Assembly: GCA_035710125.1 (NCBI GenBank)
Contig: DASTDY010000058.1
Span: 704 to 64,703 of the forward strand
Length of the DNA: 64,000 bases
Direction of reading: 5' to 3'
Origin: Candidatus Saccharimonadales bacterium
GTDB lineage: Bacteria; Patescibacteriota; Saccharimonadia; Saccharimonadales; EFPC-124
This document shows, piece after piece, positions 1 through 64,000 of this stretch (positions are counted from its first letter, which is position 1; each line of letters begins with the position of its first letter). The translations under genes were made by a program, and so were the position numbers. Under the pieces are notes generated by a model. That model searched no databases and was not told where the DNA came from. It was given only the letters and a program-made list of their open reading frames with translations.

Positions 1-1
1 T

Positions 2-190
2 ATTGCCCTTGGTGCTTTTTTTGCAATTCTTCCCGATATTTTATGGGTTTACTACTATACCCATAACCGTCCGGCGTGGTGGTTCTTTAGGTTCCACAGC
101 AAAATCCAGTGGTTTGAACGGCCCGAGGGTGCAATCGTAGAGGTTAGCTACACCTTTTTTATTGCGCTGGTTACCATTGCCCTACAATAA
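2..190 (+). CDS. membrane protein, C-terminal fragment (5' end outside window)
   Basis: The frame is open from the window edge to TAA at 188-190. The tail is hydrophobic (IALGAFFAILPDILWVYYY...TFFIALVTIALQ). No family recognised. Confidence 0.35.
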   Translation: MALGAFFAILPDILWVYYYTHNRPAWWFFRFHSKIQWFERPEGAIVEVSYTFFIALVTIALQ

Positions 191-217
191 ACAGACGTGT
201 CTACGTAGGGCAGAGAC

Positions 218-1843
218 CTATATCACTCTGAATACTTCTTCGATAGTCGTTTGACCGGCACACGCCTTTAAAATACCGTCTTGCAGCAGCGTTACCATGC
301 CCTGTGCTTTTGCTGTTTGCTCTATTGCGTCGGCGTTTACGTCGGCAATCTCGCCACGTAAAAATTTTTGTATAGAATCTGTAATGACCATTTGCTCCAT
401 AATGACCAATCGGCCGCTATAACCAAATGGCACGTCGGCAGATGTGCCAGGCTTGTATAATTGCAGCGTATCAATATTTGGCGCAGTTACGCCTTTGGGT
501 AAGTCTTTTAAGATGTTCGCTATGTAGTTTTTAGTCGCGTTGTCTGGGGTGTAGGCTTGCTTTGTGGCGTCGTCTAGCCTGCGAACCAAGCGCTGGGCAA
601 TGACTAGCCTAATTGCGCTCGAGAAAATCGGATTTTGGCCAATCATGTCTATCATACGGCTAAACGCAAATGACGCGTTTGTAGCATGGAATGTAGATAG
701 CACTAAATGCCCTGTAATCGAAGCCTGAATTGCAGTCCGCGCTGTATCTACGTCGCGGATTTCGCCAACCATCACAATATCTGGGTCCAGGCGCAGCACG
801 GCGCGGAGTTTTTCGGCAAAGCTATCGCCTGCTTGTGTATTAACGGGGATTTGGCTAATGCCTGGTACGGCTAGCTCAACAGGGTCTTCGAGCGTTAAAA
901 TCTTACGGCCAGGGTCGTTTAACGTATTAATGATGCTATAAAGTGTCGTAGATTTACCAGACCCAGTTGGCCCTACAACAATAACCATGCCATGGGGGTG
1001 CTTTATAATCTCATCTATATTAACTTGCTGCTCTTGGCTTAAGCCCAGCGAATCAAGATTGAGCAGCTTAGGGTCAAAGTTAAACAAGCGTACCACAACA
1101 TCTTGGCCGTACACCGTAGGTACCGACTCTATACGCATGTTAAGCAGGCTTGTGGTACCATCTGCCTTGCGGATCTCTTGCTGCATGTGGCCCGTCTGGG
1201 CTGTCGTGGCGGCGGTGCTTATATTACCGCGCGAGGCAACACTCGCCAATAACACCCTATATTTATCGTGTGTAAGTGTGGCAATTGGGTGCAGCGCGCC
1301 GTCTATGCGGAACCGGATCCGCACTGAATCTAATTGGTTCTCTAGGTGGATGTCTGAGGCTGTGAGCTTGTCGGCCTGGGTTATAAGATAATTCAGGATA
1401 TCGTCTGAGCGGACTGTGGCCAATGTTTTAGACACTTCGTCTATGGTGTCGCTGTCGCCCTCTTTGGCGATTTTTACATCTTGGTACTGGACTTTTTTTG
1501 GAGGATCATAGCGCAGCATGAGCTCTCGGAAGCCTTCGTCGGATATAATCATAAAGCGCACCACGCGGTTCCGGTAGCGTTCGCGCAGTTCACGCAGCAG
1601 CGGTTGCGGCGTAGACACCGTAATCGCAATTATAAACGGCTCACTTTCTGCGCCACTGCTTAGCGGAATAATTTTACCTTGGCGCATCTCTTGCAAAGAG
1701 AACAACCCAGGCCATAACGGCAGCGTTTTGGCAGCTGTGCGAGTATCAAAATATTGCAAGCCGAGCAGCAATGCGCGCTTTTGGGTGTTTTGTTCTTCTT
1801 GGTCGCGAAAACGCTGACTATCGTCCAAACTAGCCATTAGCAT
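218..1843 (-). CDS. pilB: type IV pilus / type II secretion assembly ATPase (GspE/PilB family)
   Basis: Walker A GPTGSGKST, Walker B region DPDIVMVGEIRD and His box LVLSTFHAT. Start trimmed to the Met at 1843 (MLMASLDD) because the ORF-track start overlaps the divergent gene. Confidence 0.85.
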   Translation of the reverse strand: MLMASLDDSQRFRDQEEQNTQKRALLLGLQYFDTRTAAKTLPLWPGLFSLQEMRQGKIIPLSSGAESEPFIIAITVSTPQPLLRELRERYRNRVVRFMIISDEGFRELMLRYDPPKKVQYQDVKIAKEGDSDTIDEVSKTLATVRSDDILNYLITQADKLTASDIHLENQLDSVRIRFRIDGALHPIATLTHDKYRVLLASVASRGNISTAATTAQTGHMQQEIRKADGTTSLLNMRIESVPTVYGQDVVVRLFNFDPKLLNLDSLGLSQEQQVNIDEIIKHPHGMVIVVGPTGSGKSTTLYSIINTLNDPGRKILTLEDPVELAVPGISQIPVNTQAGDSFAEKLRAVLRLDPDIVMVGEIRDVDTARTAIQASITGHLVLSTFHATNASFAFSRMIDMIGQNPIFSSAIRLVIAQRLVRRLDDATKQAYTPDNATKNYIANILKDLPKGVTAPNIDTLQLYKPGTSADVPFGYSGRLVIMEQMVITDSIQKFLRGEIADVNADAIEQTAKAQGMVTLLQDGILKACAGQTTIEEVFRVI

Positions 1844-1878
1844 TATTGTACTGCAAAGTACCGTCGTATAGTAAGAAT

Positions 1879-2373
1879 ATGTCAATAATCGTGATTGCCC
1901 ATAATATTAGAAGTACCCATAACGTGGGGTCTATTCTGCGCACTGCCGATGGTTTTGGGGTTAAAAGAGTGTTTTTAACAGGCTACACCCCTTACCCGAC
2001 GCAGCCAGACGATACACGTCTGCCGCATATCCGCAACAAAATTACCAACCAAATCCATAAAACCGCGCTAGGCGCAGAACAAACTGTGCCGGTTACCTAT
2101 AGCCAAGATGTTCTGGGAATTCTGACCGCACTAAAACAACAAGGGTACCGGTTGGTTGCGTTAGAACAAGGCGCCAAGGCGGTACCGTTGCCACAGCTAC
2201 GCCCCGCACAACATGTCGCGCTTTTGTTGGGCGAAGAAGTACATGGCATTAACCCTGACCTACAAAAGCTGTGCGACACCATCACAGAAATACCAATGGC
2301 GGGCAAAAAAGAATCATTTAATGTAAGTGTGGCTACTGGCATTGCCTTATACCAACTTGCGAACCATCCATAA
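1879..2373 (+). CDS. SpoU/TrmH-family RNA 2'-O-methyltransferase
   Basis: IVIAHNIRSTHNVGSILRTADGFG and EIPMAGKKESFNVSVATGIALY match SpoU motifs. Start placed at ATG 1879 (MSIIVIA). Confidence 0.8.
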   Translation: MSIIVIAHNIRSTHNVGSILRTADGFGVKRVFLTGYTPYPTQPDDTRLPHIRNKITNQIHKTALGAEQTVPVTYSQDVLGILTALKQQGYRLVALEQGAKAVPLPQLRPAQHVALLLGEEVHGINPDLQKLCDTITEIPMAGKKESFNVSVATGIALYQLANHP

Positions 2374-2386
2374 ATACGACATAATA

Positions 2387-3445
2387 ATGAAAGCGATGCC
2401 ACAAAAAACAAAAGTTTCAGCCAAAAACCATCCAACAAAAAAACGGCAACATTTGCGACCGCTCCATATGATGCGGCTTTATGGTTTCGGCGCGCTTATG
2501 GCCAGCCTAATAGCGATCCATTTTATTGCAGCTCTGCAAGCAAATGCCGTCCGCCCAACTCAGCCCCAGAGCGAGGTACTTGCCTATGCTACCTCTATAA
2601 ATGTGGATGATTTACTCGCCGCAACTAACCAATCCCGCGCGAGCAACGGGCTCGCGGCACTTACGCTGAACGCCAAACTGAATAGCGGCGCACAGGCAAA
2701 AGCAAACGACATGATTGCCAAAAATTACTGGAGCCACAACAGCCCAGATGGCACGCAACCTTGGGCATTTTTTGTGGGTGCAGGCTATAACTATGTGCGG
2801 GCAGGCGAAAACCTGGCCTACGGATTCGACACGAGTAGCGGCGTACAGACAGGCTGGATGAACAGCGCTGGCCACCGCGCGAATGTATTGGGCAATTTTG
2901 CAGACGTAGGGTTTGGCATTGCAAACGGCCCAAATTACCAAGGCGGACCGAATACCGTGGTTGTTGCGTTTTACGCAACAGCACAGACAACGCCCGCTCC
3001 TGCCCCTGCCGTGGCGCCTGCCGCCCCAGCGCAGGCACCACCAGCGCCAAAACCCGCGGTTGTGCCACAACCACCAGCTGCGCCACCCGCCCCCGCCCCA
3101 ACACCGCCCGCACCTGAACCAGTAAAACCCGAAGTCCCGCAAGAACAGCCTCTAAACAGCAACCAAAACGAGTCCCAGTCACAACCAAAAGAACCGCCGC
3201 AAGATCCCAAACAGGTCACTACACTCGAGACGGTCTTAAACGGCCAAACTTCATGGCCAACATTCGCCAGCCTAGGGGCGGTTGGCATAACATCTGTAGG
3301 GATCGCTGGAACACACCTGCAACTTATTCGGCGCGGCTGGCGGCAAAGCAGGCATTACATTCTATTGCACCCAGCATTAGACACAGCAGTGCTCGCGGCG
3401 ATTACTGCGGCAATCCTTACCTCTGCGTCTGGTTTTATAAAATAA
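2387..3445 (+). CDS. secreted CAP/SCP (PR-1-like, YkwD-type) domain protein with Pro/Ala-rich linker and C-terminal membrane segments
   Basis: N-terminal TM/signal (LYGFGALMASLIAIHFIAAL). CAP core NYWSHNSPDG...GENLAYGF...GWMNSAGHRANVL. PAPAPAVAPAAPAQAPPAP linker, then hydrophobic C-terminus. Start at MKAMPQK (2387). Confidence 0.7.
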   Translation: MKAMPQKTKVSAKNHPTKKRQHLRPLHMMRLYGFGALMASLIAIHFIAALQANAVRPTQPQSEVLAYATSINVDDLLAATNQSRASNGLAALTLNAKLNSGAQAKANDMIAKNYWSHNSPDGTQPWAFFVGAGYNYVRAGENLAYGFDTSSGVQTGWMNSAGHRANVLGNFADVGFGIANGPNYQGGPNTVVVAFYATAQTTPAPAPAVAPAAPAQAPPAPKPAVVPQPPAAPPAPAPTPPAPEPVKPEVPQEQPLNSNQNESQSQPKEPPQDPKQVTTLETVLNGQTSWPTFASLGAVGITSVGIAGTHLQLIRRGWRQSRHYILLHPALDTAVLAAITAAILTSASGFIK

Positions 3446-3497
3446 TACATAGACACCGCATGCCAGGCCGCATTTTGCTGCGACAGGTACAGAGGCG

Positions 3498-6400
3498 CTA
3501 TTGAAGCGCCACGCACTCGGCGCCGAGCAACCCAGCGACCGCTGTTTGCAAATCGTTATGCGGGTCTATGGTAAACGGCAAACGCATTGCCGACTTCTTT
3601 TCGGCTCCAAGCACCAATACCACCTCGTGATCGCCTGGATAATTGTTAAAGGTTTGCTTTAGTTTTAAAAGCGCATCGTGGTCATCGGGGTCTTTTACGT
3701 GCACAAACAACCGCGGGCGGGGCGGGGCTGCCTCTGGCGGCTTAGGGTTAGCTTGCGCCTGGTACACTGGCTCTACCGGCTTATATACCACTTTTTTACC
3801 GCCATCGTTGGCCTGGGTTGCCATATTTTTACCCCCAGCTTGTGGCACCTTCATGTTTTTGCCAGTTGATTTGTAATTTTCTAGTTCTTCAGGGGTCACA
3901 ATAGTAATGGTGTCGGCTATTATTTTTATGTCGTCGGTTGTCTTGCCGTCGCGGTCTTTGGCATTCACCTTACCCTTTACCTTAATAACTGTATCTTGCA
4001 GAAGCTTTTCGCCGATTTCTTCGTAGGTTTTCGGAAAAACAATAACTTCCATTTCGCCAGATTTGTCTTCCATTTTTACAAAGGCCATTTTAGTGCCGCT
4101 TTTGGTTAAAATGCTACGGGATTCTAAAATAATACCACCGACTGTTGCTGGTTTGTTGTCCATTTCTTTTGCGAGTTGGGCAATTGGTAGGGTCTGCTCT
4201 GTAAAATAGGCGTCGTACTTATCGAGCGGATGTGCGCTTAGGTACAACCCTAACAATTCGCGTTCCCAAAGCAGCATTTCGTGCTCTTTTACCCTGGTAG
4301 GCGCAGACTCTAGCTTAAGCGGGGCAACCATAGAATCGAGCAAATTACCAAATAGGTCGGTCTGGCCAGTCGCTGCATCTTTTTGCACCTTGCTGGCATA
4401 AGATAAAATAGTGTCGAGGTTAAATAATAGGTCGCTGCGCTCACCCATGGAGTCGAACGCACCAGCCTTGATAAGGCTTTCTAGGTTTTTGCGGTTTACA
4501 ATGCGCACGTTCACACGCTTTAAAAAGTCTTCGAGGCTCTCGAATTGCTTTTCTTGTCGGGCACGCAAGATTTCTTCTACGGCATTGGTGCCCACGTTCT
4601 TTACTGCATTAAGGCCAAAACGAATCCGGTTAGAGTCTGGAACCACGGCAAACTCTGCGAACGACTGGTTGATGTCTGGGTTGCTCACCGCAAGGCCCAT
4701 GTGCCGGCATTCGGCGATTTCTATAGCTAAACGGTCGGTGTCGTCTTGGTCGCTGGTCATAAGCGCCGCCATAAATGCCGCCGGAAAGTGCGCCTTTAGG
4801 TAGGCAGTCCAGTAAGAGGTCATACCATAGCACGCAGAGTGCGACTTGTTAAAACAGTAGTCGGCAAACCCGAGCAGGTCTTTCCAGAATTTCTCTATCA
4901 CCTGCTTTGGCACGCCATTTTTTACTGCGCCGTCAATAAACTTAACCTGCATTTTCTCCATGACGTCGAGCTTTTTTTTACCGATGGCCTTACGCAGCGT
5001 ATCGGCCTCTCCGCCGGTAAACCCACACACATCGCGCGAAATCTGCATCACTTGTTCTTGGTACACCAACACGCCAAAAGTATTGCCAAGCGCTGATTCC
5101 ATTAACGGGTGGGCGTAACTAACTTTCTCTAACCCGTTTTTGCGCTTAATAAAGCTATCTGTCAGGCCAGCCGAGAGTGGCCCTGGGCGGTACAGCGCAC
5201 CCATGGCGATCACGTCGTCGAACAAGGTTGGCTTTAGCTCACGCAAATAGCGCTTCATACCGGCAGATTCAAACTGGAACACGCCGGTGGTGTCGCCCCG
5301 GCCAAGCAGCTCGAAGGTTTTTTTATCGTCGAGTGGGATCGTACTAAGGTCTATATCGACATCATGCACCTTTTTTATTATGCGCATAGCATTCTTAATA
5401 ATGGTAAGGTTGCTGAGGCCCAAAAAGTCCATTTTAAGTAGGCCAAGCTCCTCTATCTGGCCCATCGGAAACTGCGTAGACACCACGCCTTTTTGCGCCA
5501 TTTCTAGCGGCACATACTGCACGAGCTCACCTGGCGCAATCACCACGCCACAGGCATGCACGCCGTGGCTGCGGATGGTACCTTCTAGCCTCATTGCAAG
5601 GTCGATCACTTTTTTAGACGTTGGGTTACCTTCGTACTCTGCCTTAAGGTCGGGGTCTTTTTGGATCGATATTTTTAGGGGAATATGCCTACCCTGGATT
5701 GGCTGCGGGATCAGCTTAGCAAGGCGGTCTGCATCGCCATACGGCACCTCAAGCACACGGGCAACATCGCGCACAGCCGCCCGGGCCGCCATTTTGCCGA
5801 ACGTCACAATATTAGATACGCGGTCGGAGCCGTATTTATCGGCGCAATATTGGATAACTTCGTCGCGGCGAGTGTCGGCTATGTCTACGTCTATGTCGGG
5901 CATGCTAATACGGTCGGGATTTAGGAAACGCTCGAATAACAGGCCGTATGTTAATGGGTCTAGATCGGTAATCCTGAGCGCATACGCAATAATTGAGCCA
6001 GCAGCCGAGCCTCGCCCCGGGCCAAAAATAATTCCTTGGTCTTTGCCCCAGTTTATAAAATCCTGCACGATTAACATGTAGCCGTTAAAGCCCATGCCGT
6101 CGATCACGCGTAGCTCATAGTCGGTGCGCTCAAGCACCTGTTGGTCAACCATGTCTCGCACCTCTTGGATAGTCATGGTTGCAGCTTTAGCGCGTTCAAC
6201 CTGGGCGTACCGCTCGGCGAGCCCTTGGAACACGAGCTTATCTAAAAAGGTCTTTTCGGTCTCGCCGTCTGGCACGGGGAACTTTGGAATTAGTATGCCA
6301 CCCAGCTCTAGCTTAACGTCGCAACGGTCGGCGATTTCTTTAGTGTGCGCAATAACCTCGGGGTACTCTTTGCCCCACCTGGAGATTATTTCTTGGGGGG

Positions 6401-7181
6401 ACTCTACGTAAAGGTCGAAATCTTTTAAAGAGAACCTGTCTTGGTCGCTCACAAATGCGCCAGTTTGCACACATAGCAAAATTTCGTGGGCGTCTTTGTC
6501 TGAATCAGATGCATAATGCGCATCGCAGGTCACAACCACCTTAATGTCTAAGTCCTGCGCAAGTTTGATAAGTTTTTTGTTTACCCGTACTTGTTCTTCC
6601 CATTTATGGGTATGCTCGGGGTGGCCATGGTCTTGGATTTCTATGTAATAGCGATCGCCGAACACCTCTTTATACCACTTTGCTGCTTCGTATGCTTTGG
6701 CGTCTTGGTCGTTGCGGAGGTTTTCGCCCACCTCGCCACCAATGCATCCAGACAAACAAATAAGCCCTTCGCTGTGTTTTTTTAGCAAGTCGCGGTCTAT
6801 GCGTGGCTTGTAATAGTAGCCATCTAGGTTGGCAGTTGTAGAAAGCCGCATAAGGTTTTGATACCCTTGGTTGTTCATGGCAAGCAAAATAAGGTGGTAG
6901 CGAAACTTATCTTTTACGGGATCTTTATCTTTTAAAGATCGGGGCGCCATGTAGGTTTCTATACCTATGATTGGTTTTATGCCGCGGGCGTGCGCTTCTT
7001 TATAAAATTCAATCGCACCACTAAGGGTGCCGTGGTCGGTTATAGCCACGGCCTCCATGCCTAACTCTTTTACGCGGTCCAGCATTTCGGGCACTTTTTG
7101 CAGGCCATCAAGCACACTGTAGTGTGTGTGGTTATGCAAATGCACGTAATCACTAGGCTGGAGCGCCTTTTGGTCCGTCAC
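3498..7181 (-). CDS. dnaE: DNA polymerase III alpha subunit
   Basis: 1227 aa with GTG start. PHP domain HLHNHTHYSVLDG, polymerase core (GPGRGSAAGS, PDIDVD, FNKSH) and OB fold, followed by an extra low-complexity linker and small C-terminal domain. Confidence 0.95.
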   Translation of the reverse strand: MTDQKALQPSDYVHLHNHTHYSVLDGLQKVPEMLDRVKELGMEAVAITDHGTLSGAIEFYKEAHARGIKPIIGIETYMAPRSLKDKDPVKDKFRYHLILLAMNNQGYQNLMRLSTTANLDGYYYKPRIDRDLLKKHSEGLICLSGCIGGEVGENLRNDQDAKAYEAAKWYKEVFGDRYYIEIQDHGHPEHTHKWEEQVRVNKKLIKLAQDLDIKVVVTCDAHYASDSDKDAHEILLCVQTGAFVSDQDRFSLKDFDLYVESPQEIISRWGKEYPEVIAHTKEIADRCDVKLELGGILIPKFPVPDGETEKTFLDKLVFQGLAERYAQVERAKAATMTIQEVRDMVDQQVLERTDYELRVIDGMGFNGYMLIVQDFINWGKDQGIIFGPGRGSAAGSIIAYALRITDLDPLTYGLLFERFLNPDRISMPDIDVDIADTRRDEVIQYCADKYGSDRVSNIVTFGKMAARAAVRDVARVLEVPYGDADRLAKLIPQPIQGRHIPLKISIQKDPDLKAEYEGNPTSKKVIDLAMRLEGTIRSHGVHACGVVIAPGELVQYVPLEMAQKGVVSTQFPMGQIEELGLLKMDFLGLSNLTIIKNAMRIIKKVHDVDIDLSTIPLDDKKTFELLGRGDTTGVFQFESAGMKRYLRELKPTLFDDVIAMGALYRPGPLSAGLTDSFIKRKNGLEKVSYAHPLMESALGNTFGVLVYQEQVMQISRDVCGFTGGEADTLRKAIGKKKLDVMEKMQVKFIDGAVKNGVPKQVIEKFWKDLLGFADYCFNKSHSACYGMTSYWTAYLKAHFPAAFMAALMTSDQDDTDRLAIEIAECRHMGLAVSNPDINQSFAEFAVVPDSNRIRFGLNAVKNVGTNAVEEILRARQEKQFESLEDFLKRVNVRIVNRKNLESLIKAGAFDSMGERSDLLFNLDTILSYASKVQKDAATGQTDLFGNLLDSMVAPLKLESAPTRVKEHEMLLWERELLGLYLSAHPLDKYDAYFTEQTLPIAQLAKEMDNKPATVGGIILESRSILTKSGTKMAFVKMEDKSGEMEVIVFPKTYEEIGEKLLQDTVIKVKGKVNAKDRDGKTTDDIKIIADTITIVTPEELENYKSTGKNMKVPQAGGKNMATQANDGGKKVVYKPVEPVYQAQANPKPPEAAPPRPRLFVHVKDPDDHDALLKLKQTFNNYPGDHEVVLVLGAEKKSAMRLPFTIDPHNDLQTAVAGLLGAECVALQ

Positions 7182-7208
7182 GTTTCTACCCCTCTCGTCT
7201 TAGCTACT

Positions 7209-7217
7209 ATTATAGCA
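7209..7217 (-). promoter_or_regulatory. extended -10 box TGCTATAAT upstream of dnaE
   Basis: The minus strand reads TGCTATAAT about 28 nt upstream of the dnaE GTG, with SD GAGAGGGG in between. The same motif recurs at other gene starts in the window. Confidence 0.4.
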
Positions 7218-7284
7218 TTAGCATTGGGGGAATCTTTGTAGTGAAGTTGTCGACATAATTGTAAGTAAGAGGCGCGGATACCTC

Positions 7285-7722
7285 TTAGTTGGCGTGATGT
7301 TTTAGATAAACAGCAATTAGGTGTGCACGACTGCGGCAACCGCTTTTGGCGTAAATCTGTTCAATGTGATAGCCAACATTCGAAACACTGAAGAACATGC
7401 GAAAGGCAATTTGCGTAGAAGACAAGCCTTCCAGCGCTACGTAGCGAACAATTCGCATCTGATCTTCGGTGATTCCGTCCAATCTTTCTTTAGGAGGGCC
7501 GAGTTCATGGATCGTTGCCTTTATGGCGTCTTCAATGTTATCTACCTTTAATCTCCTGAAGATGGTCTTAAGTCGGTTATCCACCGGACGTGCCGAGTTC
7601 TTCCCAAGAAGTTTGCGGGCAATTTCGGCACTTGTTTCCCCTTTCGCTTTGGCAGAAAGAATCTGCAATTGCAATGTAGTCAGAACAATACCCACAGCTG
7701 CCCCTACCAGATATCCGCGCAC
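7285..7722 (-). CDS. transcription regulator with two tandem LuxR/GerE-type HTH modules, no receiver domain
   Basis: Module 1: LTTLQLQILSAKAKGETSAEIARKL...VDNRLKTIFRRLKV. Module 2: ITEDQMRIVRYVALEGLSSTQIAFRMFFSVSNVGYHIEQIYAKSG. Confidence 0.55.
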   Translation of the reverse strand: MRGYLVGAAVGIVLTTLQLQILSAKAKGETSAEIARKLLGKNSARPVDNRLKTIFRRLKVDNIEDAIKATIHELGPPKERLDGITEDQMRIVRYVALEGLSSTQIAFRMFFSVSNVGYHIEQIYAKSGCRSRAHLIAVYLKHHAN

Positions 7723-7803
7723 CTAAAGGATAAGCTAGAATCGTAAAGCGGGCAAGTTGCCCAGCAATACTCCCGCTGCGTGCACTCCGAGCATTTTGGT
7801 GAA

Positions 7804-9081
7804 CTATAAGGCCTTACCAATAGGGTCTTGAGGTGTCGTAGGTGGCACGTTTGGCGTACCTTTGGGTGTGTGTTTATGCTTGCGCCACCAGTAATAAAAA
7901 CCGCCGCTGGCTAAGCCCAACAACGCTAAACCACCGATCACCCCTACATACCATGGCGTGTCCGAACGTGTAGTTGACGTAGTTGGATTCTGGGGCGCCT
8001 CTGCTGTGGCAGCCACAGTAAAGGCAAGTACATTCTTTCGCTCCGAAGTCTTATTTGTAGCCGGATCAGTGATTTCGGCCTCGACATGGTGGTCGCCCGC
8101 AGGCAAATCTTTTACCTCGTATGACCAGTTCCCGTCTTTATCTGCGGTAACTTCGGCTGTTTTGGGCTCTGAAAATATATATAATTTTACTATCCCATTT
8201 GGCACCGTCTTACCACTTAGCAACAAAGGTTTATTGGCCGGCACGGTTATTGGTTTTTGGGCGTCAACTGTTTCACCAGAAACAGTAACAGCCGCCAGGG
8301 TAGGTTCCGTCGGATTGGCAGCCTGAGGCGTCTGCGCTGGTGAAGTAGTCGTTGGGGTGCCCGTGGTGGTACGAGGCGTTGTTGTAGTGGCGGTTGGAGC
8401 TGGGCTCGCAACCGTTTTTTTATCGAAGCGGGCAACCGCTGTCTCTGAGGCATTAACGCCGTTCACCGTGCCACTACATGTTGCAGAAGTGTTTAGTGCA
8501 TCCGCTCCCTTGCCGACTAAGTCGCATATTGTCCCGCTTGTTTCCCATCCTACAAATACAGAGTCTGCGGCTGGGGCGGCAGTGAATGTGTATCCTTGGC
8601 TTCTTCCCAGGCTGTGCGAACAGTCACCCCCACAACTAACGCCTGTACCTGTAACCGTACCCGACCCAGAACCGCTTTTGGTTATATTTGTGGCTATTGT
8701 GCCGTATAACCACGTAGCCATAAGGTAATTTCCGCTCGGCCTATATCCTATATTGTAGCTACAAGTAGTGCCGGAGTAGCTTGCAGCTGCCGACTCATTA
8801 CACGCCTGACCGCTGTTAGAACTCCAACTCACAAACTGTTTGGCCGGATCTGTGGTTGTAGCAGTAAGGGTAATAGTGCTGCCATCCGGAAAATTCTCTT
8901 GGCAGTCACTACCACAGTTAATCCCTGCGGGGCTGCTCGTTACAACGCCGCCCGCAGAGCCCGTTAGCGTAAATGTATACGTAGGCCCAGCCTGCGCAGT
9001 GTGCAGGCTAAGAAAAACGCTTAAGAGCCCTGCTATCAATACCAGGCAACTAACACCCCCGACAAAATGATGACTACCCAT
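7804..9081 (-). CDS. cell-surface protein: signal peptide, InlB-B-repeat-like Cys-containing domains, Thr/Pro linker, Ig-like domain, C-terminal TM anchor
   Basis: Signal LVLIAGLLSVFLSLHTAQA. Repeats GGVVTSSPAGINCGSDCQENFPDGSTITLTA...FVSWS and GTVTGTGVSCGGDCSHSL...FVGWE. Linker PTATTTTPRTTTGTPTTTSPAQTP. Ig-like TADKDGNWSYEVKDLPAGDHHVEAEITD. TM WYVGVIGGLALLGLASGGFYYWW followed by RKHKH. Confidence 0.7.
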   Translation of the reverse strand: MGSHHFVGGVSCLVLIAGLLSVFLSLHTAQAGPTYTFTLTGSAGGVVTSSPAGINCGSDCQENFPDGSTITLTATTTDPAKQFVSWSSNSGQACNESAAASYSGTTCSYNIGYRPSGNYLMATWLYGTIATNITKSGSGSGTVTGTGVSCGGDCSHSLGRSQGYTFTAAPAADSVFVGWETSGTICDLVGKGADALNTSATCSGTVNGVNASETAVARFDKKTVASPAPTATTTTPRTTTGTPTTTSPAQTPQAANPTEPTLAAVTVSGETVDAQKPITVPANKPLLLSGKTVPNGIVKLYIFSEPKTAEVTADKDGNWSYEVKDLPAGDHHVEAEITDPATNKTSERKNVLAFTVAATAEAPQNPTTSTTRSDTPWYVGVIGGLALLGLASGGFYYWWRKHKHTPKGTPNVPPTTPQDPIGKAL

Positions 9082-9226
9082 ATATCCCCTTATGCTTTTA
9101 ACTTAAGGTATCATAACCTGCCTCAACCGAGAAGACTCACTGCTGTTCTTACAATTTCTAAATTCGACACAGGCATATGCCCAAGAGGTTACCTGGCTGT
9201 TAAGCCACCTATTGCACCTACCTAGC

Positions 9227-9421
9227 CTAAACAGGGACACCCCATCCCGTAAAAGTTGTTTCGGCAGTTACTGGTGTGAGCACTTCAAAATATACAGTCG
9301 CAACCTGAGCATCGGGCGTGAGGTTAGCGGCGACTTCCACGTAGGTAGTGGCATTCTGCACAGATGCCGTGGTTGTATCGAGCACCTCTACATACGTTGT
9401 TGCGCTGCGCGAGTCAGCCAT
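9227..9421 (-). CDS. 64-aa repeat protein, last gene of the tail-fibre-like module
   Basis: Its ATG overlaps the upstream stop (TAATG at 9419-9423). Contains three copies of a heptad-like unit: ATTYVEV, ATTYVEV, ATVYFEV. Confidence 0.45.
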   Translation of the reverse strand: MADSRSATTYVEVLDTTTASVQNATTYVEVAANLTPDAQVATVYFEVLTPVTAETTFTGWGVPV

Positions 9422-10425
9422 TAGGCAACCTCCATGCCCGCTTCCATGCCATTTACTACAGTGTCTGTCCAAGCAGTTGAAGTGTTCGGATTAGTATCGT
9501 AGACATCGCTGTAGGGCACATACGAGGTACCTAGCGCACGAGTCGTCCCATAATAAAGCGTACTATTTATGAGCAACGCTGATTTGGCATTGCCGGTGCT
9601 GGCATCGCTTTTTGCCCCAATAAAATTATTCTGCACACCAAATATTTGCGTAACAGAAGGTAAGTCGGCGAGCACGTAGGTATCACGCTGGCCAACGGTC
9701 GGCGACCCAACATAGTCGGTAGTCGAGAACGGTTTTTCATCAACTAGCTGGAAGTTATCCACCTGGTTACCATCAGACCCCGTGAGTTGTGAATAGGTAC
9801 CGTTATTACTAGGCGAAAGGGCATGGATCCTGATATCCCCTAAGAACGTAGTATTGGAACTACCAGTGGAGTTAAGCACATACACGTCGTCAAAGCGCGC
9901 CGAAGAACCACTCGTTGACGTAATAAGTGCCACTTGATCAATGTTAGTACTTGTACCACCGTTTTTGGTATCGCCAGTAAAATCAATTTCGTTTGTCGTA
10001 GCACCATTTAGACGTACTTTTACAGTACCGCCCGAGTCCGCAACGGTTGCTTGCACTTCAAGATAATTCCATGTTAAAGGAGGAATGATTGTGGTTCCCC
10101 TAGCTAAGCTCGTACCAGCACCCGCCAACCCTCTGCGCGCATCAATGACACCCCCAGCGGTGCGCATAATACTAAGATGGGTCGTTGTCCCTGCATCGCC
10201 ACGAAAAGCAACACCACATTCACCTGCGGAAGAATAAAATGCAACACCTATTGTCACCTGCGCCGAGGGAGTTATTGAACGTGCCGCCGCGTCAGAAGTA
10301 CCTACCACGGCCACCATACCAGTCCCAAAACGAGTGGTCGACGAAGAGACAGAGGTAAAGCTACCAGGGATCCACTTTGTTGCTATGTCGCCGGCATCAA
10401 AACTATCCAAAAATAATAATGCCAT
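9421..10425 (-). CDS. tail-fibre-associated jelly-roll-like protein, paralogue B (function unknown)
   Basis: 334 aa. Starts directly after the stop of paralogue A. Shares MALLF[LM]D.FDAGD, QATVADSGGT.KVRLNGA.TNEIDFTGDTKNGGTST and TGSDGNQVDN.QLVDE blocks with 10426-11427. Confidence 0.6.
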   Translation of the reverse strand: MALLFLDSFDAGDIATKWIPGSFTSVSSSTTRFGTGMVAVVGTSDAAARSITPSAQVTIGVAFYSSAGECGVAFRGDAGTTTHLSIMRTAGGVIDARRGLAGAGTSLARGTTIIPPLTWNYLEVQATVADSGGTVKVRLNGATTNEIDFTGDTKNGGTSTNIDQVALITSTSGSSARFDDVYVLNSTGSSNTTFLGDIRIHALSPSNNGTYSQLTGSDGNQVDNFQLVDEKPFSTTDYVGSPTVGQRDTYVLADLPSVTQIFGVQNNFIGAKSDASTGNAKSALLINSTLYYGTTRALGTSYVPYSDVYDTNPNTSTAWTDTVVNGMEAGMEVA

Positions 10426-11427
10426 CTACACTACCTCCATTCCACCCTCAAGATTACTTATTTCAGACGACGTCCAGGGGAGTGATGTCACCGGACTGTT
10501 TTCATACATATCAGAATAGGTCTGCGCACTTGTCCCTAGAGACACTGGGGCACCGTAATACACAGATCCATTTGAACGTAGTGCAAATTTTATTGCCCTG
10601 GTCCCCGCTGTATTTTTTAAACTCATCACATTGCTCTGGATACCAAATATTTGATGGTACCCGTTTGGTAGGTTATCTAGCAAATATGTATCGCGTTGAC
10701 CAGATGTAGATGAGCCTACATAATCAGCCGTGCTATACGGTAGCTCATCGACAAGTTGATAATTGTCAACCTGATTACCGTCCGAGCCGGTGAACTGCGA
10801 GCTTGAACCATTACCATTCGGAGTTAATGTGTGAACTTGCACCGCACCTAAAAATGTAACATTATTCGTACCTATCGAATTAAGCGCATACATATTATCG
10901 ATCCGGTTGTTCGATGAGCCATTATCGATCCGAATAGCGTCTATAAGCGTACTAGTACCGCCGTTTTTAGTATCGCCAGTAAAATCAATTTCATTTGTCG
11001 ATGCGCCATTTAGGCGAACTTTTATGGTACCCCCCGAATCAGCCACAGTTGCTTGCATTTCTATGTAGTACCATGTACCCGCGCTTAACACTGTGGTGCC
11101 GGTTGCAAGTATTGTCCCACCCCTCCTAATTTCAAGGAGACCCGAAGAGTTATTGCGCATTACATTCGCATGCAATATTGTCCCGCCATCGGCCATAAAA
11201 TATACAGTTATTCTACTCGCGCTTACTACAGGCTGATAAGCCAAACCTACTGTTACCTGCGCTGATGGAGTAATTGGACGATAGATATCGGCAGAGGAGC
11301 TTAGCTCGACAGAGCGGCCCGAACCATAGGGCGTTATAGTGCTAGAGGTAACAATAGACGATGAAGCTGCACTCCACTTAACTAACACGTCCCCAGCATC
11401 GAACCCGTCCATGAATAATAACGCCAC
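10426..11427 (-). CDS. tail-fibre-associated jelly-roll-like protein, paralogue A (function unknown)
   Basis: 333 aa, separated by 1 nt from the upstream tail-fibre-like gene. Roughly half the residues are identical to paralogue B by eye. Confidence 0.6.
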   Translation of the reverse strand: MALLFMDGFDAGDVLVKWSAASSSIVTSSTITPYGSGRSVELSSSADIYRPITPSAQVTVGLAYQPVVSASRITVYFMADGGTILHANVMRNNSSGLLEIRRGGTILATGTTVLSAGTWYYIEMQATVADSGGTIKVRLNGASTNEIDFTGDTKNGGTSTLIDAIRIDNGSSNNRIDNMYALNSIGTNNVTFLGAVQVHTLTPNGNGSSSQFTGSDGNQVDNYQLVDELPYSTADYVGSSTSGQRDTYLLDNLPNGYHQIFGIQSNVMSLKNTAGTRAIKFALRSNGSVYYGAPVSLGTSAQTYSDMYENSPVTSLPWTSSEISNLEGGMEVV

Positions 11428-11428
11428 G

Positions 11429-12430
11429 TTATAGCACCTCTACTTGCACGGTAAGACTACTGCCCGCTACAGTACTTCCCGTTTGATCAATATCAACGGT
11501 TAAGTAGGAACCATCTGCCACTGTTGTTATATCCATGTTCGTTACCTTGCCCGAGGTGTTCGTAGAAGCAGCAATAGTAGGGCGGTTCGCCTGGTTAGTA
11601 AAAATTGTCGTACCATTAACGTTTACGTCTATTAAAATCGAAGCGCCAGTTGGTGCGGTACCCACACTAGCCCGTACACCCTGAATCGTCCAGGAAGAAC
11701 CCGAATCATTGTAAAGTCGGTGTGTGCCGCCCGCCGCCGACAGAGTACCTGTGTTCGAGAAAACATGCGTACGGGTAACAGTAGTACTCGGTAATTGGCC
11801 AGATGGCACTTTACCGCCCGAATCTAGCGACGCATACCCATTCGCTACCCCTTTATTGGCGGTCGCTTCTTTTGAGGCTAAATCTGAAACTAAGTTAGCA
11901 ACGGCAGACTCCGGAAACGCACCAGACGGCACAACCGGCGCTACGGTAAACGTTTTGGTGCCTCCAATGCTTTGGCTAGATGTAAGGTCGACAAAATTTT
12001 GTGTAGTAGACCCTGTACCTCCTTGGTCTACAGGCAGGGCACTTATTAGGTGTGTCGCAACAACAGTGGGCGCCGCGGCAGTTCCACCTAGGTCGTTCGT
12101 TAGTTGTACTGCACCCTTGGTACTCCCTGACGCATCGGGCGCAGTTGAAGATGTGGCCGCAATAGTAACATCCACCTTATTCCCAGGCGAATCATCTGCT
12201 GTGGTTATAGTGACATTGCTGCCTTCTATAAAATTAATGCGTTTGCGCGTGCCACTTAGAGTATCAGCTCGTGCAACCTCGATCTTTTGTACAGAAACAT
12301 CATTAGTGATAGCGCCGTTGACCGCCGAGCTTTTAAGAGCGCCATCATTTTCGTGGGATTGCGAAAGAAAGTCATTAAGCACAACACCCCAGGTATTTTC
12401 ATCGGCACCTATTGTTGGTAGTCTGCTCAT
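11429..12430 (-). CDS. phage tail-fibre / minor-tail-like protein
   Basis: Motifs LPTIGADENTWGVVLNDFL, KGAVQLTNDLGGTAAAPTV, LPVDQGGTGSTT and ANGYASLDSGGKVPSGQLP are typical of tail-fibre proteins of phages of Gram-positive/actinobacterial hosts. A 190-nt AT-rich region lies upstream. Confidence 0.7.
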   Translation of the reverse strand: MSRLPTIGADENTWGVVLNDFLSQSHENDGALKSSAVNGAITNDVSVQKIEVARADTLSGTRKRINFIEGSNVTITTADDSPGNKVDVTIAATSSTAPDASGSTKGAVQLTNDLGGTAAAPTVVATHLISALPVDQGGTGSTTQNFVDLTSSQSIGGTKTFTVAPVVPSGAFPESAVANLVSDLASKEATANKGVANGYASLDSGGKVPSGQLPSTTVTRTHVFSNTGTLSAAGGTHRLYNDSGSSWTIQGVRASVGTAPTGASILIDVNVNGTTIFTNQANRPTIAASTNTSGKVTNMDITTVADGSYLTVDIDQTGSTVAGSSLTVQVEVL

Positions 12431-12623
12431 ACATTTACTTCATTTGTTAGACCTATCTCATAAAACAGGTAATAATCATGACAGCTAGGTCTTACTGCTA
12501 TTACTAATAATTATAAGGTAATGGTTATAAAATGTAGTAACTTTATTTAAGTAAATGATGCCAAAAGTTAAATAACTATCATTTTATAGAGGCCAGTTCT
12601 ACAAGGTTAGCCTAAACCAACAG

Positions 12624-12902
12624 CTACTTACCGCGTCGCTCCAGCGACTGTTGCACAGCAGATGTAATACCGTCTAAAAAAGGTACAAATTGCAACGCAG
12701 AGAGTACCCAAAGCAGCAATGCAACGATCAAGGTGCCGCCAATAACGCTCCCGGCACCAAAAAATAGGCCACGCCAAAAGTTCATTACATAAAGCTGGTT
12801 GCGATGCTTGTAGTAATCGTCGAACAAATCCTCTAGGACCGCACGCGGCGCTCCTTTTATTTGAGAATCTTTTATATCTTTGGCGATTTTTTTAACGCCC
12901 AT
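12624..12902 (-). CDS. small membrane protein
   Basis: 92 aa with a hydrophobic core FWRGLFFGAGSVIGGTLIVALLLWVLSAL. Family not confidently recognised. Confidence 0.5.
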   Translation of the reverse strand: MGVKKIAKDIKDSQIKGAPRAVLEDLFDDYYKHRNQLYVMNFWRGLFFGAGSVIGGTLIVALLLWVLSALQFVPFLDGITSAVQQSLERRGK

Positions 12903-12914
12903 TAACCTACTCGT

Positions 12915-13253
12915 TTAATGCTTTCTGGCTTCTTCTTTGGCACGACGCTTAGTGTCTTCGGTTGCCTCTTCGGTGCGGCCTCGGAGTTCGTCGGCTTTGT
13001 GCTTTGCGTTGCTTGCAAGTGCTTCTGCTTTCTCTTTAAGGTCTTCGGCGCGGTCTTTGGCGTCACCAACAACTTTATCGGTACGCTTTTTTAGCTCCTC
13101 GGCCTTACGTGAGGCATCTTTTTTGGCAGCCTCTGCCTTTGTTTTTAGTTCGGCGCGAGTATCTTTACCGCTTTTAGGCGCAGTAAGCAGTCCAGTAACA
13201 ACACCGGCTACTGCCCCAATAATCAAACCAAGGCCAAATCGCTTTTTAGACAT
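12915..13253 (-). CDS. YtxH-domain protein (general-stress-type, coiled-coil)
   Basis: N-terminus GLGLIIGAVAGVVTGLLTAPKSGKDTR followed by a Lys/Glu/Ala-rich helix. Confidence 0.7.
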   Translation of the reverse strand: MSKKRFGLGLIIGAVAGVVTGLLTAPKSGKDTRAELKTKAEAAKKDASRKAEELKKRTDKVVGDAKDRAEDLKEKAEALASNAKHKADELRGRTEEATEDTKRRAKEEARKH

Positions 13254-13255
13254 AT

Positions 13256-13522
13256 TTATTTCTCCTTTTCGTCTTTATTACGGCGCTTCATAAATCCTTG
13301 CAGTGTCTCCATAACAAAACGCGAAATCATAGCAGGCGCAGCAGTCTTGCCAATAAGGGACGCGATGTTTTCAAAATGCGACACAGTGCGTTGGGCAGCC
13401 TCTGTTACCGCTTTAATGCGCTTGGCAATAATTATCAGGTAAACAACTAGGACAATAGCTAGCAGTAAAAATATACCCAGAGCTGTCGATAAAAACACAA
13501 CTAGTATTTCAGTAGACGTCAT
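13256..13522 (-). CDS. DUF948-like small membrane protein
   Basis: A single N-terminal TM followed by a helical tail. Placed next to the YtxH gene, as in Firmicutes stress clusters. Confidence 0.45.
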   Translation of the reverse strand: MTSTEILVVFLSTALGIFLLLAIVLVVYLIIIAKRIKAVTEAAQRTVSHFENIASLIGKTAAPAMISRFVMETLQGFMKRRNKDEKEK

Positions 13523-13582
13523 AAGAAATCCGGTTCCTGTTTATTTATTTTTAGTATAACAGAAACACTAAGGATACAAAGC

Positions 13583-13840
13583 TTACGGTTTTGAGCCTTT
13601 AAATAATCGGGTGACTCCAAGCAGAACCACCGAACCAACAACGGCTACAAACAAGCTCCATAAATTGAAACCTGTCACGTCGGAGCCGCCAATAAGGCTA
13701 AACAAGAAACCACCAAGTAACCCGCCGATTATTCCTACTGCAATGTTTGCGCCAAGCCCCATAGATTCATCGCGGCCAGTCAAAATAGAAGCAATCCAAC
13801 CTGCAATGCCGCCTAAAACGATCCAACCAAATATCCCCAT
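13583..13840 (-). CDS. GlsB/YeaQ/YmgE-family (transglycosylase-associated) stress membrane protein
   Basis: MGIFGWIVLGGIAGWIASILTGR...GIIGGLLGGFLFSLIGG is the family signature. SD AAGGGGG lies upstream. Confidence 0.8.
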   Translation of the reverse strand: MGIFGWIVLGGIAGWIASILTGRDESMGLGANIAVGIIGGLLGGFLFSLIGGSDVTGFNLWSLFVAVVGSVVLLGVTRLFKGSKP

Positions 13841-13915
13841 ATTCCCCCTTTGCCTTTATGTTTATATGATACACTCAGGCTTCGTATAGAATAGGAGATT
13901 TCTTACAAGTTTTAA

Positions 13916-14812
13916 CTATTCGCAAATGGCCTTTTTAAGATGCTCACGGAACGCCTCGCCGATGTCCTCGCGGCGAAGGGCAAAATCTACTACTGTCTTC
14001 ATGTACTCTAGCTTATCGCCGGCGTCATAGTAACGCCCGTTAGTGATTTCGGCAGCAATCAATCGTTTGCCGTCATCCAACATTATTTTTAGCGCATCGT
14101 TATAATATAACTCTGCGCCCTCTTCCATGCTGTTTTGGGCTTTGTGCAGATAGCTAAAAATGTCTGGTGTAAGCAAAAAACCGCTCACAGTTGCCAGGTT
14201 GGATGGCGCTTTGTCTTTGCCTGGCTTTTCTATAACAGCCGTGCAGTCAATGACACCTGGCTCTAGCTGGGTGCCGGCTGCGAAACCATAGCGCGCATAA
14301 TCAGCATCTGATTTTGCTTGGATACCTGCAAGCACCGGCGCGTTGTACTTGGCATACAGATCTATAATTTGCTGGAACCGTGATGGTGTGGCGTCGATAA
14401 AATCGTCGCTCCAGGTGTAAATAAATGGTTCATCGCCTATCAAGTGCTCTACATTCAACAATGGCGTACCGTTGCCATAGGGCCCTTTTTGGCGCACGTA
14501 TACAAAATTTGCCATTTGGGACACCTGATCCACCATTTTAAGCAATGGTTCTTTTTTAGGCCCGCCCATTTTTAGGTTGGCCACTAAGTCGGCAGTTGGT
14601 GCGTCAAAATGGTCTTCTATGGCCCGCTTGGCTTGGCCGGTCACAATAATGATGTCTTTGATTCCGACAGACACGAGTTCTTCTACCACATGCTGGATAA
14701 TTGGTTTGTCTACCAATGGCAGCATCTCTTTAGGCATTGCTTTGGTCTGAGGCAAAAAACGAGTTCCGAAGCCAGCGGCAGCTATGACGGCCTTTGTTGG
14801 TAATTTGGTCAT
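13916..14812 (-). CDS. galU: UTP--glucose-1-phosphate uridylyltransferase
   Basis: KAVIAAAGFGTRFLPQTKAMPKEMLPLVDKPIIQHVVEE is the nucleotidyltransferase signature. 298 aa. Confidence 0.9.
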   Translation of the reverse strand: MTKLPTKAVIAAAGFGTRFLPQTKAMPKEMLPLVDKPIIQHVVEELVSVGIKDIIIVTGQAKRAIEDHFDAPTADLVANLKMGGPKKEPLLKMVDQVSQMANFVYVRQKGPYGNGTPLLNVEHLIGDEPFIYTWSDDFIDATPSRFQQIIDLYAKYNAPVLAGIQAKSDADYARYGFAAGTQLEPGVIDCTAVIEKPGKDKAPSNLATVSGFLLTPDIFSYLHKAQNSMEEGAELYYNDALKIMLDDGKRLIAAEITNGRYYDAGDKLEYMKTVVDFALRREDIGEAFREHLKKAICE

Positions 14813-14843
14813 TTGTATATACTCCCTTTCTTTCGGAATGTGC

Positions 14844-16325
14844 TTACTGCACCCCGAGTTGTTTACGAATTATCTCGCTTAATTTGGCGGGGTTCGCCTT
14901 GCCTTTACTAGCCTTCATGGCCTGGCCCACCAAAAAACCAATCGCTTTCATTTCTCCTTTTATTACATCTTGCACCGCTTTCTGGTTTGCAGGTTCAGCT
15001 AGTACACCCGTAATGATTGCGTCTATGGCTTCTAGGTTATTTTCTTGTACAAAGCCTAATTCCTCGGCGAAATTTTTTACATTTGCGTCAGGCTTATGGC
15101 GGAGCGCGGCAAGCAGCGCATCGGCATTATTGGAATTTAGCTCGCCCGCTTTGCGCATTGCAAACACCTGTGCAAAGGCCTGTGCACTGGCTAACTTGCC
15201 GGCGTCTTTGCCTTCTTTTACAACAGATTCTACGTACGCAACATCGCGGTTTGCAATGTAGTTTGCAGCGAATACGGCGGCTTTAGGGTCATCTTGCGAA
15301 AGCACGGTCTGTACATACGTGGTACCGGTTAGGGCATCCCGTAAAATAAGGGTTTCGGCCGTTTTTTGGTCGATACCCTTGGCCTGGATTTCGGCCCTCA
15401 GCTCTGGGGGCAATTTAGGCATGTCCGCTTTAATACTTTCTATTTGGGCGGGAGTAAGTTCAACCGGGGGCACATCGGGTTCCGGAAAATACCTATAATC
15501 TTGTGCGTCTTCCTTGCTGCGCTGCGAAGTAGTCTTTTGTTTGGCTTCGTTCCAACCCCGTGTTTCTTGCACGACTTGTTCGCCTTTTTCGAGCAACTCA
15601 ATCTGCCGCGAAATCTCGTATTCAACAGCCCGTTCGACTGCGCGGAACGAGTTAAGGTTCTTGGTTTCTGTGCGTGTGCCCAGTGTAGCTGCACCTTTTT
15701 TAGCCACCGACACATTTACATCAAAACGCATGTTACCACGCGACAGGTCACCGAGTGTGACTCCGGCGTATTTCATGAGCAAATACAGCTCTTGCGCGTA
15801 CGATTTTGCTTGCAGTGCACTGTGCATATCTGGCTGGCTCACAATTTCGAGCAACGGCGTGCCTGCACGGTTAAAATCAACCAATGAATAGTCAGCCCCC
15901 GCTGGATGCGTTGACTTGCCGGCGTCTTCTTCTAGGTGGGCGTGGTGGATCCGTACTTTGAGTAAATCGTCACCCACCGGCACGCTAATCTCGCCAGCAA
16001 GCACAATTGGCCGGTCGAGCTGGGTGATCTGATAGCCTTTTGGTAAATCGGGATAAAAATAATGCTTGCGGTCAAAACTACTCACCAGGGCAATCTGGGC
16101 ATTCATAGCAAGCCCAGCGCGCACTGCTAAATCTAAGGCTTTTTTGTTAAGGACCGGCAGAGTTCCTGGCAGGCCAAAACAAAGTGGCGAGGTGACACTG
16201 TTTGGTGCTTTGTCTCGATCGTCGTTATCTACACCAGCAAACAGTTTAGTCTTAGTATTAAACTGAACATGGCATTCGATACCGATTGTTGGTTCATACG
16301 TGGCGGCTACTTCTTTACTAACCAT
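14844..16325 (-). CDS. gatB: Asp/Glu-tRNA(Asn/Gln) amidotransferase subunit B
   Basis: YEPTIGIECHVQFNTKTKLF, HHAHLEEDAGK and a C-terminal YqeY-like tail. Its ATG overlaps the upstream stop (TAATG at 16323-16327). Confidence 0.95.
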   Translation of the reverse strand: MVSKEVAATYEPTIGIECHVQFNTKTKLFAGVDNDDRDKAPNSVTSPLCFGLPGTLPVLNKKALDLAVRAGLAMNAQIALVSSFDRKHYFYPDLPKGYQITQLDRPIVLAGEISVPVGDDLLKVRIHHAHLEEDAGKSTHPAGADYSLVDFNRAGTPLLEIVSQPDMHSALQAKSYAQELYLLMKYAGVTLGDLSRGNMRFDVNVSVAKKGAATLGTRTETKNLNSFRAVERAVEYEISRQIELLEKGEQVVQETRGWNEAKQKTTSQRSKEDAQDYRYFPEPDVPPVELTPAQIESIKADMPKLPPELRAEIQAKGIDQKTAETLILRDALTGTTYVQTVLSQDDPKAAVFAANYIANRDVAYVESVVKEGKDAGKLASAQAFAQVFAMRKAGELNSNNADALLAALRHKPDANVKNFAEELGFVQENNLEAIDAIITGVLAEPANQKAVQDVIKGEMKAIGFLVGQAMKASKGKANPAKLSEIIRKQLGVQ

Positions 16326-16741
16326 TACATCGCTCCCAAATCTCTTAGGCCCGCCCTAAAACCACGCAAAGCTTGGTCGACTGAATACGCATTAAGCGGT
16401 ACATTTTGTTCGTGCGCTAGGCGGTTACGGAGTTTGTGTGCTTCCCACACGGCATTATTGTTCATAAAACTACCACGGGCGTTTTTAAGACGGTCGCCCA
16501 TTGTTTGGCCCGGGATCCCCCGATTTTTAAGCGCATGGTCGAGCAGTTTGTCTGCTTCAAAAATAGCTAACTGCCACCCTGCACTGCCCTGCGACTTAAA
16601 CGACTCAATCTTTTGCCATTGCTTTTTAAAGTATTCGTGGTCCAAACCGCTCCGGCGCTTGTTAAGCCCCCCGATGAGTGCAAAAAGCACCACAGCAACA
16701 ATAAGTACAACGGCGAGCATGACTAATGGCAGGTTATCCAC
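16325..16741 (-). CDS. membrane-anchored DUF4145/HEPN-like protein inserted between gatA and gatB
   Basis: N-terminal TM LPLVMLAVVLIVAVVLFALIGGL, then a helical domain ending AVWEAHKLRNRLAHE (Rx4H). Overlaps gatA by 8 nt and gatB by 1 nt. Confidence 0.5.
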   Translation of the reverse strand: MDNLPLVMLAVVLIVAVVLFALIGGLNKRRSGLDHEYFKKQWQKIESFKSQGSAGWQLAIFEADKLLDHALKNRGIPGQTMGDRLKNARGSFMNNNAVWEAHKLRNRLAHEQNVPLNAYSVDQALRGFRAGLRDLGAM

Positions 16742-18149
16742 GAACAGGTCCTTTCTCTAGTTGTTCGGCTACATCAAATAAAAGGCTGTCGCTTTTTTGA
16801 GCGCCAATAAGCTGTAGGCCGATTGGTAATTTCTTAGCATCTTCGCCCGCAGGCACGCTAAACGCGGGTAGTCCGGCTAGGCTTGCGGCCACCGTCATAA
16901 CATCTGCTAAATACATTTGGAGCGGGTCAGCTGTGTGCTCGCCTAGCTTAAAGGCTGTCGTAGGCGCAACCGGGCCAATCAGCACATCGTACCCTTCGTT
17001 AAAAACGGCCGCAAACTCGTTAATAAGTTTAGTCCGCACGGTTTGCGCCTTGCGGTAGTAGGCATCTATGAAACCACTGCTTAGCACGTACGTGCCTATT
17101 AAAATCCGGCGCTTGTTCTCGGCATTAAAACCTTGGTCGCGGGTTTTTCCATAAATATCTTGTAGGTCTTTTGCGTCGCTCGCGCTAAAGCCAAACTTTA
17201 TGCCGTCGTACCTACCGAGGTTGCTACTGATTTCTGCCGGCACAACAATATAATAAATTGCGAGCGCAGCCTCTACCGTAGGAACGCTTACGTCTTCTAC
17301 GGTGTGGCCGAGTGCACGAAGTTCTTCTGCCTTTTTGATTACTGCTTCTTTTACCTCTGGCTGAACGGCGTCGGTCATGTATTCTTTAATGATACCAATT
17401 TTTAGAGGTTCGCCGTGTGCCACCGCCGGCAAGCCCTTGCCAGGGAGCGTGGTGCTGTCTAGCGGATCCTGGCCAGCAATTATATGTGTAACTTGCCGCG
17501 CGTCTTCAACGCAGCTTGCCAATGGGCCAATTACATCTGTACTGCTCGCCATGGCGACTACTCCAAACCGAGAGACCGTGCCGTATGTAGGCTTAATACC
17601 CACCACGCCGCAAAAACTCGCAGGCTGGCGGATAGATCCACCTGTGTCACTGCCCAACGCAAAAGGTACAATCCCGAGCGCAACCACCGCGGCAGAGCCA
17701 CCCGAGCTACCGCCAGGCACCCGTGTCGCATCGTGCGGGTTCTTTGTGGCGCCAAAATCGCTATTTTCTGTACTGCCACCATGCGCAAATGCATCTAGGT
17801 TAGCTTTTGCCACCACGATAGCACCCTCGGCCTCGAGCTTCTGCACGGCAGTCGACTGATACGGAGCCTCAAACCCTCTTAAAATGTTACTTGCGGCAGT
17901 TGTTTCGCCACCAAACACCAAAAAATTATCTTTTACAATAAATGGTACGCCGGCTAGCTCGCCTACAGGTTCACCTGCCTTTATTTTGGCATCGATAATA
18001 TCTGCGCGTGCAAGCGCCGCATCCGTAAGTACACTTAAGGTAGCGTTGTATTCTTTTGCGTCGGCGATTTTTTGCAACGTTTCTTCTATAACAGCGCGGA
18101 CTGTGCGACCTTTAGCAATCTGGGCTTTAATATCAGCAATCGTAATCAT
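16734..18149 (-). CDS. gatA: Glu-tRNA(Gln) amidotransferase subunit A
   Basis: Amidase signature GGSSGGSAAVVA...GSDTGGSIRQPASFCG. 471 aa. Confidence 0.95.
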   Translation of the reverse strand: MITIADIKAQIAKGRTVRAVIEETLQKIADAKEYNATLSVLTDAALARADIIDAKIKAGEPVGELAGVPFIVKDNFLVFGGETTAASNILRGFEAPYQSTAVQKLEAEGAIVVAKANLDAFAHGGSTENSDFGATKNPHDATRVPGGSSGGSAAVVALGIVPFALGSDTGGSIRQPASFCGVVGIKPTYGTVSRFGVVAMASSTDVIGPLASCVEDARQVTHIIAGQDPLDSTTLPGKGLPAVAHGEPLKIGIIKEYMTDAVQPEVKEAVIKKAEELRALGHTVEDVSVPTVEAALAIYYIVVPAEISSNLGRYDGIKFGFSASDAKDLQDIYGKTRDQGFNAENKRRILIGTYVLSSGFIDAYYRKAQTVRTKLINEFAAVFNEGYDVLIGPVAPTTAFKLGEHTADPLQMYLADVMTVAASLAGLPAFSVPAGEDAKKLPIGLQLIGAQKSDSLLFDVAEQLEKGPVRG

Positions 18150-18439
18150 AGTACCTTCGGAACCTCAATGTAGCCGCCAGCGTGAGTATGTGGTGCGTTT
18201 TTTAAGAGTGAATCGCGCGAGGTGCCATAGTTAATAATTGCGTCATCGCGCGATACATTCTTTAAGCCTGTTACCTGGTAGGTGGGCTCGAGGCCGGTTG
18301 TATCAATGGCCTCGAGCTTTTGCACATACCCTAAAATCGTCCCAAGCTCTTTAGTAAGTTGAGTTGCCTCTTGATCAGTTATGGCAATTTTGGCCAACGA
18401 CGCCACGTATCTGACGTCTTTAAGAGTAATGTCGTTCAT
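18146..18439 (-). CDS. gatC: Asp/Glu-tRNA amidotransferase subunit C
   Basis: 97 aa. VRYVASLAKIAITDQEATQLTKELGTILGYVQKLEAIDT. Overlaps gatA by 4 nt. Confidence 0.9.
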   Translation of the reverse strand: MNDITLKDVRYVASLAKIAITDQEATQLTKELGTILGYVQKLEAIDTTGLEPTYQVTGLKNVSRDDAIINYGTSRDSLLKNAPHTHAGGYIEVPKVL

Positions 18440-18478
18440 TGCCTTTCGAGTATACCAAAGAGTGGTTATATTTAGCAG

Positions 18479-19321
18479 CTAATAGTTGTTGAGAATATCT
18501 TTAAGCTCTTCTGCAGATGGTGCGCCTTGTTGTGGCATATTCTGCAAGAAGTCGTCGCCACCGCCACCGGCACCAGGCATAGTTGGCACTGTGGAGCCAG
18601 GGTAACCGCCAGGGTTCTCAATGGTCTCGGGTTTCTTATGGAATGTAATGACTGAACCAACAAACAGGGCAACTGCCAAAAGAAGGCCAAGAACAGCTAC
18701 GCCTAGATCATACATTTTGCCCATGTCTTTACCTTTTGCAAGCTTAAAGAGGTAGAATGCTGAACAGCTTACAATGATTGTCACGCCGACCAAAGGCAAG
18801 AATTCGTTAATGTACACTTGGCCCACATTTACATTCTCGACGCCAATCAAAGCGAGCGAGGTGAGCACAATAGTCAATAGCTGAACAACCAGGCCAACCT
18901 TAATAGCAACCAATACGCCTAAAGTAGTGTAAATCGGAGCCTTGTACGCAATCCTACTGGTATATTCAGGACGTTTTGCAATTTCGGCACGAGTACGGCG
19001 GCCGAGCAACGCCATAAGAGGTACAAGCACAACTAGCGCTGCGACCATACCAACAGCCATTGTCGCCTCTAGCCAAGGAATGTTTGAACCCATAATTGGA
19101 CTTGCTGCGCCCATAGCAAGCGGCGAAGCCATAGAAGACCCGCCAGACCACAAGCTAATAAGTGATAGCGAGCCAGTCGCAATCAAAAGAGTCACTACCA
19201 ACACAAGAAGCATGTAGCCGATGTGCTCGAGCGTTAAAAAGGTTGCCCCGTTCAGCTCGCGCTTAAAAAACGAGCCTCCTGCCGATACCGGCGCTGTCTT
19301 TACTATTTTATCTTCTGCCAT
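18479..19321 (-). CDS. multi-pass membrane protein with Gly/Pro-rich C-terminal tail
   Basis: 280 aa, about 6 hydrophobic segments, tail GGYPGSTVPTMPGAGGGGDDFLQNMPQQGAPSAEELKDILNNY. Confidence 0.55.
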   Translation of the reverse strand: MAEDKIVKTAPVSAGGSFFKRELNGATFLTLEHIGYMLLVLVVTLLIATGSLSLISLWSGGSSMASPLAMGAASPIMGSNIPWLEATMAVGMVAALVVLVPLMALLGRRTRAEIAKRPEYTSRIAYKAPIYTTLGVLVAIKVGLVVQLLTIVLTSLALIGVENVNVGQVYINEFLPLVGVTIIVSCSAFYLFKLAKGKDMGKMYDLGVAVLGLLLAVALFVGSVITFHKKPETIENPGGYPGSTVPTMPGAGGGGDDFLQNMPQQGAPSAEELKDILNNY

Positions 19322-19357
19322 ATTGTTCCCTCTCTGTTAACTTTTTTAAGTATACCA

Positions 19358-20101
19358 CTAGTAGTTGTACATGTCGTAATAAGGGTCGCTGCTGTATGGA
19401 TCGCTGTATGGATCCGACATAGGCGCCTGGATTGGTGGTGTTTTCTTGGTTGGTTCACTCGTTTTACCTTGGGCAACCGACGACCACGCGTATGTTATGC
19501 CTGCGAGTAAAACGGTAGCTACTGCGACTCCCCACAGACATAGGCGAATGTGTTTGCGGCGCTCAGGCTTCGCCATGACAACGAACATACCAAGCAAGGT
19601 TAGTACAGTCCAAAGCACAGCCGGTAAGCTGGTGCTTATAAGTACATGCCCAACCGAACCTGAATTAGTAATAGCCGCTGCGATTGGCACGTATATTGCA
19701 ACCGCCAGGGTAATGATTGCTTGTAGGCCACTCAAAACCAGCCAAAAGCTCCTAAAACCTTGCGCTCCACCTCGTGGCATTTCGCCCTTATAGGTAGTAG
19801 TGAGTTCACCGTTAGTACGGCTCCATAAAACGGCCGTTACTGGCATAGAGATTAACGACAAAATTGCCACCCATAGCACCACGAGCGATGTCGGGAAAAA
19901 GCTCTCTGATCCGCCGCTTGCCATTAAACCAGTGAGCACGCTCACGAGCCACATAAGGCTCCCGAGCACAATGGTGAGGCCGATCAAAAATATACTGTAT
20001 TCGGCAACAAATGCATTGCTTGTGCGCGCAAGATTTAACTTAAACTTGGAACCTGCAGGTGTTTGCGGCGAAACAGCTGGTTGGGTTTGGTCTGTATCCA
20101 T
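19358..20101 (-). CDS. multi-pass membrane protein with Tyr/Asp/Pro-rich C-terminal tail
   Basis: 247 aa. Architecture resembles the neighbouring gene. Tail MSDPYSDPYSSDPYYDMYNY. Confidence 0.55.
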   Translation of the reverse strand: MDTDQTQPAVSPQTPAGSKFKLNLARTSNAFVAEYSIFLIGLTIVLGSLMWLVSVLTGLMASGGSESFFPTSLVVLWVAILSLISMPVTAVLWSRTNGELTTTYKGEMPRGGAQGFRSFWLVLSGLQAIITLAVAIYVPIAAAITNSGSVGHVLISTSLPAVLWTVLTLLGMFVVMAKPERRKHIRLCLWGVAVATVLLAGITYAWSSVAQGKTSEPTKKTPPIQAPMSDPYSDPYSSDPYYDMYNY

Positions 20102-20154
20102 AAAACCTTCCTTTTAATTGTTTTTATTATAAGCCTGATGGCCTAAAAAACACA

Positions 20155-22119
20155 TCACTTTTTGCTTTTTAGTTCGGCAATGAGGTCGCGCAGCTCCGCC
20201 GCGGTTTCAAACTGAAGGTTTGCGCTGGCAAGCTCCATCTCGGCGGTTAGGTCTTTTATAACGCGGGCGTATTCCTCTTTTGGAATCTTATTAATATCGC
20301 GCTTGACCATTTCAGCCTCTTTAGGAATGATCGCCCGCAAGCCCTCGTCTATTGCCTTTTTAACACCTGTTGGCACAATGTTGTGCTCTTTATTGTAGGC
20401 TTCTTGAATTGCACGCCGGCGCGTGGTCTCATCGAGCGTAAGCTGCATGCTTTTTGTAACCGAATCTGCATACATTATTACGCGCCCTTCTTGGTGGCGG
20501 GCTGCACGGCCCACAGTTTGGATAAGCGCGCTTGCTGAACGCAAAAATCCTTCTTTATCGGCATCCATGATTGCTACTAAGCTTACTTCTGGCAAATCTA
20601 GACCTTCCCGCAACAGGTTAATGCCTACCAATACGTCGTACACACCTAGCCGCAGATCGCGCAGAATGTCGGTACGATCCAGCGTATCGACATCTGAATG
20701 CAAATACGCAGTCTTAATGTTTAGGTCTGTAAGATACTCTGTAAGGTCTTCTGCCATGCGCTTAGTGAGCGTGGTTACAAGCACGCGCTGGTTCTTTTTT
20801 GTGGTCTCGCGGATCTCGGCAATTAGGTCGTCTACCTGGCCTCCAGTTGGCCGGATTTCTATAGGCGGATCGAGCAGCCCAGTGGGGCGGATCACCTGTT
20901 GGGCAGGGGCGGGGCTGCGGCTTAGCTCGTACTCGCCAGGGGTAGCGCTGACATAAATTACTTGGTTTACGTGGCGCTCGAATTCGGTAAATGTAAGCGG
21001 CCGGTTGTCGAGCGCGCTTGGCAAACGAAAACCATGCTCCACTAAAATTTCTTTACGGGCGCGGTCGCCGTTGTACATGCCGCGTACTTGCGGCAAAGTC
21101 ATGTGTGATTCGTCTACAAAAAGCAAAAAATCGTCCGGAAAATAGTCGAGCAGAGTTGCGGGCTGTTCGCCAGGCTGACGGTTAGTGAGGTACCGGCTGT
21201 AGTTTTCGATACCTTTTACAAAACCGGTTTCTTCGAGCATTTCTAGGTCGAACTTAGTGCGTTGTCCAAGACGCTGTGCCTCTAGCAGCTTATTGTTTTG
21301 CTCGAACCATTTTACGCGCTGTTCGGACTCCTCGCGGATTTTCTCTATTGCTTGGGCTAGTTTTTCGCGCGGCGTTACATAGTGCGAGCCAGGGAAAACC
21401 GTTACGACGTCCATGTCTTTTAAGATCTCACCGGTAAGGGGGTCTATGTGGGTGATACGCTCTACTTCGTCGCCAAAAAATTCTACGCGGTAAGCAGTTT
21501 CGGAACCGGCCGGAAAAATATCTACCACATCGCCGCGCACGCGGAAAGTACTGCGGTGAAAGTCTATATCGTTGCGCTGGTATTGGATATCACTCAGCCA
21601 CCGCAAAAGCTTATCTTGCTGGCGGCGTTCGCCCTTTTTAATGGTGATTGCCATCTGGCCGTAATCATCTACCGAGCCAATACCGTAAATGCAGCTCACA
21701 CTGGCAACAATGATTGTATCGCGGTTGGTAAGCAGCGAGCTGGTTGCGGCATGGCGAAGGCGGTCGATTTCTTCGTTGATTTTACTGTCTTTTTCTATAT
21801 ATACGTCAGAGCTGGCGATGTAGGCTTCTGGTTGGTAGTAATCGAAATAGCTAACAAAGTAATGCACTTGTGCATCAGGAAAAAACTGCTTGAACTCACT
21901 ATAAAGCTGCGCTGCAAGGGTTTTGTTGTGGCACAACACTAATGTAGGCACTTGCCGCTTGGCAATGATATTTGCCATGGTGAATGTCTTGCCAGATCCT
22001 GTTACACCAAGCAATGTCTGTTCGCGCTCACCTTTGTCTAGCCCATCTACTAGCTGCGCAATTGCAGTGGGCTGGTCGCCAGTTGGTTCATATTTGGTAA
22101 CTAATTTAAATTGGGACAT
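20155..22119 (-). CDS. uvrB: excinuclease ABC subunit B
   Basis: [26 protein letters not shown], Walker A GVTGSGKT, helicase motifs and a C-terminal UVR domain (FETAAELRD). Start set at ATG 22119. The 159 upstream codons of the ORF-track entry run into the GC-rich island and are not UvrB-like. Confidence 0.93.
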
Positions 22120-22126
22120 CTTTTTA

Positions 22127-22135
22127 ATTGTAGCA
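22127..22135 (-). promoter_or_regulatory. extended -10 box TGCTACAAT, 7 nt upstream of the uvrB ATG (leaderless-type promoter)
   Basis: The minus strand reads TGCTACAAT-taaaaag-ATG. No SD is possible in 7 nt. Confidence 0.45.
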
Positions 22136-22180
22136 GAGTTCGGGTAACCAATAATGAGACCGGCATCTTTGTGGGGAGTA

Positions 22181-22208
22181 TTGACATTTTGTTTAAATGT
22201 AGTATGGT
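22181..22208 (+). promoter_or_regulatory. putative promoter of GC-rich cassette 1
   Basis: TTGACA (22181-22186), 16 nt, then TATGGT (22203-22208). This places the TSS downstream of ATG 22204 and so favours the GTG 22243 start. Confidence 0.35.
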
Positions 22209-22242
22209 GGGTACACCATCCATCGATTGTTTGGAGTTGCTC

Positions 22243-22740
22243 GTGAGCAGGGAAAACAGCGCCGAACTGGCTACTGTCGCAGGGCCGGTCATCGGGCAGG
22301 TCAACAAGGACGCCACAGCAAAAACCCGCAAGACACGGATCCGCAGAACACTGATCTGCATCGTCCTCGTGGCTGTCGTGGCCATCCTCACGTACATGGT
22401 CAAGATCGCGATCGACGCCGAGAACAACGCGAAGGCCAGCAAGATCGCTGCCGTGCAGAAGTTCGGCGATGACCGCGGCTGGAAGCACACTGGGCTGTGG
22501 GACATCAACAGCGACAACACCGTGATCGGCCAGGTTTCCCTGGGCAGGTGCGTCTACGACGTCAGAGCCCAGGCCGACCGGCCGGCCGAACTGCAAGTGA
22601 CTCTGACCTCCAGCGAAAGCCCCCAGAGCCAGGCCTTCTGGACGTTCCAGATCGCCAAGCTGACCGCAGACGACGTGAAGGCCAGAGCCGACGATTACGG
22701 CGTGACTCGCTGCTTCTACGCCAAGAAGCCCAAGTCCTGA
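22243..22740 (+). CDS. orphan GC-rich ORF 1: single-pass membrane protein (165 aa), unknown function
   Basis: GGAG at 22233-22236 lies 6 nt before GTG 22243 (alternative ATG at 22204). Codons overwhelmingly end in [21 protein letters not shown] follows a basic stretch KTRKTRIRR. About 110 aa lie C-terminal to the TM. No recognisable domain. Confidence 0.6.
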
Positions 22741-22754
22741 CCATCGTGGTGGCA

Positions 22755-22782
22755 GGGCGGCGTCGTACCCTCGACGCCGCCC
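22755..22782 (+). terminator. GC-only hairpin after cassette 1 (11-bp perfect stem, no U tract)
   Basis: GGGCGGCGTCG-taccct-CGACGCCGCCC. A second small hairpin TCGCC-aagcca-GGCGA plus TTTTTT follows at about 22799-22820. Confidence 0.55.
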
Positions 22783-22821
22783 GCACCCTCAAGTATAGTC
22801 GCCAAGCCAGGCGATTTTTTG

Positions 22822-23424
22822 TTACCCGCGCGGCGCTTTTTTAGGGCGTTTCTCGAGACTTTCTATATCTTTCTTGAAATCGCCGTATTCTTTATCTAGA
22901 AAGGCAACAACCTGTTTCACTATGCGTTCGGGGTCGGTGTCGTAAATTATCTTGGTACCTGCGGGCGAGGGTAAACGGTCCATAATTGTTGGTATAAAAT
23001 CGGCTAACCCGCCACTACCCAGCAGTACCGCGCAAAACTTGTGGCTTTCTATTGCCGTAGCAAATTCGTGAAGGCTGCCCATGCGTCCACCAACTGTTAT
23101 TAATGCATCGCTGGAGCGGACCAAATACACATCGCGGCCAACGTAATCCATATTTGTAAAGTTAATGTAATCGAACTCTTTTACCGGCAGCCGGTATGAT
23201 TTTATATGCTCGCGGATTGTAGACGCAGGCGAAAACCCAATAGATAACCCACCGTTGTCTTTTGCACCTCGTGCTGCGTACTGCGGCAAGCCAACCGTTG
23301 CGCCAGTTGTTAAGGTGTGGCCACTTTTAGCAATCGCAGCACCCAGGGCATACGCAAGCAGACTAGAAGTCTCTACAGTTTCACCGGCCGCTGCGCCGGA
23401 AACGCATATCTGGTATTTGCTCAT
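22822..23424 (-). CDS. TIGR00725 / LOG (SLOG-superfamily) Rossmann-fold protein
   Basis: ICVSGAAAG...TGATVGLPQYAARGA...ALITVGGRMGSLHEFATA resembles LOG/TIGR00725 proteins. Start at MSKYQI (23424), 8 nt after the upstream stop. Confidence 0.55.
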   Translation of the reverse strand: MSKYQICVSGAAAGETVETSSLLAYALGAAIAKSGHTLTTGATVGLPQYAARGAKDNGGLSIGFSPASTIREHIKSYRLPVKEFDYINFTNMDYVGRDVYLVRSSDALITVGGRMGSLHEFATAIESHKFCAVLLGSGGLADFIPTIMDRLPSPAGTKIIYDTDPERIVKQVVAFLDKEYGDFKKDIESLEKRPKKAPRG

Positions 23425-23431
23425 GCTTATA

Positions 23432-24670
23432 CTATACTTTACTGAGTCTTTCGGGGGCAATCATATCGTTGTCGAGCTGTTTTAAAATTTGGTCTTGCAG
23501 GGTTTTTTGCCCCATGTAACGCATAAAAATTTCGTTCCACAGGCTTTCTCTAAAATGATAGATTGTGCGCTGTTCGTACGGGGTGTCGTTGCAGTAGCTG
23601 GCGGCGACATCCATCATGTTGAACGGCAGGGGGCGGTTTTCGAACATTAACCCAACATAATCAAGGTCGCGCCAAAACCCTAGTTCTGGGTCGATTTTAT
23701 ACAGTACTTCTTCGGCCCGACGCCAGTGCAGATCTTCGGGTTGAACGTGAGGTTCAAAGATTTCTGGGTGAGGCTCGTTTTCTAGCTTGCCAAAGTAGCG
23801 TTGGATAACGCGCCAATGTATGTGATTGCCAGCCATGATTGGCCCTAGGTCGGGGTCGGCAATTAAGGTATTGGCGAGCACTTCGCCAAAATTCTTTTTG
23901 ACCTGTTGCAACTTAAAGAAGGCGCTATATAAACGGATTTCATTGATGTAATGGAACAATAGCGACATTGCCCAAATAGTTATACCTGGCAACGTTTTTG
24001 CTTTAACCGGCAACATTAAAATAACGCCTAATTCTTTTAGGTGGGTTATGTTGTGACGTTTTTTATGAATAAAACTTTCGGCAATGTCGCCCCAGCGTTC
24101 GTGTGGCATGATTACGATTTCGATCTGTCTAATTTCAAAATCGCTGGGCTTGAGTTTTTTGTAAGCTTGGTTGAAGGCGTTCAGCCAATCTGGTGCTTCG
24201 GCAAAACGCAGCGCACCGTAAATTTCGGCTAAGTTTTCGCGTTTTAGCATGCTATCTACCGATCGGTACCCCAAGCGCTTCATGATATTTTTGGGCGGCA
24301 TGGCACGAAGCATATCTTTTGCCACGCTTTTTTTAAGTACCCAACAGTCGCGGGGGGTTTTTACTTTTGCGGCAGCAGCTTTCATGAGCGGCAATAATTC
24401 TTGCACACTCATGTTGTAGCTGCCGCCGATGCTTTTCGCTAGGTGTGCATCGTGCTCTTTTACTTTGGCGTTGAGCGCGTGATACAACTCGGGTCCTGTA
24501 GTGTCTTTCTCGTCTAAGCCTAGAGCCCTCATGGCGGCCGTTGCTTTTTGGTGGATGTCGCCAACTAACTTAGCATCGGCACCAGGTTGGTGGCTCGCCT
24601 TTTCTAGTTGTTCGAGCGCAGTCGTAAATAAGGGCTCTTTTGCATCTAATAAATCACGAAGGAATGACAT
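23432..24670 (-). CDS. conserved-looking hypothetical protein (412 aa)
   Basis: Long ORF with native codon usage and no recognised motif. Promoter TGCTACTAT lies 6 nt upstream of its ATG. Confidence 0.6.
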   Translation of the reverse strand: MSFLRDLLDAKEPLFTTALEQLEKASHQPGADAKLVGDIHQKATAAMRALGLDEKDTTGPELYHALNAKVKEHDAHLAKSIGGSYNMSVQELLPLMKAAAAKVKTPRDCWVLKKSVAKDMLRAMPPKNIMKRLGYRSVDSMLKRENLAEIYGALRFAEAPDWLNAFNQAYKKLKPSDFEIRQIEIVIMPHERWGDIAESFIHKKRHNITHLKELGVILMLPVKAKTLPGITIWAMSLLFHYINEIRLYSAFFKLQQVKKNFGEVLANTLIADPDLGPIMAGNHIHWRVIQRYFGKLENEPHPEIFEPHVQPEDLHWRRAEEVLYKIDPELGFWRDLDYVGLMFENRPLPFNMMDVAASYCNDTPYEQRTIYHFRESLWNEIFMRYMGQKTLQDQILKQLDNDMIAPERLSKV

Positions 24671-24676
24671 GACTTT

Positions 24677-24685
24677 ATAGTAGCA
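24677..24685 (-). promoter_or_regulatory. extended -10 box TGCTACTAT, 6 nt upstream of ATG 24670 (leaderless-type)
   Basis: The minus strand reads TGCTACTAT-aaagtc-ATG. Confidence 0.4.
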
Positions 24686-24706
24686 TAAGCTTTATTCGGC
24701 CTGCTA

Positions 24707-24735
24707 TTGCGCAAAGACGCTTTTTATGATAAGAT
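24707..24735 (+). promoter_or_regulatory. putative promoter of GC-rich cassette 2
   Basis: TTGCGC (24707-24712), 17 nt, then TGA-TAAGAT (extended -10, 24727-24735). Confidence 0.35.
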
Positions 24736-24782
24736 ATTTTTATTCGCCCAAACCTGGGTGATGTGCCAAAGGAGTGATTAAA

Positions 24783-25280
24783 ATGCCCAGTGCCATGTTG
24801 GAGCTTCAGAAGATGCTCCAAGAAAACTTCCAGAATCATGTCCTGGTAAAACAGGGTAACGACTGGAACGTATGGTTTACTGGCGAAGACTGGCAGAAAA
24901 GCGAGGCTGAAGTAGCTGAGCTCGACAGGCGGGAGAAGGAAGATCCCTTCGACTTCGTTGAGCGCTCCTTCAAAATCGCCCGTGTGGTAGCCGAGCCCGA
25001 CGGTGCAATTAGCCGTTTCGACCTGGCCTACCACAACGAAGCGCAGCGTTCGTCCCTGACGGTCATACCTGGCCTAAAGGCGTTCCTGCGAGCGCTCGAA
25101 CTGGTGTGGGCTTTTACGCCCGCCGACGACGCCGACGTTAACGTGCGCTTTGGGTGCATGGTTGACGCAGTGGTACTCGCGTATGATCCGAGACACTACT
25201 GGAGCGGCGAGCGCTATCCTGTACGCGTGGGGCGTTTTACGCACGACCCCAAGCGTGACGTGCTCACGCACCGCGTATAA
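24783..25280 (+). CDS. orphan GC-rich ORF 2 (165 aa), soluble, unknown function
   Basis: AAGGAG at 24769-24774 lies 8 nt before ATG 24783. Composition is G/C-biased relative to the flanks. No TM and no recognised motif. Confidence 0.55.
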   Translation: MPSAMLELQKMLQENFQNHVLVKQGNDWNVWFTGEDWQKSEAEVAELDRREKEDPFDFVERSFKIARVVAEPDGAISRFDLAYHNEAQRSSLTVIPGLKAFLRALELVWAFTPADDADVNVRFGCMVDAVVLAYDPRHYWSGERYPVRVGRFTHDPKRDVLTHRV

Positions 25281-25466
25281 GGATTAACCTGCCAGATTCA
25301 AAGCCGTAACTCGCTTGAGCATTACCTCTGATAGGCGTTTTCTGGTTGGAGCATGACTTGATAGACCTATGCATCACCACTGGCTGCTTTACGCTGCGTA
25401 CGAGCTTTTTGAGTTGTATTTTCACGAATACCGCAAGAGTTCACGCCTGGCGTGAGCACTTTGCGG

Positions 25467-25497
25467 GGCGCCTACACCAGGCGCCTCTTTCATTTTA
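25467..25497. terminator. hairpin between convergent cassette 2 and the pfkB-family gene
   Basis: GGCGCCT-acacc-AGGCGCC followed by tctttcatttta on the + strand. It is preceded by the palindrome TCACGCC-t-GGCGTGA (25441-25455). Confidence 0.4.
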
Positions 25498-26463
25498 TAG
25501 ATCTTCTATTTTAAGCGGCATGTCATGCAGTGGGGCGCCTTTGTGTAAAATGCCGACTGTTGCGCCAATGTGCTGCACAACAGAGGTAGAGTTAGCGCTC
25601 GCAAATGTCACTGCGTCTGCCAGGCTTTTGCCCTGGGCGTACATTGCTACAAATCCAGAGCCAAAGGCGTCACCTGCACCGAGCCGGCTCACCACTTTTA
25701 CGTCTTTATACATGCCTGCAACTACCAGTTGCTTGCCATCGGTCGCCCACGCGCCTTTTGGCCCATCAGACAGTACGACCGTTTCTGTGATATTCGCAGC
25801 GCGACGGATAAGCTCTTCGTTGGTTTTGCCGTCTACAATTTGCTGCATTTCTTCTTTGTTCATAAGTAGCACAGAAACATCGTCGAGCAGCGTGCGTAAT
25901 TTATCGCGCTCGGCAAGCTCACGGCCAGAAGGGTTAATGGCAACTTTGGTGCCATTTTTGGCAGCGATTGTAATGATCTTTTCGAGCAGGCGCATCGAAT
26001 CTACAGAAGACACGTACAGCCAGTCAGCCTCCGCGACGGCTTCTAGCGTAATATCTGAACCGTCGGCGCGCAGCTTGGAGCCATGGTAGGTTAAAATGGT
26101 CCGTTCGCCACCTGGAGCCAAAAGCACGGTGCTGTAGCTTGTGCGGTACGCCGGCGACTGCCGCACATATTGGCTATTAATACCCTCTTGGTCGAGTGTT
26201 TGCAGCACAACTTCGCCCGCTGGTTCAGTGCCCACAACGCCCATAAAATAACTGTGTAAACCTTGGCGTGCAAAGGTGGTCGCCGCGTTGAGAGCATTGC
26301 CACCAGTTGCAAACACAATGTCTTGCAAACTTAGTTTTGCGCCGAGTGGCAGGTGTTCGTACTCCACGCCCTTATCCCGCACAGGCTCGAACGCTGAGCC
26401 ACCAAGCAAAAAAACATCTTGCGTGGCTTTGCCAATCGAAAGCACCTTTATGTTCTTTGCCAT
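25495..26463 (-). CDS. PfkB-family carbohydrate/sugar-phosphate kinase
   Basis: Ribokinase-like fold motifs ATGGNALNAA and RLGAGDAFGSGFVA. Its start overlaps the stop of the aldolase gene (1 nt). Confidence 0.8.
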   Translation of the reverse strand: MAKNIKVLSIGKATQDVFLLGGSAFEPVRDKGVEYEHLPLGAKLSLQDIVFATGGNALNAATTFARQGLHSYFMGVVGTEPAGEVVLQTLDQEGINSQYVRQSPAYRTSYSTVLLAPGGERTILTYHGSKLRADGSDITLEAVAEADWLYVSSVDSMRLLEKIITIAAKNGTKVAINPSGRELAERDKLRTLLDDVSVLLMNKEEMQQIVDGKTNEELIRRAANITETVVLSDGPKGAWATDGKQLVVAGMYKDVKVVSRLGAGDAFGSGFVAMYAQGKSLADAVTFASANSTSVVQHIGATVGILHKGAPLHDMPLKIEDL

Positions 26464-27374
26464 TACACAACTGCCTTGCCAGCCGAACCGAATGTTTCGA
26501 TTTTTTCTTCTACCACATCTTGGACTGCCTGGTACACGGTGGGCATAAGTTTTACCACGGCATACTCGTGAGGGTTGTCAGCCAGAACCTTTTCTAGCGT
26601 AGTGCGGAATGTATACCGCATATCAGAATTTATATTAATTTTGCTCACGCCAATTTTGGCCGCTTCCTTAAAATAGTGGCCAGGGGTGCCGCTACCGCCA
26701 TGCAAGCTTATTTGGCACTGCAGGACATCACGGATTTGCTGCAAGAGCTCTAGGTCGAGTTGTTTAGGCACCGGATACTTGCCATGCAAGTTGCCAACGG
26801 CAACCGCAAAGGTATCTATGCCCGTGGCATCTACAAACTGCTTAGCACTTTGGGGTGTGCTAAAGGTTTTCTTTATTTCTTCGTAGTCGATTTTTTCTTC
26901 GTGCAGGTTAGAACTACCGCCAAAATAGTGCGGCTCGCTCTCTACTTGGGCGCCGGTGAATTTTGCATACTCAACGACCTCGCGGGTCGCATCAATAATA
27001 TGTTGGTCGGTGGCATTGTGTTCTGCCTGGCTTACATCTATATGGATAAACTCAAAACCGGCGTCAACCGCCCGCTTGGCATCTTCAACGCTAGGGCTAT
27101 GGTCTAGGTTTATATACATCTCTATACCATATTCGCGTTTGTAGTTGTCTACCATGTCGCGGATGTTGTCGAGGCCGATCGCCTTTACCTCACCGTCACT
27201 TACTTCTACTAAAACTGGCGCGTGCTGGCTTTGCGCGCCACGGCATACCGCAATAAGTGTTTCTTGGTTGTCTATATTAAATGCCCCGACCGCAAAATGT
27301 TGCTGCCGGCTGCGCTGCATTAGATGGCGCGCCCGAATGCAATTGTCCCTTATTTGCCTAATTGTTAAGCCCAT
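26463..27374 (-). CDS. fba: class II fructose/tagatose-bisphosphate aldolase
   Basis: FAVGAFNIDNQETL, NLDHS, HIDVS, SLHGGSGTP and KININSD match class II aldolases. Confidence 0.88.
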   Translation of the reverse strand: MGLTIRQIRDNCIRARHLMQRSRQQHFAVGAFNIDNQETLIAVCRGAQSQHAPVLVEVSDGEVKAIGLDNIRDMVDNYKREYGIEMYINLDHSPSVEDAKRAVDAGFEFIHIDVSQAEHNATDQHIIDATREVVEYAKFTGAQVESEPHYFGGSSNLHEEKIDYEEIKKTFSTPQSAKQFVDATGIDTFAVAVGNLHGKYPVPKQLDLELLQQIRDVLQCQISLHGGSGTPGHYFKEAAKIGVSKININSDMRYTFRTTLEKVLADNPHEYAVVKLMPTVYQAVQDVVEEKIETFGSAGKAVV

Positions 27375-27384
27375 GTCTTGCCCC

Positions 27385-28026
27385 TTATTTTTCTGTTTTT
27401 ACTATAAAACTACCCACTTGTGTAGAAAACTCGGCTTTTTTAGATTCCCACGCATCTTGCTGACACCAAAAACCTGCTATCGCCACAGACTGTCCGAATC
27501 GTTTGTAGGCGACCAATTGCTTTTGCGCCTTATACGGTACGCCAGGGGTGTTGACTGTTTGGTCGGCGACGATTGTCTTGAATGTGTAGGTTTGTTGCTG
27601 GTTTTCGTCTTTTATTTTTATGTCATCACTATCTTGGGTCGAGGTTGTCGTTGTGCCATAAGCCTGGTTTAGCTTAGTGAACTCTACCGCGCTGTCTTTA
27701 AGAGGCACACCTGCCTGGATAGGTGCAGCATGGGTTACAAATCCACATCCATGCGCGCCGTCATAGTAATACGTGGTGTTGCCAGACGTTGTGTTCTGAT
27801 CGCGCTTTGTAAAACCCGCTAAATCCACGGGCACAAAGCTTACCTTTTTTACCGAATCTGTGCCATCGCCAATTGGCACCGTAAAAATGGTACTGCCTGC
27901 CGGCTTAGTAACCAACCACACACCAACACCCACAGCAACTACCAAAAATATTGCAGACAAAATAAGGATAACCACGAGCGGCTTGTGGCCTCGGACAGTC
28001 TGCGGTGAATCTTGGTTGCCTTGCAT
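27385..28026 (-). CDS. membrane-anchored extracytoplasmic hypothetical protein
   Basis: N-terminal TM PLVVILILSAIFLVVAVGVGVWLV, then a 170-aa domain with no recognised motif. Embedded in the sugar-phosphate operon. Confidence 0.55.
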   Translation of the reverse strand: MQGNQDSPQTVRGHKPLVVILILSAIFLVVAVGVGVWLVTKPAGSTIFTVPIGDGTDSVKKVSFVPVDLAGFTKRDQNTTSGNTTYYYDGAHGCGFVTHAAPIQAGVPLKDSAVEFTKLNQAYGTTTTSTQDSDDIKIKDENQQQTYTFKTIVADQTVNTPGVPYKAQKQLVAYKRFGQSVAIAGFWCQQDAWESKKAEFSTQVGSFIVKTEK

Positions 28027-28039
28027 GTAGAGCCCCTTT

Positions 28040-29026
28040 TTAGCGATGGTACTGAGGCGTGTGCGAGATCCACTCGTGCGCCTGGGTTGCGATGTGCTCG
28101 CCAGTCAACCCAAAGTGATCGAGCAGCTGGTTTGGGTCGCCAGACTCACCAAAACGGTCGTACATACCTAGGCGTAAGACCGGCATTGGGAGCTGTTCGG
28201 AGAGTAGTTCTGAGATAGCACCGCCAAAACCCCCTGCAACCTGGGCTTCTTCTACGGTAATAACGCGGCCGCTTTTATGGGCGCTGTATAAAATTGTTTC
28301 TACATCGAGCGGTTTAATTGTTGGCACATGCACTACTTGTACGCTTACATTTGATAGCGCGAGTAATTTTGCCGCCACAAGCGCCTGGTACGTCATGGTG
28401 CCGGTTGCCATGATTGTGAGGTCTGTACCCTCATGCAGTACGTAGGCCTTGCCAATCTCGAATGGCGCATCGGCAGTGGTAAATACCGGTGAATCAGCAC
28501 GCGACAAACGCAAATAGCTTGGTTTGTTGTTAGTGGCGATTGCAAGCGTAGCTTTTTCTGCCTCTACGCTGTCACCAGGGGCAACCACAATCATGTTGGG
28601 CAGCGAACGCATAAGCGCAATATCTTCTAGCATTTGATGCGTTGCACCGTCTGGCCCAACGCTTACGCCTGCATGGGAGCCTACTACTTTTACTGGCCGG
28701 TCATTCAAACATATGGTCGTGCGGATTTGCTCCCAACATCGGCCAGGGCAAAATGCTGCATAGCTACTTACAAACGGGACTTTCCCCATAGCAGCCATAC
28801 CGCTGCCCACGGTCACTAAGTTTTGCTCGGCGACACCAACATCAATAAACCGTTCGGGGAACGCTTCTGCAAAATGGGAAATCTGGGTCGATTCGGTTAA
28901 ATCAGCGCAAATGGCAACTACGTCTGGGTTTTGCTGGCCTGCTTTTAATAAACCGCGGCCGAAACCTTTGCGGTTTGACTCTTGCTTAATGTCTGCGGCG
29001 CCAATGTTATCTACAATATGCATCAC
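28040..29026 (-). CDS. transketolase, C-terminal (pyrimidine-binding) subunit
   Basis: FIDVGVAEQNLVTVGSGMA and GPDGATHQMLEDIALMRSLPN. Split transketolase; overlaps the N-terminal subunit gene by 4 nt. Confidence 0.9.
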   Translation of the reverse strand: MMHIVDNIGAADIKQESNRKGFGRGLLKAGQQNPDVVAICADLTESTQISHFAEAFPERFIDVGVAEQNLVTVGSGMAAMGKVPFVSSYAAFCPGRCWEQIRTTICLNDRPVKVVGSHAGVSVGPDGATHQMLEDIALMRSLPNMIVVAPGDSVEAEKATLAIATNNKPSYLRLSRADSPVFTTADAPFEIGKAYVLHEGTDLTIMATGTMTYQALVAAKLLALSNVSVQVVHVPTIKPLDVETILYSAHKSGRVITVEEAQVAGGFGGAISELLSEQLPMPVLRLGMYDRFGESGDPNQLLDHFGLTGEHIATQAHEWISHTPQYHR

Positions 29027-29877
29027 TCGTGCTCCCCGCTGATTTTGCCGTTTAAGCTGCGCAGCTTTTTAAGCGCATCTTTGGCTTCCTTGGCGTTATG
29101 CATCATGCCGTGCCAGTGGTAGTCGTATTCCATAAACGGCACGCCCTTGCCTGGGATTGTGTGGGCAATAATGACACTGGGACGCTCTACAACGGCGCGG
29201 GCCATGCTGCAGGCATCTATGATGCTTTCTATATTATGGCCGTCTATCTCTTGTACATGCCAGCCAAAGGCCTCCCATTTGTCACGCAAGTTCTCGAGCG
29301 GCATTATGGTTTCGGTATTGCCGTCTATTTGGATATTGTTACGGTCAACAATAGCGATTAAATTATGCAGTTTGTACTTGGCGGCGAACATCACGCCCTC
29401 CCAGTAGTTGCCTTCGTTCATTTCTCCGTCGCTGGTTATGCAATATACAAACCGGTGCTTGTCGCCATTTATTTGCAGTGCCTTGGCCATACCTGCCGAT
29501 TGGCTTAAACCGCTACCCAATGGACCAGAGGTTGTCTCCATACCTGGCAATTTAAGGCGCTCTGGGTGGCCTTGTAGCCGGCTGCCGAGTTTGCGTAATG
29601 TCTTGAGCTCTGCCTTAGGAAAATACCCAGCGTGCGCCATGGTGACATACCGCACAGGAACGGTGTGGCCATTGCTTAAAATTAGGATGTCGCGATCTGG
29701 CAGGTCAGGGTTTTTAGGATCGTGGTTCAAGATATGAAAATACAGGGCGGTAAAAATATCTGCCAAGTCTAGCGGACCAGCTGTGTGGCCGCTGCCAGCC
29801 ACTTCAAGCATTTTAATAATATCAATGCGAATTTCGTTGGCTTTGCTCTCTAGTTGTGGAATTGTAAGACGCATCAT
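29023..29877 (-). CDS. transketolase, N-terminal (TPP-binding) subunit
   Basis: GSGHTAGPLDLADIFTALYF, SNGH and CITSDGEMNEGNYWE. Confidence 0.9.
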   Translation of the reverse strand: MMRLTIPQLESKANEIRIDIIKMLEVAGSGHTAGPLDLADIFTALYFHILNHDPKNPDLPDRDILILSNGHTVPVRYVTMAHAGYFPKAELKTLRKLGSRLQGHPERLKLPGMETTSGPLGSGLSQSAGMAKALQINGDKHRFVYCITSDGEMNEGNYWEGVMFAAKYKLHNLIAIVDRNNIQIDGNTETIMPLENLRDKWEAFGWHVQEIDGHNIESIIDACSMARAVVERPSVIIAHTIPGKGVPFMEYDYHWHGMMHNAKEAKDALKKLRSLNGKISGEHE

Positions 29878-29900
29878 ATTGGTTATGATTATACCAGCTT

Positions 29901-30542
29901 TTAGTCTTGGCTACGCGCGCCAAGTTCTTTTAATTGGTTGAAGGCCGCTTTAGGATCTTCGGCGCGCTGGATAAACCCGCCAGCGTTGAGAACATCGATA
30001 CCGCCAAGCGCTAACTGGGCGGCGTTATCTGCGTTTACACCACCATCCCAGCCGATTTCGGCAGTCGGGTTAATTGCTTTAATTTGTGCGACCTTTTTTA
30101 GCAGGTCTAGGTCGGCCATGCCGCCAAAATGGCCAAGATCGCCACTAAAAATGAGCACGTGGTCGGCCTCGGCAATTATTTGGTGCGCAGCTTGCGGCGG
30201 AGTTTGCTGCAATAATGCAACACCGGTGCGGATTCCCAGCGCCCGCAACTGCAAAATCATACTAGTTAGATTGCCCTGGGATTCGGCGTGCACAATAACC
30301 AATTGCGGGTTCAGGCTTACGACCGTCTCTAGGTGTACCGTGGGATCTTTTAGCATGAGGTGCAAGTCGGCCACAATGCCTTCTGGCCAATAGGCCTGCA
30401 CGGGATTAATCATTTTTACAGGCGAAAACTGGCCGTCGCTAAAATCTATATGGACTCGCTTAGCAAATGGAGCAACGCGAGCCATCTGCTCGCGGTAGGC
30501 GTGGGCGTCTGCAGCTGTAACGCAGGGGACAATTTGCGCCAT
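29901..30542 (-). CDS. rpe: ribulose-phosphate 3-epimerase-like protein
   Basis: TIM-barrel motifs VHIDFSDGQF, DLHLM, VHAES and GWDGGV. Lies between rpiB and tkt. Confidence 0.7.
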   Translation of the reverse strand: MAQIVPCVTAADAHAYREQMARVAPFAKRVHIDFSDGQFSPVKMINPVQAYWPEGIVADLHLMLKDPTVHLETVVSLNPQLVIVHAESQGNLTSMILQLRALGIRTGVALLQQTPPQAAHQIIAEADHVLIFSGDLGHFGGMADLDLLKKVAQIKAINPTAEIGWDGGVNADNAAQLALGGIDVLNAGGFIQRAEDPKAAFNQLKELGARSQD

Positions 30543-30997
30543 TAGCCGTAGATCTCCTCTATTTCACGCAAACGGCGGACGTGGCGTTCGGCCTTAGAGA
30601 AGGGCGTTTTGAGCCAGAGGTCGATTATGTCGAACGCCTGTTGTTCGTTATCGTCAAAGACGCGCGCAGGCAGCGCCAGCACATTTGCATCGTTATCGTT
30701 GCGTGACATTTTGGCTTCGGTTTCGTCGGCCACCACCACAGCGCGGATACCACGCACGCGGTTGGCGGCGATTGCCATGCCTTGGCCTCCGCCGCATAGC
30801 AGGATCGCGCGGGGGTCGTCATCGGTACTGCCCAAAACTTTAGTAGCTGCTAAAAAGGCAAACTGGGGATAGTCGTCAGCGGGGTCGAGCACCGTATTGC
30901 CCACATCTTCTACTTTAAAACCGTTTTTAAGCAAATGCGCCTCTACCTTTTCTTTAAGGTGGAATCCAGCATGGTCAGAGCCAAGGAACACTATCAT
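30542..30997 (-). CDS. rpiB: ribose-5-phosphate isomerase B
   Basis: MIVFLGSDHAGFHLK...CGGGQGMAIAANR is the RpiB/LacAB signature. Confidence 0.9.
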   Translation of the reverse strand: MIVFLGSDHAGFHLKEKVEAHLLKNGFKVEDVGNTVLDPADDYPQFAFLAATKVLGSTDDDPRAILLCGGGQGMAIAANRVRGIRAVVVADETEAKMSRNDNDANVLALPARVFDDNEQQAFDIIDLWLKTPFSKAERHVRRLREIEEIYG

Positions 30998-32010
30998 TTT
31001 TGCAGCGCCTTACCAACATCTGCAACCAACTCTACAAGGCGGTTGCTATAGCCCCATTCGTTATCGTACCAGGCAACTACGCGTAGCATGTTGCCGCCTA
31101 CGACTGCCGTTAGTTTAAGGTCAACGATTGCCGAATGGCTGTTGCCTTTAAAATCGCTGCTTACCAGCTCTTCGTCGGTAACGGCTAAAATCCCTTGGTA
31201 ATAAGGCTCTTTGGCTGCTTTTGTAAAGGCGGCATTTACTTCTTCTGCGGTGACATCGCGCTTAGTTATAAAGGTGGTGTCGGCCAAGCTAACAACAGGG
31301 GTGGGAACGCGAATGCTTAGCCCGCCAAACACTCCTTCGAGCGCAGGCAAGGCTTTTGCCGCTGCAATGCTCGCGCCTGTGGTTGTTGGCACAATATTTT
31401 CGGCGGCTGCACGTGCTTCGCGTAGGTCTTTTGCCGGTGCATCTTGCAAGCGCTGGCTTGCGGTGTAGCTGTGCACGGTGGTCATCATGGCTTTCTCTAC
31501 GCCAAAATTGCTTTCTACGACTGCAGCGACCGGTGTAATACAGTTAGTTGTGCAACTCGCGTTGCTTATAACATCGGTGGCGTTTTCTATTTTGTCTTCG
31601 TTTACCCCGAGCACAATGGTATCGGCACCGCTCCCTTTGGCAGGGGCGCTAATGACCACTTTTTTTGCACCAGCTGGGTGGATATGCGCCTTGGCTTTTG
31701 CTGGATCGGTAAAAAAGCCGGTGCATTCAAGCACTACGTCTACGCCATGGGCACCCCAAGGGAGTGCTGCGGGGTCTTTTTCTGCTAATACTTTAATATG
31801 GACACCGTTAACAGTAATACCGGCTTCGTCGGAAGTAACACTATGTTGGTACGATCCGTATGAAGAGTCGTACTTTAGTAGATGGGCCAGCGTTTTTGTA
31901 TCTGTTAGGTCATTTATGGCGACGATTTCAATATCGCTACGGTCGAACGCGATTTTAAACGCGCTCCGCCCTATCCGACCAAACCCGTTGATTGCAACCC
32001 GAGTTTTCAC
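30994..32010 (-). CDS. gap: type I glyceraldehyde-3-phosphate dehydrogenase
   Basis: GTG start. AINGFGRIGR and the catalytic SNASCTTNC. 338 aa. Confidence 0.95.
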   Translation of the reverse strand: MKTRVAINGFGRIGRSAFKIAFDRSDIEIVAINDLTDTKTLAHLLKYDSSYGSYQHSVTSDEAGITVNGVHIKVLAEKDPAALPWGAHGVDVVLECTGFFTDPAKAKAHIHPAGAKKVVISAPAKGSGADTIVLGVNEDKIENATDVISNASCTTNCITPVAAVVESNFGVEKAMMTTVHSYTASQRLQDAPAKDLREARAAAENIVPTTTGASIAAAKALPALEGVFGGLSIRVPTPVVSLADTTFITKRDVTAEEVNAAFTKAAKEPYYQGILAVTDEELVSSDFKGNSHSAIVDLKLTAVVGGNMLRVVAWYDNEWGYSNRLVELVADVGKALQK

Positions 32011-32091
32011 CCTTCACCCCCACTTCTTTCTTTAAGCGTTAGCTTTGTTCAGGTCTATTGTAGTAAAAGCGTGGCCGGTGCGCAATGTTCA

Positions 32092-32120
32092 TTGAAAAAA
32101 ACTTAGTTAGGTTTTAAAAT
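32092..32120 (+). promoter_or_regulatory. putative promoter of GC-rich cassette 3a
   Basis: TTGAAA (32092-32097), 17 nt, then TAAAAT (32115-32120). Confidence 0.35.
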
Positions 32121-32149
32121 TATTTCACACAGCAAAGTAAGGAGTCTAG

Positions 32150-32557
32150 TTGCGCATTCACACTGGCCCGATCCAAACGAATTCGGACCAACAGAATCAG
32201 CTCGACGCGTTTTGGCTCGCTGCCACCATGGAGAACGACGCGAAGATCCTCTTGGAGGTCAAGCGAGCAACACGGCTCGTCCCACGGTCGTTCACCCTAC
32301 AGCTCAATGGGCGCACCGTTGCATGTACGTTGCAGCGGTTTGTGCTTGAAGAGCAGAACATCATCTTGGCGACTATTCCGCCAGTCGAAACCGAACGAGT
32401 ATGGCCACGCGACATCCCCCAGCCTTGCGTGGTGATGTTCACTCGCATCGGAAGCGAACGCTGGCAAGCTGCAGAGTTTATCGTGAGGCTCACCGGCGGG
32501 CCACTCACCAAGATACAGCTACTCTCGCTCATGTTGGGCGAACCAACATCCCGATGA
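32150..32557 (+). CDS. orphan GC-rich ORF 3a (135 aa), unknown function
   Basis: AAGGAG at 32139-32144 lies 5 nt before TTG 32150. Codons are G/C-ending biased. No recognised motif. Contains GSERWQAAEF, resembling the G.ERW.VV block of 3b/3c. Confidence 0.5.
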   Translation: MRIHTGPIQTNSDQQNQLDAFWLAATMENDAKILLEVKRATRLVPRSFTLQLNGRTVACTLQRFVLEEQNIILATIPPVETERVWPRDIPQPCVVMFTRIGSERWQAAEFIVRLTGGPLTKIQLLSLMLGEPTSR

Positions 32558-32633
32558 ACAGGGAGCACAACAAGCACGGGTGACGGCCCGACCTTGCTGG
32601 CCCCTGCCGATGGAACTGCTGATGTAGCCGCGT

Positions 32634-32664
32634 GTCGCCGCCCGAAACCAACTCGGGCGGCGAC
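32634..32664 (+). terminator. GC-only hairpin after ORF 3a (12-bp perfect stem)
   Basis: GTCGCCGCCCGA-aaccaac-TCGGGCGGCGAC with no U tract, followed by an abrupt switch to AT-rich DNA. Confidence 0.5.
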
Positions 32665-32715
32665 TGCCCACTCTAATTTATTAGTGTTTATGGCTTAAAC
32701 ACACTTTTTAAAAAA

Positions 32716-32789
32716 TTGCAAAGCGTACAATTTTATTTTATTATTTATTAGCAAATCGACCCCGCTTTGCAAAACCACGATGCTATAAG
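32716..32789 (+). promoter_or_regulatory. AT-rich promoter region for ORFs 3b-3c with a 10-bp inverted repeat
   Basis: Candidate 1: TTGCAA (32716), 17 nt, TATTAT (32739). Candidate 2: TGCTATAAG (32781-32789), only 5 nt before GTG 32795, which resembles the native TGCTAYAAT leaderless layout. The inverted repeat TTGCAAAGCG (32716-32725) / CGCTTTGCAA (32763-32772) brackets the region. Confidence 0.35.
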
Positions 32790-32794
32790 GACTT

Positions 32795-33271
32795 GTGTTG
32801 GACAAGCTGAGTGACAACACCGACTCCACTCCGTTGCACTTTCGGGTTGCGCCTCCGGAATACCTGAAGGTTGTGAAGATCGAAGAGGTCAAGTGGCCGG
32901 TAGACCAGACGGCGCTGCAAGCGGCGCAAAATGCGTTCGCCGACCACCTGAAAGAAATGGTCAACCCCATCGGCGAAGAAGCGGTCATCCCACCGGTTGT
33001 GATCGATGGGCGGGAGTGGCAGGTGGTAAGCCTGATCGCCCGTGAGATCTTCTTGGCGACTGTGCTTCGGCACGGTGCCGAGTATCTCATGGTCGACCAA
33101 GAATGCTCAAGCAGCATGCACGTCAGGTTCGGCGCTGAAGCCCACGGCTACTCCAGTGTTCCTACGCCTGGCCGTGAACCTGCCGACGCAACCGACTTGC
33201 AACAGGCAGCTGCAATCCACGAGCTGCAAATGGCGACCGCCACCTACAAGATGATGGAGTTCTGGTCGTAA
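32795..33271 (+). CDS. orphan GC-rich ORF 3b (158 aa), unknown function
   Basis: GTG start. G/C-ending codons. Block DGREWQVVSLIAREIFLATVLRHGAEYLMV...FGAEA parallels ORF 3c. Confidence 0.5.
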   Translation: MLDKLSDNTDSTPLHFRVAPPEYLKVVKIEEVKWPVDQTALQAAQNAFADHLKEMVNPIGEEAVIPPVVIDGREWQVVSLIAREIFLATVLRHGAEYLMVDQECSSSMHVRFGAEAHGYSSVPTPGREPADATDLQQAAAIHELQMATATYKMMEFWS

Positions 33272-33314
33272 CGGGTAGCACTGCTATCAATATCCGCAAC
33301 GCCAAGGGAGAAAC

Positions 33315-33725
33315 GTGTCTACCCCTCCGCCCCACCGGTCGGTCGTCCACACCGAGCTGTTCGAGGTGAACATCGACCCAGAAGTCGTGAAAAAGGCGAG
33401 AGGCCTCTTCTTGTTGGGGCAGTACGCACAGGACGTCCACGAGGCATCACTGGACATCGGCTCCAACACCTTCAGGCTTGGTGGCGAACGTTGGGAGGTA
33501 GTGGCCACCGAAGACCTCGGTCTGACACTCCTGATGTCCGAAGCACGGTACATGCTGGTTTCTACCGTGACCGTGCTGCCTGCCTACCCCCTGGTGGAAT
33601 TCGCCGAAAAGGCCGACTGGTCTGAATCCGGCGCGTTTGTCTCGGCTCAGGCAGAGCAGCGAAGGGCGGCCATGAACAGGCTCCAACCCATGCTACGAAA
33701 GCTTGAGCGTCGGCACCGGGCCTAG
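33315..33725 (+). CDS. orphan GC-rich ORF 3c (136 aa), probable distant paralogue of 3b
   Basis: AAGGGAG lies 4 nt before GTG 33315. Block GGERWEVVATEDLGLTLLMSEARYMLV...FAEKA. Basic C-terminal helix RRAAMNRLQPMLRKLERRHRA. Confidence 0.5.
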   Translation: MSTPPPHRSVVHTELFEVNIDPEVVKKARGLFLLGQYAQDVHEASLDIGSNTFRLGGERWEVVATEDLGLTLLMSEARYMLVSTVTVLPAYPLVEFAEKADWSESGAFVSAQAEQRRAAMNRLQPMLRKLERRHRA

Positions 33726-33745
33726 CCCCAAGCGCACGTGGAATC

Positions 33746-33785
33746 AGGGCGCTGTCAGAGTACAACTTTTGGCAGCGCCCTTTTT
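33746..33785 (+). terminator. rho-independent terminator after ORF 3c, convergent with ppa
   Basis: AGGGCGCTG-(18-nt loop)-CAGCGCCCT followed by TTTTT. Confidence 0.55.
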
Positions 33786-33831
33786 CGCGCCAAAAACACC
33801 GCCTTTTGCGACGGCGCTTTTGTTGTTAGCT

Positions 33832-34362
33832 TTATTTGTTATTCCAACGCTCGACGCATTCGGCAATAATAGCCTTTGCGGCAGCAATGTCGCCCCAACC
33901 CTGCACCTTTGTAACGCCTGGCTTTTTAAGGTCTTTGTAGTGGTTAAAATGAAATTCTACTTTTTGTTTCCAGCGGTCGCCTAGGTCGTCGAGGGTTTTA
34001 ATTGCATCGCCAGTGTTGCGGTCGTCGGCGGGCACAACAACAATTTTGTGGTCCATCTCACCATCGTCTTCAAAATTCATAACACCTAAAATACGGGCTT
34101 CGAGCCAAACGCCAGTCGGCAGTGGCTCTTCGGTCACAATAAGGGTATCTAGCTCATCACCGTCGCCGTCTAGGGTTTGAGGGATAAACCCATAACTGCA
34201 AGGTTTTGCAAAAATTGCAGGTTCTACGCGGTCGAGCATAAATGCGGCGCGGCCACGATCCCATTCAATTTTAAGCATTGATCCCTGAGGGATTTCTACA
34301 ACTGTGTTTACCAGGCCATTTGCGGTGTCGCCTGGGGTGAGGACTTGGTTAAAGTCAGCCAT
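33832..34362 (-). CDS. ppa: inorganic pyrophosphatase (family I)
   Basis: VVEIPQGS..K.E, DGDELDTLIV and DDGEMDHKIVVVPADD are family I PPase signatures. Confidence 0.92.
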   Translation of the reverse strand: MADFNQVLTPGDTANGLVNTVVEIPQGSMLKIEWDRGRAAFMLDRVEPAIFAKPCSYGFIPQTLDGDGDELDTLIVTEEPLPTGVWLEARILGVMNFEDDGEMDHKIVVVPADDRNTGDAIKTLDDLGDRWKQKVEFHFNHYKDLKKPGVTKVQGWGDIAAAKAIIAECVERWNNK

Positions 34363-34463
34363 GATGGTTCCTTGATTACTTCGCCACTATTGTAACAGAT
34401 TGTACTTGTAAGCGAAGATTTTTTACCAACCACGACTCGCACAACTTGTAGTAAAATAAGCAT

Positions 34464-35150
34464 ATGCAAATTATCGGCCATCGGGGTGCGGCAGGCCTGG
34501 CGCTCGAGAATACTCTGGCCAGTTTTAAAGCCGCAATAAACGCTGGCGTGGACTGGATTGAGTTCGACGTGAGGGCTACGTCTGACGGGCGCGTTGTAGT
34601 AAGCCACGACGCCCACACCCTGCGCACCGGCCACCGCCCTAAACTCATTTCACGCAATACGTATGCGACGTTGCGCAATATTAATTTAAAAGGCGGGCAC
34701 ACAATCCCGACTATTGCAGAAGCCTTTAATGCGATCGGCCGGCAGGCAAAAATTAATGTCGAAATTAAAACGCCTGGATGCGCCGAAGCAGTCGTGCAAA
34801 ACATTGAACGCATGGTTAAAAATGGTGCGAGTTACTCTGATTTTATGGTGAGTTCATTTAAAGTACCCCGCCTCCGCGAGGTGCATAGATTAAACAGTAA
34901 GATTGCCCTGGCACTATTGCATGGCACCCGCCCCTATAAGTTCTTAAAGTTGAAGGGCTTGCGCGTGCAGGCTGTGGGATTTTCGGGCAAACGGTTGCCA
35001 GACAAAGCAATCCACCAAGCCGAACTGCGCGAACTTATGGTATACGTGTACACTATTAACACCTTAAAAAGCGCACAAAAATTCCAGGAACGAGGCGTTC
35101 AGGCCATAGTAACCAACCGGCCTGACCTTTTGCAGCAATTGCGAGACTAA
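34464..35150 (+). CDS. glycerophosphodiester phosphodiesterase
   Basis: MQIIGHRGAAGLALENTLASFKAAINAGVDWIEFDVRATSDGRVVVSHD is the GDPD signature. Confidence 0.85.
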   Translation: MQIIGHRGAAGLALENTLASFKAAINAGVDWIEFDVRATSDGRVVVSHDAHTLRTGHRPKLISRNTYATLRNINLKGGHTIPTIAEAFNAIGRQAKINVEIKTPGCAEAVVQNIERMVKNGASYSDFMVSSFKVPRLREVHRLNSKIALALLHGTRPYKFLKLKGLRVQAVGFSGKRLPDKAIHQAELRELMVYVYTINTLKSAQKFQERGVQAIVTNRPDLLQQLRD

Positions 35151-35155
35151 GATTT

Positions 35156-36106
35156 TTAGGCTTTTTTTATGCCTCGCTCTTGGTCTTGCAGATATTCGCG
35201 GATTTTTAACGCGGCCGTTGCACCCTCGCCAACGGCGCTCGCGATTTGCATAGTCGCCCCGCTTCGCACGTCGCCACTGGCAAATACGCCTGGTATGTTG
35301 GTTTGCAGATTGGAGTCTGTGACAATAAACCCATCTTTGTCTAACTGAACGCCACTATCCTTTAAAAAACCGGTATTTGGCAATAGGCCAACAAACACAA
35401 ATACGCCGTCTACCGCTAATTGTGCTGGTTCGCCATTTTGCGTAACGCGGACAGAGGTAACTTTGTTGTCGGCGCCGACTATCTCGTCTGTGGTAGTGTT
35501 GAGGTGAACAGTCACTTTGCCGGCTTTTACCTGCTTGTCTAGCTCATGCCGTAGGACTTCCGACGCGCGGATCTTGCTCCGCACCAAAAGGTCTATGTGC
35601 GCGGCAAACCTAAGCAAAAAAAGCGTTTCTTGCACGGCCGAGTTGCCACCACCCACTACTGCGAGTTTTTTATCGCGATAAAATGCACCGTCGCACGTAG
35701 CACAGTAATGTACGCCACGGCCGTAATATTCTGATTCGCCTTTAACGCCGATTTTCTTGTAATCGGAACCGGTAGCAATAAGCACTGTTTTTGCGAATAG
35801 AGTTCCGTCAGTTGTTTCTACCCGCTTAAGCGCGCCTTCGTCTACAATATTGCTTACTTCGCCTAGTCTTATATCGGCGCCAAAACGGTTTGCCTGGCCT
35901 TCTAACGCCTGCGCCAACTCAAGGCCACCAATACCTTTTACAAAGCCAGGGTAGTTGTCTACCCAATCAGTTATTGCGGCAAGGCCGCCGATCACGCCTT
36001 TTTCGTATAAAACGGTATCTATGTCTTCGCGGGTGGTGTACACTGCTGCAGCGAGCGCAGACGGGCCTGCACCAATCATAATTACGTCGTGTTGTTCACT
36101 TGCCAT
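35156..36106 (-). CDS. trxB: thioredoxin-disulfide reductase
   Basis: GAGPSALAAAVY, redox CATCDG, GGGNSAVQE and SGDV. Confidence 0.92.
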   Translation of the reverse strand: MASEQHDVIMIGAGPSALAAAVYTTREDIDTVLYEKGVIGGLAAITDWVDNYPGFVKGIGGLELAQALEGQANRFGADIRLGEVSNIVDEGALKRVETTDGTLFAKTVLIATGSDYKKIGVKGESEYYGRGVHYCATCDGAFYRDKKLAVVGGGNSAVQETLFLLRFAAHIDLLVRSKIRASEVLRHELDKQVKAGKVTVHLNTTTDEIVGADNKVTSVRVTQNGEPAQLAVDGVFVFVGLLPNTGFLKDSGVQLDKDGFIVTDSNLQTNIPGVFASGDVRSGATMQIASAVGEGATAALKIREYLQDQERGIKKA

Positions 36107-36375
36107 TATGCCAACCCCTGGACCGCTGCTGTTAATTTAGCCGGATTCCACCCGACAGTAATATTTTTAGGAATAGATTCGTCTTCTGGGTCTTCTACCA
36201 CCACCACCGGCACGGTCATTGCACCGCTCATTTCTATGACTTTTTGGCGGACCTCGCTTGGTTCGTGGTCCATGTTTACCACGCTAAACGGCACACCTTT
36301 GCCGGTCAGGAATTTTTTAACCATTTCGCAATACGCGCAGGTTGTTGTTGTGTATATTGTTACTGTTTTTTTCAT
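36106..36375 (-). CDS. glutaredoxin/NrdH-like small redoxin
   Basis: MKKTVTIYTTTTCAYCEMVKKFL (CxxC). Start at Met 36375 with GGAGGGGGA upstream. Its stop overlaps the trxB start. Confidence 0.75.
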   Translation of the reverse strand: MKKTVTIYTTTTCAYCEMVKKFLTGKGVPFSVVNMDHEPSEVRQKVIEMSGAMTVPVVVVEDPEDESIPKNITVGWNPAKLTAAVQGLA

Positions 36376-36458
36376 TGCACCTTCCCCCTCCAAGAGACTG
36401 TTCCTAGTATATATAGCGTAATAATGCTTATGCAAGACGCTATATGTTGTACTTTGTA

Positions 36459-36995
36459 CTATTCAGTAGGATTTATAGCCAAAAGCTCGACCTCGAACAC
36501 AAGGTCGGTATTTGGTGGGATACCTATGCTACCTTCGGTGCCATACGCGAGTGCTGCGGGAATGACCAAACGGCGCTGGCCACCAACCTGCATACCCGGA
36601 ATCCCTTGCTGCCAACCAGGGATAACTTGCGCCAAAGAAAACGAAATTGGCTCACCATTTTCATAACTGCTATCAAACTTTGCGCCGGTCTGGGCAATAG
36701 TGCCCTTATAGTGTACCTGGACCGTGTCGCCTGGCTGCACGGCAGGGCCGGTGCCAACCTTAGAATCGGTAATGGTGAGCTTGTCTACCTTACCCTCTAC
36801 TTTAAACGCAGTTGGGTCAATTTTTTGCTTTTTTTGGGCGTCTGCCGATGCTTTCTCGAGCGCCTGCGTTTGCGGGTCTTTATTCTGATCTTGGTTAATA
36901 ATCATAATAAAGTATGAACCAACAAACCCAACGGTCATAACAAACACAATTATTAAAATAATTGCGCGGGTTGATTTTTTAGTCTTGTATTCCAT
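36459..36995 (-). CDS. membrane-anchored FKBP-type peptidyl-prolyl isomerase
   Basis: N-terminal TM, then GDTVQVHYKGT...FDSSY...F.LAQVIPGWQQGIPGMQVGGQRRLVIPAALAYG. Confidence 0.88.
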   Translation of the reverse strand: MEYKTKKSTRAIILIIVFVMTVGFVGSYFIMIINQDQNKDPQTQALEKASADAQKKQKIDPTAFKVEGKVDKLTITDSKVGTGPAVQPGDTVQVHYKGTIAQTGAKFDSSYENGEPISFSLAQVIPGWQQGIPGMQVGGQRRLVIPAALAYGTEGSIGIPPNTDLVFEVELLAINPTE

Positions 36996-37027
36996 GTGGT
37001 TATCCCCTCTGTAATTTACTGGTTTTG

Positions 37028-39487
37028 CTACACGCGTTCGGTGTCTATCGCAGCGGTAACTGATTGCACCATGACATCTAAAATACTGCCGGCTTCGTCG
37101 CGCGTGAGCGTACGGTCGGCGTGCTGCAAGGTTATGCGGAAGGTTATTTGCTTGTGGGTAGTGTCGTCTTGGCGCTGGTAAATATCGAGCGGTTCAATGC
37201 TCACGTGTAGGCGTTCGTCGCCTACAAATGCGCTACGGACCAACGCCTCGAGATCAGCATACAAAATCGAGGCAGCGACCCTAAGACAAACATCTTGCTC
37301 AACACTCGGAAAACGCAAGAGTGGCTGGTACTGCGTGGGGTTTTGGTGTTTTAACACCCGCTCTAAATCTATCTCAAAACCAGCCGCGTAATCTGGCAAT
37401 TTTAGATTTTTACGGGTTTTGGCGCTATACTCCCCAATAAAGCCCACAAAGTCATCGCCTACCTGTACGTAGCCGGCGCGTTTTGACTCGAACGGCGCAA
37501 ACACTTGGCGGCCGATCTCCCACTTGGGCGCATCACTCGCGGGCACAATAGAATACGGGACATGCAGCGCGCCTAACACAAACCGCAAATAATGCGCGGC
37601 GCGGTAGTAGGCCGCACCAGCTTGGTCGGCTTGCGATGCGAACACAAAGGCCAAGGTCTGGTACTCACGCGGAAGCCCATCGCAGTCTACGTCGGTCTTA
37701 ATATGGATTTTATTCAGCTCAAACAATGCGTGCTGCGTAAAGCCAGCCTTAATGTTTGGATGCACCTTTTCGAGCAGGCTAGGCGTAAGGCTTAGGCGGT
37801 AATGCTGTAAATCGGGGCTAAGCGCGTTACGGATTGCGAATGCGTGCTCTGGGTTCTGGCCGACATCTTTTAGCAGTTTAGCCGACACGAACGAGTATGT
37901 TTGTAGCTCGTTCGCACCCGCGCTAGCTAGCAGCGTGCGGATGCGATGCTTTAGGTTATCTATTAACGGTGATTTTGCCGCCTTGGTTGGCCGAGTCGGC
38001 AGCCCGTGCGGAAGGTTATCGTAACCATTGAGGCGGCCGATTTCTTCTACAAGGTCTTCAGGAATTTCTAAATCGGTGCGCCAAAACGGCGGTACTACCA
38101 CAAGCTCATCGCCACGTACCTCTACCCTGCATTCTACATTGGTAAGCGTTGTGGCCATGTGTTCGGCACTGTACGACGATCCAAGCCGCGAATTAATAAA
38201 TTCGCTGGTAGTCACAATAGGTGTGGGCGAGAATCCTTTAGGGAATATGTCGGTCACATCACTTGCCACACGCGCACCGCCGAGCACAAGCTCTTGCACT
38301 GCCTTTGCCAACACAGGCAGGCACTGCGCAGGGCTCTGGCCTTTACTGTACCGAGTGACTGCATCTGTAAAGATGCCGTGCGCCATGCTTGTGCGACGGA
38401 TTGTAAACATATCAAACGTTGCGCACTCTAAAATAATGCGCGTGGTGGTAGGGTTGATTTCGCTATTTGAGGCGCCCATCATACCCCCAAGGCCAATTAT
38501 TTGGTCTTTGCTAGCAATGAGCATCGCGTCTTTGTGCGGCGTAATTGTCTTACCGTCGAGCAAAGTAACTTGTTCGTTTATTTTTGGCTTGCGCACGGTA
38601 ATATCGGCATGGTTTTTGCTGCCGGCTATTTTATCGAAGTCGAATGCGTGCATTGGCTGGCCAGTGAGCAACATGTAAAAATTAGTAATGTCTACTACAT
38701 TATTTATAGGCCTCACCCCAAGCCGCTGAAGATAGCTTTGCAGCCAAAGTGGGCTCGGACCAATTTGTATGTGGTCGAGCGCAACCGCCATGTAGCGCGG
38801 CACAAGCTCGGGGATCTCGTTGGTAACAGACAGCGTGAGCGTGGGGTTATCGGCTATAGGCATGGCTGCATCTTGCATGTACCAATCCGGACTGCTAAAT
38901 GGCAAGCCTTGGATCCCTGCAATCTCACGCGCAACGCCTATATTGCCAAAACCATCCGGGCGGTGCGTAAACATTTTGTTTTCGATATCTATAATTGTAT
39001 CGTTTAGATTGTATGCGTCGGCCAGCAAGGTACCGGCTGGCGCGTTGGTATCGAGCACCGCAACCTTTTGATGGTCGTCGTTTAAGCCCAGCTCTTTGCC
39101 AGAGCCAAACATGCCGTTGCTCATCTCGCCGCGCAAAGGCCGCGCTTCCATAACGACCGGCGCATCTGTGCCATATGTCATAGGAACAGTTTGACCAGGC
39201 GCAATCCAGCCTACTTTGTCGCCCACTTGCAGCGTTGTATCGCCAGACACCACCTGCATGTTTTTTTGGCCATCCCACAACTGGTAAATACTCAATTTAT
39301 CGGCGTTGGGGTGCGGAGCAGCATGGGAGATTTCGACCACTTGTATACCTTGGTACTTTGGCGCAAGGTCTCTAACTTCTTCTACCGCACCAAGTTGCCT
39401 GCCGATTTTTGCCACTAACTCATCAGACGACAGCGACCATTGCCCGCCGTCCGAGTATGCTTTCATTAAAGAAACAGAAACTTTCAT
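37028..39487 (-). CDS. pheT: phenylalanine--tRNA ligase beta subunit
   Basis: 819 aa with tRNA-binding, B3/4, B5 and C-terminal anticodon-binding-like regions. Lies directly downstream of pheS with a 1-nt overlap. Confidence 0.92.
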   Translation of the reverse strand: MKVSVSLMKAYSDGGQWSLSSDELVAKIGRQLGAVEEVRDLAPKYQGIQVVEISHAAPHPNADKLSIYQLWDGQKNMQVVSGDTTLQVGDKVGWIAPGQTVPMTYGTDAPVVMEARPLRGEMSNGMFGSGKELGLNDDHQKVAVLDTNAPAGTLLADAYNLNDTIIDIENKMFTHRPDGFGNIGVAREIAGIQGLPFSSPDWYMQDAAMPIADNPTLTLSVTNEIPELVPRYMAVALDHIQIGPSPLWLQSYLQRLGVRPINNVVDITNFYMLLTGQPMHAFDFDKIAGSKNHADITVRKPKINEQVTLLDGKTITPHKDAMLIASKDQIIGLGGMMGASNSEINPTTTRIILECATFDMFTIRRTSMAHGIFTDAVTRYSKGQSPAQCLPVLAKAVQELVLGGARVASDVTDIFPKGFSPTPIVTTSEFINSRLGSSYSAEHMATTLTNVECRVEVRGDELVVVPPFWRTDLEIPEDLVEEIGRLNGYDNLPHGLPTRPTKAAKSPLIDNLKHRIRTLLASAGANELQTYSFVSAKLLKDVGQNPEHAFAIRNALSPDLQHYRLSLTPSLLEKVHPNIKAGFTQHALFELNKIHIKTDVDCDGLPREYQTLAFVFASQADQAGAAYYRAAHYLRFVLGALHVPYSIVPASDAPKWEIGRQVFAPFESKRAGYVQVGDDFVGFIGEYSAKTRKNLKLPDYAAGFEIDLERVLKHQNPTQYQPLLRFPSVEQDVCLRVAASILYADLEALVRSAFVGDERLHVSIEPLDIYQRQDDTTHKQITFRITLQHADRTLTRDEAGSILDVMVQSVTAAIDTERV

Positions 39488-40500
39488 TACTTAAACTGCC
39501 TTAAAAATTGTAATTTGCCCGCCTGGAAATGGCGGATGTCTTCTATGCCGTATTTCATCATAACCAACCTATCGAGACCGAGCCCCCATGCGAAACCAGA
39601 ATACTCATTGGGGTCGATGCCGCCTTCGCGCAGTACATTTGGGTGGATCATGCCGCAGCCCAAAAGCTCGATCCAACCCTCGTACTTGCAGGTCATGCAG
39701 CCTTTTTCGTGGCAGAACGGGCAGCTAATTGCATACTCGAACCCGGGCTCAACAAACGGAAAATACGCCGGCTGTATGCGGAATTTCAGCTGGGTTTGGT
39801 AGTATTCCTCTAAAAATGCCTGCAAGGTTGCGAGTAAGTGGCCAACATTTATATTTTTGTCTACATACACGCCTTCGATTTGGTTTAGGGTGTGTTCGTG
39901 CTTGGCATCGAGGTCTTCGTTGCGGAACACGCGGCCAATAATAACGGTGCGGATTGGCATTTTGCCCCTTTTAAGCACACGGTTTTGCATGGTGCTGGTG
40001 TGGGCGGGCGCAATGAGGCCTTCTTGCGTTACAAAGGTGTCGTAATCATCGCGGGCTGGGTGGCCTTGGGGAAAGTTAAGCGCCTCGAACATGTGGTAGT
40101 CGTCGTCTAGCTGTCGCGAGTCTATGCAGGCAAAGCCCATACGCGCAAAAATATCAGCCACCACCTGGCGTTCTGTGCTTAAGGGGTGGACACTGCCGGT
40201 TTCTGGACCAAAAAGCGATGGCCTAAGCGCAGGTGCAACGTTAACGTCGAACGGCGCGGTCGGGTCAATGGGCACCACGGCTGCATTCGCAAGCGTAGCC
40301 TCGTAACCGTCCACCATAGCCTGAAGCTCTTCGCGCAAATCGTTAATTGCCTGGCCGTACGCAGGCCGGTCGGCATTGGGCACATGTTTTATACCAGCAT
40401 AGAGCGCCTTAAGCTCGGGCGCTTTTAAAATGTCACGTTTATCGGTAAGTTCGGCAAATCGCTCTTTAAGAGCGTGGGCCGCAAGGGACACATCTTTCAT
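39487..40500 (-). CDS. pheS: phenylalanine--tRNA ligase alpha subunit
   Basis: Class II motifs HPARDDYDTF, RVFRNE and FAWGLGLDRLVM. Confidence 0.95.
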   Translation of the reverse strand: MKDVSLAAHALKERFAELTDKRDILKAPELKALYAGIKHVPNADRPAYGQAINDLREELQAMVDGYEATLANAAVVPIDPTAPFDVNVAPALRPSLFGPETGSVHPLSTERQVVADIFARMGFACIDSRQLDDDYHMFEALNFPQGHPARDDYDTFVTQEGLIAPAHTSTMQNRVLKRGKMPIRTVIIGRVFRNEDLDAKHEHTLNQIEGVYVDKNINVGHLLATLQAFLEEYYQTQLKFRIQPAYFPFVEPGFEYAISCPFCHEKGCMTCKYEGWIELLGCGMIHPNVLREGGIDPNEYSGFAWGLGLDRLVMMKYGIEDIRHFQAGKLQFLRQFK

Positions 40501-40547
40501 CTTGGTATAAGTATAGCGCGAGACTATACAAAAAGCACTACTGGCGC

Positions 40548-40784
40548 TTAGCTGCCATTAAAAATAAAGACCACGAATACAGCCAACGCAACCACCACCA
40601 TAGTAATAACACCTACCCAAAAGACAGACCGGCCAGTGGCTTCTTGTGAGTCTTCTAAAATAACATTGCCTGGTTTTGGGGCTTTTATGCCGCCTTCGCC
40701 CGATTGGGATCGCGCCAGCAGATCACCGGCAATTTTTTCTTGTAAATGAGTTCGTTGTTCGGTTTGCTTTAAAAATAGTGCCAT
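40548..40784 (-). CDS. small C-terminally anchored membrane protein
   Basis: 78 aa with TM FWVGVITMVVVALAVFVVFIF. Confidence 0.45.
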   Translation of the reverse strand: MALFLKQTEQRTHLQEKIAGDLLARSQSGEGGIKAPKPGNVILEDSQEATGRSVFWVGVITMVVVALAVFVVFIFNGS

Positions 40785-40858
40785 GTCGTATGTTAGTGTA
40801 ACATGCCATTTTGGCCAATGGGTGTTGCATTTTATACGTTTTGCGAAGCGACTACTGT

Positions 40859-40888
40859 TTGAACGGGAGAAAAGGCTTATGGTATACT
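40859..40888 (+). promoter_or_regulatory. putative promoter of the aquaporin gene
   Basis: TTGAAC (40859-40864), 18 nt including TGG, then TATACT (40883-40888). AGGAGG SD precedes ATG 40917. Confidence 0.4.
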
Positions 40889-40916
40889 TTGTCGCATAAC
40901 AACACTAGGAGGAACC

Positions 40917-41726
40917 ATGCCCAAAACCAAAGCTTCCGCTAAGTCAAAACCGTCTGGCAAGTCAACACCAAGCCAGGCGCATACTGCCACAAAGCATCAG
41001 TCGGCCCCTAAAAGAATTGGCACGGCACGCTCCTTTTTGGAGCGTTTTAACACGAATATCGCGATTGGCTCACTTTTTGCCGAACTTGTAGGCACGTTTG
41101 GCCTTACGGCACTTGTCCTTAGCACAAACGGCAACCCTGTTGTTGCAGCAGTTGCTGTTATGATTTTTGTGATTGTATTCGGCAAGCTCTCCGGCGCCCA
41201 TATTAACCCAGCCGTTACTATTGCCTTACTCACAGTCCGACGCATATCAGCCTTACGCGGGGCAGGATACATTGTTGCCCAGTTAATAGGGTCTATGCTT
41301 GCACTAATTGTGATTGCTCAGTTTGCGAGTGCCGCCCCGCCTGTAGTAAACCCCGAGACAGACCAGCTTATTACCCGTAGCGTATTTGAAGTCCCTGCGC
41401 TGGTTGGCACCTGGACCCCATTCTTTGCAGAAATGCTAGGGTCGCTCATTTTAGGGCTTGGTATTGCAGCTGTAACTTTTGTAAAACGCGAAGGTTTGGA
41501 GTCTGGCTTTGCCGTAGGTGGCGCGCTCATGCTAGGGCTTTTCTTGGCAATGCAAGGCTCGGCGGCCGTACTTAACCCTGCAGTTGCACTTGGCTTAGAT
41601 GCCTTTACCTCTGATTTGTGGACATACTCTGTGTATGCGTTCGCACCAGTCATTGGCGTTACCGCCGGTGTGATGCTGTTCCGTTTGCTGCAATTAGACG
41701 TTAAAGAAGAGACAAAATCGGCGTAA
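40917..41726 (+). CDS. MIP-family channel (aquaporin/glycerol facilitator) with Lys/Ser-rich N-terminal extension
   Basis: Two NPA boxes (SGAHINPAVT and AVLNPAVALG) and six hydrophobic segments. Confidence 0.88.
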   Translation: MPKTKASAKSKPSGKSTPSQAHTATKHQSAPKRIGTARSFLERFNTNIAIGSLFAELVGTFGLTALVLSTNGNPVVAAVAVMIFVIVFGKLSGAHINPAVTIALLTVRRISALRGAGYIVAQLIGSMLALIVIAQFASAAPPVVNPETDQLITRSVFEVPALVGTWTPFFAEMLGSLILGLGIAAVTFVKREGLESGFAVGGALMLGLFLAMQGSAAVLNPAVALGLDAFTSDLWTYSVYAFAPVIGVTAGVMLFRLLQLDVKEETKSA

Positions 41727-41775
41727 CACTTATTCGCCGCAAAAGATCAGCCCGCACTGTGAAGGGCTGATTTTT

Positions 41776-42864
41776 TTAATCCGCAAGTTGCGGCCGGTCT
41801 ACTGTGAGAGGCTCGATAGCTGGTGTGGTGGCCGAGATTTTTACCACATCTTTGTCTACTTTTTTAAGCTCTTTATGGGCAGTATTAAAATGGTTAACCG
41901 TGGTGCTTAAACTGCTGCCTAACTTTTGCATGTAGGTATCATACGCTTGAAGGTGCTGACTGAGCTGGCCTACCCGCACCTGGATCTCTTTAGCCTGCTC
42001 TTCTATCTGTAGACTCCGCAAGCCTTGCAACACCGTTTGCAAATACGCCATAAAAGAGGTTGGCGACACAATGATGACCCGCTTGTCTCGAAAGGCATAT
42101 TCTATAAGGTCACGCGAGCTTGTGCCTGTAGTGCCCACCTTGTTAATCAGCAGGTCGTAGTACACGGCTTCGCTCGGTATGAACATAAACGCAAAATCCA
42201 TGGTGCTCTCAGATTCGCGGATATACTTACTAGTTTCGTCTATACGTGTCTTAAGGTCTTGCTTTAATTGTTTTGCCAATATTTCGCGCCGTGTTTTGTC
42301 TTTTTCTTCTATAAGCCGGTTGTAATTTTCTAGGCTAAATTTAGAATCTATAGGTAAAATTTTATTTTTTTCTAAAAATATTACTGCGTCTACAGTTTCG
42401 CCGTCGTTAAACTTATATTGCAGTTGGAACCTCGACGGCGGCAGCACGTTCATAAGCACAGTTTGCAAATAGTATTCGCCAAGCACACCGCGCTGCTTAG
42501 GATTTTGCAGCACATTCTGTAATAATTTAAGCTCATCGGCAACGTCTACAACGCGCCGGTTCGTTTCGTCAAGTTTTGCCAGGCGCTCTGTAACATCTGT
42601 AATCAGCTTTGTGCTAGCCGAAAACTGTTTCATTATTGATTCGCGCATAAGCTCTTGGTTCTTGTCTAGCCGATCCGTAAGATGTGACTGTAGCCCCTCT
42701 TTTAACGCACCAATGCCCTCGTTTAACGCCAACAAGTCTTGTTTGAGCAAATGGGTTGCCGTATTATCACGCAGGTCGCGCATCCGTTGGTTAAATAAAT
42801 AAATGACCAGGCCAAAACCAATCAGCACGACGGCAAGGATAATAATAAGTACAGTTGTTGACAT
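41776..42864 (-). CDS. rmuC: DNA recombination protein RmuC
   Basis: N-terminal TM, coiled coil, then the RmuC core LQNPKQRGVLGEYYL...DAVIFL...IPIDSKFSLE. Confidence 0.85.
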   Translation of the reverse strand: MSTTVLIIILAVVLIGFGLVIYLFNQRMRDLRDNTATHLLKQDLLALNEGIGALKEGLQSHLTDRLDKNQELMRESIMKQFSASTKLITDVTERLAKLDETNRRVVDVADELKLLQNVLQNPKQRGVLGEYYLQTVLMNVLPPSRFQLQYKFNDGETVDAVIFLEKNKILPIDSKFSLENYNRLIEEKDKTRREILAKQLKQDLKTRIDETSKYIRESESTMDFAFMFIPSEAVYYDLLINKVGTTGTSSRDLIEYAFRDKRVIIVSPTSFMAYLQTVLQGLRSLQIEEQAKEIQVRVGQLSQHLQAYDTYMQKLGSSLSTTVNHFNTAHKELKKVDKDVVKISATTPAIEPLTVDRPQLAD

Positions 42865-42885
42865 ACACCCTCTCTTAAAAACTTT

Positions 42886-43380
42886 TTACGCAACTAACGA
42901 CCAACACACCAAGGCGGTGGCACCTGCCGAAAGTACAATACTAAGCGGAAAATGCCTAAGCCGCAGCAACCAGTAGAATAACAGGTACAAAACCGCTGTC
43001 AGTGCCATAGAGAACGCAAAATACTCCACGACATGTCCAGATAGCGGGTCTACAAATTTCTTAAATCCCCACATTGCAATTGTGGCTGCAAGGATTAGCG
43101 GCAAAGGACGGAACACCCCCCAGCTTGCAAAAATAGCGACCACAACCATACCTACAATAATTGCGGCAATGTGGTATGCAACCACGCCACCCGAGGAGCA
43201 TACACTAAAGTCCTGGCCGGCATTGCAAAAAACTGATGCAATTATGCCGTTTGCAATCGCCAAACCAAGCAGTGGCACCAGACCGCCAGCTATAAGGCCG
43301 GTAATAAACACGCGAATAATCTCTGCACGAGGCGCATGCATGTACGGTTTAAGTTGGGGCGATGCCTGAACGTCTGTCAT
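42886..43380 (-). CDS. multi-pass membrane protein
   Basis: 164 aa, 4-5 hydrophobic segments, no recognised motif. Confidence 0.5.
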   Translation of the reverse strand: MTDVQASPQLKPYMHAPRAEIIRVFITGLIAGGLVPLLGLAIANGIIASVFCNAGQDFSVCSSGGVVAYHIAAIIVGMVVVAIFASWGVFRPLPLILAATIAMWGFKKFVDPLSGHVVEYFAFSMALTAVLYLLFYWLLRLRHFPLSIVLSAGATALVCWSLVA

Positions 43381-43445
43381 ACCAAACCTCTTTGGAGTAT
43401 TGCAATCTTACTTTTTACTAGTATAGCAAGTTTATTCTACAGCCG

Positions 43446-43928
43446 CTACTTCTTGGTTTTGAGTGAGTAAAACGACTTGCCATAAACCAATACCGCCGCC
43501 AAGAGTGCGCAAGCTAATCCTCCTAAGACATCAGCAGGCGTATGCACCAACGCGACAACTCGCCCAAAAGCGACCGCACAACTCATTACAAGCAGTGCTA
43601 CTGCAAGGCGCTTGTTGCGTGTACTGGCCCACACAACAAAGGTTATTACAAAAACAAGCAATGCATGGTCCGACGGGAACCCTGGATTATTTAAATACGC
43701 CGCACCAGCCGACACGCCAAGCTGCTCAAACGGCCGCTGGCCATCCTGGAACAACAAACTTGCAATGCTAGCAAATAACAACGCTAAAAGCCCTGTAAAA
43801 ACGCCGCGGGCAATGTACATAACCCGCGTAGAAGCAGGCAGCCGTAGCATTGCAATTGCGCCAACAAGGACGATCGGCACAACAAGCGCATCGGCAATAA
43901 GCCGTACAAAAATGTCTGACACTGACAT
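43446..43928 (-). CDS. PAP2-family phosphatase (undecaprenyl-diphosphatase-like)
   Basis: PSDH and GRVVALVHTPADVLGG resemble PAP2 motifs C2/C3. Membrane-embedded. Confidence 0.65.
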   Translation of the reverse strand: MSVSDIFVRLIADALVVPIVLVGAIAMLRLPASTRVMYIARGVFTGLLALLFASIASLLFQDGQRPFEQLGVSAGAAYLNNPGFPSDHALLVFVITFVVWASTRNKRLAVALLVMSCAVAFGRVVALVHTPADVLGGLACALLAAVLVYGKSFYSLKTKK

Positions 43929-43949
43929 ACACCCTAAGCATACCGTATA

Positions 43950-44846
43950 ATGATTAAAATGATAAAATACGGATTAATCGCACTAAAACGTCTTTTAGTG
44001 CTGGCATTAGTTGCAGGCCTCACCTGGTTTACAGTGTTCGAGTTCTTTCCTTTAGTAGACGCGCGCCTGCCATTTTTGGTCGCCGTTATTATTACATACG
44101 CATTCTTGGCTTATGTTGCAATCCCCACTCTGCTACGAGTCAGGCACCTTATCCAACCACCCAACCACGTTCCTACCCGCACCATAGCCGCCGATGGTTG
44201 GGCAGTGGATGCGATCAATATAGTAGTACTCGCTCGCAACGAAAAAGAGTTCACTTGGGCTATGCAAAAGGCCGGATGGCTACTTGCCGACGCCCCAACA
44301 TTCAAAAATAGGCTAAAAATTGTCTGGGCAATCGTGTTTAACCAGCCCTACCCTAACGCGCCATTTGGCAATTATTACGTGTTTGGCCGTAAGCAAGACC
44401 TGGGGTTCCAGATACCGATTGGCAACAGCCCGCGGCATAGGCATCATGTTAGGTTTTGGAGACTTGGCACTACATTGCTCGACGACGAACACGAACACCA
44501 TGGTTTCTGGCGTAAATTGCTGCGACGCTTTATTCAAAGAGAAAAAGAAATCTGGGTTGGCGCCGCTATTTTAGACAAGGGGTTAAATGTGCGTCTGCGC
44601 AACTTCCAACTTGACCATGGGATCCACGAAGACACATCGCTAGAGCGTGATTTTGTAACACAATCCCTGCGTGAGGCGCGCGTGCTCAGGGACAGCATAA
44701 ATATTAAGGCCGGAGAACCACTCCATACCAGACACCAAGGCCTGGGCGAAAAAATTATTGCAGACGGGTATGTGACGCTTTGCGAACTAAAAAGACAAAT
44801 ACTGCCCCCAGGCACCAAGGCCCAGAGGCAGCAAAAAATACGATAA
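43950..44846 (+). CDS. LssY C-terminal-domain-like membrane protein
   Basis: Two N-terminal TMs, then a domain with NAPFGNYYVFGRKQDLGFQIPIGNSPRHRHHVRFW. Divergent from the PAP2 gene, a pairing/fusion known for LssY-like proteins. Confidence 0.45.
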   Translation: MIKMIKYGLIALKRLLVLALVAGLTWFTVFEFFPLVDARLPFLVAVIITYAFLAYVAIPTLLRVRHLIQPPNHVPTRTIAADGWAVDAINIVVLARNEKEFTWAMQKAGWLLADAPTFKNRLKIVWAIVFNQPYPNAPFGNYYVFGRKQDLGFQIPIGNSPRHRHHVRFWRLGTTLLDDEHEHHGFWRKLLRRFIQREKEIWVGAAILDKGLNVRLRNFQLDHGIHEDTSLERDFVTQSLREARVLRDSINIKAGEPLHTRHQGLGEKIIADGYVTLCELKRQILPPGTKAQRQQKIR

Positions 44847-44857
44847 GACGATATCTC

Positions 44858-45301
44858 TTATACAGATTCTGATCGTGCCAAGTGGCGCAATACTGTAAAG
44901 TATGCGTTCATATCTTTGGCGCTAATGCCATCGTAAAGGTGGTCATTTTGGCGCGCTTTTAAGTCGGCTTCTATTGCGCCGACTTTTGGAGCGAACTCAG
45001 GGCTTAAGCGGACAAGCTTTGCGCGATTGTCTTGACCGTGGCCAGCGCGTGCGACGAATCCTTTTGCTTCGAGCACGTTTACGCTTGTAGTAATGAACGC
45101 CAACGATGTATCGAGGGCGTGGGCTAGGTCAGAGATTCGCACACCTTGTTCGCCGGCATCGGCAACCAAGCCAATAATCGACCACTGCATCATGGTGATG
45201 CCATGGTCTTTAAGCGACTCGGTTAAATGCGCTTTGATTGCACGGTGCGCGCGTGATTGCAGCACAACGTCATTGTAGGTGTTTGACTCTTTAATATTCA
45301 T
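44858..45301 (-). CDS. MarR-family transcriptional regulator
   Basis: Winged-helix core ITMMQWSIIGLVADAGEQGVRISDLAHALDTSLAFITTSVNVLEAKGFVAR...DNRAKLVRL. Confidence 0.85.
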   Translation of the reverse strand: MNIKESNTYNDVVLQSRAHRAIKAHLTESLKDHGITMMQWSIIGLVADAGEQGVRISDLAHALDTSLAFITTSVNVLEAKGFVARAGHGQDNRAKLVRLSPEFAPKVGAIEADLKARQNDHLYDGISAKDMNAYFTVLRHLARSESV

Positions 45302-45331
45302 CGTCTGGACACTATAGAAAACCTTAGTTGG

Positions 45332-45354
45332 TTTCGCAACCCCTTTTTGCGAAA
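45332..45354. promoter_or_regulatory. palindromic operator candidate in the marR / small-secreted-gene intergenic region
   Basis: TTTCGCAA-cccctt-TTGCGAAA. A third half-site TTTCGCAA at 45444-45451 overlaps a -35-like TTCGCA, 17 nt before TATACT (45469-45474). That box lies 6 nt from ATG 45481. Confidence 0.4.
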
Positions 45355-45480
45355 AAACTACACATATTGTATGTATAACAGAGGTAAAGTTTTTTTAATA
45401 ATTTTTTAACTTTCCTGCTTTTATAATGCTACTATTGTCACGTTTTCGCAACACAAAGATGAACATGCTATACTAAATGC

Positions 45481-45855
45481 ATGGATAAACGTCGTCTTGT
45501 ACTCGCCTGTGCAGTCATTACGTTAGTTACAATTTGTATTATTACCGCAGTTATTTTTGCCATGAGCCGGCGCGAACCACCATCTGCCACACCGCCGTCC
45601 CCTATCACAGCTACTGGCAATCTGGTGTGCCTGCCGCACAAAAACGTGGCTCCTGGCCAACCGCAAACGTTGGAATGCGCGATTGGGCTCAAAGCGCAAG
45701 ATGGCAATTTTTATGGACTTAGTGGTCTTTCGCAACAAGACAGCACAACAGACTTCTCTAAAACTGTAAATGTAAGCGGTACCCTGGTTCCACCTGAAGC
45801 CAATAACAAGTACGATATCCGTGGCACAATTAAAGTAAATACGTTCGTAAAATAA
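45481..45855 (+). CDS. small secreted/membrane-anchored protein
   Basis: 124 aa. N-terminal TM LVLACAVITLVTICIITAVIFAM, two Cys, no recognised family. Confidence 0.5.
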   Translation: MDKRRLVLACAVITLVTICIITAVIFAMSRREPPSATPPSPITATGNLVCLPHKNVAPGQPQTLECAIGLKAQDGNFYGLSGLSQQDSTTDFSKTVNVSGTLVPPEANNKYDIRGTIKVNTFVK

Positions 45856-45870
45856 CTATATTCAGGCAGA

Positions 45871-46773
45871 CTAGTGCCGGCCGGTCAGCACGTCGGCAAG
45901 CACATGCGGGTCGGCATAGCGAAACACAATTTTGTATATTGCCTGTGCAACTGGATAACGACTTAAGTCCACGTTTTTTTGCAGTTCGTGGAGCGTGACT
46001 AGGCCCTCGCTTTTAATATGTTCGTCGGCGATGCGTTCGGCTAACGATTTACCAATGCGGTAATTAAAAGATTCCTCGCTAAAACCTGTGGCTAAAAGAT
46101 CACCTAAACCCGCCAGGCCTTCTGCCGTAAGCGGCTGGGCATGCATGTCTGACAGCATTCGCTTTACCTCTGCCAAAACTAGCACTACCATTTTACCTTT
46201 TGCATTCAACCCTAAGCCCAGGCCATCGATAAGGCCAAACCCAATGGCATACACGTTTTTAAGCACCGACGCCAACGCAACACCATGGGTATCTGCTGAA
46301 TATTCTAAATACAAATTTGCAGCCGCAAAATGATCGTAGAATACGCTGAACCACTTACGGTTAGAAAGCGCAAGTACGGCGTAAGAGGGGCGGCTGCGTT
46401 CGATCTCTCCTGCAATCATTGGACCGTACATGACACCAATGTCGTAATGCTCCGGCAGCTTGTCGCGCAAAACTTGGTCCATAGTTACGAAGCCAGGCTC
46501 AACACCTTTGGCACATGTTACAACCACCCGCGGTTCGTGGGGGTGGGCCGCCTTGCGGAGTTGTTTGGCTACGTCGTTCACTGCCCAAGATGGTACACAC
46601 ACCAACAAAATTTGGCAGATTCGTACAAGGTCTTCTATGCTGCCGGTGGTAGTTCTAGTGGGGTCGCGGTCGTAATACAACACTTGCAAATGAGATTTGG
46701 TTAAAGCATTGCCGAGCGCCTTGCCAAGCTCGCCTGCGCCAATTATTCCTACCTGGCTCAAAATGTTTTCCAT
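45871..46773 (-). CDS. gpsA: NAD(P)H-dependent glycerol-3-phosphate dehydrogenase
   Basis: IIGAGELGKALGNAL Rossmann motif and the GpsA-like core. Start moved to ATG 46773 (MENIL) because the first ATG (46782) lies inside the TGCTACAAT -10 box. Confidence 0.8.
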   Translation of the reverse strand: MENILSQVGIIGAGELGKALGNALTKSHLQVLYYDRDPTRTTTGSIEDLVRICQILLVCVPSWAVNDVAKQLRKAAHPHEPRVVVTCAKGVEPGFVTMDQVLRDKLPEHYDIGVMYGPMIAGEIERSRPSYAVLALSNRKWFSVFYDHFAAANLYLEYSADTHGVALASVLKNVYAIGFGLIDGLGLGLNAKGKMVVLVLAEVKRMLSDMHAQPLTAEGLAGLGDLLATGFSEESFNYRIGKSLAERIADEHIKSEGLVTLHELQKNVDLSRYPVAQAIYKIVFRYADPHVLADVLTGRH

Positions 46774-46780
46774 TGCTAGC

Positions 46781-46789
46781 ATTGTAGCA
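46781..46789 (-). promoter_or_regulatory. extended -10 box TGCTACAAT, 7 nt upstream of gpsA ATG 46773 (leaderless-type)
   Basis: The minus strand reads TGCTACAAT-gctagca-ATG. Confidence 0.4.
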
Positions 46790-46899
46790 AAAATAAGGGT
46801 AAGCAGTAAGAAGAATGTGATTTTACAGTTGTTAAGTAAATATGGCTGTGTTTAAATGGATCGCGGTAATGTTGACTCACTTCAGGAGGTGAAGGCCAA

Positions 46900-47550
46900 A
46901 TGCTCTCCTCTGGGACCAAAGAGCTGATCCATGGCTTCAGTCCGGTGCCAGCGCTGGTGGCTTACGGCGTATTGACGCTGGAACCCACGGTGGAGCGGAT
47001 GCTCCAAACCCACGCCAAGAGGTACCAACGGGGCGAGGAGTACGCGCCGCACAACCACGCTCTGGCTGTGGTGAAGGGCTGGACAGAGGCGCTGCTGGAC
47101 GACAGCTCCGAACCGCAGCCGGCAGCCGGGTACGCGCAGCACGAACGAACTGGCGTGAACGCCAGGCCGGACCTGCTGTACATGGTGGGCGCAATGCTCA
47201 CCACGTTCTGGGTGCAGCACTCGACCGAGTGTGGCAACCTGATCTCGCAGGGCGCCATGGCCGAGATCGAGAACGCGTTCTTCCGTGCGTCGTACGCCTA
47301 CGGCGTGGGCGTCGAGCTGATCGAGAACATCTCTTGGCCGTCACACCAGGCGGCCGTGAGCATGTTCATGCACACGATCATCGTTGCCAGAGGCACCGAC
47401 GAGTCCTACGCCCATGCGGTGGACTTCTGGCAGAGGATCGTGGAGCCGATCGGTGGGGCGGACCTGAAGTCAACCGTCGCTGAGATGCTCGACCATCTGA
47501 CGCCCAGGCACGTGTCCGATCTGTTCCTGAGCGCCAAGGACGCCAGCTGA
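46900..47550 (+). CDS. orphan GC-rich ORF 4 (216 aa), soluble, unknown function
   Basis: AGGAGG lies 10 nt upstream of ATG 46900. Upstream are TTGTTA (46829) and TGT-TTAAAT (46849-46857). Nearly all codons end in G/C. No recognised motif. Confidence 0.6.
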   Translation: MLSSGTKELIHGFSPVPALVAYGVLTLEPTVERMLQTHAKRYQRGEEYAPHNHALAVVKGWTEALLDDSSEPQPAAGYAQHERTGVNARPDLLYMVGAMLTTFWVQHSTECGNLISQGAMAEIENAFFRASYAYGVGVELIENISWPSHQAAVSMFMHTIIVARGTDESYAHAVDFWQRIVEPIGGADLKSTVAEMLDHLTPRHVSDLFLSAKDAS

Positions 47551-47554
47551 TACC

Positions 47555-47589
47555 CCGCGCCAGTCTGCAACCCATGCAGGCTGGCGCGG
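47555..47589 (+). terminator. GC-rich hairpin after cassette 4 (9-bp perfect stem)
   Basis: CCGCGCCAG-(17 nt)-CTGGCGCGG, 5 nt after the stop codon, with no U tract. Confidence 0.45.
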
Positions 47590-47617
47590 CAGTCTAAAAT
47601 TATTTGCCTATGCACCT

Positions 47618-48964
47618 CTATTTTTTATGTAACGAGAACCGCTCGTAATGCACTTGCCCGTCTGGCACGCCTAGCTCTTTTAGTGCTTGCTTTACGCCAG
47701 CCATCATAGGTGGTGGGCCGCATAAAAATACATCTCGCTCTGCAATATCGGGCACTAAACGTGCAATCCGCTCTTTGTCTATATAGCCTTGTTCTTTTGA
47801 TTTTTCTTCGCTCAGTACAGTATAAATTGGCATTTGGATACGCTCGCCGAACTGCGTAAGCTCAGATAGCAAGGCTGTATCGGCGGCTGTCCTATTGCCA
47901 TACAGCAGCACGGCGCTATTTTTGCCGCCGGCTTCTGCCCGCTCTTCGATCATAGCCCTAAGCGGCGTAATACCGATGCCACCTGCGATATAAGCAACCT
48001 TGCTTTTTACTTGTTTCTCGTGGGTGAATGCCCCATGAGGCCCGCTCACCACAACCGGTGTACCAGGCGCAAGGCTTGGGATACCATTCGTAAAATCGCC
48101 AAGTGCGCGAACAGTTAACCGAATATGGTCGCTACTTGGCAACGCCGACAACGAAAATGGATGCTCCTGCCAGAACCTATGCTTATCTAAAAAGCGCACC
48201 ATCACAAACTGGCCGCCTTTGGCTGTAAAGCGCTGTAGATTTTTACCGCTAATGTACACGGAATTAGCAGTCGGCGTTTCGGCCACTACTTTTTGCACAG
48301 TAAAATGGTGCCACCAAAATAGCCACAGTGGGCGGCCGAACCGCCACACTAGCATATTAACCGCTGTAAATACATACAGAGCCATCCAATAAATAGCAAA
48401 TGTGGGGTTGATTAGAAAATCGGAGCCATTGGCGAATTGATGGAACGGTACCAGAATAATGGCCGCATAATTAAGCATATGCACCGCATACCACAGCTCA
48501 AACCGTAACCGTGCTACCACCATAACAATAGATGTCACTGCAGTTGCAATAAACAATATCTCGGCAATCACTGCGAGCCACACATAAGGCAGGCCGAGCA
48601 CTTGCTGTGCGCCTTCGGGCAGGACGCCTCCAGTGAGCAGTGTGCGCGTTATAACCATCAACGACGAATGCAGCAATATTAAAGCCAGCACTGCAATGCC
48701 GTTACGCCTATGAAAAATAGCCAGCCTATCCAAGCCAAAAATCGGCTCTAACCACCCCGCCCGTCCCATGAGCACAAACTGGGTGAGCGCACAAAATGTA
48801 GCAAGCAAGCCGAATAGCCGCGCCAAGGCGTGCCCTACGGCTACAATATCGCCGCTTGCCAGCTCCCCCGTTGCGCCGCTCACCCAAAAACCAGTAATTA
48901 CTGCACCATTAAGTGCCCAAAAGGCCCAGGCTAACTGCTTTTTTATGGTACTACTGCGTGCCAT
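47618..48964 (-). CDS. ferric-reductase-like transmembrane domain fused to FAD/NAD(P)H-binding domain (NOX/FRE-type oxidoreductase)
   Basis: Six TM segments containing several His residues; heme-ligand positions were not assigned. HPFSLSA (FAD-binding), GGIGITPL and CGPPPM (NAD-binding). Confidence 0.75.
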   Translation of the reverse strand: MARSSTIKKQLAWAFWALNGAVITGFWVSGATGELASGDIVAVGHALARLFGLLATFCALTQFVLMGRAGWLEPIFGLDRLAIFHRRNGIAVLALILLHSSLMVITRTLLTGGVLPEGAQQVLGLPYVWLAVIAEILFIATAVTSIVMVVARLRFELWYAVHMLNYAAIILVPFHQFANGSDFLINPTFAIYWMALYVFTAVNMLVWRFGRPLWLFWWHHFTVQKVVAETPTANSVYISGKNLQRFTAKGGQFVMVRFLDKHRFWQEHPFSLSALPSSDHIRLTVRALGDFTNGIPSLAPGTPVVVSGPHGAFTHEKQVKSKVAYIAGGIGITPLRAMIEERAEAGGKNSAVLLYGNRTAADTALLSELTQFGERIQMPIYTVLSEEKSKEQGYIDKERIARLVPDIAERDVFLCGPPPMMAGVKQALKELGVPDGQVHYERFSLHKK

Positions 48965-48965
48965 G

Positions 48966-49385
48966 TTAATCGACTACTTGCACGGTGCCGCGCATAAATT
49001 GCTTGTGGGGCGTGCAAAGGTAATCGAATGTGCCGGTCTCGGTGAATGTATGGCTCACTGTGCCTCCTCGGCCAAACGTTGAAGCGGTAACTGGCAGACC
49101 GCCGGTATTGCCAGCATCAGTAGCTACAACATTGTGCGGCACGGTGTCTTGGTTTACCCACGTGACTTTTGTACCCTTTTTAATCTTTACTTTTGCTGGG
49201 CTGTAAGAAAGGTCATGCATGGCAATCTCTACTTCTTTTTTGTCGGTTGCATCGGTAAATTCTGCCGAAGGCGTGGTTATAGGCGTGTTTGTTTGCTTAT
49301 TGTTGCTAAGCACCACCCATACTCCAATACCTAAGATCACCACAACGCTGACAACGATAATCCAGATAATAGATGTTTTTCGCAT
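48966..49385 (-). CDS. membrane-anchored cupredoxin (plastocyanin/amicyanin-like type-1 copper protein)
   Basis: N-terminal TM. Ligand pattern VPHNVV ... YLCTPHKQFMRG (His, Cys-x2-His-x3-Met). Confidence 0.8.
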   Translation of the reverse strand: MRKTSIIWIIVVSVVVILGIGVWVVLSNNKQTNTPITTPSAEFTDATDKKEVEIAMHDLSYSPAKVKIKKGTKVTWVNQDTVPHNVVATDAGNTGGLPVTASTFGRGGTVSHTFTETGTFDYLCTPHKQFMRGTVQVVD

Positions 49386-49388
49386 GGC

Positions 49389-50549
49389 CTACGCCTTTTT
49401 ATCTGCTTTTTTAGGGAATAGCCGCACACCGATCGCAACAATTGTCGCGCCCAGCCCCATTAAGACAGCAAAGAACACTACGAATCCGCCAATAAACGGA
49501 ACTAATCCAAGCAACGACAGAACAAGTAGTCCCAAGAATAAACTCACTACACGACGGCCGCGTGATGGCCAATGGAGTTTTTCTACGATCACCCAACCAA
49601 GCCCGTAACCAGCGACTGCAAGTGCGCCAATGAGACAAATGGTAAGCATTAAAGCCAAAATAATTGCGAGCGGCAGTCCAAACAAGCTGGCAAACAACAA
49701 CACAATAAGCGCTGGCACGAGCAAAATACTTGCGGCTCCGCCCGTTGCTGAGGCTATTGGCCTCTTGCGGAACACAGCTGCCACAGCGTCGAATCCGCGA
49801 GGAGCAAGGGCAATTGCAGCAACACCAATCATAAACATTGCGATTAAGCCGTAAAATGCACCCCAAATCATGGCGGCTGTTTTGTTTGCGGGCCCGTTAT
49901 CTGTTGTTTGTGTATATTTAGTCTCGCCTTGTACTACTGCACCATCTGCCATTGTTGCCGGCGTGCTACCGCTGTAAGTCAGGTTACCTTGCACTATAAG
50001 CTTGGAGTCTAGGTTTAAGGTGCTAAATTCACCATCTACGTTGCGCCCTACATTGCCGGCTAGCCTCATTGCCACTGCGTTGCCCAGGATATCCCGCCCA
50101 ACACTACCATCTACAACAGTGCGGCTAGACGCAAATGTAAAATCGCGGCCAATTTTACTGTCTTGCTTTACATTTATGTTTTCTGCAAAAACAGTCGCGC
50201 TACCGCCCACGCTTGCGGCAACCTCAACGTCTACACCGGCTACACGGACATCGCCCATGACATTACCGTCGATATGTACGATCTGGCCGGCGCATATTAC
50301 ATCGCCCTCAACCGTGCCAGTTATATTTACGTTTTGGCCAGCGCAAAATAAATCGCCCTTGACCGTGCCTGCGACTGTCACTGTGTTGCCAGCAATGTAA
50401 AGTGAATTGTTTGTTGAATCACCAGCAGCTAGCGATGGCGTGTCACCGCCTCTTACATCTGTTGCGTGCGTCACGCCAATCCATGCAAAGCTAATTAATG
50501 CCCCTAAACCTACAATGAGTCCGATCGAGAGAAGTGCCCTTCGTTTCAT
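49389..50549 (-). CDS. bactofilin-like beta-helix repeat protein with C-terminal multi-TM domain
   Basis: Signal peptide. Repeats such as GTVKGDLFCAGQNVNITGTVEGDVICAGQIVHIDGNVMGDVRVAG. Four C-terminal hydrophobic segments. Confidence 0.6.
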   Translation of the reverse strand: MKRRALLSIGLIVGLGALISFAWIGVTHATDVRGGDTPSLAAGDSTNNSLYIAGNTVTVAGTVKGDLFCAGQNVNITGTVEGDVICAGQIVHIDGNVMGDVRVAGVDVEVAASVGGSATVFAENINVKQDSKIGRDFTFASSRTVVDGSVGRDILGNAVAMRLAGNVGRNVDGEFSTLNLDSKLIVQGNLTYSGSTPATMADGAVVQGETKYTQTTDNGPANKTAAMIWGAFYGLIAMFMIGVAAIALAPRGFDAVAAVFRKRPIASATGGAASILLVPALIVLLFASLFGLPLAIILALMLTICLIGALAVAGYGLGWVIVEKLHWPSRGRRVVSLFLGLLVLSLLGLVPFIGGFVVFFAVLMGLGATIVAIGVRLFPKKADKKA

Positions 50550-50585
50550 ACCCGCTCCTTAAAGTTAGTTTTATTATACGTGTGG

Positions 50586-51389
50586 TTACGATTTTGCAAC
50601 AGCCCGTTGGCGAACTGCTTCGTATAAAAGCAGGGCGGCAGAGGTTGCAACATTCAAAGAGTTTACTTTGCCGGCCATAGGTATACGGACTCTTGTGTCG
50701 GCCTCGCCAAGCCACGCATCGGAATGGCCGTACTTTTCTGAGCCAACAGTGAGCGCCACTCCACCAGTGAGGTCGGGGGTAGTAAACAGCGTATCAGTAT
50801 CTGGGGTAGAGGCAATAACTGCAATTTTATTGCGCCGCAACCAGGCGAGGGCCTCTTGCGGCGAGGCATTGGCAACCGGCACCGCAAACACTGCCCCTTT
50901 GCTGGCACGGATAACATTAGGGTTACCCCAGTCGGTTACCGCCGACACGCTAATAACGGCGTCTGCTCCAGCGGCGTCGGCAGTGCGGAGCATTGCGCCT
51001 AGGTTGCCTGGCTTTTCTACAGACTCACAAATTAAAATAAACGGATTTGGCTTTAATGCTAGGTTTTGCAGATCGGTTTTTGGCGCAGGAACAATTGCCA
51101 ACCAGCCATCGGGCCCTTCGCGATACGCGACCTTTTCAAATACTGGCCTACTGCATTCTACTGCCTCTACTCCGTCGGCAGTTAGCCGTGCGAGTAGCTT
51201 GGTTTGATCTGTACCACCCATTAGTTCTGGGCAATAGTACAGTGTTTTTATGCGTACACCGGCATCGAGCGCACATAATAATTCTTCAAAACCATCTACG
51301 AGCGTTAAGCCAGATTGTTCTCGTTCCCGCCGCTGACGCAATGACAACAAAAATTTTACTGCCGGATTTTGTTTACTTGTGATTATCAT
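50586..51389 (-). CDS. TrmH/SpoU-family rRNA/tRNA methyltransferase (RlmB-like)
   Basis: N-terminal substrate-binding region plus SpoU motifs VEKPGNLGAMLRTADAAG and IPMAGKVNSLNVATSAALLLYE. Confidence 0.85.
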   Translation of the reverse strand: MIITSKQNPAVKFLLSLRQRREREQSGLTLVDGFEELLCALDAGVRIKTLYYCPELMGGTDQTKLLARLTADGVEAVECSRPVFEKVAYREGPDGWLAIVPAPKTDLQNLALKPNPFILICESVEKPGNLGAMLRTADAAGADAVISVSAVTDWGNPNVIRASKGAVFAVPVANASPQEALAWLRRNKIAVIASTPDTDTLFTTPDLTGGVALTVGSEKYGHSDAWLGEADTRVRIPMAGKVNSLNVATSAALLLYEAVRQRAVAKS

Positions 51390-51410
51390 ATGGATACGAT
51401 TTTACCTTAG

Positions 51411-52424
51411 TCAGTCGCGTGTTGCCACCGCATATATAACATCTTGTAGACGTTGCCAAAGGTTAGGGTCGGCGCTTTGCAGCGCTAACTCTTGCGTGCC
51501 GAACGCAACACCTCGCCAACTAAAATTATGCGAACCGGTAAGCGCAACTTTAGCGCCATCGGGCATATCGAACAGCATGCACTTGGCATGTATCTTCTGC
51601 GTGCCTTCATATAGATTTGGCACATGCGTCACCCAGTTGTCCCATTGTTGGGCAACATCTGCCATGGTTACTCCTAAATGCCAAGGGGGTACAAAGTAAC
51701 AATCGGCCTTCTTTTGCTTGAGAATTTCTGCCAACCGGCCTGTCGGGCACATAAGCGACAAGTACTGCACAGATCTGGCCTGTTCTGCCAAATGACACGC
51801 CTGCGAGTAAATAATAGATTCGCCAGGAATGCCTGCATCGAACAAAAGCGTATTTTTTGCATCTAGCTTTTGCGTAGAATTATGCAAAGGATCAGAGTGC
51901 AAAAGCACTTTTGTAAGCACGGCAGCTATATGGGCGCTTTGTGTGTATAGCATGTAATCTATGTTGTCGAATGAAGAGTCGTCCAAATTTATGCCGCCAA
52001 AACTAAACACGTGGTCATCAACAATTGCGGCTTTGGCATGAAACCGGCCTTTGTATGGGATTACTCCTAGTGGTTTAGTCCAATGCACAGCACCGCCCAG
52101 CCGTTGGATATCACTGCAGAACTCGAGCGTACGCCTACATTCTTCTTTAAAAGTGCCAATTGGAACGTGTTCGGGCCGGCTTGCATCATGTAAACCGTAC
52201 GGGTCGGCAATTATATCTACCATTACACCTCGGCGTGCGGCCGCCATAACTGCGTCTAAGATTTGAGCCATGGCTGATCCAGTGCGGAGTACCAACGCCG
52301 CCAAAATAATTGATTTTTTGGCATTCTTAATGTGCCGTGCTAGCACTTGTGGATATTCTGACGCGGCAATAACGCGGAATGGCGCGCCAGACTTACTAGA
52401 ATCCGCCGCCATAACCGCCGCCAT
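51411..52424 (-). CDS. phospholipase D-superfamily protein with two HKD motifs
   Basis: FHAKAAIVDDHVFSFGGINL and IHAKCMLFD...VALTGSHNFS. The start is ambiguous (TTG 52439, ATG 52424 or ATG 52412), and every option overlaps the upstream gene. Confidence 0.75.
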   Translation of the reverse strand: MAAVMAADSSKSGAPFRVIAASEYPQVLARHIKNAKKSIILAALVLRTGSAMAQILDAVMAAARRGVMVDIIADPYGLHDASRPEHVPIGTFKEECRRTLEFCSDIQRLGGAVHWTKPLGVIPYKGRFHAKAAIVDDHVFSFGGINLDDSSFDNIDYMLYTQSAHIAAVLTKVLLHSDPLHNSTQKLDAKNTLLFDAGIPGESIIYSQACHLAEQARSVQYLSLMCPTGRLAEILKQKKADCYFVPPWHLGVTMADVAQQWDNWVTHVPNLYEGTQKIHAKCMLFDMPDGAKVALTGSHNFSWRGVAFGTQELALQSADPNLWQRLQDVIYAVATRD

Positions 52425-54219
52425 AACCTCTAAAGACAATCGACGGCTTATGGTAGTCGGTAACTTTGAGCGACTTTTGCGTATCTGTTGCCTGCGCCGG
52501 AATTATGTACAGCTCACTCCCCTTTTGCGACGCCAAAAGGTAGTTGTCGGTGTACCAGCCATAGGGGGTAAATTCAGATAATGAGGCAAGCTCTTTGCCG
52601 TTCCCGCCCTTAGCGTCGCCTACTAAAAGCGTATTTTTGCCGTCCCGAGGCTCATACCAAAACGTTTTTTGGCCAGATGGCGAAAGCAAAAACGTAGGGT
52701 AGTACTGGTTAAAGTCTTCGCTCTTGATGTTTGTGTTTTCCGTAATTGCGTCGTCCTCGTATTCATAGTAGTGGTACTTGCCTTCGGGCGAGTTGTATAC
52801 GGCAAAATAAATCTCATCGGCCTTATACGGCACTGCGTTGTTTATAAAATGGTTTGCGTCGAACGCTTTTAGCACCTTTTTGCCTGCACCGCTGGGTTGC
52901 AACGACACAATAGACATAGGTTTATTGTTTGCATATCCGCTCCAGCTTTTAACGAATACAATCACACCCTTTGAGTCTATGATATAAATATTGCTGAACT
53001 CCTCGCGCCTGTAATCGAAAGAACCCGTTCCTTCTGCCTGCGTCTCGTCTATAACTGCAAGCTTGTTAGTGTCGGCATCGAATGTCTTAAGCGCGGTTGC
53101 CTTTGGCTGCCAAGGCTTTAGCCCTAAGCGGTCAACCTTGTACACAAACGAGTGGTTGTGCCAGCCTACCAACGAGAAGTCGGCATTTCCTTCATCTACA
53201 ACACTGGTTTGGTTGTTAGAAGTGTTAATGAGGTATAATTTTGGTTTTTCGCTGTCACGACGCGCCTTTAAAAGCAAGAATTTCCAATCGCGTGAGGCTA
53301 GCAGAATGGTGCCACCTTCTTCTTCTTTGCCAGTGCCAGCGACCACCACTTGGGCATCTGAGCCATCAAGGTTAGCTTTCATTACATTGATCTTGCCAGT
53401 ACGCTTGCTTAAGAAGTACAGCGTACCACTAGGGGTTAGCGCAAAATCATTTTTACTGTCTTTTTGCTCAATAACCGTTACTTCAGCTTCTTGCGCATTA
53501 AACCCGTCGGCGGTAAATGTTGCCTTTACAGTGGCACTCTCTGCCGGCACTACCAAGGTTGCCTCGCCAGCGTTATCTGTTATCGCACTGGTGTCGGCTA
53601 CTTTAATTGCAACCTTTTGAAGCGGCTCACCAGAGATTTTATTCTTAACTGTTACTGGAACTTGCCTGCCCGTTGCCTCAATTTTTACTTGGCCTGCGTC
53701 TGCGTTACTCAGAATGGGTACTGTAATGGCCTGCTCTACACTCTTAAAATATTTCTTCTTAATCGCCAACTGGTAATTGCCGACTGCCACATTGCGGAGC
53801 GTGGCTTTACCTTGGTCGTCTGTGTAACCCGTTACCCCCGGCAGGCTTACTTCGGCATCAGAGACCGGTTTGCCTGTTTTGCTATCTATTACCGTAACTG
53901 AAAGGTCTTTACGTATAAATGACCCTAAAATGCCGTAACGAGTAAACGGAATGAGCAGCAATACACTAACCAGCACAATAAGTGCACCTGCCCCGAGGGT
54001 AATTTTGCCCTTTTTAGTCTTTAGAAAATCTCGCCACGATCTTTTACCTTCGGTAGACGCAGCTCCACCCAGGCCAGCGCTGCCATTACTGTCATCTTTG
54101 GAGACTACTGGTTTGTGCAGTTCCGGGTTTTCTGCAGCATCTTCTTGCCCTTTAACATTAGTATCGGGCTGAGGCTTGTCTTCGGTATTTGCAGCCTTTG
54201 GCGAATCTTTTTTTGCCAT
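52396..54219 (-). CDS. membrane-anchored protein with carboxypeptidase-regulatory-like Ig domains and a beta-propeller-like C-terminal region
   Basis: TM LGAGALIVLVSVLLLIPF. Repeats VTVIDSKTGKPVSDAEVSL...GKATL and VTVKNKISGEPLQKVAIKV...GEATL. TolB-like repeats. Tail GYGGGYGGGF. Start set at MAKKDSP (54219) with AAAGGAG upstream. Confidence 0.6.
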   Translation of the reverse strand: MAKKDSPKAANTEDKPQPDTNVKGQEDAAENPELHKPVVSKDDSNGSAGLGGAASTEGKRSWRDFLKTKKGKITLGAGALIVLVSVLLLIPFTRYGILGSFIRKDLSVTVIDSKTGKPVSDAEVSLPGVTGYTDDQGKATLRNVAVGNYQLAIKKKYFKSVEQAITVPILSNADAGQVKIEATGRQVPVTVKNKISGEPLQKVAIKVADTSAITDNAGEATLVVPAESATVKATFTADGFNAQEAEVTVIEQKDSKNDFALTPSGTLYFLSKRTGKINVMKANLDGSDAQVVVAGTGKEEEGGTILLASRDWKFLLLKARRDSEKPKLYLINTSNNQTSVVDEGNADFSLVGWHNHSFVYKVDRLGLKPWQPKATALKTFDADTNKLAVIDETQAEGTGSFDYRREEFSNIYIIDSKGVIVFVKSWSGYANNKPMSIVSLQPSGAGKKVLKAFDANHFINNAVPYKADEIYFAVYNSPEGKYHYYEYEDDAITENTNIKSEDFNQYYPTFLLSPSGQKTFWYEPRDGKNTLLVGDAKGGNGKELASLSEFTPYGWYTDNYLLASQKGSELYIIPAQATDTQKSLKVTDYHKPSIVFRGYGGGYGGGF

Positions 54220-54416
54220 TACTTTAGCTCCTTTTGCATTTAGCATAATCGTCTTTGGGGTACAACCGCAACCCTGTTTTTATATCACAAGCATAAGATT
54301 TATATTGAGCTAATGTTTTTGAACAAATCACAAAAATATTAAAAAGTATTGATTTTTGACAAAAAGAGAGTACGATGAAGTAGTTAGTTAAAATAACAAC
54401 ACTAAGGAGTAAGAAA

Positions 54417-54575
54417 GTGTACGTTTTAGGTAACTCTACAAGCGTGCCACCTGTGCTTCCTGACACAAGTGGTAGCATTCTCGCAGTCGTGACTGTTATT
54501 ACTTTAGCGATTGGCGCCGCAGTGATCATTACTACTGCCGCCCGTCAAATCGCCAAAAAGCATTACAGCGCCTAA
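54417..54575 (+). CDS. 52-aa mini-protein consisting essentially of a sortase-type sorting signal
   Basis: AAGGAG (54404-54409) lies 7 nt before GTG 54417. An in-frame TAG at 54381 rules out a longer N-terminus. Sequence: VYVLGNSTSVPPV-LPDTSG-SILAVVTVITLAIGAAVIITTAA-RQIAKKHYSA. The sortase gene lies 80 nt downstream. Absent from the ORF track because it is under 60 aa. Confidence 0.5.
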   Translation: MYVLGNSTSVPPVLPDTSGSILAVVTVITLAIGAAVIITTAARQIAKKHYSA

Positions 54576-54599
54576 GCTGTAAAATCTGTTCGCAAGTAA

Positions 54600-54630
54600 G
54601 GGTATGGTACCTCGGTGCCTGCCCTTTTTT
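54600..54630 (+). terminator. weak hairpin plus T6 between the mini-ORF and the sortase gene (possible attenuator)
   Basis: GGGTA...TGCCC imperfect stem followed by TTTTTT (54625-54630). Confidence 0.25.
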
Positions 54631-54655
54631 GCAACAGACACTTTGAACTAGCATT

Positions 54656-55231
54656 ATGAAAAAGAGCACCGCCATATCACTTTATATAATTGGCACGACA
54701 CTACTCGTTGCGGCCCTTATTTTAGGGGTGCAAACTTTGGGTTGGTTCCGCGCTGCGCCTGCGGTGGTCGCGCTCAATACAACGCCAGTTGCCCAGCCGG
54801 AGCAACCAAAAATTGGCGGTACACCTGTAAGGATCACTGTGCCCTCGCGTAACATTGACCTTACTATTATCCAAGGCTCATTTAACCAACAAACTGGCGA
54901 ATGGACGCTCAGCAACACAAACGCACATTTTGCCACCAACACGTCTGTTGCAAACAACAAAACTGGCAATACGCTCGTGTACGGACACGACACAGTGCAG
55001 GTATTTAAACCTCTGGAGCAGCTTGCGGTTGGCGACGTGGCATATATTTACACTGACAATGGCTACAAGTTTACCTACCGGTTCCGCAGCGCGATAGACG
55101 TGCCTCCAACCGATACGTCAATTTTTAGCTATCAGGGCGCACCCATTTTAACGCTGCAAACTTGCAGCGGCATATTAAGTCAGACCCGCCACCTTATGAC
55201 ATTCGACTTTATCGAGGTACAAAAAATATGA
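54656..55231 (+). CDS. sortase-family transpeptidase
   Basis: N-terminal TM. Catalytic triad context LVYGHD (His), LTLQTCSG (Cys) and QTRHLMTF (Arg). Confidence 0.85.
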   Translation: MKKSTAISLYIIGTTLLVAALILGVQTLGWFRAAPAVVALNTTPVAQPEQPKIGGTPVRITVPSRNIDLTIIQGSFNQQTGEWTLSNTNAHFATNTSVANNKTGNTLVYGHDTVQVFKPLEQLAVGDVAYIYTDNGYKFTYRFRSAIDVPPTDTSIFSYQGAPILTLQTCSGILSQTRHLMTFDFIEVQKI

Positions 55232-56517
55232 ATGACCTTTGGATTTGGCTTTTCTGGCTCTTCACCGTAGCGAGCGTCATGAACACACTACATATTGGTT
55301 TTTACCTAATAAGTGCCAATGTGTACGATATCCGCCAATTTAAACTCGCCAAAAAAAAGCGGCCTCGTGGCACATTGCCGCTCGTCACGGTTGCTATTTC
55401 TGCCCACAACGAAGAAAAGGTGATCATCCGCACGCTTGAGTCGCTATTACGGTCACGCTACCCACATGTGCAGATCTTAATCATGGACGATGCTTCTACC
55501 GACACCACGAGCCAACTCGTAAATAACTTTATTTCTAGCCACCCAAAGGCCGACATAACAATTCGCTACAAAACTAAAAATGTAGGCAAAGGGCGGGCGC
55601 TTAATTCGGCCATGCAGCGCTACGCCAAGGGCGAGTTTATTATGACTCTCGATGCCGACTGTATTTTACACCCAGACGCTATTCGCAATGCTATAAAATA
55701 TTTTGATGACCCAAAAGTAGCAGGCGTTGCTGCCAATGTTAGGATTATCCGTGAACCAGGTGTTATTTCGCTTTTGCAGGTTTTGGAGCATATGATTGGG
55801 TATAGGTCTAAAAAAGCGTATTCCCTCACCAACTCCGAATGCATAGTTGGCGGCGTTGGATCCATGTACCGCAAAAGTGTGCTTAAAACAGTTGGATTTT
55901 ACGATACCGACACACTCACAGAAGACATCGGCCTCAGCATGAAAGTCGCCGCCCAGGGCAACAAAAACTTCCGCCTAGTATACGCAGCCGACGTTGTTGC
56001 AATGACCGAAGGCGTCCCAACTTTTAAAGCACTTGTAAAACAACGCTACCGCTGGAAATACGGCATGCTACAAAACCTTATAAAATATGCGTACCTCATT
56101 GGTAAAACCGACCACAAGTTTACCCGCTCACTCACCTGGTACCGCCTACCAATGGCATTTTTGAGCGAGCTCATGTTGCTACTTGAACCGTTCATTTTAG
56201 GGTATGTGTTGTATGTGAGTTATGTTATGCAGAATCCTGCATCTGTTGTAGGGTCGTACGGGCTCATTACAATTTACTTGTTGCTCAATCTGCTTCCCGA
56301 TGAACATACCGATGCCAAGGGACGTGCCCGTCTACTGCTCAACGCACCAGTTGCCTATTTTATCTTTTACATTATGAACATCGTGCAGTTTACCGCCATT
56401 GTGCGCTGCCTCGCCCACAGCAAAAGCCTGTTTGCTCGCCAAAAACACGTTGGTATCTGGGAATCACCAGAACGCAGCGGCATTGCCAGTATTTCATTTA
56501 AACAAAAGATTGCATAA
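55228..56517 (+). CDS. processive family-2 glycosyltransferase (PgaC/IcaA/cellulose-chitin synthase-like)
   Basis: Its ATG overlaps the sortase stop (ATGA). Motifs DDASTD, LDADC, TEDIGLS and QRYRW, plus N- and C-terminal TM segments. Confidence 0.85.
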   Translation: MNDLWIWLFWLFTVASVMNTLHIGFYLISANVYDIRQFKLAKKKRPRGTLPLVTVAISAHNEEKVIIRTLESLLRSRYPHVQILIMDDASTDTTSQLVNNFISSHPKADITIRYKTKNVGKGRALNSAMQRYAKGEFIMTLDADCILHPDAIRNAIKYFDDPKVAGVAANVRIIREPGVISLLQVLEHMIGYRSKKAYSLTNSECIVGGVGSMYRKSVLKTVGFYDTDTLTEDIGLSMKVAAQGNKNFRLVYAADVVAMTEGVPTFKALVKQRYRWKYGMLQNLIKYAYLIGKTDHKFTRSLTWYRLPMAFLSELMLLLEPFILGYVLYVSYVMQNPASVVGSYGLITIYLLLNLLPDEHTDAKGRARLLLNAPVAYFIFYIMNIVQFTAIVRCLAHSKSLFARQKHVGIWESPERSGIASISFKQKIA

Positions 56518-56528
56518 GGACAATAAAT

Positions 56529-58376
56529 ATGGTAAAGTTAATTCCACTAAAATTACAACACAAGCTCACGTCGGTGACGGGACGCTTTTTACAGATCGGA
56601 TCACAGATGTCATTAAAAAAACTAAGCACTCTTGTAGCCGCGATCGCTGCGAGCGGCCTGCTGCTACTTGGCCAGTCAGCGCCGGCTTTGGCAGCTGCTA
56701 CTTGGCCAGCGCCAGCCGCAGCAATTTCGTTTACGTTTGACGACGGCTTTGCCAGCGTATACACCCAAGCTAAACCAGCCTTAGCCAAGTATGGACTTAA
56801 TGGCACTAGTTATGTTGTAACAGATTGCGTTGGCATGACAAAAACCCCCAACACCTGTCGTGCAGACAACGACAAACCTTACATGACCTGGACGCAGATT
56901 AAGCAACTACAAGCATCAGGCTGGGAGATTGGCTCGCACAGCAAGACCCATCCATACCTTGCCAGTAGCGACGCAGATGATGGCCAACCTAATGTATTAA
57001 CTCCCGCCCAAGTAGAACAAGAGCTGTCACAAAGCAAGGCAGCGCTTGCAGCCCAAGGCATCAACGCTATGAGCTTTGCAAGCCCATATGGTGACTACAA
57101 TAACGCCACACTTGCAAAAATCGCCAAATACTACCAGACTCACCGAGGTTTTGCCGACACCAACAACAACCAATGGCCATTTAACGACTACCTGCTTAAC
57201 AACTTCCCCGTACAAGAAGGCGTGACGGTAGACCAGGTAAAAGCAAAAATCGACGATGCCATTGCTAACAAACGCTGGTTAGTACTGACATTCCATAATA
57301 TTGCTACCTCGCCAAGCACAAACCCAGACGACTACGAATACTCTACAGCCAAACTTGAACAAATCGCAGCCTACGTAAAAAGTAAGCAAAGTGCGGGCCT
57401 CATTAAAAATACATTAGTGAAGAATGGCATCGTAAAAGGCGACACAAACATGTTTGCGAACGGCGGATTTGAATCTGGCATTAGCGGCGGCTGGTCAACA
57501 GACAACACTTCCGTCTTTAAGGCCAACAACGCCGGTAACGGCAACGCTACTGGACCTAACAAATCGGTAGCCGTTACAGCCGGCCCAACAACTGCGCACC
57601 TATATTCGCCAAAAGTAACGGTAAATAGTGCGCAAAGCTACCTTATAAAGAGCTACCTGAATGTGGCCGCCATAAAATCTGGCGAAATCGGCTATTACAT
57701 AGACGAATACGACGCAAGCGGTAATTGGGTGAGCGGGCAATGGAAAAAGGCCGAGAATGCTGCCTTTGTAGAGGGCATTAACTTTAGCTACACCCCAAGT
57801 TCTACCGCAGTAAAACAAGCCCAGTTGCAAATTTACGTTACAGGCAATTCGGGCATAAAAGCGTTTATAGATGGATTCTTCATGTTTGCGCTGAACGGAG
57901 CTACGCCCACACCTGTTACACCAACTAACCTTGTTGCCAACGGCACATTCGACGCTGGTATAAGCGGCGGCTGGTCAACAAACAGCCAATCCACAATTAC
58001 TGCCGACCAAAACAATAACGGCAGCCCTGCTAATCCTGTTAACTCAGTTCGGCTTACCTCTGCCACACAAGAGCGCCATTTGTTTGGCCCAAATGTAGCG
58101 GTGAACTCCGGTAAAAGCTATACTATTGCCAGTTACCTCAGCGTAAAGGCAATCACGGCTGGAGAAATCGGCTATTACATAGACGAATACGACGCAAGCG
58201 GTAATTGGGTGAGTGGCCAATGGAAATCCGGCATCAGCACTGTAGGCGCAAAAGAGCTTAGCTTACAATACAGCCCGAGTTCTACGGCTGTCGCATATGC
58301 AAGCCTGCAAATAATTGTGCCCGCGAATGCAAGCTTGAATGCATACATTGACCACATTCGGTGGTACCAAAACTAG
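56529..58376 (+). CDS. secreted polysaccharide deacetylase (NodB domain) with two C-terminal carbohydrate-binding-like jelly-roll repeats
   Basis: NodB motifs TFDDGF and GSHSKTHP. The signal peptide MSLKKLSTLVAAIAASGLLLLGQSAPALA suggests the real start may be ATG 56607. Two 160-aa repeats (GGFESGISGGWST... / GTFDAGISGGWST...). Confidence 0.8.
   Translation: MVKLIPLKLQHKLTSVTGRFLQIGSQMSLKKLSTLVAAIAASGLLLLGQSAPALAAATWPAPAAAISFTFDDGFASVYTQAKPALAKYGLNGTSYVVTDCVGMTKTPNTCRADNDKPYMTWTQIKQLQASGWEIGSHSKTHPYLASSDADDGQPNVLTPAQVEQELSQSKAALAAQGINAMSFASPYGDYNNATLAKIAKYYQTHRGFADTNNNQWPFNDYLLNNFPVQEGVTVDQVKAKIDDAIANKRWLVLTFHNIATSPSTNPDDYEYSTAKLEQIAAYVKSKQSAGLIKNTLVKNGIVKGDTNMFANGGFESGISGGWSTDNTSVFKANNAGNGNATGPNKSVAVTAGPTTAHLYSPKVTVNSAQSYLIKSYLNVAAIKSGEIGYYIDEYDASGNWVSGQWKKAENAAFVEGINFSYTPSSTAVKQAQLQIYVTGNSGIKAFIDGFFMFALNGATPTPVTPTNLVANGTFDAGISGGWSTNSQSTITADQNNNGSPANPVNSVRLTSATQERHLFGPNVAVNSGKSYTIASYLSVKAITAGEIGYYIDEYDASGNWVSGQWKSGISTVGAKELSLQYSPSSTAVAYASLQIIVPANASLNAYIDHIRWYQN
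57684..58213 (+). repeat. 50-nt perfect direct repeat (57684-57733 and 58164-58213) inside the two diverged C-terminal domains
   Basis: gaaatcggctattacatagacgaatacgacgcaagcggtaattgggtgag occurs twice, exactly 480 nt apart. It encodes the EIGYYIDEYDASGNWVS core of the shared GEIGYYIDEYDASGNWVSGQWK block. Confidence 0.9.
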
Positions 58377-58390
58377 GACTCAGCATTCTT

Positions 58391-58425
58391 ATAAAATAGC
58401 CGGCCGAGAGTGCCGGTTATTTTAT
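58391..58425. terminator. bidirectional rho-independent terminator
   Basis: ATAAAATAgCCGG-ccgagagtg-CCGGtTATTTTAT has A/T-rich arms on both sides and sits 15 nt after the deacetylase stop. Confidence 0.6.
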
Positions 58426-58598
58426 ATTCTTGCCAGCCACAACAAAATAAGCTCAGTGACGGCGACTAACCCAAGCACAATGGCAATAATGACAAAAATA
58501 GCCAGTGTACGAATTTTTGGCTGGCTCATTTCTGCTGACGGTTGAGCCGCTTTTGGGTCAACATCTAAAAAAGTTTGTGGTTTTTGCGGATTGCCCAT
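58422..58598 (-). CDS. possible 58-aa membrane peptide
   Basis: MGNPQKPQTFLDVDPKAAQPSAEMSQPKIRTLAIFVIIAIVLGLVAVTELILLWLARI. One clear TM, no obvious SD. Below the ORF-track size cut-off. Confidence 0.3.
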   Translation of the reverse strand: MGNPQKPQTFLDVDPKAAQPSAEMSQPKIRTLAIFVIIAIVLGLVAVTELILLWLARI

Positions 58599-58638
58599 AG
58601 TGGTATTGTGTATAGGCTGAGGTTGGTTGTCAAGCGAT

Positions 58639-58776
58639 GCAGTTCCCCGGCTGTGCCCTTAGATAATGAGGGTCAAGCGTAGTGCAGCCGAGCATATGAA
58701 TCTGCCTTTTTCTTTGGCAGATTCTTTGCGCGGCGCGTAACGCACTCATTATCTAAGGGCACAGCCGGGGAACTGC
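58639..58776. repeat. 138-nt palindromic element: perfect 32-bp inverted repeat enclosing a 74-nt core with an inner 9-bp hairpin
   Basis: Left arm gcagttccccggctgtgcccttagataatgag (58639-58670) is the exact reverse complement of the right arm (58745-58776). Inner hairpin GAATCTGCC-tttttcttt-GGCAGATTC (58698-58724). The element begins 3 nt downstream of the response-regulator stop codon (58779-58781) on the minus strand. Confidence 0.85.
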
Positions 58777-58778
58777 GA

Positions 58779-59156
58779 CTACTCCAAGGATTTTATAATA
58801 TTCAAAAGATCGTCTAGCACAATCTCTGCTTTGATAACGTAGCCGTCCATATCTTTATGCACCTGCGGACTCACCTTAGAAGCGTCGCCCAAGTTGGTGA
58901 GCATAACAATCTTTGCAAGCGTACAGTTGTATTCTGGGTTGTGGCGCAGAATCTTCAACACCTCAAACCCATCTTTTTTTGGCATCATAACATCAAGAAA
59001 AATGAGGTCTGGCTTGTATTCCTTAGCAACGTCTAACGCTTGGTCTCCATCGTTTGCAATTGCAACCTCGAAACCACTTTGTGTTAAAAAAAGATGATAA
59101 ATTTCTATTAACTGAGCATTATCTTCAACGAGTAATATTTTGCGTAGTCCAGCCAT
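58779..59156 (-). CDS. single-domain (CheY-like) response regulator
   Basis: KILLVEDN...DLIFLDVMMPKKDGFEVL...K: receiver domain only, 125 aa. AGGAGG SD. Overlaps the kinase gene by 32 nt. Confidence 0.9.
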   Translation of the reverse strand: MAGLRKILLVEDNAQLIEIYHLFLTQSGFEVAIANDGDQALDVAKEYKPDLIFLDVMMPKKDGFEVLKILRHNPEYNCTLAKIVMLTNLGDASKVSPQVHKDMDGYVIKAEIVLDDLLNIIKSLE

Positions 59157-61341
59157 GTTGCCTCCTGATTGCTGTTACCTTGGATTGTGGTGCGGACGGC
59201 GTAATTGTATCTGCTTTAGGCAAGGTTATTATAAATGTAGAGCCTTTGCCTTCTTCGGAACTAAACGTAATTGTACCACCTTGCCGCTCGATTAACGATT
59301 TTGCAATGAACAACCCAAGCCCTGTACCGGTACTGCCGCTATCGAGCCCGCCGTGCACGCGGTAAAACTTAGTGAACAAGTTGGACTGCGATTGCTTGGG
59401 AATTCCCACGCCAGTATCTGTAACCTGCACACGGTAGTCTGCGCCTTGGACGCCAAGCAGCACACTCACCTTGCCACCTTCTGGCGTGTATTTTATGGCA
59501 TTCGAGATCAGGTTGTTAATAACCTCGTGCAATGCGATTCTGTCGGCAATGACAAAGCAACCCTCTGTTGCACCCTGATACACGACAGTGATTTTTTTAT
59601 CGCGGGCGCTAAATGTAGCCTCTTCGACCGCTTGCTTAACATCTGCGGCTATGTCTACATTCTCTAAATTAAAGGTGAGCGTGCCACGCTCTATGCGCGT
59701 AACATCAAGCAGGTTATTAATAAGGCCTCCCAACTCTGTAGAGCTTTTTAATGCCTGCTGCAAATATTTTGACGTATCATCGCTTGCAACGCCTTGGCCG
59801 CCTTTAAAAGTAATCAGTTCTAGATATCCGCGGATTGCGGCAAGCGGCGTGCGTAATTCGTGCGCAGCCATAGACACAAAGTCGACTTTCATAGCTTCTA
59901 GCTCTCGGTCTCTTGTTTCGTCATGGATTGTCACAATTGTTTGCGCGGCCTTTTGTTCTTGCTCGCCACTTACCCGTGCCACAATTAATTTAACGTAGCT
60001 GGTGGCGCCGGCAACGTTGGTAAATTCGAGATCTTCGTAGACCGCAGAATTTGCGGGCGCGTAGTCAGCGGTGAATGGCTGCCCTTGTTGTGTCCAGGCA
60101 AAAATGTCGTTAATATTTTTGCCAACCAATTTATCGGAATCGAGCCGGGCCATTTCAGCTGCCGCCTGGTTTACCAAAACAATCATGCCCTGCTTATCGA
60201 TTGCTAAGATACCTTCTTTTGTACTGTTAAGGATAACCTCGAGGCGATTACGTTGGGATTCGATACTGGTCACAAAAGTATCCAGGCTTATGCCCATGGC
60301 GTTAATACTTTCGGCAAGCATACCGATTTCGTCGTTGCGCCGCACAAAAGTCCGGGCCAAAAAGTCGCCTCTACCGATCCGCCTGGCGATTGTAGCAATC
60401 TGCAGTATTGGTTGGGTAAAGAACCTGGTAAGGCCAAGCGCGATTAATACAATCGCGCCAGACGATGTTAATACAATAATAAAAAGTAAGTTCCGTAATT
60501 GGTCGATTTGCGCCAAGGCTTCGGAGGTGTCAATTTTAGCCGCAATCACCCAATCGGCAAAACCAATTGATTTTGCAGCTACCATAACCTGCTTGCCCCG
60601 GTAGTCGGTGAGCTCTTTATAGTCTTGCTGGCCAGCTGGGGCAAAAAGCTGTAGCGAGCTTACATTTGTTTTTTGGGGGGCGTCAGCATCAAAACGCAAA
60701 GGAAACAGGGAGACCACAGTACCATCTTGCGTTTTCTCTGCTACGACCGTTTCTCCAGTGGTGCCTAGGCCAGTATAATCTTGAAGCGCGGCTATAATGT
60801 CGTCTATTCTAAACACCACACTCACCACCCCAGATTCAGTCTTGTTTACATTAACTTTAGCGGTAATATATAGCTTGTCTATGCCGTCACGCTGGTCTTT
60901 GCGTACTCCTGTGCTAATCTCTTGGCCTGCAGCAAGGGCAAAGTCTTGGGGGTCTAGCTGAGTTCCCTCCACATCGCGATTAGTAGATACAATTATCTTA
61001 CCTTTTAGGTCGGCCAGATGGATTGTTTGGATATCTGGGGTAGCAATTTTTTTAGCCAGTAAAATGGCACTTAGCTGTTCCTTTGCCTGTTTGTTCGTAA
61101 GGTACATGCCTAGCGTACGCTGAAGGTCAAACTTGTTAGAAAGCTCAATCGCTTCTTCTTGACGTTTTTGTAGCAAGCCATTTATACGTTGTTCTTGTTT
61201 TATGGCCGTACTTACTAGCTGTTCGGCAGTCTTACGCGTTAGGCCACTACTAATGGTTATGTAGGCAATGGCGCTCACTATTAAAGTGGGCACTAGGCCA
61301 ATTAACAACATAAGAATTGTGAGTTTTATCCTTATGCTCAT
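59125..61341 (-). CDS. sensor histidine kinase (extracytoplasmic Cache-like domain, HAMP, PAS, HisKA, HATPase_c)
   Basis: Two TMs flank an approximately 260-aa periplasmic region. HAMP IGRGDFLARTFVRRNDEIGMLAESINAM. H-box SMAAHELRTPL. N/G boxes NLISNAIKYT, DTGVGI and GTGLGL. Confidence 0.9.
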   Translation of the reverse strand: MSIRIKLTILMLLIGLVPTLIVSAIAYITISSGLTRKTAEQLVSTAIKQEQRINGLLQKRQEEAIELSNKFDLQRTLGMYLTNKQAKEQLSAILLAKKIATPDIQTIHLADLKGKIIVSTNRDVEGTQLDPQDFALAAGQEISTGVRKDQRDGIDKLYITAKVNVNKTESGVVSVVFRIDDIIAALQDYTGLGTTGETVVAEKTQDGTVVSLFPLRFDADAPQKTNVSSLQLFAPAGQQDYKELTDYRGKQVMVAAKSIGFADWVIAAKIDTSEALAQIDQLRNLLFIIVLTSSGAIVLIALGLTRFFTQPILQIATIARRIGRGDFLARTFVRRNDEIGMLAESINAMGISLDTFVTSIESQRNRLEVILNSTKEGILAIDKQGMIVLVNQAAAEMARLDSDKLVGKNINDIFAWTQQGQPFTADYAPANSAVYEDLEFTNVAGATSYVKLIVARVSGEQEQKAAQTIVTIHDETRDRELEAMKVDFVSMAAHELRTPLAAIRGYLELITFKGGQGVASDDTSKYLQQALKSSTELGGLINNLLDVTRIERGTLTFNLENVDIAADVKQAVEEATFSARDKKITVVYQGATEGCFVIADRIALHEVINNLISNAIKYTPEGGKVSVLLGVQGADYRVQVTDTGVGIPKQSQSNLFTKFYRVHGGLDSGSTGTGLGLFIAKSLIERQGGTITFSSEEGKGSTFIITLPKADTITPSAPQSKVTAIRRQHGWTTQNITR

Positions 61342-61347
61342 ACCAGT

Positions 61348-62556
61348 TTACTGTGCCACCAGCTGGAAGGCACCGTCTTTAACTTCAAACAGGTCGTACC
61401 TGTAGTCTCTATTCGTAACTTCACCGTTAGAATCGAACTTTATAAGGCCAGATACTCCCTGAAAACTAATTCCTGGGATTGCTTGCTTGATTTCTTCACC
61501 TGTTGATGCACCCTGCTCGGTTGCAATCTGCAAAAGGTGGATTATGTCGTATGCCTGTGGGGCTGCATATAGCTGTTCTGACTTTTGGTACTCGTTGAGT
61601 AACGACTGCTTGAACGCCTTTGTGCCAGTTGGGAACGACGATATAATAAGGCCTTCAGCGGCAGACATTGCATTATTAATCATGGTGTTGTCGTACATAA
61701 TATCAGCCCCAAATAGTGGCACTGCAAGCCCCGCTTGGCGCGATAACTTGACTACTGCGGTTGCTGTCACTACCGAATTAGGCGCAACAAATACAGCTTG
61801 GGGTTTTGCGGCTTTAAGGTCGTTTATTTGTGCGGTAAGGTCAATAACGTCTGGCTCGGCTGATGCCGTAGCAACCACCTTGCCACCAAGCGCCTCAAAC
61901 TTCTCACGGAAAACCGTGTTCATACCGGTGCCGTACGGTTCGTTAGTGTAAAATACGCCAACGTTCCGTATGCCTCGGTCGTAAATTGACTGCGCCATAA
62001 ATGCTCCCTGAAAATTATCTGGAGGCACAACCCTAAAAAAGTAATCATTCGGAATTGTAAGCGTGGGGCTAGATGCAGACGGACTAATTAACGGCACCCG
62101 TGCATTATTTGCCGCTGGCAGCGCGGCAACAGTAGCGCTAGAGCAACCCTCGCCAATGATTGCCGCCACTTTTTGTTCGATCAGCCGCTTTACTGCTTCG
62201 GCTGCCGATTTTGGATCGCACTTGGAATCTTCTTGGATAATCTCTATGTTGTCGGCGCTGAGTTGTTTTTTGGCGAGCTGCACGCCTTTCATGGCTCCGT
62301 AGCCCATGCTGCTTGAGCCGCCGCTAAATGCCATCATAACCCCAACTTTTATACGAGGTTTTTCAGGTGACCTCGTACTCTGGTAATACATAAATACGCC
62401 ATAGGCGCATACGGCAAGCAACAAAAGCGCAAGTACTGTATTTACAATAAAAATTCGGCTTAGGCCTTTTTTGGGGGGCTGAGGTATGGGCGTTTGGTTG
62501 TCTAGTTCTGGAAACTCAGATAATCGAGCGCTACCGCCTTGTACTTTTAAATCCAT
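61348..62556 (-). CDS. membrane-anchored type-1 periplasmic binding protein (LivJ/Leu-Ile-Val-binding-like)
   Basis: N-terminal TM, then IKVGVMMAFSGGSSSMGYGAMKGVQLA...AAIIGEGCSSATVA. No ABC permease or ATPase nearby. 6 nt upstream of the kinase gene. Confidence 0.75.
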   Translation of the reverse strand: MDLKVQGGSARLSEFPELDNQTPIPQPPKKGLSRIFIVNTVLALLLLAVCAYGVFMYYQSTRSPEKPRIKVGVMMAFSGGSSSMGYGAMKGVQLAKKQLSADNIEIIQEDSKCDPKSAAEAVKRLIEQKVAAIIGEGCSSATVAALPAANNARVPLISPSASSPTLTIPNDYFFRVVPPDNFQGAFMAQSIYDRGIRNVGVFYTNEPYGTGMNTVFREKFEALGGKVVATASAEPDVIDLTAQINDLKAAKPQAVFVAPNSVVTATAVVKLSRQAGLAVPLFGADIMYDNTMINNAMSAAEGLIISSFPTGTKAFKQSLLNEYQKSEQLYAAPQAYDIIHLLQIATEQGASTGEEIKQAIPGISFQGVSGLIKFDSNGEVTNRDYRYDLFEVKDGAFQLVAQ

Positions 62557-62676
62557 TAAAAAATCCTTATGCCTATAAATTACTTATATCATGGTAGACG
62601 CACGGGGGTTCTGTCAAGCTTTAACCGCTACCAACCAGGTTGCCTCACACTACAAAAGAACCATACATGGCTAACA

Positions 62677-63273
62677 TTATAAGATACGATTTCTTTTTTG
62701 GCGCACGCCAATCCGTGTGGCTACCAAAAAATATATCAAGATATTTATAGCTAAAATGTAAATCGGAAATGCGTAGTGTGTAAATTGCCAGGCATGGATT
62801 GTGGTGAGCGTTATGACCATGCTAGAAACGCTCAAAAGGTAAGGCAGTGCTTTCTCTGATTCAGGATTTGCGTAGGCTTTCCGCACCGTTGGGATACCGC
62901 CAAGAATGTCTGCCAAGATACCAAATATTAGCGCCATGATTGGGTCGCTAGTAACTTGCCAAAGTACAATACCGATTGCCGCACTCGCACCACACAGCAC
63001 ATCAAAAAAACCGATGCGCCAGCGGGCTTTTTTTGTAAGTGACACTATAAAAATAAGTAATGGCCCCACGCTTAACGCAAGCGTCACCCAAGCAGTTGGT
63101 TCAATGTGGTTGCCTTGTATTTGTGCCAGGAATGCAATGAGGGGCGCAATACCCCAAAAAAACCAGGTTATTGGGTTAGGCTTGGCTGTGCCCCGAATAG
63201 TTGCCAACAGGTAATCTAACCCCGCAAGTACACGTAGGATTACGGCAAAAATTAAAAACTCTGAACCAAGCAT
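62677..63273 (-). CDS. multi-pass membrane protein
   Basis: 198 aa, 6 hydrophobic segments, no recognised family. Confidence 0.5.
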   Translation of the reverse strand: MLGSEFLIFAVILRVLAGLDYLLATIRGTAKPNPITWFFWGIAPLIAFLAQIQGNHIEPTAWVTLALSVGPLLIFIVSLTKKARWRIGFFDVLCGASAAIGIVLWQVTSDPIMALIFGILADILGGIPTVRKAYANPESEKALPYLLSVSSMVITLTTIHAWQFTHYAFPIYILAINILIYFLVATRIGVRQKRNRIL

Positions 63274-63359
63274 TACGCTCCTCGTTTAAGAGTCAGTGCC
63301 ATTATATCCTTAAATGGCTAGAATGTAAGTGACTATTTTTTGTGGCAAAATTATTTAAT

Positions 63360-63378
63360 ATTGCAACAAATTTGCAAT
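63360..63378. promoter_or_regulatory. palindrome upstream of the metal-binding-protein gene (possible metalloregulator box)
   Basis: ATTGCAA-caaat-TTGCAAT, 29 nt upstream of ATG 63407. Confidence 0.3.
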
Positions 63379-63406
63379 TTATAGCTAGCGAGCCTACACT
63401 TTGGTC

Positions 63407-64000
63407 ATGAAGACATATAAGTTACCCTTGTTAATTCTAATATTTGTGGCGGCCGTACTTAGCATTGTGTATTTTACTACTACTCACAAACAGAGTACTC
63501 AAAAGCTATCGGTAGCGGCCAGCTTTTACCCTTTATACGAGTTCGCCCAACGTGTTGGGGGTGAAAAAATAGAAGTTTCCAACTTAACTCCAGCGGGAGT
63601 TGAGCCTCATGAGTACGAACCCTCTCCGAAAACACTTGCTGACATTCAAAAATCACAACTACTCCTCTTCGTTGGAGGTACATTAGAACCTTGGGCCGAA
63701 AAATTTTTACCGCAATATGGCAATACTGCAGTAAGGGTGGACAGCAACATAGACACCATCCAGACAGATGAAGGTAAAGACCCGCACTTTTGGCTCGACC
63801 CTACATATGCTAAACAGATCGTCTCTACAATCCGCGATGCGCTTGCAAAGGCAGATCCGGCCAACAAAAGCTACTACGAGTACAACGCTGCTTTATATAT
63901 AAGCGAGCTTGATTCGCTCGCAGCCGACTTTGCAAACGGCCTTAAAACCTGCGACCAACGGTTTATAGTTACCTCACATGAAGCCTTTAGCTACGTGGCG
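63407..64000 (+). CDS. metal ABC-transporter substrate-binding protein (ZnuA/TroA-like), 3' end outside window
   Basis: My translation reads MKTYKLPLLILIFVAAVLSIVYF...LSVAASFYPLYEFAQRVGG...PAGVEPHEYEPSP...DPHFWLDP...TSHEAFSY, typical of cluster-9 metal-binding proteins. The frame is open to the window end. Confidence 0.75.
   Translation, partial: MKTYKLPLLILIFVAAVLSIVYFTTTHKQSTQKLSVAASFYPLYEFAQRVGGEKIEVSNLTPAGVEPHEYEPSPKTLADIQKSQLLLFVGGTLEPWAEKFLPQYGNTAVRVDSNIDTIQTDEGKDPHFWLDPTYAKQIVSTIRDALAKADPANKSYYEYNAALYISELDSLAADFANGLKTCDQRFIVTSHEAFSYVA

Follow-up and report, generated by a model that had tools for sequence, protein, structure and literature searches.

An orphan cassette of phage-type receptor-binding genes in a Saccharimonadales genome: a candidate host-attachment module

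Background

The defective prophages of E. coli K-12 carry tail-fibre genes: stfE/tfaE of e14, stfR/tfaR of Rac, and stf/tfa in Qin. PblA and PblB of the Streptococcus mitis phage SM1 are tail-fibre proteins that act as adhesins. In RcGTA of Rhodobacter capsulatus, the tail-fibre and head-spike genes lie apart from the main structural cluster, and control is by a kinase/phosphorelay. In siphophages, the distal tail module follows the genes for the tape measure and baseplate and closes the tail genes. It consists, in this order, of a PHROG 27064 fibre, a PHROG 2448 protein and a small TTYVEV-repeat protein (L022/L023, Brevundimonas phage vB_BsubS-Delta gp31, cyanophage Pam4 gp35). In the BppU-BppL system of the lactococcal phages TP901-1 and Tuc2009, the short N-terminal helix of the receptor-binding protein (RBP) is a plug-in docking element. 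In mycobacteriophage Douge, the peripheral baseplate protein gp23 BppU has a CBM for host cell-wall glycans, and its binding of mycobacterial glycans was shown experimentally (PMC13033339). Lectin-like surface proteins are essential to the epibiotic growth of one cultured saccharibacterium (PMC10633639), and a role in adhesion has been proposed for the ConA-like lectins found in phages of Patescibacteria (PMC12911398).

Results

A tight four-gene cassette, G1-G2-G3-G4, occupies positions 9227-12430 of the minus strand. It is set among housekeeping genes of the window, that is, of the whole 64-kb stretch of DNA analysed. Its features are as follows.

Leader: 12431..12623, minus strand; 193 nt, 29% GC, untranslated, upstream of G1; presumed promoter region
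G1: 11429..12430, minus strand; 333 aa, tail-fibre-type protein
G1 N-terminal anchor motif, residues 1-33: 12332..12430, minus strand
G1 C-terminal beta-sandwich, residues 215-333: 11432..11788, minus strand; PHROG 27064 type
G2: 10426..11427, minus strand; 333 aa, GTG start; two-domain lectin-like protein
G3: 9421..10425, minus strand; 334 aa, paralogue of G2
G4: 9227..9421, minus strand; 64 aa, ATG at 9421, start overlapping the G3 stop
Direct repeat, 128 nt, 83% identical: 9947..10074 and 10949..11076, strand not assigned; from the repeat search

The ORF coordinates bear out the packing of the original prediction: G1 and G2 are separated by 1 nt, G2 and G3 by 0 nt, and the stop of G3 and the start of G4 overlap in TAATG. 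An 81-aa variant of G4 starting at an upstream TTG was rejected, the ATG at 9421 being preferred. The AT-rich leader, earlier put at about 190 nt, was also observed. The cassette promoter would presumably lie there. The leader has no match to Rfam families and its folding is not unusual (z = -0.69); a scan for the sigma-70 consensus found nothing on the minus strand within it.

No virion, integrase, lysis or tRNA genes were found throughout the 64-kb window. Pfam scans of essentially all window ORFs produced only housekeeping, envelope and regulatory families. The window was also compared with 4,348 ORFs taken from related loci (78 in all) of viral, prophage-like or RBP-rich type, and a deacetylase domain was the sole match outside the cassette. 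Thus the predicted lack of virion genes near the cassette, based on these scans and the tRNA search, extends to the whole 64 kb, and no contiguous prophage or tailocin, which had been named as a possible disproof, is present there. The repeat search found no inverted or att-like repeats around the cluster, in agreement with the prediction. A satellite cassette had been considered as well; there is no sign of one, as integrase, replication and packaging genes are absent. The GC content had been described as native. This holds for the bulk GC (0.46-0.49 in the cassette, 0.49 in the window). However, the GC3 of G1-G3 is lower (0.41-0.43 versus 0.49 +/- 0.04 in other genes), and the tetranucleotide signature of the cassette is the most deviant among the 3.2-kb stretches of the window (0/76 as extreme). 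The latter deviation may be due in part to unusual amino-acid composition.

In G1, a docking motif at the N-terminus is followed by a low-complexity shaft, which includes a DUF5907-like repeat, and by a beta-sandwich at the C-terminus. It has 613 homologues, many of them named Saccharimonadales or Patescibacteria. In PHROG it matches phrog_27064 (3e-29, residues 215-332), the minor-tail family phrog_13892 (7e-10) and phrog_1446. The string KGAVQLTNDLGGTAAAPTV falls within a match to DUF5907 that is weak and does not reach the Pfam cut-off (E 0.004), and the regions with LPVDQGGTGSTT and ANGYASLDSGGKVPSGQLP align to minor tail proteins of Gordonia phages in partial tblastn matches. Together with the IMG/VR patterns described below, these matches confirm that motif strings of G1 recur in phage tail proteins. 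The AF2 model is confident for residues 235-333 only, the C-terminal beta-sandwich having a pLDDT of ~90. Its fold matches are weak (lambda gpJ fibre, CBM35/CBM6; E > 4e-3). The identity of this domain to other chromosomal and viral loci is 52-73%, and the G2-type gene is immediately preceded by one encoding such a domain in the majority of chromosomal loci and also in several viral loci (L021, L022, L023, L028).

The most conserved part of G1 is the N-terminal anchor, M-[SA]-R-L-P-x2-G-x-D-x3-W-G-x2-L-N-D-F-L-x3-H-x2-D-G, with a helix predicted by AF2 at residues 11-25. It was found in all 11 chromosomal loci checked, with three carriers in L094 and two in L006. Thirteen positions are invariant in the 11 anchor sequences of chromosomal loci; seven of the 11 were completed C-terminally with inferred residues (about alignment positions 34-40), and the invariant positions are unaffected. 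The pattern WGxxLNxxLxxxHxxDG has 54 exact matches among IMG/VR contigs, and BLASTP places about 35 of them at the start of the ORF or no more than a few residues from it. These ~35 proteins are 128-1309 aa long and include tailspike-like ones. Two contigs with anchor carriers were checked with PHROGs: L084 also encodes a portal, major head protein and tape measure, and L054 a large terminase and major head protein. Relatives have faint or weak Pfam matches to BppL_N; for G1 itself there is no such match at E <= 1.

G2 and G3 are 55% identical and both match phrog_2448 over the full length (9e-39 and 3e-32, respectively). G2 has a lectin fold, a CBM6/ConA-like jelly roll with a second beta-sandwich (AF2, pLDDT 93). 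Foldseek searches of this model against PDB yielded sialidase, galectin-like and GH131 folds, and also the baseplate chain 8zdo_a of mycobacteriophage Douge (E 1e-5), which, from its length, is taken to be gp23 BppU. Thus the expected structural similarity to phage receptor-binding proteins was found, with an actinophage baseplate glycan binder. Phage proteins from BFVD are matched with TM 0.7-0.89, one of them being annotated as a 'virion structural protein', and the G2 family profile matches the CBM6 structures 1o8p/1nae (E 5e-5).

The 128-nt repeat spans the motif that is best conserved in G3 and G2, VRLNGAxTNEIDFTGDTKNGGT, the invariant core of the family. It could be caused by strong constraint or by gene conversion between G2 and G3. 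In the weak NJ tree, the duplication of G2/G3 is older than the split from the L093 lineage, and the chromosomal G2 copies fall into a few clades, whereas the viral copies branch off more deeply. The closest phage relatives in this tree, L021-L023, have GC content of 0.48-0.55, low like that of Patescibacteria; copies from actinobacterial genomes are more distant. Thus L021-L023 look like phages of low-GC hosts, e.g. Patescibacteria, and the ancestral ligand may be the surface of the epibiont itself.

G4 contains three TTYVEV-type repeats and has no family match in Pfam or PHROG. Its homologues occupy the same cassette position in L003, L006, L007, L010, L022, L028 and L093. Repeats of this type were also observed inside larger cassette-ending proteins of L004 (Laminin_G_3), L008, L009 and L012.

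In phages, the identical gene order closes the tail module. In L022, the tape measure, minor tail and tail protein genes are followed by G1-like, G2-like and G4-like genes and then by DnaB and primase. The G2-type gene of phages lies in the tail module downstream of the tape measure; examples are Brevundimonas phage Delta and cyanophage Pam4, and in L098 the tail-module context includes Baseplate_J. The cassette is of phage ancestry, and the assignment of its genes to receptor-binding-type hardware is supported. As predicted, this hardware, belonging to phage RBP families, is kept in the window without a virion. The G1-like protein of the sampled G2-carrying phages has an N-terminus unlike the cassette anchor. 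The combination of the anchor and a G2-type gene occurs in 11/11 chromosomal loci and 0/~70 sampled viral loci.

The cassette was found between housekeeping genes in at least nine other Patescibacteria loci. The boundaries are the same in L003 (1.2-Mb contig), L004 (0.73 Mb), L005, L006, L008, L013 (0.57 Mb), L093, L096 and L097. G1 is followed by one to four copies of G2 and then by G4 or a lectin protein. All ORFs are intact in these loci, except in L004, where G1 is split in two. The position of the cassette differs between lineages. It is an orphan in the relatives as well, as no particle genes are present within 10 kb in 10 loci. One particular family of sensor histidine kinases adjoins the cassette in five loci whose surroundings otherwise differ, which suggests integration into host circuitry. 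In L005 and L096 the cassette proteins are 57% identical, compared to 29-35% for the adjacent kinase and TatC; the position-specific orthology of the paralogues in this comparison is weak.

Loss or decay of the genes in close relatives had been named as evidence against domestication. However, the genes are intact in L093 (complete), L091 and L099 (partly captured, same synteny) and L094 (different gene context). In an alignment with L091, the closest relative, nucleotide identity is about 0.90 across 6 kb of flank and across G1, but 0.60-0.75, with saturated dS, from exactly the G1/G2 junction onward. The dN/dS ratio of G1 against L091, the check suggested originally, is 0.077, and its dS equals that of the flanking genes. 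Thus G1 is under purifying selection and has descended vertically under constraint. The alleles of G2 and G3 have been replaced by recombination. Strain-level diversification appears to be limited to the lectin genes.

These data bear on the possibility that the cassette is a functionless cryptic prophage remnant, which persists through tail-fibre recombination with incoming phages and repeated re-acquisition. The replacement of the G2/G3 alleles, the different loci across lineages, the split G1 of L004, the atypical tetranucleotide signature and GC3, and the clear phage origin would all agree with that. On the other hand, the module has identical boundaries in at least ten loci, although its counterparts are mid-genome genes in phages, and this is not expected from random decay. 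An integrase, att repeats, tRNA and other remains of a phage are absent, the genomes are streamlined (roughly 1 Mb), the anchor plus G2 architecture is absent from the sampled phages, and the cassette shows linkage to a host kinase. Given also the low dN/dS of G1 with flank-like dS, we consider a functionless remnant unlikely; the simple prophage remnant of the original prediction is disfavoured by the clean boundaries, intact genes and constraint on G1. The cassette looks like a retained phage-derived glycan-binding module, rather than a decaying prophage.

No signal peptide or membrane helix was predicted in any of ~30 cassette proteins encoded in the window and in 10 further chromosomal loci; the same prediction detected the export signals of two secreted window proteins used as controls. 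No twin-arginine motifs were observed in the cassette proteins of these loci. Thus a surface role needs some other export route or cell lysis. The fact that a virion-type docking motif is the most conserved part of G1 suits particle mounting better than free display.

A serious rival to host attachment is that the cassette provides the parts with which a virus-like particle, encoded at another place, binds its receptor. Through its anchor, G1 would dock on the tail tip or the baseplate of this particle, which might belong to a resident prophage or an infecting phage or might resemble a gene-transfer agent, and G2 and G3 would determine the cells bound by the particle. In lacking export signals the cassette proteins resemble virion proteins, and the anchor, with its 13 positions invariant among chromosomal copies, recurs in tailspike-like proteins whose contigs also encode portal, capsid, tape measure or terminase. 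Its presence on several different RBP-type proteins of a single locus, as in L094 and L006, resembles interchangeable RBPs on one adaptor; hypervariable lectin genes, as in phage RBPs, and the sensor kinase adjoining five of the cassettes also fit. However, particle genes are absent both within 10 kb of the cassette in 10 loci and across the window, the sampled G2-carrying phages have another G1-like N-terminus, and we know of no gene-transfer agent in Patescibacteria. A particle-borne role is uncertain, though only somewhat less likely than host attachment.

The cytoplasmic appearance of the proteins and the conserved docking motif would be also consistent with an anti-phage decoy, making progeny particles unable to adsorb to kin cells: the host fibre would compete for the docking site on assembling tails, or free lectins would mask the receptor. 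The cassette of L093 has SMC-like and KAP NTPase genes among its neighbours, as in variable or defence islands, and free tail fibres can protect bacterial communities, according to Hu et al. 2024 as cited in PMC11934309. However, the neighbours are housekeeping genes in most loci, PADLOC defence families gave no match, and a decoy would leave the contrast between hypervariable lectin subunits and an invariable anchor unexplained. Moreover, to our knowledge, there is no precedent for a decoy mechanism with a three-protein module. Such a function is very improbable.

Discussion

The explanation that we tentatively favour is that a phage-derived receptor-binding module has become, in Saccharimonadales and other Patescibacteria, a stable non-prophage chromosomal cassette that would recognise glycans on another cell. 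The assembly of a complex, its target and any exit from the cytoplasm are inferred. G1 would form a short fibre, probably a trimer, whose N-terminal helix serves for docking and whose C-terminus folds into the conserved beta-sandwich. The lectin subunits G2 and G3, of CBM6/ConA-like type, would sit on this fibre and bind cell-wall polysaccharide, and G4 might be a small beta-repeat connector or assembly factor. With this complex the bacterium could recognise glycans on another cell, the likeliest candidate being the actinobacterial host of the epibiont, and swaps of lectin genes between strains would alter the specificity. Judging from sequence, a role as a host-attachment apparatus is plausible.

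Among the known systems, the siphophage distal tail module shares with the cassette PHROG 2448, PHROG 27064, the small TTYVEV-repeat protein and the gene order. However, the tape measure, baseplate, capsid, packaging, lysis and replication genes are absent here, the type of the G1 anchor differs, and the neighbours are housekeeping genes. The docking helix of TP901-1/Tuc2009 may be compared with the predicted helix of the G1 anchor, and the chain taken to be Douge gp23 BppU resembles G2. This is likeness at the fold level only (TM ~0.4), and the cassette proteins are not members of these families by sequence; moreover, the genes are ordered differently, and there is no baseplate here for docking.

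PblA and PblB, signal-less like the cassette proteins, reach the bacterial surface and adhere to another cell type. However, they are encoded by an inducible prophage that is complete and whose holin and lysin release them, and neither a prophage nor lysis genes are present here. RcGTA is similar in that its receptor-binding genes stand alone in the chromosome, and its phosphorelay may be compared with the kinase linkage of the cassette; its head-tail cluster has no counterpart around the Patescibacteria cassettes (64-kb window; 10 kb in 10 loci). The E. coli K-12 defective or domesticated prophages, like the cassette, retain tail-fibre genes without a functional virion and with recombined receptor-binding alleles. 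These genes lie inside prophage scars that still contain integrase, invertase and further genes of phage origin, whereas the cassette has clean boundaries conserved across deep streamlined lineages and is often linked to a kinase.

Organization of the cassette

The cassette occupies positions 9227-12430 of the window and consists of four genes, listed in the direction of transcription.

11429-12430, minus strand: G1, ORF of 333 aa
10426-11427, minus strand: G2, ORF of 333 aa with a GTG start
9421-10425, minus strand: G3, ORF of 334 aa
ATG start at 9421, minus strand, within the 9227-12430 block: G4, ORF of 64 aa

The layout described in the original prediction, with tight packing on the minus strand, gaps of 1 nt and then 0 nt, a TAATG overlap and an AT-rich leader, agrees with the ORF coordinates and the GC content. 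The overlap is formed by the G3 stop codon and the ATG of G4. An 81-aa ORF with a TTG start was considered for G4 and rejected, the real start being the ATG at 9421. The leader upstream of G1 comprises 193 nt with 29% GC. It has no match in Rfam, no stable or unusual fold, and no convincing promoter or terminator.

The GC content had been described as native. This holds for the bulk value; however, GC3 of the cassette is low (0.41-0.43, compared to 0.49 +/- 0.04 elsewhere in the window), and its tetranucleotide signature is the most deviant among all 3.2-kb stretches of the window. A 128-nt segment of G3 (9947-10074) is 83% identical to a segment of G2 (10949-11076) and spans the region of the invariant FTGDTKNGGT motif. 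Strong constraint may be the cause, or gene conversion between G2 and G3.

Tail-fibre and lectin-like proteins

G1 has significant matches to profiles of phage tail fibres and minor tail proteins. Its residues 215-332 match phrog_27064 (2.8e-29), and weaker matches to phrog_13892 (7e-10) and phrog_1446 (3e-5) were observed, both being "minor tail protein" families of PHROG. The similarity to DUF5907 (E 0.004) is below the Pfam cut-off; PF19264 is present in longer relatives of G1. Minor tail proteins from Gordonia phages align to the middle part of G1, among them gp32 of Neville, encoded by the penultimate tail gene ahead of the lysis genes. In the AF2 model of the G1 monomer, pLDDT is below 50 over residues 39-148, and only residues 235-333, forming a C-terminal beta-sandwich, are modelled with confidence. 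Since no fold match of this model falls below E 4e-3, the C-terminal domain stays unclassified. A sequence search of PDB with G1 alone gave nothing useful, and the G1 profile had no match there.

The most conserved part of G1 is its N-terminal motif, the anchor (residues 1-33, type WGxxLNxxLxxxHxxDG), with 13 invariant positions. A search of IMG/VR contigs with a degenerate pattern for the first ~33 residues yielded 54 exact matches. For about 35 of them, BLASTP placed the anchor at the start of an ORF or within a few residues of it. The proteins range from 128 to 1309 aa, and the GC content of the contigs from 0.33 to 0.70. Both anchor carriers that we examined are tailspike-like proteins: one contig (L084) also encodes a portal, a major head protein and a tape measure, and the other (L054) a large terminase and a major head protein. 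Judging from sequence, G1 shares with proteins of real virions an N-terminus that may serve for docking to the virion. A 40-aa profile of the anchor, run against a big protein collection, matched only short fragments without architectures; Saccharimonadales, Nanoperiomorbaceae and one Mycolicibacterium were confirmed to have the motif.

Some chromosomal loci contain several anchor carriers. In L094 there are three: a fibre with DUF5907 and Phage_phiTE_241_C (2217-3314), a 790-aa pectate-lyase beta-helix protein (4045-6417), and G1 (10001-11002). L006 has two (10001-11605 and 11688-12383). The presence of one anchor on several receptor-binding-type proteins of a locus suggests that they may have a common docking partner. 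In L004, on a 0.73-Mb Saccharibacteria contig, the G1 homologue is split into two overlapping ORFs, 9487-10017 (176 aa, with the anchor) and 10001-11266 (421 aa), as a result of a frameshift, pseudogene formation or an assembly error.

G2 and G3 are 55% identical to each other and belong to PHROG 2448 over their entire length. Residues 2-332 of G2 cover positions 1-333 of 335 in the profile (9e-39), and G3 also has a full-length match (3e-32). The family includes 23,957 clusters at 50% identity, nearly all of 320-350 aa. The AF2 model of G2 (pLDDT 93) comprises a jelly roll at the N-terminus and a further beta-sandwich. In Foldseek searches it matches lectin, CBM and GH131 folds, as well as 8zdo_a, a chain of the baseplate of Mycobacteriophage Douge. 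Many phage proteins in BFVD share the whole fold (TM 0.7-0.89). The family profile reaches CBM6 structures 1o8p/1nae by sequence (5e-5), the only ones that it gave; a single-sequence search of PDB with G2 yielded nothing useful. PHROG 2448 proteins are thus predicted to have a CBM6/ConA-like carbohydrate-binding fold. We take 8zdo_a to be gp23 "BppU" of Douge because the chain is 311 residues long, as reported for gp23. The CBM of gp23 binds mycobacterial glycans experimentally (PMC13033339). The expected similarity of fold to phage receptor-binding proteins was found for G2, but G1 had only weak matches. G4 contains three TTYVEV-type repeats and matches no family.

In real phages, genes of the G1, G2 and G4 types stand at the end of the tail module. 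In L022, a viral contig, tape measure, minor tail proteins and tail protein are succeeded by G1-like, G2-like and G4-like genes, and then by DnaB and primase. Baseplate_J is present in L098, and G2-type genes follow the tape measure in Brevundimonas phage Delta and cyanophage Pam4. They also occur in actinobacterial genomes (Agromyces, Phycicoccus, Microlunatus, a Mycobacteriales MAG). In a simple NJ tree, which is crude and only indicative, chromosomal G2 copies of Patescibacteria group into a few clades; among the viral sequences, the low-GC contigs L021-L023 are closest to them, and the copies of Actinobacteria are further off. The anchor and a G2-type gene occur together in all 11 chromosomal loci, compared to none of ~70 sampled viral loci, in a sampling that depended on exact patterns.

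Absence of virion genes

A Pfam scan of essentially all ORFs in the 64-kb window produced only housekeeping, envelope and regulatory families. The cassette is flanked by pilB, dnaE, a LuxR-type regulator and a Big_13 surface protein on one side, and by DUF5665, YtxH, galU, gatCAB, uvrB, pentose-phosphate, glycolysis and tRNA-synthetase genes on the other. There is no tape measure or other tail gene in the window; the position downstream of a tape measure is characteristic only of the G1 homologues in phages. We also compared the window with 4,348 ORFs from 78 related viral, prophage-like or RBP-rich loci. The only region outside the cassette resembling any of these ORFs is the following.

56529-58376, plus strand: secreted polysaccharide deacetylase with two CBM_4_9-like repeats

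The deacetylase part shares 30% identity (E 7e-21) with a viral protein that bears the anchor (L068:989-2311), in the C-terminal half of the latter. Two further regions of the window were noted.

7285-9081, minus strand: two genes directly downstream of the cassette, after a 145-nt gap, the first for a 425-aa Big_13 protein
32150-33725, plus strand: three consecutive small ORFs of 135, 158 and 136 aa without Pfam matches

The Big_13 protein has a signal peptide and, at its C-terminus, a membrane anchor; the protein encoded next (145 aa) contains two helix-turn-helix units of the GerE/LuxR type and lacks a receiver domain. The second and third of the small ORFs may be paralogues, as they share the pattern G-x-E-W-x-V-V by eye.

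Thus the absence of virion genes claimed in the original prediction extends over the entire 64 kb. The absence of att-like repeats was confirmed as well: no repeats flank the cassette, the only repeats being the paralogous segments of G2 and G3. ARAGORN found no tRNA or tmRNA genes at 1-64000. An integrated or cryptic prophage was rejected, as integrase or recombinase genes, att repeats, a tRNA target and accompanying phage genes are all missing from the 64 kb. A tailocin, contractile injection system or gene transfer agent (GTA) encoded around the cassette was rejected because no tube, sheath, baseplate or capsid genes occur in the window or within +/-10 kb in 10 related loci. The cassette is not a target of a diversity-generating retroelement: the window contains no RVT family and no template/variable repeat pair, only the G2/G3 paralogue segments. 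An RVT_1 gene was observed 9 kb from the cassette in L005 only. None of G1-G4 matches a known anti-phage defence system in PADLOC at E <= 0.01, and a role as an anti-phage decoy seems very improbable.

The cassette is a phage-derived receptor-binding module standing alone in a chromosome. This part of the original interpretation stands; features of a prophage or a tailocin were not found in the window.

Conservation in Patescibacteria and exchange of lectin genes

Searches produced 613 homologues of G1 and 332 of G2, mostly metagenomic, several of them named Saccharimonadales, Saccharibacteria or Patescibacteria. On long contigs the boundaries are kept: an anchored G1 is followed by one to four G2 copies and then by G4 or a larger lectin-type protein with G4-like repeats. 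In the closest relatives (L091 and L099) the cassette is at the same place as in the window. The cassette is conserved with fixed boundaries across Patescibacteria.

Other loci with the cassette between housekeeping genes
L003: 1.2-Mb contig CP064993
L004/L015: 0.73 Mb
L005: 0.34 Mb
L006
L008
L013: 0.57-Mb contig
L093
L096, L097

In one lineage (L005, L006, L097) the cassette occurs at slightly different points of the lepA ... hrcA-grpE-dnaK interval. In a search for strains lacking the cassette at the window locus, a degenerate pattern for the DUF5665 flank matched nothing in JGI metagenomes. An exact-protein look-up gave one further contig only, also with G1, and no record was found for the LuxR-side flank.

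Members of one sensor histidine kinase family adjoin the cassette in five loci with otherwise different surroundings.

Kinase genes adjoining the cassette
L004:7553-9406
L005:7025-8929
L008:5811-7688
L096:7667-9574, minus strand
L013:14500-16605

The kinases (617-701 aa) are homologous over approximately the full length at 24-40% identity. Those of L004, L005, L008 and L096 are immediately adjacent to the cassette and have a signal peptide, after which comes a YGxxTYGxCxY motif; in L013 the corresponding region begins ~90-120 residues into the ORF as called. The window contains no orthologue. In several loci (L005, L008, L096) tatA/tatC are situated just beyond the kinase. When distant genomes are compared, the adjacent kinase and TatC are less conserved than the proteins of the cassette.

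In the comparison with L091, dS of the flanking genes is 0.4-0.8 and dN/dS 0.01-0.04; for G1 these values are 0.45 and 0.077, and G1 is under purifying selection. The protein identity is only 77% for G2 and 85% for G3, with dS saturated. In 100-nt sliding windows the identity is ~0.90 over the 6-kb flank and G1, and drops sharply, from the junction of G1 and G2 onward, to 0.60-0.75. Therefore the lectin genes have been replaced by distant alleles rather than diverged in place, and they are still intact. Lectin subunits are exchanged between strains. L004 and L008 have three or four G2 copies, but the signal for orthology by position among them (55.6-55.8% compared to 54-55%) is too weak to rely on.

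Conservation in relatives, on which the original proposal of domestication depended, was thus observed. A selfish or neutral remnant would explain a phage fragment in a chromosome with no function for the cell. It is unlikely, as fixed boundaries, streamlined genomes, the kinase linkage and the pattern of selection all argue against decay.

Possible function

A simple hydropathy scan, not a trained predictor, showed no signal peptides or membrane helices in ~30 cassette proteins, which come from the window and 10 further chromosomal loci (11 in total). The maximum 15-residue hydropathy in the first 45 residues does not exceed 1.3 for the four proteins of the window and 1.6 for the other loci. 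The controls, CAP and Big_13, are secreted proteins encoded in the window and gave 1.63 and 2.75, respectively, so the separation from CAP is marginal. The separation is clearer with 19 residues over whole proteins (at most 1.61 for the cassette, 1.86 and 2.49 for the controls). An adhesin exported by Sec or Tat or anchored in the wall was rejected, given the lack of a signal peptide, twin-arginine motif, membrane helix or sorting signal. Tat export in particular had been suggested by the tatA/tatC neighbours in four loci, and was ruled out by the absence of twin-arginine signals from all cassette proteins.

In the proposed arrangement, G1 would be the fibre, G2 and G3 would be glycan-binding subunits mounted on it, and G4 might serve as the connector. 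The one observation pointing to contact between G1 and G2 is that the PHROG 27064 domain lies directly upstream of G2-type genes. Our preferred reading, which is tentative, is a glycan-recognition device owned by the cell, most plausibly for recognition of a partner or host. A close competitor, only somewhat less probable, is that the proteins are parts of a virus-like particle encoded elsewhere; it stays alive because export signals are missing and the putative docking motif is retained.

A role in glycan recognition is ecologically plausible in view of published work. In a cultured saccharibacterium, lectin-like envelope or surface proteins have proved essential (PMC10633639). For ConA-like lectins encoded by Patescibacteria phages, a role in promoting adhesion has been suggested (PMC12911398), and a prophage of an actinobacterial host binds TM7x cells (PMC13578794). 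The selection and holding of hosts by ultrasmall epibiotic bacteria has to date been linked only to type IV pili and to a small number of lectin-like surface proteins (PMC10633639, PMC11665869). The cassette is a compact, widely conserved candidate of phage origin whose lectin subunits differ between near-identical strains. We speculate, with less confidence than in either function taken singly, that Patescibacteria have domesticated a phage tail tip as a self-contained, kinase-regulated and strain-variable system of glycan recognition, which would set the host cell of the epibiont or arm a GTA-like particle, the host range changing by swapping of G2 and G3.

The cassette also provides a first functional handle on PHROG 2448, with its ~24,000 sequence clusters without an assigned function. 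If its proteins serve virus-like particles, this would hint at undiscovered particles or a new type of phage-host interplay in Patescibacteria. The cassette shows that very small genomes can retain, over long times, nothing of a phage but its receptor-binding end. Our literature searches on a saccharibacterial tail-fibre cassette or DUF5907 found no description of it. The sharing of an anchor by proteins of L094 and L006 resembles that of one adaptor by interchangeable receptor-binding proteins of a phage. Retention of phage tail-fibre genes by a bacterium is known; what is unusual here is the clean modular conservation in very small genomes, combined with swapping of lectin genes at the level of strains.

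Follow-up and report, generated by a model that had tools for sequence, protein, structure and literature searches.

The window, i.e. the whole 64,000-nucleotide stretch of DNA that was analysed, carries on its minus strand the genes of the tRNA-dependent amidotransferase GatCAB. The operon begins with gatC (18146..18439; 97 aa; PF02686 GatC, E 2.7e-18) and gatA (16734..18149; 471 aa, ending in GPVRG; PF01425 Amidase, E 1.3e-140), and the last gene of the unit is gatB (14844..16325; 493 aa; PF02934, E 2.9e-110, and PF02637, E 6e-23), for which the Pfam search returned the domains GatB_N and GatB_Yqey; GatC, GatA and GatB are all normal in length and domain content. Between gatA and gatB, on the same strand, lies a further gene, here called X (16325..16741), of 138 aa with a GTG start and a TAA stop, the product of which appears to be a membrane-anchored HEPN-domain protein. 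X overlaps the end of gatA by 8 nt (GTGGATAA, minus-strand reading), and a Shine-Dalgarno-like GAAAGGA (16749..16755, minus strand; -14 to -8 from the GTG) lies within the 3' end of gatA. At the other end of the gene, a TAATG junction (16323..16327, minus strand) joins the stop TAA of X to the start ATG of gatB with a 1-nt overlap, and the Shine-Dalgarno sequence of gatB, GGGAG, is found within the final codons of X. The GTG start is favoured because it has a Shine-Dalgarno sequence of its own and because the N-terminus that it gives, MD[SN], is kept among the aligned homologues; an alternative start at the ATG of codon 8 was rejected, as it has no Shine-Dalgarno sequence.

Between the four genes gatC–gatA–X–gatB no promoter- or terminator-like sites rose above the level of shuffled sequence, so X is likely to be co-transcribed with gatC, gatA and gatB. 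The earlier note had placed X between gatA, with an 8-nt overlap, and gatB, with a TAATG junction, and had argued for tight coupling to both; the reading of open reading frames and overlaps agrees with the former, and the overlaps in the window and in related loci with the latter. The contiguity of gatCAB that it took as the rule is a generalisation; in Mycobacterium tuberculosis, for instance, pfkA lies between gatA and gatB.

Close homologues of X, of about 138 aa, number 289, and the wider family comprises 3012 clusters at 50% identity; it has thousands of members across the Patescibacteria, with source names of Saccharimonadales, Uhrbacteria and Patescibacteria group, and is without a Pfam model. 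X is carried by at least 588 GTDB species. The order gatC–gatA–X–gatB was found in all 80 of the GTDB species loci examined, and gatA–X–gatB in 66 of 80 metagenome loci, most of the other 14 being cut by contig ends. An overlap of 1–11 nt between gatA and X occurs in 125 of 138 loci, and the spacing between X and gatB is -11 to +1 nt in 121 of the 138, 91 of these being overlaps. X is single-copy in all loci examined, and its neighbours in the Saccharibacteria loci examined are always gatA and gatB. Only its small size and GTG start would favour the idea that X is a chance ORF or an annotation artefact, which can practically be set aside given homologues in the thousands that share its length and motifs, a confidently modelled fold and the Shine-Dalgarno sequence. 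A survey of gatCAB loci for the insert, as proposed in the earlier note, has therefore found X lineage-wide in Saccharibacteria and gat-linked in distant classes of Patescibacteria; X is a conserved and seemingly near-essential gene in Saccharibacteria and beyond them in other Patescibacteria, rather than an isolated defence insertion.

The N-terminus of X contains a predicted transmembrane anchor at residues 4–27 (16661..16732, minus strand), which forms a helix in the AlphaFold model. This hydrophobic helix is followed by the basic stretch NKRRSG, on which an N-out, C-in topology is predicted. Across the family, 323 of 381 members have at least one 19-residue window with a Kyte-Doolittle mean of 1.6 or more, and the net charge around the anchor helix is -0.6 before and +2.5 after it. 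The proposal of a single N-terminal transmembrane helix is thus borne out by hydrophobicity, the model helix and the charge pattern. A cleaved signal peptide followed by a secreted domain was considered and rejected, given a segment of about 22 residues with an acidic N-side, a strongly basic C-side and no AxA-type site. One family member (P0263) is fused to an extracellular PKD/TSP3 region.

The cytoplasmic part of X, residues ~33–136 (16334..16645, minus strand), is modelled as a HEPN-fold domain, an assignment that draws on the model, Foldseek and profile matches. The full-length AlphaFold model has a pLDDT of 89.8, and AlphaFold2 modelling of residues 30–138 gave a pLDDT of 95.2 and a pTM of 0.88, with helices at residues 35–51, 53–73, 95–110 and 118–135 and a short insert helix at 81–87. 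When the soluble-domain model was compared with the PDB using Foldseek, the best 17 matches were all HEPN proteins, among them the HepT toxins 6m6w, 7bxo, 8xdj and 5yep, AF_0298 (2hsb), 1wty, HI0074 (1jog) and 4nqf, with probabilities of 0.66–1.0 and query-normalised TM-scores of 0.44–0.69, although E-values were weak (0.06–0.6); the full-length model gave the same HEPN picture. In BFVD, the fold search matched a single unnamed viral protein that has this fold (TM 0.73) and was otherwise uninformative.

The motif H102-K-L-R105-N106-R-L-A-H110 (16412..16438, minus strand), an Rx4H motif with a polar N after the R, forms the C-terminus of core helix 3, within the NNNAVWEAHKLRNRLAHE segment quoted earlier and found again in X. 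H102 is invariant, and R105, N106 and H110 are at least 90% conserved in alignment A3 and invariant in alignment A5. The H..RN...H pattern is kept in 374 of 381 sampled members (98%) and in 167 of the 171 loci L001–L171. Helix 2 bears a conserved acidic patch, E62-A-D64-K65-L-L-D68 (16538..16558, minus strand), followed by D68-x3-K72; in the family alignments D64 is invariant and K65 and D68 are at least 90% conserved. In the published definition of HEPN domains (PMC3710099), an Rx4-6H motif closes helix 3 or opens the loop between helices 3 and 4, its R being followed by a polar residue; helix 2 carries a conserved acidic residue near the motif, often as Ex3[KR], and an insert separates helices 2 and 3. 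X has the fold, the helix-3-end motif with N after R, the helix-2 acidic residue and the helix 2–3 insert, and the model thus supports its soluble part being a HEPN domain. The HEPN fold with Rx4H that the earlier note had proposed is in this way upheld by the model, Foldseek and the position and conservation of the motif. That note had also regarded a lineage-wide insert matching a known unrelated family as telling against HEPN; X is indeed lineage-wide, but the family that it matches is HEPN. A rare subclade of Saccharibacteria has lost R, N or H while the gene still lies between gatA and gatB (P0238 in L170, P0207 in L168); whatever function is kept there does not need catalysis, at least in this subclade.

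Profile comparisons at the family level hint at the same superfamily. The X protein alone gave nothing meaningful against Pfam, NCBIfam, PADLOC or PDB sequences, and the Pfam check suggested in the earlier note accordingly gave no HEPN or DUF4145 family match from the single sequence. The family consensus matched the PADLOC profiles CARF2--CARF_HEPN (E 3.9e-5, profile positions 299–368 of 382) and CARF_m10--CARF_HEPN (E 2e-4), and 9 of 47 natural members matched CARF_HEPN individually (E 0.001–0.014); the PADLOC scan of diverse members otherwise gave mostly weak HEPN-domain matches and scattered single ones. The best Pfam match of the consensus was HEPN_Swt1 (E 0.03; 15 bits against a gathering cutoff of 27.5), and 2 of the 47 diverse members touched Hypoth_Ymh. 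The consensus found nothing in NCBIfam and PHROGs and a single insignificant tblastn match among plasmids, and profiles built from alignments A1 and A5 gave only chance matches to PDB sequences, e.g. ATCase, RanGAP and S20. The DUF4145 membership that had been suggested for X finds no match: PF13643 is absent at E<=10 for both the X protein and the consensus, and it is not among the best 25 of the 87 families matched when the 47 members were scanned against Pfam at E<=1. The sole 'DUF4145' label is a ProtNLM language-model prediction for SEML1_0535, a Southlakia epibionticum protein, in a published supplementary table (PMC10633639). An annotated DUF4145 protein was sought near the hsd/mcr/symE locus of E. 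coli K-12 and not found, and published literature on GatCAB and HEPN, on Saccharibacteria gatA/gatB and on HEPN in Patescibacteria yielded no description of X.

The best structural matches to X are the minimal HEPN RNases of MntA-HepT toxin–antitoxin systems (type II/VII; DUF86-type), e.g. Shewanella SO_3166 (5yep, 6m6w, 7bxo) and the Aphanizomenon toxin (7ae6), which share with it an all-alpha HEPN bundle of ~110–130 residues and an Rx4H motif closing helix 3. Sequence identity is only 13–15%, however, and X differs in having no MNT neighbour, no Tyr after the His (RNRLAHEQ), an N-terminal transmembrane anchor and a chromosomal, lineage-universal position in a housekeeping operon. Bacterial HEPN domains linked to transmembrane segments were described by Anantharaman et al. 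2013 (PMC3710099), both as DUF4145 with a 'WP' single-TM N-domain and as Abi2/Swt1-type domains behind a TM helix, and were predicted there to process RNA on the inner face of the membrane. X resembles these in having one TM helix followed by a cytoplasmic and apparently catalytically intact HEPN domain, and the weak best Pfam match to HEPN_Swt1 is in line with the Swt1-type group. Alignments A1 and A3 reveal no conserved W-P in the TM segment of the family, which sets it apart from TM-DUF4145 proteins; X also has no extracytoplasmic or extra N-terminal domain and no PF13643 match, and whereas those groups are sporadic and associated with conflict or signalling, X is a core, syntenic gene of Patescibacteria. 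The consensus matches to the CARF-HEPN proteins of type III CRISPR systems (Csm6/Csx1) fall in the HEPN half of the models, but X consists of a TM helix and HEPN domain only, with no CARF sensor and no CRISPR context. The eukaryotic single-pass HEPN/KEN RNases Ire1 and C6orf70 likewise hold a HEPN RNase domain at the cytosolic membrane face via one TM segment (PMC3710099), although X has neither a lumenal sensor nor a kinase domain and the evidence for homology is at the superfamily level only.

Conservation at the locus goes beyond the Saccharibacteria. Median identity to the window proteins is 44% for X, 44% for GatC, 59% for GatA and 52% for GatB. In distant subfamilies X occurs as gatC–gatA–X–lgt, as gatA–X (L081, L083, L174) and as gatC–gatA–PPIase–X–gatB, and linkage to gat genes recurs in at least six sequence subfamilies whose neighbours otherwise differ. 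Two distant members (L084, L087) have no gat neighbour, so the linkage of X to GatCAB is not obligatory. In Uhrbacteria-like genomes X is packed equally tightly against the envelope genes lgt-trxB-dsbA, and another family member is packed against rlmH-htrA. Together with the PKD/TSP3 fusion mentioned above, and with gene overlaps being common in such genomes, these arrangements suit an X that merely rides in the operon, with an unrelated membrane or envelope role, e.g. as a small sensor on the cytoplasmic side or a HEPN domain that binds nucleotides, with its adjacency to gatA a historical accident kept by the high synteny and tight packing of small genomes. We regard this as unlikely, since gat linkage in at least six subfamilies exceeds the usual inertia at 35–45% identity and the catalytic-type motif is conserved.

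An experimental view of the gene at this position comes from S. epibionticum, in which SEML1_0535 lies between gatA and gatB and is marked as a core family (1) and as Patescibacteria-enriched (1) in PMC10633639, following the family lists of Meheust et al. as used there. DPAM assigns this protein to ECOD e1wtyA1, a HEPN-fold domain, and its Tn-seq calls are GD/GD/ES (PMC10633639). SEML1_0535 is 139 aa long and overlaps gatB by 1 nt, as X does, and gatA by 4 nt, compared to 8 nt in X; from its position, length, gatB overlap and DPAM HEPN fold, we infer that it is the counterpart of X. Its depletion in Tn-seq could be a polar effect on the essential downstream gatB. X is a core gene, and a probably essential one, in Patescibacteria. 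The S. epibionticum tables list neither an asparagine-tRNA nor a glutamine-tRNA ligase, and GatCAB is therefore probably indispensable in this organism. S. epibionticum also encodes the membrane-anchored RNase Y (SEML1_0712) and RNase J. RNase Y shares the topology predicted for X, with a cytoplasmic endoribonuclease behind an N-terminal TM anchor, but it uses KH and HD domains and coexists with X in Saccharibacteria; X as a replacement for RNase Y, i.e. a membrane-anchored decay nuclease, was rejected as the leading idea given the presence of both enzymes, and a general mRNA-decay role is not obviously vacant.

Since the majority of HEPN families in bacteria act as toxins or in defence (PMC3710099) and HepT toxins are the nearest structural matches, an Abi or toxin–antitoxin HEPN module inserted into gatCAB has to be weighed. 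We consider it highly improbable: X is single-copy and at least 588 species carry it in a fixed position, none of the loci examined has an MNT, antitoxin, CARF or R-M gene beside it and none of the annotated ones has cas genes, the X protein has no PADLOC match and diverse members mostly weak HEPN-domain ones, the protein evolves as slowly as GatC, the Tyr of the HepT RX4HXY motif is missing after the His, and Tn-seq insertion mutants in the presumed counterpart are lost, not favoured. The conflict-system flavour given to X in the first description of the locus is not supported, given the same observations, and X is not a mobile toxin or defence module.

Taxon-restricted extra proteins in transamidation machinery have precedents in Hp0100 of Helicobacter pylori and the mitochondrial GatF, neither of which is related to X in sequence or fold. 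X may be imagined as a non-catalytic accessory subunit, a lineage-specific fourth component of the amidotransferase or transamidosome, in which the HEPN surface would hold tRNA or GatCAB at the membrane, e.g. channelling Gln-tRNA/Asn-tRNA or the amide donor, and the R/N/H residues would bind phosphate without cleaving RNA. The link to gatA and/or gatB persists in very distant subfamilies whose other neighbours differ, the evolutionary rate of X is that of the true subunit GatC, the gene overlaps suggest stoichiometric co-production, the subclade without catalytic residues keeps X in place, and GatCAB is probably indispensable in S. epibionticum; all of this would fit such a subunit. The full H..RN...H motif, however, stands in 98% of members, whereas non-catalytic HEPN domains usually lose it (PMC3710099), nothing seems to be missing from GatC, GatA and GatB, and L084 and L087 stand apart from gat genes. 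A purely non-catalytic role is on balance doubtful, if better placed than that of an unrelated operon passenger.

Our preferred reading, to which we give a probability of roughly 0.5, is that X has a housekeeping role as a HEPN RNase, or as a module that binds RNA, tethered to the membrane and produced together with GatCAB. X would represent, in Saccharibacteria, an ancient family spread across the Patescibacteria, one that has probably lain within or beside the gatC–gatA–(X)–gatB unit from a time before its classes split. X is probably translated from an mRNA shared with GatCAB, and presumably coupled to it in translation. It is predicted to be a single-pass inner-membrane protein, its short N-terminus lying outside and its ~105 C-terminal residues forming a cytoplasmic domain. 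In this minimal HEPN domain H102, R105, N106 and H110, with which helix 3 ends, would face D64 and D68 in helix 2. On the cytoplasmic side of the membrane X may act as a metal-independent endoribonuclease, an activity that in the HEPN superfamily leaves 2',3'-cyclic phosphate, or at least as a phosphate- or RNA-binding module, probably as a dimer by analogy with other HEPN RNases, and the most plausible substrates would be tRNAs or other RNAs tied to the transamidation pathway. An unregulated HEPN RNase is usually toxic. No regulator of X is evident, which counts against the RNase model. Only tentatively do we suggest that X is a fourth, Patescibacteria-specific component of transamidation, which binds tRNAGln, tRNAAsn or a related RNA and, in most lineages, cleaves or trims it, and/or holds GatCAB at the membrane.

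To our knowledge, nearly all known HEPN domains of bacteria belong to toxins, abortive-infection systems or CRISPR effectors; X is an intact-looking catalytic HEPN domain encoded by a core gene of a radiation of ultrasmall symbiotic bacteria, and within an aminoacyl-tRNA operon. If X is an active RNase, it would be a new Patescibacteria-specific housekeeping RNA-processing enzyme; if it partners GatCAB, it would change the picture of Gln-tRNA and Asn-tRNA synthesis in Patescibacteria, for which transamidation may be the only route, as the Southlakia tables list neither ligase. Should X prove to be a component of transamidation, it would tie the repair of aminoacyl-tRNAs to a process near the membrane in ultrasmall symbionts, and would be without precedent both as an essential housekeeping HEPN enzyme in bacteria and as part of a membrane-localised transamidosome. 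A Patescibacteria-enriched dark-matter family now has a fold, a putative active site, a predicted topology and a conserved genetic partner, and is directly testable in the genetically tractable Southlakia and Nanosynbacter systems.

The gene between gatA and gatB in the window, here called X, is a 138-aa ORF with a GTG start (16325..16741, minus strand), preceded on the same strand by gatC (18146-18439, minus; PF02686 match) and gatA (16734-18149, minus; Amidase match, E 1e-140) and followed by gatB (14844-16325, minus; GatB_N and GatB_Yqey matches). The GTG is contained in the 3' codons of gatA, so that the two genes share 8 nt (minus-strand sequence GAGAAAGGACCTGTTCGTGGATAACCTG), with a Shine–Dalgarno sequence, GAAAGGA, at -14..-8, and at the 3' end of X, GGAGCGATGTAATGGTT, its TAA shares one base with the ATG of gatB. 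No promoter- or terminator-like sites above shuffled-sequence expectation were found between the gat operon genes, and the earlier note's account of a 138-aa gene with an 8-nt gatA overlap and a TAATG overlap with gatB is therefore accurate in every detail.

The gatB Shine–Dalgarno sequence, GGGAG (16333-16337, minus; -12..-8 from the gatB ATG), lies inside the codons for the conserved C-terminal Leu-Gly-Ala of X (16331-16339, minus), so that C-terminal conservation could partly reflect a translation signal; the LGAL motif of the family is also conserved where lgt, not gatB, comes next. Upstream of gatC are two adjacent multi-pass membrane proteins of 280 aa (18479-19321, minus) and 247 aa (19358-20101, minus), both with low-complexity C-termini and no Pfam match. 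Downstream of gatB (12915-14812, minus) are a GalU-like NTP_transferase, a Transgly_assoc protein, an 88-aa unknown and a YtxH protein; NTP transferase, small unknown and YtxH are arranged similarly in Southlakia epibionticum (SEML1_0533-0531) and in L170, another locus carrying an X relative, which points to extended Saccharibacteria synteny.

AlphaFold2 modelled full-length X (pLDDT 89.8) as a TM helix (4-27), a disordered linker and a helical bundle, and residues 30-138 alone reached pLDDT 95.2 and pTM 0.88. For both models the first 15-17 Foldseek ranks against the PDB were all HEPN proteins, among them the HepT toxins 6m6w, 7bxo, 8xdj, 8yuf and 5yep, AF_0298 (2hsb), 1wty, HI0074 (1jog) and 4nqf, with probabilities of 0.66-1.0 and query-normalised TM-scores of 0.44-0.69, at weak E-values (0.06-0.6). 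Anantharaman et al. (2013; PMC3710099) defined HEPN as a bundle of four helices carrying an insert between the second and the third, with Rx4-6H at the end of the third helix, a polar residue following its R and an acidic residue in the second helix. The X model has helices at 35-51, 53-73, 95-110 and 118-135 and a short insert helix at 81-87; helix 95-110 ends with R105-N106-x3-H110, and D64 and D68 lie within helix 53-73, so that all four features are present in the predicted structure. The family consensus matched the PADLOC profiles CARF2--CARF_HEPN (E 3.9e-5, covering positions 299-368 of 382, in the HEPN half at the C-terminus) and CARF_m10--CARF_HEPN (E 2e-4), and 9 of 47 natural members matched CARF_HEPN individually; the top Pfam match of the consensus, HEPN_Swt1 (E 0.03), was under the cutoff, and two of the 47 touched Hypoth_Ymh. 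We conclude that X represents a new family within the HEPN superfamily, one that Pfam does not cover, and is not DUF4145 by any test run: of the label 'HEPN/DUF4145-like' used in the earlier note, the first half is supported by fold and motif, and the second is not supported, PF13643 being absent from the Pfam matches of the window X and of the consensus (E<=10) and from the 25 families listed, of 87 matched, for the 47 members (E<=1).

X is a real gene of a large family. Its 289 close homologues, nearly all of 135-141 aa, go by the names Saccharimonadales or 'hypothetical protein' and lack Pfam domains throughout. Searched exhaustively with HMMER, a 36-sequence profile recovered 3012 clusters at 50% identity (E<=1e-3; 2180 at E<=1e-10), and a profile of distant members recovered at least 3823 proteins with Patescibacteria or Uhrbacteria in their names, likewise without Pfam domains. 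Across 47 diverse members W42, D64, G78, W99 and H102 are invariant, and A59, A63, K65, L66, D68, L71, R84, R105, N106 and H110 reach at least 90% conservation. Against the window proteins, median identity is 44% for X and also for GatC, 52% for GatB and 59% for GatA; by this measure X diverges at the rate of GatC, a true subunit.

Before the hydrophobic segment of X (~22 residues) stands the acidic stub MDN, and after it NKRRSG; family-wide, a median of 4 residues precede the helix, and net charge is -0.6 before it and +2.5 after it. By the positive-inside rule this pattern suggests an N-out/C-in signal anchor, and the HEPN domain would therefore be cytoplasmic and close to the membrane.

Relatives of X occur in at least 588 species (GTDB scan). 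The order gatC-gatA-X-gatB was found in all 80 GTDB loci retrieved, including oral TM7 (e.g. the complete genome CP128407, and Nanogingivalis), and gatA-X-gatB in 66 of 80 metagenome loci, most others being truncated by contig ends. Among 138 loci with all three genes, the gatA stop overlaps the X start by 1-11 nt in 125, and the distance from X stop to gatB start is -11 to +1 nt in 121, the genes overlapping in 91 of these. Additional sequence of 0.5-2.7 kb separates X from gatB in some Saccharibacteria loci (L010 5339-5853; L037 5429-6007; L136 377-3099; L144 5411-6250). Source-MAG labels of Magnetospirillaceae, Verrucomicrobiae and Methylomirabilis accompany Saccharibacteria-type gatA-X-gatB or X (locus L003, DATLJN010000125.1; proteins P0281 and P0312), and are probably binning errors rather than occurrences outside Patescibacteria. 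The 521-aa family protein P0263, in which a TM-HEPN module is followed by a second hydrophobic segment, PKD and bacterial TSP3 repeats and a C-terminal TM, represents a genuine fusion to an extracellular domain or else a gene-call fusion.

Beyond Saccharibacteria the gat genes remain the neighbours of X and others vary. Uhrbacteria-like Patescibacteria have ligA-...-gatC-gatA-X-lgt-trxB-dsbA-dsbA, with gatB not adjacent (L085 4267-9862; L086 4012-10831; L082 144-3018); in L082 X overlaps lgt by 4 nt. Three further subfamilies have gatA-X (L081, L083, L174), and L173 (3541-7880) has ligA-gatC-gatA-PPIase-X-gatB, a cyclophilin-type PPIase lying between gatA and X; two N_methyl (pilin-like) genes come after this gat unit. 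That X is a passenger with an unrelated function seems distinctly improbable beside this recurrent neighbourhood; two distant members do stand without a gat neighbour, L084 (4378-5860), with a Pfam-less 208-aa unknown gene-X-rlmH-htrA-carA, and L087 (2890-6420), with ligA-BroN-X-... as against ligA-gatC-gatA-X in other lineages, where gatCA may have been lost or moved.

The motif H..RN...H is kept in 374 of 381 sampled members (98%). A rare subclade (P0238, P0207, P0195, P0199, P0218, P0244) has lost the catalytic residues, the region reading WFAHKLKKRIVMEE in P0238 and, in another example, WFGHKLRSKIEAE; motif-degenerate genes lie at L170 3362-3814, L171 840-1292, L168 905-1333 and L169 895-1323, still flanked by gatA and gatB with 4-nt overlaps. 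Since P0238 (L170) and P0207 (L168) keep this place and overlap their neighbours as other members do, some retained function does not depend on catalysis in those lineages. That X as a whole is an accessory of GatCAB or tRNA with no catalytic role is nevertheless rather unlikely, as the 98% of members that keep the motif speak for the HEPN site mattering in most lineages.

The presumed S. epibionticum counterpart, SEML1_0535, was identified by position, length (139 aa), a DPAM fold annotation to ECOD e1wtyA1, a HEPN-fold domain, and a 1-nt gatB overlap as in the window; its gatA overlap is 4 nt versus 8 nt. In the supplementary tables of Wang et al. (2023; PMC10633639) it is without Pfam and carries the ProtNLM guess 'DUF4145 domain-containing protein' (0.98; Table S2), is listed as 'core family' and 'Patescibacteria-enriched', and has Tn-seq calls of growth-defect, growth-defect and essential, with 8 insertions in input DNA and then 5, 3 and 1, and normalised reads dropping from 127 to 5.9 and then 2.8 (Table S1). 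As the gene lies upstream of essential gatB, a polar effect could also account for this depletion. Those tables include RNase Y and RNase J, and hold no asparagine-tRNA or glutamine-tRNA ligase entry.

The conflict-system flavour of the earlier note is its least supported part: X has no antitoxin, MNT, CARF or R-M partner, its position is fixed, its evolution slow and its mutants (SEML1_0535) depleted, which makes a toxin or defence module very improbable.

TM-linked HEPN proteins have been noted (PMC3710099, section 15), but these are sporadic and have either a TM domain with a WP signature or additional domains, whereas X is core and phylum-wide. Our literature searches returned no description of the protein, the only traces being automated labels in a PMC10633639 supplementary table; the HEPN fold class itself is known, and a core, phylum-wide, probably essential HEPN gene inside the tRNA amidotransferase operon is undescribed in the literature searched. 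The reading we favour, at a probability of about 0.5, is that X is a housekeeping, membrane-tethered HEPN module that would be co-produced with GatCAB and would act in most lineages as a metal-independent endoribonuclease, or at least as an RNA- or phosphate-binding domain.

Follow-up and report, generated by a model that had tools for sequence, protein, structure and literature searches.

Atypical GC content is routinely taken as a sign of recent horizontal transfer. In the model of Lawrence and Ochman, compositionally alien genes are said to be recent transfers that later ameliorate, and the morons of phages, a term associated with Hendrix and Juhala, reportedly consist of a promoter, an open reading frame (ORF), and a terminator of deviant composition inserted between two genes. 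The orphan described here lies at 46900 to 47550 on the plus strand of the window (the whole 64,000-nucleotide stretch of Candidatus Saccharimonadales DNA that was analyzed). It resembles a moron in forming a unit with its own promoter, ORF, and hairpin (47555 to 47589), in having a composition unlike that of both neighbors, and in being flanked by unrelated genes that run in the opposite direction. It differs from morons in residing in a bacterial chromosome among core metabolic neighbors with no phage genes nearby, in having no PHROG, BFVD, or IMG/VR relatives, and in being held at one slot across deep lineages with a deviant composition that does not decay. Like alien genes and ORFans, it has GC content and codon usage off the genome norm, no annotated family, and a narrow taxonomy, but it is unameliorated despite saturation of its flanks, and W<->S changes are filtered. 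Integron cassettes provide another parallel, in that a short promoter-proximal ORF is followed by an imperfect palindrome; unlike a cassette, the orphan unit has its own promoter, belongs to no array, and is accompanied by no repeated element in the window. Neither GTTRRRY nor RYYYAAC occurs in 47501 to 47640, and the hairpin arm is unique within the window. The integron cassette reading was rejected for want of attC architecture or a GTTRRRY core; MITE and REP readings were likewise rejected.

The ORF starts at ATG 46900, encodes 216 amino acids, and is a real gene; its product is a predicted all-alpha soluble protein. We describe it as the gene of a small helical protein of soil Saccharimonadales, long carried at its slot and GC-rich throughout. 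The GC content is 0.64 (GC1/GC2/GC3, 0.62/0.44/0.85), and since the window mean GC3 is 0.51 with a standard deviation of 0.08 (66 largest nonoverlapping ORFs), the gene lies about 4 standard deviations out. GC content steps sharply from 0.38 at 46801 to 46900 to 0.61 to 0.67 over 46901 to 47600, and to 0.47 beyond. Usage of TTC, ATC, CTG, and AAG is 100, 100, 74, and 80%, respectively, compared with 29, 27, 16, and 35% in bulk genes. A sequence-only reading of this DNA had called the same ORF with near-universal G/C codon endings; the peptide strings that it quoted are present in the translation, and codons are used as in a high-GC genome. Its description of the gene as the most GC3-skewed orphan holds for the strength of the skew, not for the rank, which is tied with a second plus-strand GC3-rich ORF at about 22231 to 22740 (GC3 of 0.87 over 22336 to 22740). 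Counting this second ORF, at least five other GC-rich orphan ORFs are found between core genes of the window (at about 22231 to 22740, 24774 to 25280, 32150 to 32557, 32795 to 33271, and 33315 to 33725). BLASTP among five GC-rich ORFs of the window returned nothing below an E value of 0.03, no tRNA genes were found in the window, and Rfam gave chance subthreshold matches only. We think it unlikely that soil Saccharimonadales carry autonomous orphan units as a general feature (at least six in the 64-kb window, all encoded opposite to the majority of genes, with Actinobacteria-like codon usage preserved).

Signals for expression surround the ORF. The promoter (46829 to 46857, plus strand) comprises a -35 box, TTGTTA, at 46829 to 46834, a 17-nt spacer, and an extended -10 box, TGT-TTAAAT, at 46849 to 46857; it was not listed by the consensus scanner because it scores 8/12 and the threshold of the tool is 9. 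This promoter had been proposed from the sequence, and the motif is kept upstream of all the orthologues: TTGTT[AT] and TGnTTAAAT-like boxes stand at equal distance in L001, L003, L006, L007, and L008, with variants in L004 and L005. The 5' leader (46858 to 46899, plus strand) contains a conserved GGnnGCGGnAnnGTTGnC element and, as expected from the same reading, an AGGAGG ribosome-binding site at 46884 to 46889, 10 nt ahead of the ATG; it reads ggatcgcggtaatgttgac in the window and aggcggcggcatgttgcc in L003 and is similar in L006, L007, and L008. Between the two convergent stop codons is a GC-rich hairpin (47555 to 47589, not assigned to a strand) with a 15-bp stem of 14 Watson-Crick pairs and one G-U pair, a 5-nt loop, and a ΔG of -34.5 kcal/mol (z = -5.7). 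A GC hairpin after the stop had been noticed previously, with a stem of 9 bp and an offset of 5 nt; the stem is longer, and it begins 4 nt past the orphan stop. The hairpin has no proper U tract, and tail-less GC hairpins are a common type in high-GC Gram-positives. Long GC hairpins are present in the seven loci with readable downstream sequence (stems of 12 to 19 bp, sequences differing), and compensatory stem changes are seen (C-G to T-A between L007 and L008; G-U in the window versus G-C in L001). The hairpin is likely a bidirectional terminator or a 3'-end stabilizer.

Upstream of the orphan and divergent from it is gpsA, encoding NAD-dependent glycerol-3-phosphate dehydrogenase (45871 to 46782, minus strand; Pfam NAD_Gly3P_dh_N/C); convergent with it is a gene for a NOX-like ferric reductase (47618 to 48964, minus strand; Pfam Ferric_reduct, FAD_binding_8, and NAD_binding_1). 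Both neighbors had been named from the sequence and are borne out by Pfam. The suggested check of synteny at the gpsA-NOX junction showed that at least six other lineages have orthologues in the same NOX-adjacent slot. NOX is the convergent neighbor in every locus whose downstream flank reaches it, and the orphan converges on the NOX 3' end in L003, L004, L006, and L007; rarA is upstream of the orphan in L003 to L008, and rarA/mgsA sits between gpsA and the slot in L003 to L006 and L010. L001, which carries the orphan homologue P0002, is collinear with the window across 6 kb at 90% nucleotide identity. Most of the orthologous contigs are 1 to 6 kb long and, judging by the similarity of their flanks to the window, probably belong to Saccharimonadales. 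The similarity matrices of the orphan, NOX, and rarA agree, each having L003-L007 as its closest deep pair. In the outgroup L010, the slot holds a 329-amino-acid gene (P0013; GC3 of 0.75) that matches PF09995, the MpaB/Lcp oxygenase family, at an E value of 2.8e-11 (44.4 bits against a cutoff of 23); the slot is empty in L011 and occupied by gmk in L012. No lineage-wide housekeeping role emerged, the slot of distant relatives being empty or differently filled. Convergent placement beside NOX argues only weakly for functional coupling.

The orphan protein represents a family not described before, in which three histidines are invariant, and is encoded beside a heme-dependent NOX. Only eight members were detectable among about 15 billion proteins, the orthologues being 30 to 74% identical and present in at least six other lineages. 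Neither the protein nor its relatives matched Pfam, NCBIfam, PHROG, or PADLOC profiles, in keeping with the earlier statement that no motif could be placed; the sole match in a profile library, TIGR00297 (E = 0.16), was dismissed as noise, and hmmscan of seven members against Pfam gave nothing at an E value of ≤10. No member was found outside the slot context in 1.84 billion representatives or 5.8 billion word-indexed clusters, and scans of GTDB genomes and JGI metagenomes with the orphan alignment, as well as searches of IMG/VR and BFVD, returned no relative. A scan with the NOX protein as the single query gave one Chitinophagaceae protein, 25% identical, and nothing else. Matches to the giant proteins P0008 to P0011 (1478 to 2443 amino acids; E values of 6e-8 to 5e-4) were judged spurious because Ala/Thr/Asp/Gly-rich surface repeats match a stretch of 50 to 90 residues several times, and alcohol dehydrogenase (ADH)/epimerase matches in the PDB sequence profile search (E ≥ 0.03) were attributed to chance.

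At nonsynonymous sites, the orphan diverges about 10 times faster than its neighbors: its dN/dS between the window and L001 is 0.55 versus 0.03 to 0.12 for the flanks, and values for the sense frame range from 0.34 to 0.55 across analyses. The C-terminal third (47351 to 47550, plus strand) evolves near neutrality, with a dN/dS of 0.80 versus 0.37 over the first 150 codons and a nucleotide identity to L001 of 64 to 67% versus 85 to 94% across the rest of the gene. Even so, 15 alignment columns are invariant among members down to 30% identity, among them P50, H53, G60, L65, G77, H81, L92, Y94, V96, G97, L100, W146, H149, and W177; three of these are histidines (H53, H81, and H149) and two are tryptophans (W146 and W177).

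GC-richness is a constant property of the gene. In 8/8 loci its GC3 is 0.77 to 0.91, compared with 0.44 to 0.62 in adjoining genes, and pS of NOX between lineages is 0.69 to 0.82, which is saturated; since GC3 is still this high where NOX synonymous sites are saturated, we conclude that the GC-richness is upheld and is not the fading signature of an import. Among 176 cells from conserved amino acid columns, 157 (89%) have G or C as the third base, yet this base varies between lineages. Against L001, its closest relative, the orphan has a dS of 0.30, while dS in the flanks is 0.43 to 0.56 for five of seven genes and 0.27 and 0.11 for the other two. The share of C<->G changes among the differences from L001 is 22% for the orphan against 3.8% for the flanks, and the transition/transversion ratios are 1.0 and 3.1, respectively; A-to-G hypermutation was rejected because this ratio is low, not high. 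GARP residues are increased and FYMINK residues decreased in the members, except that in the window protein only the FYMINK depletion is clear. The uniform G/C endings, AAG and GAG included, together with the GARP/FYMINK shift suggest pressure at the nucleotide level rather than tRNA adaptation; translational selection of the latter kind is thought unlikely, as all codon families shift and so does the amino acid composition. The gene is atypical of its resident genome, as the amelioration model expects of alien genes; the model further looks for absence from close relatives or a known donor, and here the gene is present in L001 and L003 to L008.

On balance, and with only slightly better than even confidence, we favor a self-contained unit inherited vertically at one slot, its GC content kept by a bias toward fixation of G and C. 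The unit (extended -10 promoter, Shine-Dalgarno sequence, 216-codon ORF, and hairpin) sits head-on between core genes and would represent a very small, lineage-restricted family passed down vertically at one slot convergent with NOX. A single entry into the ancestor of the clade, as a moron-like high-GC module, may have founded it. Thereafter, the fixation bias would have removed G/C-to-A/T changes while letting G<->C changes through, and its source could be selection on the GC content of DNA or mRNA, or biased gene conversion. The protein may work in the redox context of the adjacent heme-dependent NOX and cupredoxin genes.

Structure prediction offers a lead to function and bears on the first alternative. 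Two AlphaFold models (pLDDT of 84 and 88; pTM of 0.85 and 0.86) are both all-alpha. The top Foldseek matches of model 1 are hemoglobin beta chains (E values of 0.55 to 2.5, TMt of 0.42 to 0.59, and probability of up to 0.8), whereas hemoglobins are weaker for model 2 (TMt of about 0.5; E of about 6); latex clearing protein (Lcp) superposes with a TMq of 0.59 (model 1) and 0.46 (model 2), and apart from hemoglobins (TMt of 0.5 to 0.59) and Lcp no PDB entry matched with a real TM-score, all Foldseek E values being ≥0.5. The modeled fold weakly resembles those of globins and Lcp. H53 and H81 are 28 residues apart in consecutive helices of the model, a spacing that we take to resemble the E7/F8 pair of globins. 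The orphan departs from globins and globin-coupled sensors in its E values and in an extra C-terminal bundle of about 80 residues, and no Globin, Protoglobin, or Bac_globin match was found in Pfam/NCBIfam at an E value of ≤10, nor any globin in the PDB profile search. It may be a globin-like protein with a His-ligated cofactor, possibly heme; with Foldseek E values above 0.5 and hhalign probabilities of 0.1 to 0.5% against MpaB/Lcp sequences, heme binding is only a lead.

The orphan might alternatively be a drastically shortened and diverged MpaB/Lcp protein (PF09995, DUF2236), orthologous to the 329-amino-acid gene of L010, which we regard as unlikely. The two share the slot, their promoters are alike (tttatgcTCTAAT in L010 and tttatgcTTTAAT in L004), and one arm of the hairpin is similar. 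The MpaB/Lcp family is, like the orphan, all-alpha with conserved histidines, and no structure matches the orphan better over its full length than Lcp. MpaB/Lcp proteins are heme b oxygenases, Lcp has a globin core (3/3) with His-ligated heme, and LcpK30 (PDB 5o1l/5o1m) adds N- and C-terminal helical caps to that core (PMC5522427). Against this, the orphan has about 215 amino acids rather than 280 to 400, with no sequence or profile similarity. The DUF2236 residues R164, T168, and H198 of LcpK30 (proximal His plus Arg and Thr; PMC5522427) could not be mapped reliably onto the orphan, which has its three invariant histidines. PF09995 matched 0/7 members at an E value of ≤10; hhalign probabilities for the orphan profile were 0.5% against an eight-sequence MpaB alignment, 0.1% against P0013, and 0.2% against a Skermanella MpaB; hmmsearch of P0013 with the orphan HMM gave nothing; and the interiors of the orphan and L010 ORFs have no DNA homology.

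The slot downstream of NOX could instead be a hotspot where genes are inserted or replaced again and again from an unsampled high-GC pool, such as plasmids or phages circulating among Saccharimonadales or their hosts, the GC content being renewed by replacement; we rate this as less probable again. The contents of the slot do differ among L010, L011, and L012, and the unrelated-looking, GC3-rich gene of L010 and the empty slot of L011 make replacement possible. At the DNA level, L010 is homologous to the other loci up to about 50 nt short of the ORF and again from 30 to 50 nt past it, and the window has its other GC-rich orphan ORFs, at least five, between core genes. Such refilling is disfavored by the orphan similarities, which follow those of NOX and rarA, by the promoter, leader, and hairpin common to the loci, and by the codivergence of the orphan with its flanks between the window and L001 (dS of 0.30 versus about 0.5). 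No family member was found in another genomic context, and no integrase, attC core, or repeat marks the borders of the unit.

Recent horizontal acquisition by the window genome from a high-GC donor, an actinobacterial host or an actinophage, is very unlikely. GC content and codon usage are typical of Actinomycetota, the GC boundaries are sharp, the tail-less hairpin is of a type frequent in high-GC Gram-positives, and Saccharibacteria live on actinobacterial hosts. The import reading offered from the sequence was right about an orphan with high-GC codon usage; a private or recent acquisition is at odds with the conserved promoter, with the saturation of synonymous sites in the flanks, and with the orthologues that at least six other lineages carry in the same slot. 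The homology check that it proposed yielded no actinobacterial or actinophage donor: no homologue appeared elsewhere among the representatives and word-indexed clusters, and no relative was found among Actinomycetota-derived proteins, actinophages, plasmids, or viral contigs. The best match in the phage, plasmid, and viral collections, a tblastn match (E = 0.3) inside an 891-amino-acid protein of the Microbacterium phage YellowPanda, was rejected.

Other frames of the orphan contain six overlapping ORFs that reach 50 amino acids or more, where at least five had been counted, and the sequence-only reading had asked for the gene call to be weighed against the minus-strand frames. Sense is the sole frame open in 8/8 loci, and its dN/dS is 0.34, compared with 1.15 to 1.54 in four of the five other frames. 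Antisense frame -1 is open fully or nearly so in L004 to L008 and is disrupted in the window as well as in L001 and L003. Frame -2, which shares the sense wobble positions, has a dN/dS of 0.32 and is interrupted by stops in every locus. Open antisense frames are an expected by-product of the avoidance of TTA, CTA, and TCA codons, the low frame -2 value is a known artifact of shared wobble positions, and the GC3 > GC1 > GC2 order, ribosome-binding site, and start codon fit the sense frame alone, so that there is hardly any chance that the true feature is a long antisense ORF or a noncoding GC-rich element.

The GC signature of the orphan persists at one slot through a divergence that saturates neighboring synonymous sites, and the spectrum of substitutions shows that changes toward A/T are filtered. 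Literature searches turned up no account of GC3-rich orphans in Saccharibacteria, and we know of no gene-specific G/C-favoring forces described for candidate phyla radiation bacteria. If the behavior is general for other GC-rich orphans, inferring transfer from composition would mislead in candidate phyla radiation genomes, and a selective or recombinational force, so far unrecognized, would be acting on a set of genes in obligate epibionts of high-GC hosts. Candidates would be a translational regulon based on codon bias and tied to epibiotic life, selection on mRNA stability, and local biased gene conversion. Saccharibacteria are, to our knowledge, not thought to make heme, and a putative heme-handling role would for that reason be biologically relevant. 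If such a gene set exists, the orphan would be its best-documented member and possibly a new family of heme-binding, globin-like proteins acting as a partner of the NOX/cupredoxin module.

The GC-rich ORF between gpsA and a NOX-like gene was found as the sequence-only reading had described it (46900-47550, + strand; ATG start, 216 codons, TGA stop), together with its promoter, a TTGTTA -35 box (46829-46834, +) and, after a 17-nt spacer, an extended -10 TGT-TTAAAT (46849-46857, +), and with an AGGAGG ribosome-binding site (46884-46889, +), all of them read directly in the sequence. Pfam confirms both neighbors, gpsA (45871-46782, -) and the NOX-like gene, which encodes a Ferric_reduct/FAD_binding_8/NAD_binding_1 protein (47618-48964, -) and is followed by a cupredoxin gene. 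The strong GC3 skew was borne out: orphan GC is 0.64 (GC1/GC2/GC3 = 0.62/0.44/0.85) vs a mean GC3 of 0.51 (sd 0.08) across 66 ORFs, the largest in the window that do not overlap, with sharp GC steps on either side (0.38 over the 100 nt preceding the start, 0.61-0.67 to 47600, then 0.47). A hairpin does follow the stop, but its stem has 15 pairs rather than the 9 first reported, with a 5-nt loop (47555-47589; dG -34.5 kcal/mol, z = -5.7 vs shuffles). Other frames contain six ORFs of 50 aa or more that overlap the orphan, where at least five had been claimed, but the gene call stands and the minus-strand rivals are disfavored: the sense frame alone is open in all eight loci, and over the ungapped first 111 codons its dN/dS is 0.34, while four of the other frames give 1.15-1.54. 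Antisense frame -2 is broken by stops and reaches 0.32 because it has its wobble positions in common with the sense frame.

The orphan protein matches, at 100% identity, a hypothetical protein from a "Candidatus Saccharimonadales bacterium" MAG. A word-indexed search of 5.8 billion clusters returned one relative (P0002, 72% identity), five more (P0003-P0007, 31-40%) came from scanning 1.84 billion representatives exhaustively with phmmer, and a profile search added P0012; four giant repetitive proteins from the exhaustive search were judged to be compositional artifacts. No profile library tried gave a family for the protein, in which no motif had been recognized by eye either. Searches of public proteins, actinophages, plasmids, and viral contigs found no donor, contrary to the expected high-GC actinobacterial or actinophage source.

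All the relatives were traced to contigs. L001 and the window align collinearly for 6 kb, with 90% nucleotide identity; in L003, L004, L006, and L007 the orphan and this NOX-like gene converge at their 3' ends, and the contigs of L005 and L008 stop short of that gene. The upstream gene is rarA/mgsA in L003-L008, whereas in the window and L001 gpsA adjoins the orphan without rarA, which tblastn found nowhere in the window. In the more distant locus L010, rarA/mgsA sits between gpsA and the orphan slot. The rarA deletion or relocation endpoint (window 46783-46899 compared with L003, L006, and L010) falls immediately before the conserved -35 box. All orthologues are preceded by recognizably conserved promoter boxes, a GC-rich leader element, and the start region, and a long perfect GC hairpin, its sequence differing by locus, lies between the convergent stops in all seven loci with enough downstream sequence (window included), with compensatory changes between close pairs. 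Promoter, ORF, and hairpin therefore form one unit, positionally orthologous across the carrier lineages.

The block beside the slot (window 47618-50549; L003 1582-4509) is itself conserved and co-directional, comprising the NOX-like ferric reductase, the cupredoxin (plastocyanin/azurin family), and a DUF8173/bactofilin-like membrane protein, and may constitute a module for extracytoplasmic electron transfer in an organism whose respiration is minimal. A SpoU methylase gene follows it in L003; the ORF in the matching position of the window is 50586-51389.

A private or recent acquisition does not survive comparison of the gpsA-NOX junction among relatives, since the orphan keeps its place beside NOX while its neighbors have diverged; the foreign-looking composition on which the import reading was based holds, but not the age it implied, as orthologues occupy the same slot in diverged lineages. 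In L011 (NOX 56% identical), gpsA directly follows NOX and the slot is empty, and in L012 (NOX 53% identical) the gene next to NOX encodes guanylate kinase; the orphan is therefore confined to a sub-lineage and is not a housekeeping gene. The L011 stretch (1174-3501) is a lower-GC relative (GC 0.42) with a 54-nt NOX-gpsA spacer. It is plausible that a moron-like high-GC module was imported once, long ago, into an ancestor of the clade, and the tail-less GC hairpin and codon usage would fit this. The main rival is a hotspot repeatedly refilled, which L010 favors, its slot holding a different gene; the congruent similarity patterns among the loci and their shared promoter, leader, and hairpin count against it.

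The L010 slot gene may also bear on function. Fifteen alignment columns of the orphan family are invariant, among them H53, H81, H149, W146, W177, and Y94, and two confident AlphaFold models (pLDDT 84 and 88, pTM 0.85 and 0.86), one built on seven aligned sequences and one on eight, each led by a different sequence, are both all-helical. Foldseek found no significant PDB match for either. Globins uniformly headed the first model's list (probability up to 0.8, TMt 0.5-0.59, none significant), its best full-length superposition being latex clearing protein Lcp (TMq 0.59, not significant); the second gave non-trivial TM-scores only for Lcp (0.46) and (leg)hemoglobins, again none significant. Lcp, a heme b oxygenase, is built around a 3/3 globin core and has a proximal His as ligand (PMC5522427). 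L010 was recovered independently, by a metagenome scan with the NOX alignment, and its NOX similarity (66-71%, last 124 residues) sets it apart from the loci that carry the orphan. Between NOX and rarA it carries a 329-aa gene (contig Ga0105240_10000050, 5409-6398, -; GC3 0.75) matching PF09995 (MPAB_Lcp_cat; E = 2.8e-11), with a similar promoter before it and a similar hairpin after it, and without a close homologue in the 5.8-billion-cluster database. That an Lcp-like fold match and an Lcp-family gene in the same slot were arrived at independently is suggestive, but DNA homology between L010 and the orphan loci ends at the slot borders, hhalign gave probabilities of 0.1-0.5% for orphan vs MpaB/Lcp, and hmmsearch found no match between the orphan and the L010 protein. 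The globin/Lcp likeness is thus a lead, and a rather doubtful one, not a classification; a histidine-ligated cofactor in a globin-like fold is the best lead to function.

At least five more GC-rich ORFs without a family match lie in the window, and all six orphans are read from the + strand, whereas most of the surrounding core genes are on the - strand. One spans about 22231-22740 (+; GC3 0.87 over 22336-22740); the others, at 24774-25280, 32150-32557, 32795-33271, and 33315-33725 (all +; GC3 0.68-0.74), match nothing in Pfam, NCBIfam, or PADLOC, and three of these four form one 1.6-kb islet between - strand genes. Tail-less GC hairpins follow two of the ORFs (22755-22782 and 32634-32664). 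BLASTP among five of the six, the 46900, 24774, 32150, 32795, and 33315 ORFs, found no detectable relationship. The 22231-22740 ORF (region 22111-22782, +) probably starts near 22231-22243, with a TGTTTAAAT box at 22190, stops at 22740, and has one hydrophobic segment. Its open antisense frame has apparently lengthened the uvrB ORF (20155-22596) by ~160 codons, since UvrB domains do not begin before residue 168 and MSQFKLV, near 22119, would make a plausible true start. As the cumulative GC skew declines steadily along the window, the six + strand orphans are probably head-on to replication.

The orphan is a real, lineage-restricted, fast-evolving gene within an autonomous unit. Its protein identity is 74% at a NOX identity of 95%, and 30-41% at NOX identities of 68-81%. 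Against L001, whole-gene dN/dS is 0.55 (0.37 over the first 150 codons, 0.80 over the last 70) vs 0.03-0.12 for flanking genes, and 47351-47550 is far more divergent than the rest of the gene (64-67% nucleotide identity, several indels). The core is constrained and the C-terminus evolves almost freely, which suggests that the predicted C-terminal helix pair is nearly unconstrained or diversifying.

All eight orthologues are GC-rich (GC 0.64-0.68, GC3 0.77-0.91) in flanks of GC 0.47-0.55 and GC3 0.44-0.62. The carrier lineages are deeply diverged: their NOX proteins are 68-95% identical and NOX synonymous sites are saturated (pS 0.69-0.82). Rough congruence of the orphan, NOX, and rarA similarity matrices favors vertical descent. 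Where an amino acid is kept in at least seven of the eight sequences, 157 of 176 cells have G or C as third base, which of the two varying by lineage; there has been turnover at these positions, but no drift to the genomic 50% A/T. In the comparison of window and L001, orphan dS is 0.30, lower than the 0.43-0.56 of five of the seven flanking genes compared, with ts/tv 1.0 and C<->G making up 22% of differences vs 3.1 and 3.8% in the flanks, a pattern that would be expected with W<->S changes filtered and S<->S changes free. The preference for G/C endings is uniform over every codon family, AAG, GAG, and CAG included, and amino-acid usage in the relatives has moved toward GARP at the expense of FYMINK (the protein of the window itself is clearly shifted only in its FYMINK depletion), so the pressure looks nucleotide-level rather than tRNA-specific. 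A fixation bias would keep the orphan GC-rich, through selection on GC or biased gene conversion, either of which fits the data. On these comparisons we conclude that its GC-richness is likely old and actively maintained by such a bias, a composition that is unusual in not ameliorating.
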